A stretch of 27,098 bases of DNA from Bacteroidales bacterium (GCA_028282585.1 JANQHR010000009.1:1-27098), one strand, 5' to 3'; positions 1 to 27,098 are shown, counted from the first letter of the stretch. Numbers and translations are program-made. The notes: a model not told the origin generated them from the sequence alone.

Positions 1-2
1 AG

Positions 3-1571
3 CCTATTTCCGGCGATATTCGTTTGATGGGAGGAAGTTATGCAACCTTAGGAGGAAAATTTGATCTGGAAGGAAACCAGAATATAAAAGGGAAAAAACT
101 TTATTGGGGATTAAATGGTTTTTACCGGCAAGGCGATGATTATATTATAGAACCTAAAGACGTAAGAGATTCAACAGATGTTGAAGTTTATTTAAGAGAA
201 AACAAAGTTGGAGCTTCATTAGGCTATGTATTCAATGATAAAAATAAAATTGAAGTTGAATATAGTTACTACGATGATAAACGTGGTGATGGCCGACAAG
301 TATATTTAGATGACGGAGGTTATGTAAAATATACAACCAATTTTGTTCGTACAAAATATAATGGTGAGTTAGGAAAATTAAAAATAGAAATGAATGGCTA
401 TTTACAACATGAAAACTATTATCAATTTAATGAATCAATAAATCAGGACGGGAATTATAAAATATCAAAAAGAGACCAAATATCACTTGATTATGGAATT
501 TGGGCAAATGCAACCAGAGAGTTTAATAAGAAAAACTGGCTGACTTTTGGATTAGATATTAAACAGGGGTATATGGATGCATCTGAAATATATATAACTT
601 CAACAGATACTTTAGACCGTGATGGAAAAGTTCAGTTTTATGCCGCCTATTTACAAGATGAACAAAGATTTTTTAATGATAAGTTAAAAATAATTGCAGG
701 GCTGAGGTTTGATTACGCCAGATTTTATGACGGGAGTATTTATGTAGCGACTCCGACTTCAAATACAGGATTTGAAGAACCGGTTTCAGAAAACTATAGT
801 ACATCAAATTGGACTGCTTTAAGTCCGAAACTGGCAATTCAATATGAGATTATTCCTGAAATTAAATCATACTTCTCTGCTTCATCTGGTTTTATGCCAC
901 CGAAATTAGATGATTTGATCTCAACGCGTAAAGTCAGTACTGGTTTTAAAAAAGCTAATCCGGATTTACAGCCACAAACTTTAAGCAATTACGAATTGGG
1001 TTTTAATACTCGCCCATCTAAAAAGTCACAACTTAAGATAGCTGGTTATTATTCAATAGGCAAAGATTTTCATTATTTTGTTGAGACCGGAAGAGAGGTT
1101 GATGGGAGAAGAGAGATCTTCAGAGATAATATAGCCAAAGTTGAGATTATTGGAACAGAATTATTCTTTCAGCATAATTTTACCAATAACCTAATATTCA
1201 AAACGAATTATACTCACAATCATTCTACAATTAAGGAATTTGATGTAACAGATTCTGAGCGAAATGACATAACCGGCAATAAAATAGCTGAAGTTCCCCC
1301 GCATCAGGCTTTTGCAGGTATTTTCTGGAATAATAAGTATTTAAATTCAACATTGGTTGCAAATTATGTAGGCGAGATGTATGAAAATGAAGAAAATACG
1401 AATTTGGTGGAGGATTACTTAACCGTTGATATCAGATTATCCAGAATGTTAACTAAGAGCTTGTTCTTTGCTTTAGATATACAAAATATCTTTGATAATG
1501 TATATATTGATAAAAAACAACGCCTTTCTCCGGGAAGATTTATTATGGTAGAGCTTGCGTATAAATTTTAG
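3..1571 (+). CDS. TonB-dependent outer membrane receptor, beta-barrel part (5' partial; the frame is open from the window start)
   Basis: Frame is open upstream of the ORF-track start at 24. Barrel motifs AYLQDEQRF...IIAGLRFD, LSPKLAIQY, NPDLQPQTLSNYELG and DIQNIFD..Y...PGR; ends in Phe (ELAYKF). Confidence 0.93.
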   Translation, partial: PISGDIRLMGGSYATLGGKFDLEGNQNIKGKKLYWGLNGFYRQGDDYIIEPKDVRDSTDVEVYLRENKVGASLGYVFNDKNKIEVEYSYYDDKRGDGRQVYLDDGGYVKYTTNFVRTKYNGELGKLKIEMNGYLQHENYYQFNESINQDGNYKISKRDQISLDYGIWANATREFNKKNWLTFGLDIKQGYMDASEIYITSTDTLDRDGKVQFYAAYLQDEQRFFNDKLKIIAGLRFDYARFYDGSIYVATPTSNTGFEEPVSENYSTSNWTALSPKLAIQYEIIPEIKSYFSASSGFMPPKLDDLISTRKVSTGFKKANPDLQPQTLSNYELGFNTRPSKKSQLKIAGYYSIGKDFHYFVETGREVDGRREIFRDNIAKVEIIGTELFFQHNFTNNLIFKTNYTHNHSTIKEFDVTDSERNDITGNKIAEVPPHQAFAGIFWNNKYLNSTLVANYVGEMYENEENTNLVEDYLTVDIRLSRMLTKSLFFALDIQNIFDNVYIDKKQRLSPGRFIMVELAYKF

Positions 1572-1623
1572 CCTTAGAAAGATTTAAGCGATCCTTTTTC
1601 AGTTTTTTGTAAACCCAACAATT

Positions 1624-1631
1624 TATATTTG
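1624..1631 (+). promoter_or_regulatory. Bacteroidota sigma-A -7 box (TATATTTG) upstream of the HD-domain gene
   Basis: Exact TAnnTTTG match about 25 nt before the start codon. Confidence 0.55.
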
Positions 1632-1655
1632 CTCCTGTTTTAAGTTAAATAATTT

Positions 1656-2510
1656 GTGATGATTTCAAGAGGATTAGTAAATACATATCATAATTGGTTT
1701 GACAATTACATCGGACAGTTTCTGAATAAATATCCGGAACTGGAAGAAAATATTCAAATCAAGGCAGATCACTGTAGAAAAGTTGCAAAGGAAATTGTTG
1801 GAATAGCTCAAAGCTTAATGCTTGGCGAAAGGGAAGTGTTGTTGGCAGAAACAATTGGATTATTCCATGATATTGGAAGGTTCATGCAATATGTAAAATA
1901 CCAAACTTTTTCGGATTCAAAATCTCAAAATCATGCTGAACTTGGAGTGGAAGTTTTGAAAGAGAAAAATATATTAAAAGATCTTACAGAAGATAAAAGG
2001 GAAATTATACATAAATCAATATTAAATCACAGTAAGGCTGAAATTATTCCTGATAGTAATGAGAAGGTAATTTATTATTCAAAGTTAGTTAGAGATGCAG
2101 ACAAGCTGGATATTTGGAGGTTAATAACTGAATATTATATGGTAAAAGAGCAGAAATCTGCCCGCTTGTCTTTGGAACAAGCAGGTCCGACAGGCGGGAA
2201 AAATAAAACGCTTGAACTGGAATTACTTGATAGTAATAGTATAAGTGAAAAAGTTATACAAGCAATTTTAAATAAAAAAGTAGTTTTAAAAGAATCTCTC
2301 AAAACACTTAATGATTTTAAATTATTACAGATTGGTTGGTTGTTTGATCTTAATTTTGAATACTCAATTAAGCGTTTATATGAAAAGAAATATCTTGAAA
2401 AGATATTTAAAACATTACCAAGAAATGAAAAGGTATTTCAAATTCAAAGGATTGTAGATGAGTATTTTGAGCAACATATCAAAACATTTACCCATGAAGG
2501 TAGTTGTTAA
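1656..2510 (+). CDS. HD-domain metal-dependent phosphohydrolase (start 1656 GTG or 1659 ATG)
   Basis: H...HD...D pattern: KADHC, GLFHDIGRF, NHAELG, NHS, RDADKLDI. Confidence 0.88.
   Translation: MMISRGLVNTYHNWFDNYIGQFLNKYPELEENIQIKADHCRKVAKEIVGIAQSLMLGEREVLLAETIGLFHDIGRFMQYVKYQTFSDSKSQNHAELGVEVLKEKNILKDLTEDKREIIHKSILNHSKAEIIPDSNEKVIYYSKLVRDADKLDIWRLITEYYMVKEQKSARLSLEQAGPTGGKNKTLELELLDSNSISEKVIQAILNKKVVLKESLKTLNDFKLLQIGWLFDLNFEYSIKRLYEKKYLEKIFKTLPRNEKVFQIQRIVDEYFEQHIKTFTHEGSC
2157..2198. repeat. GC-rich 42-bp palindromic (REP/MITE-like) segment in frame within the HD gene
   Basis: TCTGCCCGCTTGTCTTTGGAACAAGCAGGTCCGACAGGCGGG is 26/42 G+C in a strongly AT-rich gene. CCCGCTTGTC pairs with GACAGGCGGG (one G:T) and GCTTGT pairs with ACAAGC. 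AAA codons flank both sides. Confidence 0.65.
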
Positions 2511-2566
2511 TAGTGAAGTTTTATCCGTTGATAAAAAAGGAAAGTACAGGGAGTCGGGATTATAAT

Positions 2567-2598
2567 CCATTATTACATTAATCCAATATTCCGATTAA
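2567..2598. repeat. Degenerate 8-bp tandem array
   Basis: CCATTATT ACATTAAT CCAATATT CCGATTAA. Confidence 0.45.
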
Positions 2599-2603
2599 AT
2601 ATT

Positions 2604-2611
2604 TAATTTTG
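2604..2611 (+). promoter_or_regulatory. -7 box (TAATTTTG) for moeA-moaA-moaC
   Basis: TAnnTTTG match 15 nt before ATG 2627. It overlaps the ORF-track TTG start, which argues for 2627 as the true start. Confidence 0.55.
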
Positions 2612-2626
2612 CCCAAAACTTTTATA

Positions 2627-3796
2627 ATGATAACCATAGAACAAGCATACGATATAGTCCTTAGAAACACTTATCAGTTAGGAACTGAAAAAGTTTCTTT
2701 TACCAATTCGTTAGGAAGAATTTTAGCTGAAAATGTTCATTCCGATATTGAAATGCCTCCTTTTGATAAATCGGCAATGGATGGTTATGCCTGTAGGAAA
2801 GAAGATCTGGATAATCTATTGGAGGTCGTAGAAGTTATTCCTGCCGGTAAAACCCCAGAAAAGAAAATTAGCAAAAACCAGTGTGCTAACATTATGACAG
2901 GAGCTCCTATACCGGAAGGTGCCGATATGGTTGTGCAGGTCGAATTGACTGAAATGAATGGCAACTTTGTAAAAGTTTTGGAGACTCCTAAAAAAAATAA
3001 TATAAGTTATCAGGGTGAAGATGTTAAAGCCGGAGCTAAGGTTTTAGGAAAGGGGATAAAAATAGAAGCTCAGCATATAGCTGTTTTTGCAGCAGTTGGT
3101 TATACTAATGTTTTGGTTTATAAACAACCTAAAGTTGGAATTATTTCAACTGGAGATGAGTTGGTGGAACCACAAAATAAACCATCCATTTCTCAAATAA
3201 GAAATAGTAATGGCTATCAGTTAATTGGACAGGTAAAAGCTTGTGGTGCAATTGCAAACTATATAGGAATTGCAGAAGACACTCCCGAAGATACTTTGGA
3301 TAAAGTAAGTAATGCTTTAAATGAAAATGATATTGTATTACTTACCGGTGGGGTTTCAATGGGATCATTCGATTTTGTACCAAAAGTTTTGGAAGATGCA
3401 GGAGTAAAGATTGATTTTGATGCGATAGCAGTTAAACCAGGAAAACCAACCACTTTTGGAATGGCAGGTAAGAAATTTTGTTTTGGTTTACCCGGAAATC
3501 CTGTTTCGTCATTTATGCAGTTCGATTTATTGGTAAAGCCATTAATTTACAATTTAATGGGGCAGGAATATAATGCGATGGATATTCAAATGCCAATGGG
3601 AATTGAATTAAAAAGAAAAAATGCTGACCGAAGAGCATATTTCCCGATAATAATAAAAAACGGGCACATATTTCCTGTTGATTATCATGGTTCGGCTCAT
3701 ATACATGCCTTATCTTCGGCGCACGGAATTATTTCCATGGAAATAGGGAAAGAAGAGATTAAGAAAGGAGAAATGGTTCATGTTCGACAGATTTAA
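2627..3796 (+). CDS. moeA: Molybdopterin molybdenumtransferase MoeA (gephyrin-like)
   Basis: PPFDKSAMDGYA, IMTGAPIPEGAD, STGDEL, RNSN, TGGVSMG..DFVP, KPGKP and GLPGNPVSS motifs. Confidence 0.96.
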   Translation: MITIEQAYDIVLRNTYQLGTEKVSFTNSLGRILAENVHSDIEMPPFDKSAMDGYACRKEDLDNLLEVVEVIPAGKTPEKKISKNQCANIMTGAPIPEGADMVVQVELTEMNGNFVKVLETPKKNNISYQGEDVKAGAKVLGKGIKIEAQHIAVFAAVGYTNVLVYKQPKVGIISTGDELVEPQNKPSISQIRNSNGYQLIGQVKACGAIANYIGIAEDTPEDTLDKVSNALNENDIVLLTGGVSMGSFDFVPKVLEDAGVKIDFDAIAVKPGKPTTFGMAGKKFCFGLPGNPVSSFMQFDLLVKPLIYNLMGQEYNAMDIQMPMGIELKRKNADRRAYFPIIIKNGHIFPVDYHGSAHIHALSSAHGIISMEIGKEEIKKGEMVHVRQI

Positions 3797-4580
3797 CCGA
3801 AAAATAAATTATTTAAGAATTTCAGTTACTGATAGATGCAATTTACGTTGTATTTATTGTATGCCCGAAGAAGGCGTGAAATTACTTTCTCACCAGGATA
3901 TTTTAACTTTCGATGAAATTGTTGAGGTTACAAAAGCAGCTGTTCGTAAAGGTGTTGATAAAATTAGAATAACAGGAGGCGAACCATTAGTTCGAAAGGG
4001 CATTGTTGATTTAGTTGAAATGATTGGTAAAATTGAAGGAATTAAAGATTACTCCATAACTACCAATGCTATTCTTTTGGATAAGTTTGCTGACGATTTA
4101 GCTAAAGCGGGCTTGCAAAGGGTAAATATAAGCCTTGATACTCTAAATCCTGAAAAGTTTAAAGAATTAACCAGAGGAGGTGATATTCAAAAAGTTTTTG
4201 ATGGAATTGAAGCTGCAAAAAAAGCAGGTTTAGAACCAATAAAAGTTAATTGTGTGATCAAGGAATCTGATCTGGAACAGGATGCTGTTGAGGTAGCTGA
4301 ATATTGCAAAAAAAACGGATTACAAATTCGGTTTATTAAAGAAATGGATTTGGAAACTGGTGAATTCGGAGTAGTTCAAGGTGGATCAGGTGGAGATTGT
4401 GGGACTTGCAACAGAATTCGCTTAACGGCAAATGGTACAATTAAACCTTGCTTATTTAGTGATATCTCTTATAGTGTAAGAAAATTAGGGGCTGAAAGAG
4501 CAATTGATTTGGCTATAGGAAATAAACCACAGTCGGGGCATACAAATATTACTGGCAAATTCTATAACATTGGAGGTTAA
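3780..4580 (+). CDS. moaA: GTP 3',8-cyclase MoaA (radical SAM), short form; overlaps moeA by 17 nt
   Basis: YLRISVTDRCNLRCIYCMP (CxxxCxxC), IRITGGEP, RVNISLDTL, Cx2Cx13C (CGTCNRIRLTANGTIKPC) and C-terminal GG. Confidence 0.94.
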   Translation: MFDRFNRKINYLRISVTDRCNLRCIYCMPEEGVKLLSHQDILTFDEIVEVTKAAVRKGVDKIRITGGEPLVRKGIVDLVEMIGKIEGIKDYSITTNAILLDKFADDLAKAGLQRVNISLDTLNPEKFKELTRGGDIQKVFDGIEAAKKAGLEPIKVNCVIKESDLEQDAVEVAEYCKKNGLQIRFIKEMDLETGEFGVVQGGSGGDCGTCNRIRLTANGTIKPCLFSDISYSVRKLGAERAIDLAIGNKPQSGHTNITGKFYNIGG

Positions 4581-4591
4581 ATGGTTAAAAA

Positions 4592-4665
4592 TTTCAGGTT
4601 TCAAGTTTCAAATTATGACTAACTTGCAATCCGAAATTTTAAATCCGAAATTTTAAATCTGAAAT
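4592..4665. repeat. Inverted pair of heptamer tandem arrays in the moaA-moaC spacer
   Basis: TTTCAGG TTTCAAG TTTCAAA (4592-4612) faces AATCCGAAATTTTA x2 + AATCTGAAAT (4628-4665). The two arrays are imperfect reverse complements. Confidence 0.75.
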
Positions 4666-5121
4666 ATGGGAAAGTTAAGTCATGTTGATGAAAAAGGTAA
4701 AGCCAATATGGTTGATGTTGGTGCAAAAGATGATCAAAAGAGAATTGCAAAAGCGACAGGTCATATTTCTTTGAGACCTGAAACCATTCAGTTGATCAAA
4801 GATAATTCGATGAAAAAGGGCGATGTATTAACCATAGCAGAGGTTGCAGGAATTCAGGGTGGCAAAAGGACAAGTGAATTAGTTCCATTGTGCCATCCAT
4901 TGCAAATTACCAAGCTAGATGTTAAGGCTACAATTGATGCAACAGGAGTAAGGGTAAATTCAGAAGCTCGCTGTATTGGTAAAACAGGAATTGAAATGGA
5001 AGCTTTAACGGCAGTTTCTGTTGCATTGCTTACTGTTTACGATATGTGCAAAGCAGTAGATAAGGAAATGAATATTGATGAAGTTAAGTTAATTGAAAAA
5101 ACTAAATCAGATATGCAATAG
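4666..5121 (+). CDS. moaC: Cyclic pyranopterin monophosphate synthase MoaC
   Basis: LSHVD..G.ANMVDV, KKGDVL, LVPLCHPL, TGIEMEAL and YDMCKAVD motifs. Confidence 0.97.
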   Translation: MGKLSHVDEKGKANMVDVGAKDDQKRIAKATGHISLRPETIQLIKDNSMKKGDVLTIAEVAGIQGGKRTSELVPLCHPLQITKLDVKATIDATGVRVNSEARCIGKTGIEMEALTAVSVALLTVYDMCKAVDKEMNIDEVKLIEKTKSDMQ

Positions 5122-5164
5122 CTTATTCTGGTTTTGGAAACTTACTTTAGGCCATTTGAGAGCC

Positions 5165-6238
5165 TTATATTTCTCTTAATTCACCAATTACCGGAAGCTC
5201 AATTTTAACTCCTTTAGCTTCAGATGCAGATTTTGCTCTTTCTATTGGTTCTTTCCATGGGTGGATACTTAGTTTAAATTTACTCCAATGTATAGGAAGG
5301 AATAAATCTCCTTTCAAATCAATATGTGCATCTACCGATTGTTCTGGCATAGCATGAATCTGAGACCAGTTTTCATTGTATTGACCACACTCAATACAAG
5401 TCAAGGCAAAAGGGCCATATTTACTCCCAATCTCCTTGAAATGTTTTCCGTAACCCGAATCTCCTCCAAAAAATATGCTTTGTTCCCCGGATTGAATAAC
5501 CCATGAACACCACTGAGTTTTATCTCTGTCCTTGGTTCCGCGCCCTGAAAAATGACGGGCAGGAGTTGATATAAATTTTAACGTTGAATCAATTTCAATA
5601 AACTCATACCAATCAACAACTTCTATTTTATCTTTCGAAATTCCCCACCTCAGTAAATGAGCATTAACACCAAGCGGTACAATAAATTTCTTTGTTTTTG
5701 AATCAATATGCTGAATGGTTCTATAATCTAAATGGTCATAATGGTCATGTGTAATTAGCACTACATCAATATCTGGTAAAACATCTACATTATAATTATT
5801 TACAAAATCGAAAGCTTTGTTAAAAATAGGAACCGGAGATGCTGCTTTGGAAAATACAGGATCGGTAACGATTATCTTGCTATTAATATTAAATAATACA
5901 GTTGAATGACCAAACCAGGTATAAGTGATTCCGGAATCTTTCTTTAAAAATGCTTCTTTATTAAAAATAATCGATTCAATAGGCTCCTGAGGTTTATCAT
6001 CTTTTACACCGGCAATAAACTTTTTAAGTACTTTTCCCATAGATTCACCAGTCATCATTTGGGTGGGCTCCATATTTAGAAATTTACCATCCTTATAATG
6101 TGGCGATGATTCAATTTTTGTTCTATTAAATTTATCAGGTTTACCTCCAAATGTAGGATGAAACTTTATAAATAGATTTATACACAGGATAATAAAAACA
6201 ATTGCTGATATGATAATTATAATGGACATCTTTTTCAT
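5165..6238 (-). CDS. MBL-fold metallo-hydrolase, NAPE-PLD/RomA-like, N-terminally anchored
   Basis: TWFGHST, TDPVF, THDHYDHLD (HxHxDH), PARHFSGR, GGDSGY and PIHWS motifs; hydrophobic N-terminus. Confidence 0.9.
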   Translation of the reverse strand: MKKMSIIIIISAIVFIILCINLFIKFHPTFGGKPDKFNRTKIESSPHYKDGKFLNMEPTQMMTGESMGKVLKKFIAGVKDDKPQEPIESIIFNKEAFLKKDSGITYTWFGHSTVLFNINSKIIVTDPVFSKAASPVPIFNKAFDFVNNYNVDVLPDIDVVLITHDHYDHLDYRTIQHIDSKTKKFIVPLGVNAHLLRWGISKDKIEVVDWYEFIEIDSTLKFISTPARHFSGRGTKDRDKTQWCSWVIQSGEQSIFFGGDSGYGKHFKEIGSKYGPFALTCIECGQYNENWSQIHAMPEQSVDAHIDLKGDLFLPIHWSKFKLSIHPWKEPIERAKSASEAKGVKIELPVIGELREI

Positions 6239-6278
6239 TTAGCTTTTTAAATTATGATTAACGAGTTTAAACCTTGAT

Positions 6279-7205
6279 TTAACTCAAAGCCAAAATAGCT
6301 TTTCCTTTTCTTATTCCTTCCACTTTACATGATATTTTTTCAGGAAAGTCTGTTTTAAAGTATGTTAAATTCGATCGTACTTTGGTTTCAATTCCATAAA
6401 TATCTTTAACAATAATTACAAACTCTTTCTTTCCAAGAGGGTCTTTTTCTTCGATGGTTTTAAGATATTTAAATTTATAACTCTTACCAACTTTATAGTG
6501 TGGATGAACAGGTTCTATTTTTAGGTGGCCATCAGTATGGTATTTTGTAACCGTACATTCAACTTTTTGATTGATCTTAAATTCATAGTGCTGGTACATA
6601 TCTTTTTTCAAAGAATATGAATTATCAAAATCATCTTTTAAAATGTAATAATCATAATCTTCTTCAAGCTTTTTAATATCAGCAACTTTAAAACAATAAT
6701 TCTTTCCGATCCTGAGCCGGGTTTTTTGTTGAGATTCAGGAATTGATAAAAAAAGTTCGCCTTTTTTTATTCTTAATACCTTGCACTTAATGCTGGTTTC
6801 GTTCTGTTCTACTTCAAAATCAACAGGTAAGGAGCAAGTTAATTCAATTCCAAACTTATCTTTTACAACGGCGGCTTTTTCTTCTTCTCCTACAGAATTT
6901 ACTTGGTCAATTATCTTGATTAGCTCAAAACCATAAATTTCCCCCTCTTTGTAAATTGGATTTTCAGGTTCAAGATATATCTTTCCACTACAATTTATTT
7001 TATCGATCTTACACTGAATGGTCTGGTCCTTTTGAAGGTCATAGTGTTTATAATGAATGGTTTTTAAAAGGTGCTTTCCTCCAAAAGGATTGATCAAAAT
7101 ATAAAAAGATTCATCTGTTCCCGGGATTTCAGTGTATCCCGTTATTTTAAACTGGTGTATTTCACCTTCGGTGAACTTATATTGGTTTTGATTTTTCATT
7201 TGCAT
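6279..7205 (-). CDS. Hypothetical protein made of four ~75-aa S1/OB-fold-like repeats
   Basis: Intact 308-aa ORF. Recurring unit x-G-(E/K)-x-Y-x-F ... D-x-F-G ... C-K-V ... G-x-h-x-L. The fold call is an inference. Confidence 0.7.
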   Translation of the reverse strand: MQMKNQNQYKFTEGEIHQFKITGYTEIPGTDESFYILINPFGGKHLLKTIHYKHYDLQKDQTIQCKIDKINCSGKIYLEPENPIYKEGEIYGFELIKIIDQVNSVGEEEKAAVVKDKFGIELTCSLPVDFEVEQNETSIKCKVLRIKKGELFLSIPESQQKTRLRIGKNYCFKVADIKKLEEDYDYYILKDDFDNSYSLKKDMYQHYEFKINQKVECTVTKYHTDGHLKIEPVHPHYKVGKSYKFKYLKTIEEKDPLGKKEFVIIVKDIYGIETKVRSNLTYFKTDFPEKISCKVEGIRKGKAILALS

Positions 7206-7272
7206 TGTAAAAATAAGGTTTTTAGGTTTCTAAACATATATCAAAATTCAATGTTTAAAACTTAGATTTTAT

Positions 7273-7280
7273 TACTTTTG
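7273..7280 (+). promoter_or_regulatory. -7 box (TACTTTTG) for the MOSC-MogA gene
   Basis: TAnnTTTG match 22 nt before ATG 7303. Confidence 0.55.
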
Positions 7281-7302
7281 TGTCAATTCAAAACTTTTAA
7301 GA

Positions 7303-8235
7303 ATGAGTGAGATTAAAGTAGTTTCGGTAAATATTTCAGAGGAAAAAGGTGTAATTAAAAAACCTGTTGAAAAAATCTTTTTAAATGAAAAGGGAGTAGA
7401 AAAGGATGCTCATGCAGGAGATTGGCACAGACAAGTTAGTTTACTGGCGAAAGAAAGTATTGATAAGTTTGAAGAGGTTCTTGGAAGAAAACTGGAATAC
7501 GGTGAGTTTGCAGAGAATATAACTACAGAAGGGATCACCCTTTTTAAAACAAAACCTGGTGATAGAATATATATTGGAGATGTAGAATTAGAGGTAACTC
7601 AAATTGGAAAAAAATGCCATGGTGATGGTTGTGCAATTTTTAGCCAGGTAGGAAAATGTGTTATGCCAAAAGAAGGCATATTTGCTAAAGTTTTGAAAAC
7701 GGGAGAAGTTAAGCCCAATGATACAATTAAATATCTTCCTAAAGTAATCAAGATTTTAATTGTTACACTAAGTGATCGTGCAAGCAAAGGAGAATACGAA
7801 GATAAAAGTGGTCCAAAGATCTACGAAATGGTTACCAACTATTACAAAACCATTGAAATGGAGCATTTAATTGATCATAAAATTATTCCGGATGATGCTG
7901 ATCAATTAAAAAAAATACTTGAAACAGCAAAAGAGGACATGTGTGATGTGATCATTACTACCGGAGGTACGGGAATTGGACCGAGAGATATCACTGTGGA
8001 AACCGTTCAGGAGCTATTAGATAAAGAAATTCCAGGCATAATGGAGATGATTCGTAGTAAGTATGGGAAAGAAAAACCAAATGCATTATTAAGCAGGGGA
8101 GTTGCAGGAGTGATGGGAGGTAGTTTGGTTTATTCTTTACCTGGCAGTGTAAAGGCAGTTCAGGAATATATGACTGAAATCTTAAAAACGGTTCAACATT
8201 TAATATATATGTTACACGGAATTGATGCACATTGA
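7303..8235 (+). CDS. Fusion of an N-terminal MOSC domain and a C-terminal MogA/MoaB molybdopterin adenylyltransferase
   Basis: N-half: DAHAG.WHRQVSLL, FAENITT, TQIGKKCH..GCAIF..VGKCVMPKEGIFAKV. C-half: TLSDR...Y.DKSG, IPDD, TTGGTG.GPRD.T, LSRG, LPGS. Confidence 0.92.
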   Translation: MSEIKVVSVNISEEKGVIKKPVEKIFLNEKGVEKDAHAGDWHRQVSLLAKESIDKFEEVLGRKLEYGEFAENITTEGITLFKTKPGDRIYIGDVELEVTQIGKKCHGDGCAIFSQVGKCVMPKEGIFAKVLKTGEVKPNDTIKYLPKVIKILIVTLSDRASKGEYEDKSGPKIYEMVTNYYKTIEMEHLIDHKIIPDDADQLKKILETAKEDMCDVIITTGGTGIGPRDITVETVQELLDKEIPGIMEMIRSKYGKEKPNALLSRGVAGVMGGSLVYSLPGSVKAVQEYMTEILKTVQHLIYMLHGIDAH

Positions 8236-8236
8236 T

Positions 8237-8244
8237 TATATTTG
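8237..8244 (+). promoter_or_regulatory. -7 box (TATATTTG) for the HDIG gene
   Basis: TAnnTTTG match just after the upstream stop codon, 34 nt before ATG 8279. Confidence 0.45.
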
Positions 8245-8278
8245 AGGTACCTAAATCAAACCTAAAATTAAGAGAATT

Positions 8279-8833
8279 ATGGGCAGAAATGAAGCTGAAA
8301 GCCTTCTAAAGAAGTATGTACGCAACGAAAAAATGCTATGCCATTGTTATGCTTCTGAAGCAGTAATGCGTGCTTTAGCTAATAAACTTGGTCACGATGA
8401 AGAAAAATGGGCTCTTGCTGGATTGTTGCACGATATTGATACTGAAATTACAAATGCCGATCCACAAAAACATGCTTTAGTTGCAGAAGAACTCCTACGT
8501 GATGAGGGACTTGAGGAAGATATTTTGGATGCTATTAAAATGCATAATAAGCATGCCACCGGTCAAGAGCGAACCACAGAATTTCAGCATGCACTAGCAG
8601 CCGGAGAAACAATTACAGGTCTTATTTATGCAACAGCTTTGGTTTATCCTGAGAAAAAAATTAAGGGCGTTAAAGTTAAATCAGTAACTAAACGGATGAA
8701 ACAAAGTGCGTTTGCTGCGTCAGTAAGTCGAGAGAATATAATGGAATGCGAAAAAATAGGGCTTCCTTTAAGCGAATTTACAGAGATTGCATTGAATGCA
8801 ATGAAGGAAATAGCTCCTAAAATAGGTCTTTGA
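8279..8833 (+). CDS. HD/HDIG-superfamily predicted hydrolase
   Basis: HCYASEAVMRALA, W.LAGLLHDID, H and KRMK..AFAA.VSRE motifs. Confidence 0.88.
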   Translation: MGRNEAESLLKKYVRNEKMLCHCYASEAVMRALANKLGHDEEKWALAGLLHDIDTEITNADPQKHALVAEELLRDEGLEEDILDAIKMHNKHATGQERTTEFQHALAAGETITGLIYATALVYPEKKIKGVKVKSVTKRMKQSAFAASVSRENIMECEKIGLPLSEFTEIALNAMKEIAPKIGL

Positions 8834-8926
8834 CCTTGAAATACCTAAGATAAAAATAAAGCGCTACAAATCAACATGTTAATTGAATGGTGCAAAAACT
8901 TAATATTGCCAATTAGATATTTTTCA

Positions 8927-8934
8927 TATATTTG
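8927..8934 (+). promoter_or_regulatory. -7 box (TATATTTG) upstream of mobA
   Basis: TAnnTTTG match; implies a leader of roughly 85 nt. Confidence 0.5.
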
Positions 8935-9022
8935 ATTTGTAAAATCTGTTGCGAATTTTATTCATCTTACAAAACTACTACAACATTAGAGAGCGAGCGT
9001 TTTATTAACTAAAATAAACGTT

Positions 9023-9643
9023 ATGGAAGCATTTAAGGAGCACAACAAGGTTTCAGCAGCTATCATGGCTGGAGGGGCTAACAAAAGGTTTCATGGTAAA
9101 ACTAAAGCTAATATTCAAATCAGTGGAGTTCGCATAATAGCACGGACGGTTAAGGTTTTACATGAGTTATTTGATGATATTATTATTGTTACAAATACTC
9201 CGGAAGAATTTAAAGCTTATCAGAGTTTTAATTTAGTTCCTGATGAAATAAAAAATGTTGGACCGTTGGGAGGAATTCATGCAGCAATGAAAGTTGCTAG
9301 AAATGATGCTATATTTATATTTGCAAGTGATATGCCCTGCATTTCAAGTGAAATTGTAAAAAAGCATATAGAATTTTATCATAAAAGAAAGTGTGATGCA
9401 GCCATTCCAAGAATTAAAGACTTTAAGGAACCTTTGCATTCAATTTATAATAAGAGAGTTTTCGGCAAATTGGATGAATTTATAAGAGGTAGTAACAAAT
9501 ATTCCATTGAAAATTTTTTAAAGACCCTAAATGTAAGGTATCATAATCTGGAAGATACAGATGAATATAAAAAAGCCTTTATCAATATTAATACTCCGCA
9601 AGATTTATCGTGTATGGAGCTATATGTTTCAGCGCACCATTAA
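9023..9643 (+). CDS. mobA: Molybdenum cofactor guanylyltransferase MobA-like nucleotidyltransferase
   Basis: IMAGG.NKRF.G..KA, GPLGGIHAA, SDMP, EPLHSIY and F.NINTP.DL motifs. Confidence 0.88.
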   Translation: MEAFKEHNKVSAAIMAGGANKRFHGKTKANIQISGVRIIARTVKVLHELFDDIIIVTNTPEEFKAYQSFNLVPDEIKNVGPLGGIHAAMKVARNDAIFIFASDMPCISSEIVKKHIEFYHKRKCDAAIPRIKDFKEPLHSIYNKRVFGKLDEFIRGSNKYSIENFLKTLNVRYHNLEDTDEYKKAFININTPQDLSCMELYVSAHH

Positions 9644-9654
9644 AATACATAAAG

Positions 9655-9936
9655 CTACTTGTGAGTAGCTTTTTTAGTTGGTTTATATTTTTTTATCAGG
9701 GACTTAGGAACAGGGTCGTAGCCATGAGTACCCCAAGGATGGCATTTGGATAGCCGTTTTAGTCCCATCCAGGTTCCCTTTAACGGACCATGAATTTTTA
9801 CTGCTTCAATAAAGTATTCCGAGCAAGTTGGTGTATGTCTGCAAGATGCTGGGGTAAAAGGAGAAATGCACCATTTATAAAAATAAACAGGTATTAAAAA
9901 AATATGACCAAATATTTTTTTCAGGAAATTTAACAT
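9655..9936 (-). CDS. yidD: Membrane protein insertion efficiency factor YidD
   Basis: ISP...SCRHTPTCSEY..EA...HG..KG....KRLSKCHPWG..GYDPVP. Confidence 0.95.
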   Translation of the reverse strand: MLNFLKKIFGHIFLIPVYFYKWCISPFTPASCRHTPTCSEYFIEAVKIHGPLKGTWMGLKRLSKCHPWGTHGYDPVPKSLIKKYKPTKKATHK

Positions 9937-9941
9937 CGATG

Positions 9942-9949
9942 CAAATTTA
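9942..9949 (-). promoter_or_regulatory. -7 box (TAAATTTG on the minus strand) directly before yidD
   Basis: CAAATTTA on the + strand; only 5 nt separate it from the ATG. Confidence 0.5.
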
Positions 9950-9963
9950 AGTATTTATAAAAT

Positions 9964-9993
9964 AAAAAGACTTCCTTTTAAGAGGAAGCCTTT
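9964..9993 (-). terminator. Intrinsic terminator after nrfA
   Basis: Minus strand AAAGGCTTCCT-CTTAAA-AGGAAGTCTTT followed by a T-rich tail. Confidence 0.75.
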
Positions 9994-10012
9994 CAATATA
10001 TATTGATCGATA

Positions 10013-11512
10013 TTATAAATTTTTCGTTTTATAAGTTTTTTCTCTTTCCTTCGCTTTTTCCTTCCAAACAGGAACAATTTCTTCTAGGAATCTTTGCTTA
10101 TCCGCTTCCATTTTTTCAATATCTAAACCGATATATTTCTGAGCTTTCTCCTTGTTAGATATATCCGGATATGGAACTTCTTTATTATATCCTAAAGAAG
10201 CTAATAATCTGGCTAATTTTAACCGTGCATCATGAGCAGCATCTAATCCGGTTCCTAGAATTCTTGCAGATTCAATAGGAGCATGGAACGATCCTCCATG
10301 GCTTGCTGCCACATAGTCCCAACGCCATTGTGCATGCCTGATATCAATTAAAATATCCTTCATTTGTTCTTCTTTAGCGCCAAGTTCCCAAGCTTTACCT
10401 GCTTCAATGTGAGCACGAACAAGTAAATCCTCCAAATAGTTTCTTGTTTGTTTTATTTTATCCTGTCGCTCATATACATTAGAAAGTAACTCTTGAGTTT
10501 CTTCTCTATGGCAAACCTGGCATGTATTAGCAATATTATTTAATGGGCTTTGTACTTGATGGTCCGTAAATTTTTGTCCACCTTCATTAATGTATGGCAT
10601 ATGACAATCGGCACAAGCAAGCCCGCGTTGAGCATGAATTCCGGCTTGGAATAGTTCAAAATCAGGATGTTGAGCTTTCAGCATGGGAGCTTTACTAATT
10701 GGATGTATCCAATCTTTAAATTCGTATTCATCGTAATATGCTTCCATTGCTTCGGCAGTTAATCCTTTTTCCCATGGGAATATTAAATATTTACCTTCGC
10801 CGAAATAATATTCAACATGGCACTGGGCACACACTAGTTGGCGCATATCCTGGTGGCTTACACTGTTAATATCAATTCCCATTTTATCATAAGCTTCTAC
10901 TAATGCAGGTCTGGAAATTCTCAGATTCATATTTTGTGCATCATGACAATCGGCACAACCTATATTATTTACAACCTCATGCCCTAAAGTTTCCCATGAT
11001 CCTTTATAAAATTCAGCTACTCCCATTTCTTGCATTAATCTCGGTACATCAGGGCTCTTACAGGTCCAGCAAGTATTTGGCATTGGACTTTTTTTACCAT
11101 CAATTGGAGCTCCTGTCCTGTGTATTTTATACATATCCGGAATAGCATGTTCATGACCTTTCCCCTGATTATATGCTTTCGAGAAACCATATCCAGCCCA
11201 TAGAATTACTAACCGGGGATCTTCTTCAAGCATATCCCGGTGTGCGCTTCCATTATGTTTACTTTTAAATGATTGATCTTTGGTTTGAAGGAAACTATTG
11301 TACTGGCGAGGAAAGTTTTCTCCCCAAACTTCATTTCTAGGTTCCCATTGCGAATGTTCAATTTTTGGGGTATAAGCAAAAACTGCTTCAGCTCGGCGTT
11401 CTATTATTGAAGAAGCTAATAAACCTAAACAAAAAACAATGATAATGGTAACTAGAAAAAGTATCCAACCTTTCCAGGGTTTTTCTTTGATTTGATCGGT
11501 AAATGGTTTCAT
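10013..11512 (-). CDS. nrfA: Ammonia-forming pentaheme cytochrome c nitrite reductase NrfA
   Basis: CWTCK (Lys-ligated heme 1), CADCH, CAQCHVEYYF, CADCHMP and CQVCH; KAQHP and ASHG..FHAP motifs. Confidence 0.97.
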   Translation of the reverse strand: MKPFTDQIKEKPWKGWILFLVTIIIVFCLGLLASSIIERRAEAVFAYTPKIEHSQWEPRNEVWGENFPRQYNSFLQTKDQSFKSKHNGSAHRDMLEEDPRLVILWAGYGFSKAYNQGKGHEHAIPDMYKIHRTGAPIDGKKSPMPNTCWTCKSPDVPRLMQEMGVAEFYKGSWETLGHEVVNNIGCADCHDAQNMNLRISRPALVEAYDKMGIDINSVSHQDMRQLVCAQCHVEYYFGEGKYLIFPWEKGLTAEAMEAYYDEYEFKDWIHPISKAPMLKAQHPDFELFQAGIHAQRGLACADCHMPYINEGGQKFTDHQVQSPLNNIANTCQVCHREETQELLSNVYERQDKIKQTRNYLEDLLVRAHIEAGKAWELGAKEEQMKDILIDIRHAQWRWDYVAASHGGSFHAPIESARILGTGLDAAHDARLKLARLLASLGYNKEVPYPDISNKEKAQKYIGLDIEKMEADKQRFLEEIVPVWKEKAKEREKTYKTKNL

Positions 11513-11533
11513 ATAGTTTGATTTTTAATATTC

Positions 11534-12115
11534 TTATTCTTCAGTTAATTCTTTAATCCATTCAGGTACCGGGCTTTTTGGCAGTGGAGCTATTGCGTTA
11601 GGGACAATTGATAAGCTATTGATTCTGCCATGAGGAGTTTCACGATGACACTCCCAACAAAGCCTTGATTCGCGTTCGGAATGAAAATCTTGATTATTTA
11701 TTTTTTGCTGGGCAGTTAAAAGTAAATGTTCATGACACCTAACGCAGTTTTGCTGTACAACCTTAATTCCCGCATCTTTCATTTGTATTACTTGAGGTTC
11801 TGCTCTTAATGAAAATATAGTTGCATGTCGTAAACCATCTTTTGCCTTAAAGTAATAATGAGAAATGAAATTATCATGCGGAACGTGGCAATCATTACAA
11901 CTGGCAACTTCTCTATGCGAACTATGGTTCCATGTAGCAAATTGCGGAACCATTATATGGCAGTTAATGCAGGTTTGAGGATTGTCTGATAAATAAGACC
12001 CGGCCTTAGAAAGATAAACTGAGTAAAAAAACAAACCAAGAAAAATACCTAAAACAATTGTTACGGGTAATTTCCATTGGTCAGGTGGGATTATTTTACG
12101 TAAAAATAAAATCAT
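11534..12115 (-). CDS. nrfH: Tetraheme quinol dehydrogenase NrfH (start 12115 preferred; 12130 possible)
   Basis: One TM helix, then CINCH, CNDCHVP, CVRCH and CWECH..PHG; immediately upstream of nrfA. Confidence 0.95.
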   Translation of the reverse strand: MILFLRKIIPPDQWKLPVTIVLGIFLGLFFYSVYLSKAGSYLSDNPQTCINCHIMVPQFATWNHSSHREVASCNDCHVPHDNFISHYYFKAKDGLRHATIFSLRAEPQVIQMKDAGIKVVQQNCVRCHEHLLLTAQQKINNQDFHSERESRLCWECHRETPHGRINSLSIVPNAIAPLPKSPVPEWIKELTEE

Positions 12116-12224
12116 AATATGATGATTCAAAAGTTTTACATAAAATACGAATAAAAGTAATTAATTGCTATAAATCTTTTATTATTCTGCTCAATTTAAA
12201 ATCAGTCTAATAATAGATAGGTAA

Positions 12225-12461
12225 TTAACTTAATTTTCTCACTTTCTGAAAAGAGGTAGCAGCATCAATCATTTTGGTATAATTTACTTTTTGTTTTGTA
12301 GCTATAGATTCGTATTCAAAGCCATTTTCTCCATCTATTAGAACGCTTTCACCCATTTCATATCTTAAACAATCCACTTTGTCCCCTGGGAATAAAGGAA
12401 GGCCATCTAAATCTTGTAATTGCTTCTTTTTGCTTTTTCGTTTAAATAGTTTGAGTACCAT
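12225..12461 (-). CDS. Small hypothetical protein
   Basis: 78-aa ORF filling the gap between genes, with an A/T-rich leader and a D..G.PL.PGDKV start typical of small beta-barrel domains. Confidence 0.7.
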   Translation of the reverse strand: MVLKLFKRKSKKKQLQDLDGLPLFPGDKVDCLRYEMGESVLIDGENGFEYESIATKQKVNYTKMIDAATSFQKVRKLS

Positions 12462-12581
12462 AGTAATTTAAATTAATATATTAACCTAAAATAGAAAATA
12501 TTATCGATTTTAGATAGTGTAAAGTTATTAAAGTTAATTTTAATAGTGATACAATTACAATCAAACGAATACCAAGTAAAA

Positions 12582-13577
12582 ATGAGAAATTACCTTATTT
12601 TAGTTTTAACACTATTATTGAATTCTTGTGCTGAAAACTCTGTTAATCAATGTTTGGACGAACCGGAATTGGTTTTGCCCTGGATCATCAGCACATCAGC
12701 ATTCGAAATGAATACTGCAATTACGGAGGTCGGAAATGAAATTTATTATTCCATATGCGATGCCTATCAGAATTATAGTACTATAGTATATGTTAACAAA
12801 AGAAAAAGAAGCTGGAGTGTTCCAGTTGTAGTTCCATTTTCAGGAATGTATAGTGATTTTGATCCATTTGTTACTAAAAGCGGGGATAAAATCTACTTTT
12901 GCTCAAGAAGACCAACCAATGAAATTGACTCGCAAAAAAATGATGCAAATATATGGTACGTAGAAAAAAGGAATAAAGAATGGGGGCAACCAAAGCCATT
13001 AGGTAATAATGTAAACTCTGAATATGACGAATTTTACGTTTCACTTTCTGAACAAAACAATATTTATTTTTCATCTGCACGCCCTGAAGGTATTGGTTGT
13101 TTGGATATGTATTATTTAAATTCGGAAGAAGATAAGGTCTATAATCTGGGTGAAAAATTAAACTCTGAATATACTGACTGGGACCCATTTATAGATAGAA
13201 AGGAAGATTTTATAATCTTTGCTTCAAATAGGGAAGGAGGTTATGGTGGAGGAGATTTGTATGTAAGTTTTAAAAATAAGAATGGAGAATGGGAAAGACC
13301 ATATAACCTGGGTGGGCCGGTAAATACATCAGACTATGAATATTGCCCTTTTATTTCTCATGACTACGAATATCTCTATTTTTCCAGGTTTGGCGGAAAT
13401 TCAATTAATTATTTAGAAGGTGTTGAGAAAAGCCATGCAGATTTGATCAACCAATATCGTTCAATTGAAAATGGACTAGGTAATATATATAGAGTACGTT
13501 TGAAAGGCTTGGAGGTCTTTCAAAAAAAGAAGAAAGCTGAAATCAGTGATTCCAGCTTAACACAAGTTGAAAAATAG
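12582..13577 (+). CDS. PD40/TolB-like beta-propeller lipoprotein
   Basis: MRNYLILVLTLLLNSC lipobox from ATG 12582. Repeated DFDPF...IYFCSRR, DWDPF...FASNREGGYGGGDLY and NLG..VN..EYCPF units. Confidence 0.85.
   Translation: MRNYLILVLTLLLNSCAENSVNQCLDEPELVLPWIISTSAFEMNTAITEVGNEIYYSICDAYQNYSTIVYVNKRKRSWSVPVVVPFSGMYSDFDPFVTKSGDKIYFCSRRPTNEIDSQKNDANIWYVEKRNKEWGQPKPLGNNVNSEYDEFYVSLSEQNNIYFSSARPEGIGCLDMYYLNSEEDKVYNLGEKLNSEYTDWDPFIDRKEDFIIFASNREGGYGGGDLYVSFKNKNGEWERPYNLGGPVNTSDYEYCPFISHDYEYLYFSRFGGNSINYLEGVEKSHADLINQYRSIENGLGNIYRVRLKGLEVFQKKKKAEISDSSLTQVEK
13522..13558 (-). terminator. Intrinsic terminator of the E1 gene, lying inside the 3' end of the convergent PD40 ORF
   Basis: Minus strand AAGCTGGAATC-ACT-GATTTCAGCTT then TCTTCTTTTTTT. 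Confidence 0.7.
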
Positions 13578-13581
13578 GAAT

Positions 13582-16017
13582 TTAATATAATTCCGGATAT
13601 TTTTTAGGATCAGTTTCGTTCATCATGGAATATATTGCTTCAAATACGTCCTCAGCATTTGGATTGGAAAAGTAATCTCCATCAGTTGCATAGGCAGGGC
13701 GATGTTCTTTAGCTGTTACCGTTCTTGGTTCAGAATCCAAATAATAGTAAGCGTTCTGATCCTCAAGAACTTTTTGCATCATGAATGCTGTGGCCCCTCC
13801 GGGAACATCTTCATCAAAGAATACAACCCGGTTTGTTTTCTTTATTGACCCAGCTATCATATGAGTCCTGTCAAAAGGTAATAGCGTTTGAACATCTATT
13901 AGTTCAACAGATATATTGAAATTTTTCAACTGTTCAATTGCATCTTGAGCAATTCGAACGCACGAGCCATATGTAACCAAAGTAACATCGGTTCCTTCGT
14001 TTAAAATTTCAGGTATTCCCAAAGGAATCTTATATTCACCAATATTTTCAGGGCGTTTTTCACGCAAACGGTACCCATTCAAAGGCTCAATAACTAATGC
14101 GGGATCTTCGCCTTCCATAAGGGTGTTATAGAAACCAGCAGCTTGAGTCATGTTCCTTGGTACACAAACATAAATTCCCCGAATTGAGTTTATCACCATA
14201 CTAAGTGGTGACCCTGAATGCCATATTCCTTCCAGCCTGTGTCCGCGTGTGCTAATTATGACCGGAGCAACTTGCCCACCGGCAGTTCTGTAATGGGTGG
14301 TAGCTAAATCATCACTCATTCCTTGCAATGCATAAAGCAAGTAATCAAAATATTGAATTTCTGCTACAGGCCTTAAGCCTCGAAGAGCTAACCCAATTCC
14401 TTGTCCTAGTATTGTTTGTTCCCTGATTCCGGTATCTGAAACTCTTAATTCACCATATTTTTCTTGCAGGCCTTCATATGATTGGTTAACTCCTCCAATG
14501 TTACCTGCATCTTCACCAAACGTAACCAGTTTAGGGTATTTATTAAAAAGGTAGTCCCAGTTGTCGCGTAATACTTCGCGCCCTGCAGCTTCTTGGGAAT
14601 CAGCTTTAATAATTGGTTTTATCTCCATTACATTTAATGCCGAATGTTTTGATTCATTATGCAAAGCCGTATTATACCTTTCATAATTATCATCGTAATT
14701 CCGATTAAGCCAATTTGTTAAATCGTTTTGAAGCTTCCCGCGAATATTACAATCTGTGCAAACATGACGCAAGATTTTTTTAGCTGTACTGAAATTATCT
14801 TTTCGTATTGGGTCAACAATTTTCTTTAAGTCATTTGTGAATGTTCCGACTTTGTCATAACCTTCTCGTTTACATTTGCATGAGCGGTTGTCAATTAACT
14901 CAACCAGTTTATCTCTTTCAGCTTTAACAGGGGCTTTGAATTTCTTCCAAGCATCTTTCTTAGCTTTTTTGGCAGTTGCTATTGCTTCTTCTTCAATATT
15001 TTTTAATTCATCCTCGGATGCTAGTTTTTCTGAAAGAATCCATTCGCGCATTTTCTTTAAACCATCGAATTCCACTTCCCATTTTAATCTTTCTTCTGAT
15101 TTATATCTTTCATGTGAACCAGATGTTGAGTGACCTTGAGGTTGAGTAATTTCTTCTATATGAAAAATAACCGGAACATGTTCTTCTCGCGCAAGATTAA
15201 CACCTTCTTTAAAGGTTTTTACTAATTCCGGGTAATCCCAACCTTTAGCAGTGTAAATTACAATTCCGGGCTTATCTTTCGTCCTCTCAAACCCTCTTAA
15301 CACTTCAGAAATACTTCCTTTTGTTGTTTGGTATTCTTTTGGAACAGAGATGCCATAACCGTCGTCCCAAACAGCAATTACAGCTGGAACCTGAAGAACG
15401 CCAACTGCGTTAATTGCTTCCCAGAATTGCCCTTCTGATGTACTTGCATCACCAATTGTACCGAATGCAACCTCATTGCCTTTATCGCTAAGTTCAGTAA
15501 ATTGATGTAAATCTTTGATATTTCTGAAAAGCTTAGAAGCATAACCCAAACCTACCCATCGTGCCATTTGTCCAGCTGTTGGAGAGATGTCTGCAGATGA
15601 GTTTTTTTGTTTCATTAAATCTTTCCATGTTCCATCATCATTTAAACTTCGTGTAGAAAAGTGGTTGTTAAAAGACCTTCCTCCGTTTCCCGGATTTAAT
15701 TTTTTATCTGTTTCTCCATAAAGTTGGGCAAAGAATTCTTCTGCAGTAAAAAGCCCTGCAGCCATCATGAAGGTTTGGTCACGGTAATAACCAGAACGCC
15801 AATCGCCATTTTTGAAATATTTAGCCATTGCTATTTGCGCTATTTCCTTTCCATCTCCAAAAATTCCAAATTTTGCTTTTCCTGTTAATACCTCTTTTCG
15901 CCCTGCCAGGCTTATTTGTCGACTAAGGTTTGCTAATTTGTAATCGTTAAGTACTTCATTTTTATCGAATGTATTCTTTATCTCTGTTTTTTTCTTTTCT
16001 AATGTTTTTGTGCTCAT
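13582..16017 (-). CDS. Fused alpha/beta E1 component of a 2-oxoacid (probably branched-chain) dehydrogenase, ThDP-dependent
   Basis: GYYRD, GDASTSEG (ThDP motif) and GHSTSG in the alpha part; FGED.G..GGV, RV.DTGIRE..I.G, RPVAEIQ..DY and G.DVTLVTYG in the beta part. Confidence 0.92.
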   Translation of the reverse strand: MSTKTLEKKKTEIKNTFDKNEVLNDYKLANLSRQISLAGRKEVLTGKAKFGIFGDGKEIAQIAMAKYFKNGDWRSGYYRDQTFMMAAGLFTAEEFFAQLYGETDKKLNPGNGGRSFNNHFSTRSLNDDGTWKDLMKQKNSSADISPTAGQMARWVGLGYASKLFRNIKDLHQFTELSDKGNEVAFGTIGDASTSEGQFWEAINAVGVLQVPAVIAVWDDGYGISVPKEYQTTKGSISEVLRGFERTKDKPGIVIYTAKGWDYPELVKTFKEGVNLAREEHVPVIFHIEEITQPQGHSTSGSHERYKSEERLKWEVEFDGLKKMREWILSEKLASEDELKNIEEEAIATAKKAKKDAWKKFKAPVKAERDKLVELIDNRSCKCKREGYDKVGTFTNDLKKIVDPIRKDNFSTAKKILRHVCTDCNIRGKLQNDLTNWLNRNYDDNYERYNTALHNESKHSALNVMEIKPIIKADSQEAAGREVLRDNWDYLFNKYPKLVTFGEDAGNIGGVNQSYEGLQEKYGELRVSDTGIREQTILGQGIGLALRGLRPVAEIQYFDYLLYALQGMSDDLATTHYRTAGGQVAPVIISTRGHRLEGIWHSGSPLSMVINSIRGIYVCVPRNMTQAAGFYNTLMEGEDPALVIEPLNGYRLREKRPENIGEYKIPLGIPEILNEGTDVTLVTYGSCVRIAQDAIEQLKNFNISVELIDVQTLLPFDRTHMIAGSIKKTNRVVFFDEDVPGGATAFMMQKVLEDQNAYYYLDSEPRTVTAKEHRPAYATDGDYFSNPNAEDVFEAIYSMMNETDPKKYPELY

Positions 16018-16159
16018 AGTAATCCAGGTTTATCCTATTGAATCAAATTTAATTAATCAATTTAGTAAAAATATTAATAAATATAAAGATTTAGATTATT
16101 CAATATTAATTTAAATCTCTATCTTTACATTCGAAAGATATAACAATAAACCTTTATTA

Positions 16160-16390
16160 ATGTTTATAGAAATTCTTCTTTTAGCTTTGGGTTTAGTTGC
16201 AATCTCTTTTATTGCAATAGGGTTCAATATTTTCTTCAGAAAAAAGAAGTTTCCGCAAACTTCTGTGGGAGGCAATAAAGAAATGCGTAAGCTCGGTTTA
16301 TCGTGCGCCAAGCATGAAGAAATAAAATGCCGCAGAGAAATGGATAAAACTACAGAAGTGGTAAGTTGCGCAGGTTGTGGTCATTCTTAA
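16160..16390 (+). CDS. Small single-TM membrane protein with a Cys-rich C-terminus
   Basis: Hydrophobic N-terminus, KKFP.TSVGGNKEMRKLGLSC, ends CAGCGHS. Confidence 0.8.
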   Translation: MFIEILLLALGLVAISFIAIGFNIFFRKKKFPQTSVGGNKEMRKLGLSCAKHEEIKCRREMDKTTEVVSCAGCGHS

Positions 16391-16394
16391 TTAT

Positions 16395-16429
16395 GATTGC
16401 AGATTCAAGACTAAATATTTCAGATTACA
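16395..16429. repeat. Degenerate heptamer tandem array
   Basis: GATTGCA GATTCAA GACTAAA TATTTCA GATTACA. Confidence 0.5.
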
Positions 16430-16449
16430 AGCTCAGAACTTAATTTCTT

Positions 16450-16457
16450 TATATTTG
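16450..16457 (+). promoter_or_regulatory. -7 box (TATATTTG) for the OsmC-family gene
   Basis: TAnnTTTG match 28 nt before ATG 16486. Confidence 0.55.
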
Positions 16458-16485
16458 TTATAAGCTATTAACAAATTTTATAAAT

Positions 16486-16899
16486 ATGGAAACAGTCGAA
16501 ACGATAAGAACAACTTATACCGGACATTTAAGAACAGAAGCTATTCATGTTCGATCTGGCAACAAATTGATTACAGATGCACCCGTTGATAATCATGGAA
16601 AAGGAGAAACATTTTCTCCAACCGATTTGTTAGCGACCTCATTAGCAAGCTGTATTTTCACCATAATGGGAATAAAAGCGGAAGCAAGCGGTTTTAACAT
16701 TAATGGAGCAACGGCAAAAACGTGGAAAATAATGTCAGAAAACCCAAGAAGAGTAGCCGAAGTAAAAATCGAATATGATTTTACCTTGTGCGATCTTACA
16801 GATAAACAGAAAAAGATATTACAAGCTTTGGTAAAAGTTTCTCCGGTACCATTAAGTGTGCATGATGAAACCAAACAGAATGTTACATTAAAATTCTAA
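16486..16899 (+). CDS. OsmC/YhfA-family protein
   Basis: TDAPVDNHGKGE.FSPTDLLA.SLASC motif; C-terminal SPV where the family usually has CPV. Confidence 0.9.
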   Translation: METVETIRTTYTGHLRTEAIHVRSGNKLITDAPVDNHGKGETFSPTDLLATSLASCIFTIMGIKAEASGFNINGATAKTWKIMSENPRRVAEVKIEYDFTLCDLTDKQKKILQALVKVSPVPLSVHDETKQNVTLKF

Positions 16900-16906
16900 A
16901 CTAAAA

Positions 16907-17214
16907 ATGAAACATATAGGTTCTGTTAATTATAAAAAAGGTACTTAGCCCGAAACTTTAAATTCGTTTTGGAGCCATTCAACAGACGGTTATGGGACAG
17001 GAAAAGCAACAAGTGGGCCTGAAAAGGGCTTTGAGGGTGATTATAAGATCAAATACTATGATCATAATAGCGAAATTATTGCAGAAAGGGATTTGTAAGT
17101 TGTAAAAAAGATTGCTATGATATTTATTGAATAAAGGATGAGAAGTTGATGGATGTAGGCTGTGGGCCGGAAGCTGGTGATTCTTTAACTGCTGGTTGGC
17201 AAAATAAAGTTTAA
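16907..17214 (+). pseudogene. Pseudogene of a ~100-aa hypothetical beta-rich protein
   Basis: A-rich leader and ATG 16907. Reads MKHIGSVNYKKGT*PETLNSFWSHSTDGYGTGKATSGPEKGFEGDYKIKYYD...ERDL*VVKK, frameshift, DCYDIY*IKD...LTAGWQNKV*. Stops at 16946, 17096 and 17128; followed by a terminator. Confidence 0.7.
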
Positions 17215-17233
17215 GAAATAATTAAAATATTGG

Positions 17234-17266
17234 AAAGAGCTGTTGATTATCATCAGCTCTTTTTTT
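17234..17266 (+). terminator. Intrinsic terminator after osmC and the pseudogene
   Basis: AAAGAGCTG-N11-CAGCTCTTT followed by a T run. Confidence 0.85.
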
Positions 17267-17398
17267 ATGTAAATAATCGACTCATTAATAAAAATGTAAC
17301 TACAAAATATAGTTTTAAAATATTTTTGTTCTATTTTTAACTTGTTATTAATCCATAGCTAAAAGAAGCTATTTAATTTATTTACCAATTTTTAATAT

Positions 17399-20300
17399 AT
17401 GAGAAAATTACTACTTTCCTGTTTATTATTATTTCTATTTACTTCAAATTCTTTGGCTCAAGAATGGATAGAATTGGGGAAACAATCTTCTTTTAGATAC
17501 AATAACAATGCTAATCAGCATTACGGAGAATCTGTTTCGGTCGATGGTGATTATGCAGTTGTAGGTGGTCATCATTTTTTCAATAGTCCGGGAAATGCTT
17601 ATGTATTATTTTTTAATGGAGCAAATTGGGAAAAAATTGCCAAACTAACACCTTCTTATAGAAATACATATAAGTTTGGATGTTCTGTGAGTATTTCCGG
17701 AGATATTATTGTTATTGGGGCATATGATACTTTTACGTCAGGCGAAAATTCAGGGGCTGTTTTTGTTTATAAAAAGCCTGTAACTGGTTGGGAAGATATG
17801 ACCGAGACTGCCATGCTTTTAGCTTCAGATCGTGCGAATCAAGATTATTTTGGAAGTTCAGTTAGAATTAAGGGAGATAATATAGTAGTAGGTGCATATG
17901 GTGATGATGATAATGGTGAGCAAAGTGGTTCTGTTTATGTATTTAGTAAACCAACTGATGGCTGGAAGGATATCGAAGAAACGGCAAAACTTAAACCAAC
18001 TGATGGAGCGAGTAATGATGATTTCGGGAGATCAGTGGCAATTTCAGAAGATTATATTATAGTTGGGGCAAACGGATGTGATGTTAATGGAAATAAAAGT
18101 GGATCTGCATACATATTTGAAAAACCAATTGATGGTTGGAAGGATATTTCAGAAACAGCCAAATTATCTACTACTGATGGTGTTGATGGAGATTATTTTG
18201 GATATTCAATAGATATATCGGGAGATTATATTGTTGTAGGGGCTTACAGAGATGATGATAATGGAGAAGAAAGTGGGTCAGCATATTTATATAAAAAACC
18301 AGCAAGTGGCTGGACTGACAAAACAGAAGATGCTAAATTATTGCCTTCAGATGGAGATTTAGATGAGGCTTTCGGTTATTCTGTAAGTATTTCTGGCGAT
18401 AATATTGTTGTTGGTGCATATTGGGATAATGAAAATGGAAATAAGAGTGGTTCTGCTTATATTTTTGAAAAACCAATAACAGGATGGGAAAACATGACAG
18501 AGACAGCAAAATTTTTAGCTTCGGATGGTGCGGCCTTGGACAACTTTGCAAGTTCTGTTTTTATTTCAGAAGATAATGTATTCATCGGTGCTTCTGAAAA
18601 TGATGGTTCTGAATATAATAGTGGTTGTGTTTATATATTTAAAAAACCAGTAGGTGGATGGGAAAATTCAACAGAAACTTTTAGAACATATCCAGTAGCT
18701 TTCTCAAATGAGTTTAACGATTATGGAAAAGTTTCAATAGATGGAAATTATTGTGTTGTTGGATCACCTCATGTAAAAAATGGAGAAGGTTGTGCATATG
18801 TTTTTTACTTTAATGGTACAAGTTGGATTCAAAAAGGAATATTAACTGCATATAATGGAAGAGAAGATGATAACTTCGGGCATTCCGTTAGCATTTCAGA
18901 CGATATAATTGTGATTGGAGCTAAGTATGGAGATGTTAACCATGATAATAGTGGATCTGTATATGTTTTTAAAAAACCTGCCGGTGGATGGAAAAGTATG
19001 ACTGAATCAGCTGAATTAACTTCATCAGCGAGTGCAACAAATCAATGGTTTGGGTCAAGTGTAGCGGTATATGGAGATAATATTGTTGTAGGTGCGTATG
19101 GTGATAACTCGGTTTTTGTTTTTGAAAAACCTGAGAGTGGTTGGGCTGATATGACTGAATCGGTTAAACTAACTGCTTCAGATGGAAATACAGATGATTT
19201 ATTCGGTTATAGCGTAGATATTTTTGATACGGAAATTATTGTGGGAGCTTACAACAATGATAACAAAGGTTCTGCATATGTTTATACAAAACCTGAGAGT
19301 GGTTGGATAGATATTACAGAAGCTGCTAAGTTAGAAGCATCAGATGGTTTATTAGATGATTATTTTGGATACTCGGTTAGTATATCAGAAGATGTAATAG
19401 TAGTTGGAGCATATGGCGATGATGATTTCGGTAATAATAGTGGATCAGCTTATATTTTTGAAAAACCTAAGAATGGTTGGATAAATAGCAATGAAACGAT
19501 GAAAATAAATGCTTCAGATGGTAAAGTTGAAGATTATTTTGGGCATTCGGTTAGTGTTGCCGGGTCTCATATGATTATTGGTGCATCAGGAGATGATGAT
19601 TTAGGTAATGAAAGTGGTTCTGTATATGTATATGAAAAACTAGCCAATGGATGGGTAAATGACACCGAAACTTTTAAATTAACTGCATCTGATGGTAGCG
19701 AAAATGGAAAATTAGGCTCTTACCTTGATGTTTCTAATGAAATTTTTGTTGTTGCGGCACCATGGAATAATGATGTTTTTACCAATCAGGGCTCAGTCTA
19801 TTTATTTAAATGTAATAAGTATTTCAATGTAAGCGATGTAGAAGTTTGTTCTGAAGATGATGCTACCTTTATTTTAGAATCAAATAATGTATTAGGGCAA
19901 ATAACATATCAGTGGCAGGTAAAAAATAATGATAACTGGGAAAATTTAACTGATGAGACTAATGATACGCTTATTATTAGGAATGTAGCACTGGGTTTAA
20001 GTAATAATAAATATCGTTGTATAATTTTTGGAGCAGATACTGATACAAGTGAAGTTGCTACATTATCAATAAAACCTTCATACTATATTTATGAAGATGT
20101 TATAGTTTGTGAAGGTGAAAGCTATACTTTCCCAGATGGAGCTACAGAAAATAATATAACAACGCAAATTGTTCACGTAAGTAACTTACAAACTATTTTA
20201 AGTTGTGATAGTATCATTGAAACTAAAGTCAACGTAATTCCACCAAATAAACATGCCGATACAGTTTCCATTTGTTATGGTTCAAGTTTTACTTTTCACG

Positions 20301-23300
20301 ATGGTACTACACAAGATAGCATCACATCACAACTAACTCATGAGAACATTTTTGTTAGTGTTTTGGGTTGCGATAGCATTATTTCAACCACTGTAATTGT
20401 TAATCCGGATTATGATTTAAAAGAAACCGTTTCAATTAATGGGGGAGAGAATTATATATTTCCGGATGGTACAATTCAAAATAATATTGATTCTAAAGTT
20501 GTTCATAAAAGCTACTTAAAGTCAGTTGCCGGATGCGATAGTATTATAGAGACAATAGTCTACCCAAGTTATTTATCGCCAGCTACACCTTTTACTCGAT
20601 ATTTGAAATATAATAAAGGTTTAAGCACTGGTTACGGAACTAGTGTAATTGAAACTGGCAATAATGAACTCTTTATTGTAGGGATTAATGGACGAAGTGG
20701 TGATTATACAAATCATGGTTCAATGTACCTAATTAAAACAGATAGTTTGGGTAATGAAATTTGGAGTAAGATATATAATGAAAATTATGTTACTTATGGA
20801 CTCCAAGGATTATCTACTCAAGATGGTGGTTTTGTTGTCTTGGGCAGAACAGAATTAGTTGATGATGGCCCTTGGAGAAATGTATTAGTAAAACTTTCCA
20901 ATGATGGTGACATTATTTGGACGAAACAATATGGAGATTCAATATATGTAGAATGTTTTTATGAAACCTTGGATAATGGTTATATTATGGCTGGTGGAAG
21001 TGGTGATCTAGTTAAAACTGATGAGTTTGGCGAGATTGAATGGTATAAAGATAAGGATGATCATGGTTATAATGATCCCATGGATATTATCCAGTTAAAG
21101 GATTCAACATATGCTAGTGCAAACAAAGGAGGTGTATCAGGTTATAGTAAACTCGGAGTTGAAGAGTGGCAATATGATTATATTTCCGGGGGGTATTATA
21201 TCGACGATTTTCATTCTCTTGTTGAAACAACTGACAGTTGTATTATTGCTGTTGGGGAGTGTGAAAAGACAGGAGAACTAAATGTTGTAAAATTAGAAAC
21301 GAATGGAGAGCTGGTTTGGCAGAAGTTATTTCCTTACCAGGCTTCTTATAATTTTGATTATTATGCAAGGCCGGTTACTATAACAAAAACAGGCGATGGC
21401 AATTTTTACATCGGATTTAAATCATCTGGAATGAAAATTATAAAGATTGATACTGATGGGAATGAGATCCCTGTTCAATTTGAATATGGCGAAGGAATAA
21501 ATATTAATGATATTATCGAGACTAAAGATAAAGGAATAGTTTGTATTAGCAGTTTAAAGGGTAATAGTGCAAGGTGGAGGTATTTTATGATGATGAAATT
21601 TGACAATCAAGGAAATAGATGCCATAATTATATTACTACCCATACAGAAACGATTAATCAAGGCGAATATGCTTCTTTTAATACAGATGCTACTGATGTT
21701 TTATTCTGGAGTATTAATAACGTAGAAATACCATTTACAAATACAACTGAATTTAGCACAAATTATATTGTTGATCAGGATGTTATTATGTGTGAAAGCC
21801 TAGGCTGTACTTCCGAAAACTGGATAAAGATGAGAGTAACCACAAACGATTATTCATATAATTCAGTTCTTTGCGAAGGAGAAGAATTTACTTATTCGCT
21901 TTTAAATCAAAAAGATGGAGTAACTTTTCAATGGCAAGAAAATACAGGTAGTTCATGGTTGGATATTTATGGAGAAACGAATGATACCCTAATTATTCCA
22001 AATGTAACTTTAGATATGGATGGCTATCAGTATCGTTGTATAATTTCAGGTACTGAAAATGACACAAGCGAAGTTGTTACGTTAACTGTAAATCCTACGT
22101 ATGATTTAACCGAAACGGTAACAATAAATAGTGGAGAAGATTATAAGTTCCCTGATGGAACGGTTCAAGAGGATATAACATCGCAGGTAGTTCATACAAG
22201 TAATTTGCAAAGCGTTTTTGGTTGCGATAGTGTTATCGAAACAACTGTAAATGTTGGTTGTATGGCATATAACTTATCTGAATCGGTTTCAGTTTGTTAT
22301 GGTGGAAGCTATAAATTTCCTAGTGGTATGGTTATCGCGAATATAACCTACAATTTTCTGTATACAAGCAATTTAGTATCATCTCTTGGCTGCGATAGTA
22401 TCATCGAAACAACAATAAATGTGAAACCGGTTTATAATTTAACTGAAACTATAACTATAAATAGTGGCGATGATTATACCTTCCCTGATGGAACAATACA
22501 GACCAATATTACCTCGCAAGTTGTTTATACAAGTTGTTTACAGTCCGTTTTTGGTTGTGATAGCATAATTGAAACTACTATAAATATACATGTTGGTTGT
22601 ATGGCATATAACTTATCCGAATCGGTTTCGGTTTGTTATGGTGGAAGCCATAATTTCCCGGATGGTACTATTCAACAGAATATAACTTCTGATCTTATTT
22701 ATAAAAGTTATTTAGTATCATCCTTAGGCTGCGACAGTATTATTGAAACAACATTAAATGTTATCAACTCTACGAATTCGACGTTGGATATTTCGACTTG
22801 TAATAGCTATACTTCACCAAGCGGTAAAATTTTAAGTTCTACCGGGATTTATTATGATACAATTCCAAATCATATGGGGTGTGACAGTATTATAACAATT
22901 AATATGGAAATTAATGATCATATGGAAACAAGTATGTCGGCAACGATCTGCGAAGGAGAATCTTATTTATTTTTTGGCACTCGCCTGGATGAAGAAGGTG
23001 AATATGAGTATGAAGAAAAATCCGGAACATGCAGCCATAAGTATTTATTAGATCTTGATGTAATTGATAAGCCGGAAAAACCTTCTAAACCTGATGGAAA
23101 ATCTAAGTTGTGTGTTAACCCAGGAGGTGAAATATATACGACTGAATCAAATCATGCTACTTATTTTGAATGGTCACTTGAACCCAAAGAGGCAGGAATT
23201 ATTTATGACGATGATGAATTTATAAGTGTTTTTTGGTCTAATGATTTCTCAGGAAAAGCATATTTGTCCGCTAAATCGTTCAATAAATGTGGTGAGAGTA

Positions 23301-23818
23301 ATTTTTCTGACTCCTTGGAAATTATCATCCAACCAAACCCCGAAGCAGATTACACTTTTGAAAGGAACCAACTTGAGGTTTCGTTTATCAATTTATCTTC
23401 AGATGCTGAATCTTATCAGTGGCAAATGGGTGACGGAAATAGTATAAACACTTCAGAAACAGACCGTTTTTCTTATACTTTTAAATCTTCAGGTACATTT
23501 GATGTTGTTTTAGTAGCAAGAAGCTATATCTGTGAGGATATTTCTACTATTACCCAGCCGGTAGCTGTTTCATTAACGACAAGTATATATGATATCGGGA
23601 ATGAGCTAAGCGTTTATCCTAATCCTGTAAATGACAGAATTTATATTGATTATGATAAAGGAGTATTTGTGGAATTTTACAATTTATTGGGTATAAAAGT
23701 TTTAGAATCAAGAAAAACGGAGATAGAAGTTGCTAACTTAATTAATGGAACCTACATCGCTTTAATAAAGAACGATAAAGGCGAATTAATCCAAAGAGTA
23801 AAGATAATTAAAGAATAA
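17399..23818 (+). CDS. Giant T9SS-secreted surface protein: 14 FG-GAP repeats, Ig-like, xCDS repeats, additional propeller-like region, Ig-like, xCDS repeats, PKD-like domains, type A CTD
   Basis: SPI signal ending SLA-Q; 14 FGxSV.I.G...VVGA units; two YQWQ/FQWQ...YRCII Ig units; eight xCDS(I/V)I repeats; YQWQMGDG PKD; VYPNP...GTYI..I......KIIKE. Confidence 0.93.
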   Translation: MRKLLLSCLLLFLFTSNSLAQEWIELGKQSSFRYNNNANQHYGESVSVDGDYAVVGGHHFFNSPGNAYVLFFNGANWEKIAKLTPSYRNTYKFGCSVSISGDIIVIGAYDTFTSGENSGAVFVYKKPVTGWEDMTETAMLLASDRANQDYFGSSVRIKGDNIVVGAYGDDDNGEQSGSVYVFSKPTDGWKDIEETAKLKPTDGASNDDFGRSVAISEDYIIVGANGCDVNGNKSGSAYIFEKPIDGWKDISETAKLSTTDGVDGDYFGYSIDISGDYIVVGAYRDDDNGEESGSAYLYKKPASGWTDKTEDAKLLPSDGDLDEAFGYSVSISGDNIVVGAYWDNENGNKSGSAYIFEKPITGWENMTETAKFLASDGAALDNFASSVFISEDNVFIGASENDGSEYNSGCVYIFKKPVGGWENSTETFRTYPVAFSNEFNDYGKVSIDGNYCVVGSPHVKNGEGCAYVFYFNGTSWIQKGILTAYNGREDDNFGHSVSISDDIIVIGAKYGDVNHDNSGSVYVFKKPAGGWKSMTESAELTSSASATNQWFGSSVAVYGDNIVVGAYGDNSVFVFEKPESGWADMTESVKLTASDGNTDDLFGYSVDIFDTEIIVGAYNNDNKGSAYVYTKPESGWIDITEAAKLEASDGLLDDYFGYSVSISEDVIVVGAYGDDDFGNNSGSAYIFEKPKNGWINSNETMKINASDGKVEDYFGHSVSVAGSHMIIGASGDDDLGNESGSVYVYEKLANGWVNDTETFKLTASDGSENGKLGSYLDVSNEIFVVAAPWNNDVFTNQGSVYLFKCNKYFNVSDVEVCSEDDATFILESNNVLGQITYQWQVKNNDNWENLTDETNDTLIIRNVALGLSNNKYRCIIFGADTDTSEVATLSIKPSYYIYEDVIVCEGESYTFPDGATENNITTQIVHVSNLQTILSCDSIIETKVNVIPPNKHADTVSICYGSSFTFHDGTTQDSITSQLTHENIFVSVLGCDSIISTTVIVNPDYDLKETVSINGGENYIFPDGTIQNNIDSKVVHKSYLKSVAGCDSIIETIVYPSYLSPATPFTRYLKYNKGLSTGYGTSVIETGNNELFIVGINGRSGDYTNHGSMYLIKTDSLGNEIWSKIYNENYVTYGLQGLSTQDGGFVVLGRTELVDDGPWRNVLVKLSNDGDIIWTKQYGDSIYVECFYETLDNGYIMAGGSGDLVKTDEFGEIEWYKDKDDHGYNDPMDIIQLKDSTYASANKGGVSGYSKLGVEEWQYDYISGGYYIDDFHSLVETTDSCIIAVGECEKTGELNVVKLETNGELVWQKLFPYQASYNFDYYARPVTITKTGDGNFYIGFKSSGMKIIKIDTDGNEIPVQFEYGEGININDIIETKDKGIVCISSLKGNSARWRYFMMMKFDNQGNRCHNYITTHTETINQGEYASFNTDATDVLFWSINNVEIPFTNTTEFSTNYIVDQDVIMCESLGCTSENWIKMRVTTNDYSYNSVLCEGEEFTYSLLNQKDGVTFQWQENTGSSWLDIYGETNDTLIIPNVTLDMDGYQYRCIISGTENDTSEVVTLTVNPTYDLTETVTINSGEDYKFPDGTVQEDITSQVVHTSNLQSVFGCDSVIETTVNVGCMAYNLSESVSVCYGGSYKFPSGMVIANITYNFLYTSNLVSSLGCDSIIETTINVKPVYNLTETITINSGDDYTFPDGTIQTNITSQVVYTSCLQSVFGCDSIIETTINIHVGCMAYNLSESVSVCYGGSHNFPDGTIQQNITSDLIYKSYLVSSLGCDSIIETTLNVINSTNSTLDISTCNSYTSPSGKILSSTGIYYDTIPNHMGCDSIITINMEINDHMETSMSATICEGESYLFFGTRLDEEGEYEYEEKSGTCSHKYLLDLDVIDKPEKPSKPDGKSKLCVNPGGEIYTTESNHATYFEWSLEPKEAGIIYDDDEFISVFWSNDFSGKAYLSAKSFNKCGESNFSDSLEIIIQPNPEADYTFERNQLEVSFINLSSDAESYQWQMGDGNSINTSETDRFSYTFKSSGTFDVVLVARSYICEDISTITQPVAVSLTTSIYDIGNELSVYPNPVNDRIYIDYDKGVFVEFYNLLGIKVLESRKTEIEVANLINGTYIALIKNDKGELIQRVKIIKE

Positions 23819-23924
23819 AAACTGCAATATAGTTTTGAAAAAATTGATGCATGGATAAAAAAGGATTTTAAAAATTATTTGTACAAACTGTTTTTGAATT
23901 TTGAAACTTTAGTTTATAATTAAT

Positions 23925-26900
23925 ATGAGAAACATGAGAAAAATTTTAATTATTTGCCTGTTATGGGTTTTTGGCTCACAGGTATTTTCACAAAACATTA
24001 CTGAGTTATACAAAGCTTTACCTGAACCTTATGTAAAAAACTATAGTAATTATTTTGGCTGGTCTGTGGCAATTGATGGAGACTATGCTGTTGTAGGTGC
24101 TTGGGGTTATGAAGAGGCTCAGGGTTGCGCTTATGTTTTATTGAAAAATGGAAGTACATGGGAAAAAGTTGCTAAACTTAAAGCATCCGATGGCGCAAAA
24201 AATGATCATTTTGGAACCTCAGTTGGTATTTCAGGTGATCATATTGTTGTGGGATCAGTTCTTGATGATGATAATGGTAATGGTAGCGGTTCGGCGTATG
24301 TATTTACCAAGCCGGCAGGAGGCTGGAAAGATGCTACACAGACTGCTAAATTAACTGCCTCTAATGGTTCCGATTTGGATATTTTTGGCTATTCCGTAAG
24401 TATTTCAGGTGACAATATAGTTATAGGTTCTAAACAGAATGATTATGGTAGCTCCAGTGGTTCAGCTTATGTATTTACTAAACCTGCAAGTGGATGGGAG
24501 GATGCTACTGAAACATGTAAATTAAAAGCATTGGGAGGTACACCTGATGACAAGTTTGGATATGCGGTAAGTATTTCGGGAGATCATATTGTTGTGGGTG
24601 CCTATGAAGATGATGTTGATGGAGGTACTAATGGTTCAGCGTATGTATTTACAAAACCTGCAGGAGGTTGGAAAGATACTACACAGACTGCTAGATTAAC
24701 TGCTTCGGATGGTTTTGTTATGGACGATTTCGGATATTCCGTGAGTATTTCTGGCGATCATATTGTTGTTGGCGCACCGAGTGATTTTATTGTTAGTTAC
24801 CCTTTAGGTTCGGCATATGTATTTACAAAACCTGCTGCTGGTTGGTCAGACACTACTGAGACTGCTAAATTAACAGCATCTGATGGTGCTTCTATTGATC
24901 GTTTTGGAGTTTCCGTAAATATTTCAGGAGATAACATTGTTGTTGGAGCTGAACGGGGCGATGATAATACAAACTTTATTTACGATATTGGTTCGGCATA
25001 TGTATATACAAAACCTGCCGGTGGCTGGTCTGATAATACACAGACGGCTAAATTAATTGCTTCTGATGGTGCAGAAATTGATTATTTTGGACGATCGGTT
25101 AGTATTTCAGGGGATAATATTATTGTTGGAGCTGACCTGGATGATGATAATGGAAATGAGAGTGGGTCAGTGTATTTATATTCTAAACCTGCAGGTTCCT
25201 GGGTAGATGCAAATCAAGATCAAAAGGTTGTGGCAGATGTATATCAAAGCGCTACACAAGATAATTTTGGTTATTCGGTTGCAGTTGACGGGAATTATGC
25301 AGTTGTTGGAAATTATAACTATAAGAAAGGAATAGGACGCGTTATTGTTTTTCATTACAATAGGATAACCTGGGAAAAATTGGCAACCCTAACCGCATCT
25401 GATGGTGCAATGAATGATTATTTTGGATGTTCAGTAGATATTTCAGGCGATTTTATTGTTGCAGGTGCAAATAGGGATTCTGATATAAATCATAAGTATT
25501 ATATTGGTTCAGCCTATGTATTTACAAAACCTGCTGGCGGTTGGTCAGACACTACCGAAACTGCTAAATTGACAGCCTCGGATGGCGCAGAATATGATTA
25601 TTTTGGAACCTCAGTTAGTATTTCAGCGGATAATGCTGTAGTAGGTGCTTACGAAGATGATGATAAAGGGAGTAATAGTGGTTCAGCCTATGTATTTACA
25701 AAGCCTGCTGGAGGTTGGTCAGACACTACTGAGACTGCTAAATTGACGGCCTCTGATGGTGCAGAAAATGATTATTTTGGATATTCTGTAGATATTTCTG
25801 GTGATCAAATTGTTGTGGGATCAGTTCTTGATGATGATAATGGTAATAATAGCGGTTCAGCCTATGTTTTTACAAAACCTTCAGGTGGTTGGTCTGATAC
25901 GGTTGAAAAAGCTAAATTAACAGCAATTGATGGTGCCAGTGGTGACTATTTTGGAAGGTCAGCAAGTATTTCTGGTGATCATATTGTTGTAGGAGCCTAT
26001 AATAATAACAATAAAGGAAATAATAGTGGTAGTGCATACGTATTTACAAAACCAGAAGAAGGATGGAATGATATGAATCAAGCAGCTAAATTAACTGCTT
26101 CCGATGGAGCAGAGAATGATTATTTTGGAAGATCAGTAAGTATTTCAGGTAATCGTATAGTGATTGGTGCAGATAGAGATGATGATAAAGGGAGTAATAG
26201 CGGTTCAGCCTATGTTTTTACAAAACCTTCAGGTGGTTGGTCAGACACTACCCAGACCGCTAAGTTAAACGCATCCGATGGTGCAGAAAATGATTATTTT
26301 GGATATTCTGTAAGTATTTCAGGTGACAATATAGTTTTAGGTGCGTATGGAGATGATGATAATGGATATGAAAGTGGATCTGCATACTTATTTAAATTGG
26401 ATCTTCCAGTAATTAATACTCAACCATTTAACCAGGCAGATGTAAATGCTGGAACAAGCGTTTCATTTATGCTTGTTGCAGATTATGCAGATAGTTACCA
26501 ATGGCAGCATAGTTTAGATGGAGGAAATACTTTTTCAATTATTACGGATAATGAAATTTACAGCAATAGTAACTCTGCAAGCCTTAATGTTGTTTCCGAT
26601 TATGATATGCATCTTTATAAGTACCGTTGTATAATTTCAAATACATGGGATACAGTGGTTAGTGATACAGTAATATTAAAAATTGCAAATGAAGCACCGG
26701 TTAATATTGAATTATCAAATGATGTTATCAATGAAAATCAGCCCGTTGGAACGGCTATAGGGATATTTACAGCAACTGACCAAAATATTAATGATACAAC
26801 CCATACATTTGCTTTGGTTTCCGGTAATGGAGTGAACGATGCTGATAATTCGTCATTTACTATTTCAGGAGACACTTTAAAAACAGTTGCCAAACCAGAT

Positions 26901-27098
26901 TATGAAACTTATTCAGAATACAAAATTTATGTTCAAACTCAGGACGATTCCGGTGATGTTTATGAAAAGCCTTTTGTAATAACAGTTAATAATATAAATG
27001 AGAATCCTTCTGATATTGTTTTATCTACAACTACTATTGACGAAAATCAACCAATAGGTTCAGTTGTAGGTATTCTTTCTTCAATAGACGAAGACCTT
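23925..27098 (+). CDS. Second giant secreted FG-GAP protein with Ig-like and cadherin-like domains (3' partial; start 23925 or 23934; absent from the ORF track)
   Basis: Translated by hand: no stop in 1058 codons. Signal MRKILIICLLWVFGSQVFS-Q; 14 FG-GAP units; YQWQ...YRCII Ig; NEAP...INENQPVGT...ATDQN...DYE...NINENP cadherin-like repeats. Confidence 0.93.
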   Translation, partial: MRNMRKILIICLLWVFGSQVFSQNITELYKALPEPYVKNYSNYFGWSVAIDGDYAVVGAWGYEEAQGCAYVLLKNGSTWEKVAKLKASDGAKNDHFGTSVGISGDHIVVGSVLDDDNGNGSGSAYVFTKPAGGWKDATQTAKLTASNGSDLDIFGYSVSISGDNIVIGSKQNDYGSSSGSAYVFTKPASGWEDATETCKLKALGGTPDDKFGYAVSISGDHIVVGAYEDDVDGGTNGSAYVFTKPAGGWKDTTQTARLTASDGFVMDDFGYSVSISGDHIVVGAPSDFIVSYPLGSAYVFTKPAAGWSDTTETAKLTASDGASIDRFGVSVNISGDNIVVGAERGDDNTNFIYDIGSAYVYTKPAGGWSDNTQTAKLIASDGAEIDYFGRSVSISGDNIIVGADLDDDNGNESGSVYLYSKPAGSWVDANQDQKVVADVYQSATQDNFGYSVAVDGNYAVVGNYNYKKGIGRVIVFHYNRITWEKLATLTASDGAMNDYFGCSVDISGDFIVAGANRDSDINHKYYIGSAYVFTKPAGGWSDTTETAKLTASDGAEYDYFGTSVSISADNAVVGAYEDDDKGSNSGSAYVFTKPAGGWSDTTETAKLTASDGAENDYFGYSVDISGDQIVVGSVLDDDNGNNSGSAYVFTKPSGGWSDTVEKAKLTAIDGASGDYFGRSASISGDHIVVGAYNNNNKGNNSGSAYVFTKPEEGWNDMNQAAKLTASDGAENDYFGRSVSISGNRIVIGADRDDDKGSNSGSAYVFTKPSGGWSDTTQTAKLNASDGAENDYFGYSVSISGDNIVLGAYGDDDNGYESGSAYLFKLDLPVINTQPFNQADVNAGTSVSFMLVADYADSYQWQHSLDGGNTFSIITDNEIYSNSNSASLNVVSDYDMHLYKYRCIISNTWDTVVSDTVILKIANEAPVNIELSNDVINENQPVGTAIGIFTATDQNINDTTHTFALVSGNGVNDADNSSFTISGDTLKTVAKPDYETYSEYKIYVQTQDDSGDVYEKPFVITVNNINENPSDIVLSTTTIDENQPIGSVVGILSSIDEDL

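Follow-up and report, generated by a model that had tools for sequence, protein, structure and literature searches.

The window, i.e. the whole stretch of DNA that was analyzed, comprises 27,098 nt of a Bacteroidota MAG (Bacteroidales bacterium, GCA_028282585.1, JANQHR010000009.1:1-27098) and corresponds to contig C15 of the assembly. The features at the locus (study region 2,627-9,643) were as follows:

2609..3796, plus strand: moeA, molybdopterin molybdo/tungsto-transferase (metal insertion); Pfam MoeA_N, MoCF_biosynth and MoeA_C
3780..4580, plus strand: moaA, GTP 3',8-cyclase, short 266-aa form; TIGR02666 297 bits (cut-off 284)
4666..5121, plus strand: moaC, cyclic pyranopterin monophosphate synthase; PF01967 181 bits, TIGR00581 191.6 bits (above cut-off)
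7303..8235, plus strand: MOSC-MogA fusion protein, 310 aa; PF03473 and PF00994
7303..7743, plus strand: MOSC domain of a Cys-rich subfamily, proposed site of cPMP conversion to molybdopterin; PF03473, Foldseek, NF011069 half
7615..7659, plus strand: signature codons C105-H106-x3-C110-x8-C119; conservation in the subfamily
7744..8235, plus strand: MogA/MoaB-type molybdopterin adenylyltransferase domain; TIGR00177 111.3 bits (cut-off 85.35), NF006932 118 bits
8279..8833, plus strand: HD-domain (HDIG) phosphohydrolase, between fusion and mobA; PF01966, TIGR00277
9023..9643, plus strand: mobA, molybdenum cofactor guanylyltransferase; PF12804, NF001457 138.9 bits (below cut-off 164)

The best NCBIfam matches of moeA were MoeA-type (NF011068, 323 bits; NF007960, 307 bits), both below their own cut-offs. 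Its end is overlapped by the start of moaA by 17 bases. The short MoaA lacks about 43 residues in comparison with a 331-aa MoaA; both Cys motifs, CxxxCxxC near the N terminus and CxxCx13C near the C terminus, are retained, and the protein ends in GG. The moaC gene was the sole MoaC match genome-wide. The HD protein, which also matched the HD part of NF045665 (DVU_1551-family NTP transferase model), may have a role in the cofactor cluster. By Pfam and NCBIfam profiles, the window's remaining ORFs fall into unrelated families.

In the canonical pathway, two sulfurs are inserted into cPMP by MoaE and MoaD-thiocarboxylate (step 2). An earlier note on this DNA had described moeA, moaA, moaC, the MOSC-MogA fusion and mobA as clustered, with step-2 genes absent across the 27 kb and the motif CH..GC...GKC in the fusion. 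Pfam and NCBIfam searches located each of these genes at the given place, whole-genome six-frame searches for MoaE, ThiS/MoaD and ThiF/MoeB homologues placed none on C15, and the motif was read in the translation as K-K-C-H-G-D-G-C-A-I-F-S-Q-V-G-K-C, which contains C105, H106, C110 and C119.

In the C-terminal half of the fusion, MoCF_biosynth (PF00994) was matched at residues 153-297 with 99 bits. The TTGGTG and PGS motifs, which we take to be defining for the MogA/MoaB family, are visible in the translation together with the TIGR00177 and PF00994 matches, and the corresponding residues T219-G224 and P280-S282 were invariant or nearly so across 57 fusions. The only other MoCF_biosynth matches in the genome were moeA and a frame of 416 aa on contig C106. 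When 8000 candidate protein clusters were scored, at least 7884 matched the MOSC part; among the 120 best matches listed, 116 contained PF00994 and PF03473 together.

The N-terminal half is a member of the MOSC superfamily (PF03473 at residues 36-142; 50.2 bits, cut-off 22.7) and is the only MOSC domain in the genome. It matched the MOSC half of NF011069 (PRK14499; model positions 162-306 of 308) with 190.5 bits (E 3.8e-56) and was assigned to the same MOSC subfamily, whose fusion partner is MoaC in NF011069 and MogA in the window. Membership in the MoaC/MOSC fusion family NF011069 itself was rejected, the whole-protein cut-off of 457 bits being missed and the MOSC half alone matching. Within the subfamily, 91 of 93 distinct sequences retain C105, C110 and C119, and all 93 retain H106; the four residues were invariant across the 45 rows of alignment A2. 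A further conserved block comprises H37/W41-H42-R43-Q44.

The AlphaFold2 model of the 310-aa fusion had a mean pLDDT of 91.3 (MOSC domain, 87.5), and the loop 106-117 was its sole low-confidence part. With its poor Cys loop, the model does not show how the three cysteines are arranged, which counts against the reading developed below. The predicted fold is the MOSC beta-barrel of YuaD, YiiM and mARC: Foldseek returned YuaD (1oru) with E 2.9e-9 and TM 0.78, YiiM (5yhh; see also 5yhi) with E 9.2e-9 and mARC1 (6fw2) with E 8.6e-5. C105 aligned with a YiiM (5yhh) cysteine and was read by us as the probable canonical MOSC cysteine. In contrast to these proteins, with which it shares merely 18-22% identity, the MOSC domain of the window adds the invariant H106, C110 and C119 and the H37/W41-H42-R43-Q44 block, has no 3-alpha or MOSC_N domain, and is found in a biosynthetic context.

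The assembly is 98.35% complete in 173 contigs. A whole-genome search for MoaE (PF02391) in six frames found no match; ThiG was not found either. Contig C92 encodes two ThiS proteins (67 aa) and two small ThiF_fam2 proteins adjoining two aldehyde:ferredoxin oxidoreductase (AOR) genes. Both ThiS proteins exceeded the TIGR01683 cut-off of 37.45 (44.2 and 48.7 bits), with a beta-grasp domain and a C-terminal Gly-Gly, and all four of the aligned AOR-linked ThiS sequences end in GG. Given the lack of ThiG genome-wide and the position of the ThiS/ThiF genes next to AOR genes, this ThiS does not serve thiazole formation. The two ThiF proteins passed NF006395 and TIGR02354 (ThiF family 2); an identity as MoeB (TIGR02355) was rejected at 71-75 bits against a cut-off of 376.55. 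A third ThiF-family gene on C20 scored best as TcdA (145 bits, below the cut-off of the model). The whole-genome profile check that the earlier note had called for thus found no MoaE, and the note's wording "without MoaD/MoaE/MoeB" fails genome-wide for the other two, since ThiS/ThiF-type carriers are encoded here and in the majority of MOSC genomes.

Eight pterin-dependent enzymes are encoded (four DMSO-reductase-family and four AOR-family genes), so that the genome needs the cofactor; together with one MoaC, one MOSC and no MoaE found, this was counted in favor of MOSC as a replacement. Two frames of about 900 aa matched PF00384 and were flanked by ORFs that are NuoE/F-like, as read from the first residues only; these look like NAD-linked formate dehydrogenases.

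Across 80 related loci the gene order was moeA-moaA-moaC-[MOSC-MogA]; moeA was found in 58, the HD gene in 32 and mobA in 27 of these loci, and MoaE in none. The Cys-rich fusion was present in 60 loci, and 16 had a solo Cys-rich MOSC in addition to a fusion whose MOSC domain is without all three cysteines. The Cys-rich MOSC copy is the constant element and was found wherever the locus was complete.

For phylogenetic profiling, 401 genomes of the same phylum were used, 218 of them MoaC-positive. The E-values of MOSC matches were bimodal (all ≤1.2e-35 or ≥1.1e-11), the weak matches (n = 19) representing other subfamilies. The Cys-rich MOSC was present in 61/68 MoaC-positive genomes without MoaE and in 1/150 with MoaE, and its carriers had MoaC in 62/62 cases. 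Sister genera differed in MOSC and MoaE within the families f11, f25, f37 and f42. In a second phylum (151 genomes of unreported completeness, 142 MoaC-positive), 65 genomes had MOSC without MoaE and 55 had MoaE without MOSC; 16 had both genes and 6 had none of the two. In a further set of 50 fusion-bearing genomes (about nine phyla by record title; completeness unreported), MoaE was not found in 49. The anti-correlation proposed in the earlier note was thereby strongly borne out; the note had regarded intact moaD/moaE here and in the majority of fusion-bearing genomes as fatal to its idea, and for MoaE this is not what was found. Fisher tests of MOSC against MoaE treated related genomes as separate points, and their values overstate the case because such genomes are not independent. 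MOSC and MoaE are not strictly exclusive, since 16 of the 81 MOSC- and MoaC-positive genomes of the second phylum carry both, as do genomes G234 and G444. Neither gene was found in 7/218 MoaC-positive genomes of the own phylum and 6/142 of the second, and five of these were still negative after profile search; a third solution, or MoaC without the full pathway, therefore exists. Among 61 carriers, at least 4 genomes had no ThiS/MoaD-family match, so the Cys-rich MOSC may need no thiocarboxylate carrier.

From these data we suggest, with a probability of roughly one half, that the Cys-rich MOSC domain is a non-homologous replacement of MoaE and thus the best candidate for sulfur insertion. This reading is drawn wholly from comparative genomics, i.e. 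from co-occurrence. The complementary distribution lends partial support to a molybdopterin synthase as proposed in the earlier note; the existence of ThiS/ThiF carriers and the overlap of MOSC and MoaE in 16 genomes weaken this support. MoaC and MogA, the fusion partners of the subfamily, are the enzymes that flank the gap, which was likewise counted in its favor, as were the gene order of the 80 loci, the constancy of the Cys-rich copy and a ThiS linked to AOR and not to thiazole. The relation claimed is that the domain works like MoaE, never that it is a member of the MoaE family; membership was rejected because PF02391 had no match in the genome and the MOSC fold differs. Compared with the MoaD2-MoaE2 and MoeB system of the E. 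coli type, the pathway step, the slot between moaC and mogA/moeA and a distribution complementary to MoaE would be the same, whereas there is no relation in sequence or fold (MOSC beta-barrel with three invariant cysteines against the MoaE fold).

In the proposed scheme, of which substrate, chemistry, sulfur donor and channelling are all putative, the window would encode the organism's only molybdenum/tungsten pterin cofactor pathway. MoaA and MoaC would form cPMP, into which the Cys-rich MOSC domain would insert two sulfurs to yield molybdopterin. The beta-barrel may hold cPMP as other MOSC domains hold the finished cofactor, and incoming sulfur may be held by the invariant C105/C110/C119 with H106, either in a persulfide relay or on a three-cysteine iron-sulfur cluster whose one open iron carries a hydrosulfide. 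Sulfur may here come from the GG-ended ThiS, activated by the ThiF_fam2 enzymes beside the AOR genes; where a genome has no ThiS at all, a cysteine desulfurase or free sulfide could supply it. Molybdopterin would then be passed to the fused MogA domain and adenylated there, MoeA would insert the metal and MobA would add GMP.

The nearest precedent for such chemistry is the eukaryotic Moco sulfurase (ABA3/HMCS), in which a C-terminal MOSC domain is the scaffold for sulfur transfer from a cysteine-desulfurase persulfide to the pterin cofactor. In that enzyme the sulfur ends up as a terminal sulfido ligand of Mo and not in a dithiolene, and unlike ABA3/HMCS the MOSC-MogA protein has no NifS-like domain. 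TtuA/NcsA-type [4Fe-4S] sulfur transferases, which are used by anaerobes, have three conserved cysteines and take sulfur from a ThiS-like thiocarboxylate or sulfide. They resemble the MOSC domain by analogy only: the three cysteines are alike, whereas TtuA/NcsA are PP-loop ATPases of unrelated fold and the cluster in MOSC is conjectural.

A rather unlikely alternative is that MOSC binds and hands over molybdopterin or the finished cofactor, as a scaffold for carriage, storage or insertion that supplies MogA/MoeA, and that another, unrecognised protein inserts sulfur in MoaE-less anaerobes. Characterised MOSC proteins bind Moco according to the sections consulted of a review (PMC10637980), a purely binding role of the fused copy fits the 16/80 loci in which it is without all three cysteines, and some genomes hold both MoaE and MOSC. 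A carrier role, however, would leave the near-complementary distribution of MOSC and MoaE without explanation; a Cys-rich copy occurs in every complete locus, and no other unassigned gene common to the 80 loci across phyla was seen. We consider it less probable still that MOSC acts as a sulfurase on the finished cofactor or on the metal, by terminal sulfido transfer like FdhD or Moco sulfurase, or by thiolation of molybdate/tungstate before insertion. Such a role is implied by the name "mosC, molybdenum sulfurase" in Geobacter annotation and is in line with the sulfur-transfer scaffold of the eukaryotic sulfurase and with the frames resembling NAD-linked formate dehydrogenases. Room for it is left by FdhD, for which neither this genome nor any of the 61 MOSC genomes gave a match, compared with its presence in 19 of 60 MoaE genomes. 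Against this, in loci L052 and L047 the MOSC-MogA gene is followed immediately by FdhD, so that one operon holds both; in family f25 the MoaE-positive genus also has FdhD in 0/5 genomes, so that MoaE and not FdhD switches with MOSC there; and the missing MoaE step would stay unexplained.

That MOSC is a reductase that itself depends on Moco, like YiiM, YcbX and mARC (detoxification of N-hydroxylated compounds), and merely happens to be encoded with cofactor genes, appears highly improbable. It shares their fold and the cysteine aligned with that of YiiM, and PMC6147048 counts MOSC proteins as molybdoenzymes, but it has no electron-transfer partner domain, carries its subfamily's own invariant Cys/His set and is fused to biosynthetic enzymes. 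It is also anti-correlated with MoaE, whereas the weak MOSC matches are accompanied by MoaE in 17 of 19 cases. Hardly credible, finally, is a MoaE gene that was missed in a gap of the unclosed, 173-contig assembly or had diverged beyond the Pfam model: the absence recurred in 61/62 MOSC genomes of the phylum, several of which are assembled in a single contig, and in 49 of the 50 fusion-bearing genomes above, and PF02391 gave a match in 11 of 14 control genomes and in 152 of the 401 phylum genomes.

The idea of MOSC in place of MoaE is not new. In the parts of the publications consulted, a gap without MoaE was described in Geobacter metallireducens in 2009 (PMC2700814), where both mosC and moaE are listed for G. 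sulfurreducens, and the MOSC idea was proposed for Dehalobacter in 2016 (PMC4751268). As in the window, MoaE or MoaD/MoaE is reported as missing in G. metallireducens and Dehalobacter in these two papers. Clusters with a MOSC gene are listed, in the parts consulted without comment, in PMC5317091 and PMC13390414. As far as these sources describe them, the Moco clusters of G. metallireducens, Dehalobacter, Caldithrix abyssi and Dehalogenimonas have a small mosC/MOSC gene beside moaA/moaC/moeA; the MOSC domain of the window differs in being fused to MogA and in belonging to a Bacteroidota MAG, and by context the published genes probably fall into the same subfamily. A biochemical or genetic test of MOSC in this step was not found in the literature searched. 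Among the related loci, L107 has the compact form moaA-moaC-MOSC-moeA-mobA, and L108 is a 15-kb island of ThiF-ThiS, AOR, three ORFs (possibly a transporter) and moeA-moaA-moaC-MOSC/MogA.

The molybdenum cofactor (Moco) genes of the window were all located on the + strand and span 2609-9643, with two - strand genes inserted among them. Profile matches and translation confirmed both the cofactor genes and the Cys-rich MOSC domain fused to MogA that had been described by the earlier note.

Cofactor genes of the window and genes between them
2609-3796, +, moeA (Pfam/NCBIfam profile matches)
3780-4580, +, moaA, short form (MoaA equivalog cut-off passed)
4666-5121, +, moaC (Pfam/NCBIfam profile matches)
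5165-6238, -, metallo-beta-lactamase-fold protein, interrupting the cluster
6279-7205, -, 308-aa protein without family, interrupting the cluster
7303-8235, +, MOSC-MogA fusion, 310 aa (profile matches)
8279-8833, +, HD/HDIG-domain phosphohydrolase between fusion and mobA (profile matches)
9023-9643, +, mobA (profile matches)

The MOSC part of the fusion bears the motif C105-H106-G-D-G-C110-x8-C119 (fusion numbering). The short MoaA (266 aa) lacks about 43 residues ahead of the C-terminal cluster motif, retains the two cysteine motifs as well as the GG terminus, and still scored above the equivalog cut-off. The same length was found in related locus L108, and 331-334 aa in loci L104, L105, L106 and L107. 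The HD gene aligned with the HD segment of the model for DVU_1551-family NTP transferases, a hint that its product may work together with MobA. The 308-aa protein matched no Pfam or NCBIfam family, and its Atlas matches were Bacteroidota hypothetical clusters only. Scanning of the window for RNA families yielded no Moco riboswitch or other family at or above gathering score. Outside the cluster, the window encodes functions unrelated to the cofactor (TonB-dependent receptor, YidD, nrfHA, E1-type dehydrogenase, OsmC, two giant FG-GAP proteins). Just downstream of the cluster lie nrfA (cytochrome c552 nitrite reductase) and an nrfH-like NapC/NirT cytochrome gene (10013-12130, -). The two FG-GAP repeat proteins (17399-27098) comprise 2139 aa and >1058 aa; the first combines PKD domains with a sorting tail for type-IX secretion, and the second runs off the contig.

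The window is the entire contig C15 of assembly G000 (4.89 Mb, 173 contigs, 98.35% complete), and the nearest named relatives of its fusion protein were from Bacteroidales and Marinilabiliales MAGs. Molybdopterin is needed in this genome, because it encodes four aldehyde:ferredoxin oxidoreductase (AOR)-family and four DMSO-reductase-family enzymes, all cofactor-dependent. MoaC, MOSC and the MogA-type domain (that of the fusion) each occurred once. Six-frame profile searches of the whole assembly, at the stated completeness, returned no MoaE, ThiG or FdhD. They did return two ThiS and three ThiF-family genes, none of the latter reaching the MoeB equivalog score. Of the pathway without MoaD, MoaE and MoeB described by the earlier note, genome-wide only the lack of MoaE therefore stood. 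Both ThiS proteins (67 aa) end in GG. They belong to two tandem modules on contig C92 (53163-60534, locus L006), each consisting of AOR (717 and 718 aa), ThiF_fam2 and ThiS and separated by a DUF364 'heavy-metal chelation' gene; the third ThiF-family gene scored best with the TcdA model. These pairs are unlikely to serve thiamine, because thiazole synthase is absent from the genome. For AOR-linked MoaD/MoeB-like pairs a role in tungsten cofactor synthesis was proposed by Iyer et al. (PMC1779556). The same contig (C92, 18984-28462) carries two adjacent sets of a ~900-aa PF00384 protein with flanking ORFs. By their first residues only, the flanking ORFs were read as NuoF/NuoE-like, and the sets look like NAD-linked formate dehydrogenases in an FdhD-less genome.

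For phylogenetic profiling, one set of 401 genomes of the same phylum (Bacteroidota) was searched three times, for the MOSC subfamily, MoaE and MoaC. The subfamily was delimited by the E-value gap obtained with the MOSC domain as query: <=1.2e-35 (62 genomes including G000) versus >=1.1e-11 (19 genomes). MoaE was detected in 152/401 and MoaC in 218/401 genomes, the latter including all 62 carriers of the Cys-rich MOSC. In this test, proposed by the earlier note, MOSC and MoaE were anti-correlated among MoaC-positive genomes.

MoaC-positive genomes of the 401-genome sample
MoaE present (150 genomes): Cys-rich MOSC in 1, without in 149
MoaE-less (68 genomes): Cys-rich MOSC in 61, without in 7

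The 19 weak MOSC matches ran the opposite way, with MoaE alongside in 17. The contrast recurred within families: f25 comprises two genera with MOSC (49 genomes) and a third with MoaE (10 MoaC-positive genomes), and f11, f37 and f42 likewise contain MOSC and MoaE genera; f33 was MOSC-only in the sample. Seven MoaC-positive genomes yielded neither MoaE nor the Cys-rich MOSC: G256, G360, G364, G061, G144, G316 and G030. Five of them were rechecked by profile search and again yielded neither; in G256, MoaC apparently does not lie among cofactor genes.

Eighty fusion-bearing loci were collected from species representatives, and 50 were linked to their genomes. As labelled, these belong to Bacteroidota, Planctomycetota, Kiritimatiellota (Kiritimatiellales, Pontiellaceae), Hydrogenedentota, Myxococcota, Desulfuromonadales/'Deltaproteobacteria', Lentisphaerota (with Victivallales), Chlamydiota, Verrucomicrobiae and Ignavibacteriota. 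MoaE was found in one of the 50 (assemblies of unstated completeness). A second phylum, that of one fusion genome, was sampled with 151 genomes, of which 142 were MoaC-positive. Among these, MOSC alone occurred in 65, MoaE alone in 55, both genes in 16 and neither gene in 6. Among the 16 with both, 12 MoaE matches were weak (E 1e-8 to 1e-14) and four lay at ~1e-20 to 1e-23. Because of these 16 genomes, the pattern is a strong either/or, not an absolute one; Fisher values for it are not readable as probabilities, since related genomes are non-independent. The Cys-rich MOSC thus occurs in about a quarter of MoaC-positive genomes of one phylum (62/218) and in over half of those of the other (81/142).

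The recurrent gene order in the 80 loci was moeA-moaA-moaC-[MOSC-MogA], frequently with the HD gene and mobA next in line. MoaC was present in 71 loci, MoaA in 65, MoeA in 58, HD in 32, MobA in 27, the 308-aa gene in 19 (divergently upstream of the MOSC gene), AOR in 7 and MoaE in none. Locus L107 has the compact order moaA-moaC-MOSC-moeA-mobA, and L108 forms one island of ThiF_fam2-ThiS, AOR, three unscanned ORFs and moeA-moaA-moaC-MOSC/MogA. No other unassigned gene recurred across phyla in the 80 loci. In several loci an ORF of 150-160 aa separates moaC from the fusion. It was considered as a shared extra gene and rejected as not common across phyla; the only copy tested (L030) matched no Pfam family and has an N-terminus that looks hydrophobic. 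The same MOSC subfamily is joined to MoaC in NCBIfam NF011069 and to MogA in the window, and is therefore joined to enzymes flanking the missing step, the insertion of two sulfurs into cPMP, on both sides.

A Cys-rich fusion like that of the window was encoded in 60/80 loci. In a further 16, a solo Cys-rich MOSC (~148 aa) precedes a MOSC-MogA fusion without the three cysteines (C105 to F, C110 deleted, C119 to Y) that retains H106.

Loci with solo Cys-rich MOSC and Cys-less fusion (the same pair in 13 more loci)
L067, 8001-9371
L073, 6062-7430
L087, 8001-9375

Of the last four loci, one had only a solo Cys-rich copy, two had a Cys-less fusion and one gave no match; those checked were short or truncated. 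Given the 60 and the 16 loci, the Cys-rich copy is the constant element, and the single fusion of the window looks like the solo copy joined straight to MogA. Among 93 distinct sequences, C105, C110 and C119 were conserved in 91 and H106 in all. Also conserved were S12, K15-G16, K19, D35-x-H37, W41-H42-R43-Q44, F69-x-E71-N72, Q100-x-G102-K103 and M121-P122. AlphaFold2 models of the fusion (pLDDT 91.3) and of the MOSC domain (pLDDT 87.5) were of high confidence apart from the Cys loop (residues 106-117). Foldseek assigned the MOSC domain to the fold of YuaD, YiiM and mARC1, and C105 was aligned to a cysteine of YiiM. Sequence search returned no close solved structure (best YiiM, E 0.033).

To our knowledge, MoaD/MoaE chemistry is regarded as the universal way of putting sulfur into cPMP. 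Distribution (either/or), gene order and fusions would most simply be explained by a Cys-rich MOSC domain that acts as a non-homologous substitute for MoaE; we put the probability of this at roughly one half. The domain could instead be a carrier or binding module for molybdopterin or the cofactor, with another protein inserting the sulfur. This would account for the Cys-less fused copies but does not explain the anti-correlation with MoaE, and we regard it as rather unlikely. Still more doubtful is a sulfuration of the finished cofactor or metal in the manner of FdhD or Moco sulfurase. This role is suggested by the finding of FdhD in 0/61 MOSC genomes versus 19/60 MoaE genomes; however, FdhD directly follows the MOSC-MogA fusion in loci L052 and L047, which weakens FdhD replacement as the main MOSC role, and it shows no within-family switch in f25. 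The alternative molybdopterin synthase proposed by the earlier note is accordingly supported in part, by the complementary distribution in two phyla, whereas ThiS/ThiF carriers do exist in G000.

In G000 the AOR-linked ThiS/ThiF pairs are candidate sulfur donors for a MoaE-replacing MOSC domain. ThiS as an obligatory, universal partner is unsupported: 4/61 MOSC genomes had no ThiS-family match, and in two more the sole match was weak and inside a frame of >700 aa, which we take to be a putative TGS domain. By first residues only, the neighbours of ThiS resemble thiamine genes (ThiG/ThiH-like) in locus L104 and a sulfur-carrier amino-acid cluster in L121 and L122. Complex prediction for the MOSC domain and AOR-linked ThiS scored 0.00, with no control pairs alongside, and counts neither way on binding. 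Sulfur might instead arrive by a persulfide or sulfide route, perhaps via a cluster held by the three cysteines. By analogy, this would fit the whole family better than a ThiS-type carrier, because some MOSC genomes lack ThiS and elsewhere its neighbours appear thiamine- or sulfur-amino-acid-like. We tentatively suggest, with somewhat less confidence than for the MoaE substitution itself, that a three-cysteine MOSC molybdopterin synthase, MoaE-independent and in some lineages MoaD-independent, supplies the Mo/W cofactor in a substantial share of anaerobic bacteria, with sulfur from a bound persulfide or Fe-S cluster and not from a protein thiocarboxylate. Should the Cys-rich MOSC domain perform the MoaE step, a second, unrelated solution would exist for a reaction that is textbook knowledge in a nearly universal cofactor pathway, and the 'incomplete' Moco pathways of Geobacter, Dehalobacter and many anaerobe MAGs would be accounted for.

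The window is a Bacteroidota member, with MOSC fused to MogA, of MoaE-less cofactor clusters that have already been described. In Geobacter metallireducens, moaD and moeB are reported together with two mosC copies (Gmet_0302, Gmet_2094) while moaE is missing, and the working of the nitrate reductase is called unexplained (Aklujkar et al. 2009, PMC2700814); in Dehalobacter no MoaD/MoaE was found, and two MOSC proteins may do the synthase job (Tang et al. 2016, PMC4751268). The solo and fused MOSC pair of the 16 loci is reminiscent of these two proteins. Papers on Caldithrix and Dehalogenimonas (PMC5317091, PMC13390414) place MOSC genes in Moco clusters, there without comment. In Peng et al. 2018 (PMC6147048), MOSC proteins are counted as molybdoenzymes and a step-2 gene is required for pathway calls; completeness rules of this kind, demanding MoaD/MoaE, would need revision if the MOSC domain replaces MoaE. 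Full-text searches of openly available articles, main text only, returned no experimental test and no quantitative profile of MOSC in place of MoaE. New here are counts for the complementary distribution in each of two phyla together with its cross-phylum check, the Cys-rich copy as invariant element, and evidence that a ThiS-type carrier may be lacking. The counts convert a passing remark of two genome papers into a testable case with a named protein, a motif and candidate sulfur donors.

Two high-scoring proteins, P0017 and P0018 (305 and 309 aa, 52-53% identity), carry PF03473 as only annotation and are possibly tandem MOSC-MOSC proteins. In one locus only, L063 of a Chlamydiota MAG, a PP-loop ATPase gene (3333-4145) directly follows the MOSC-MogA fusion; its product is a possible sulfur-transfer partner.
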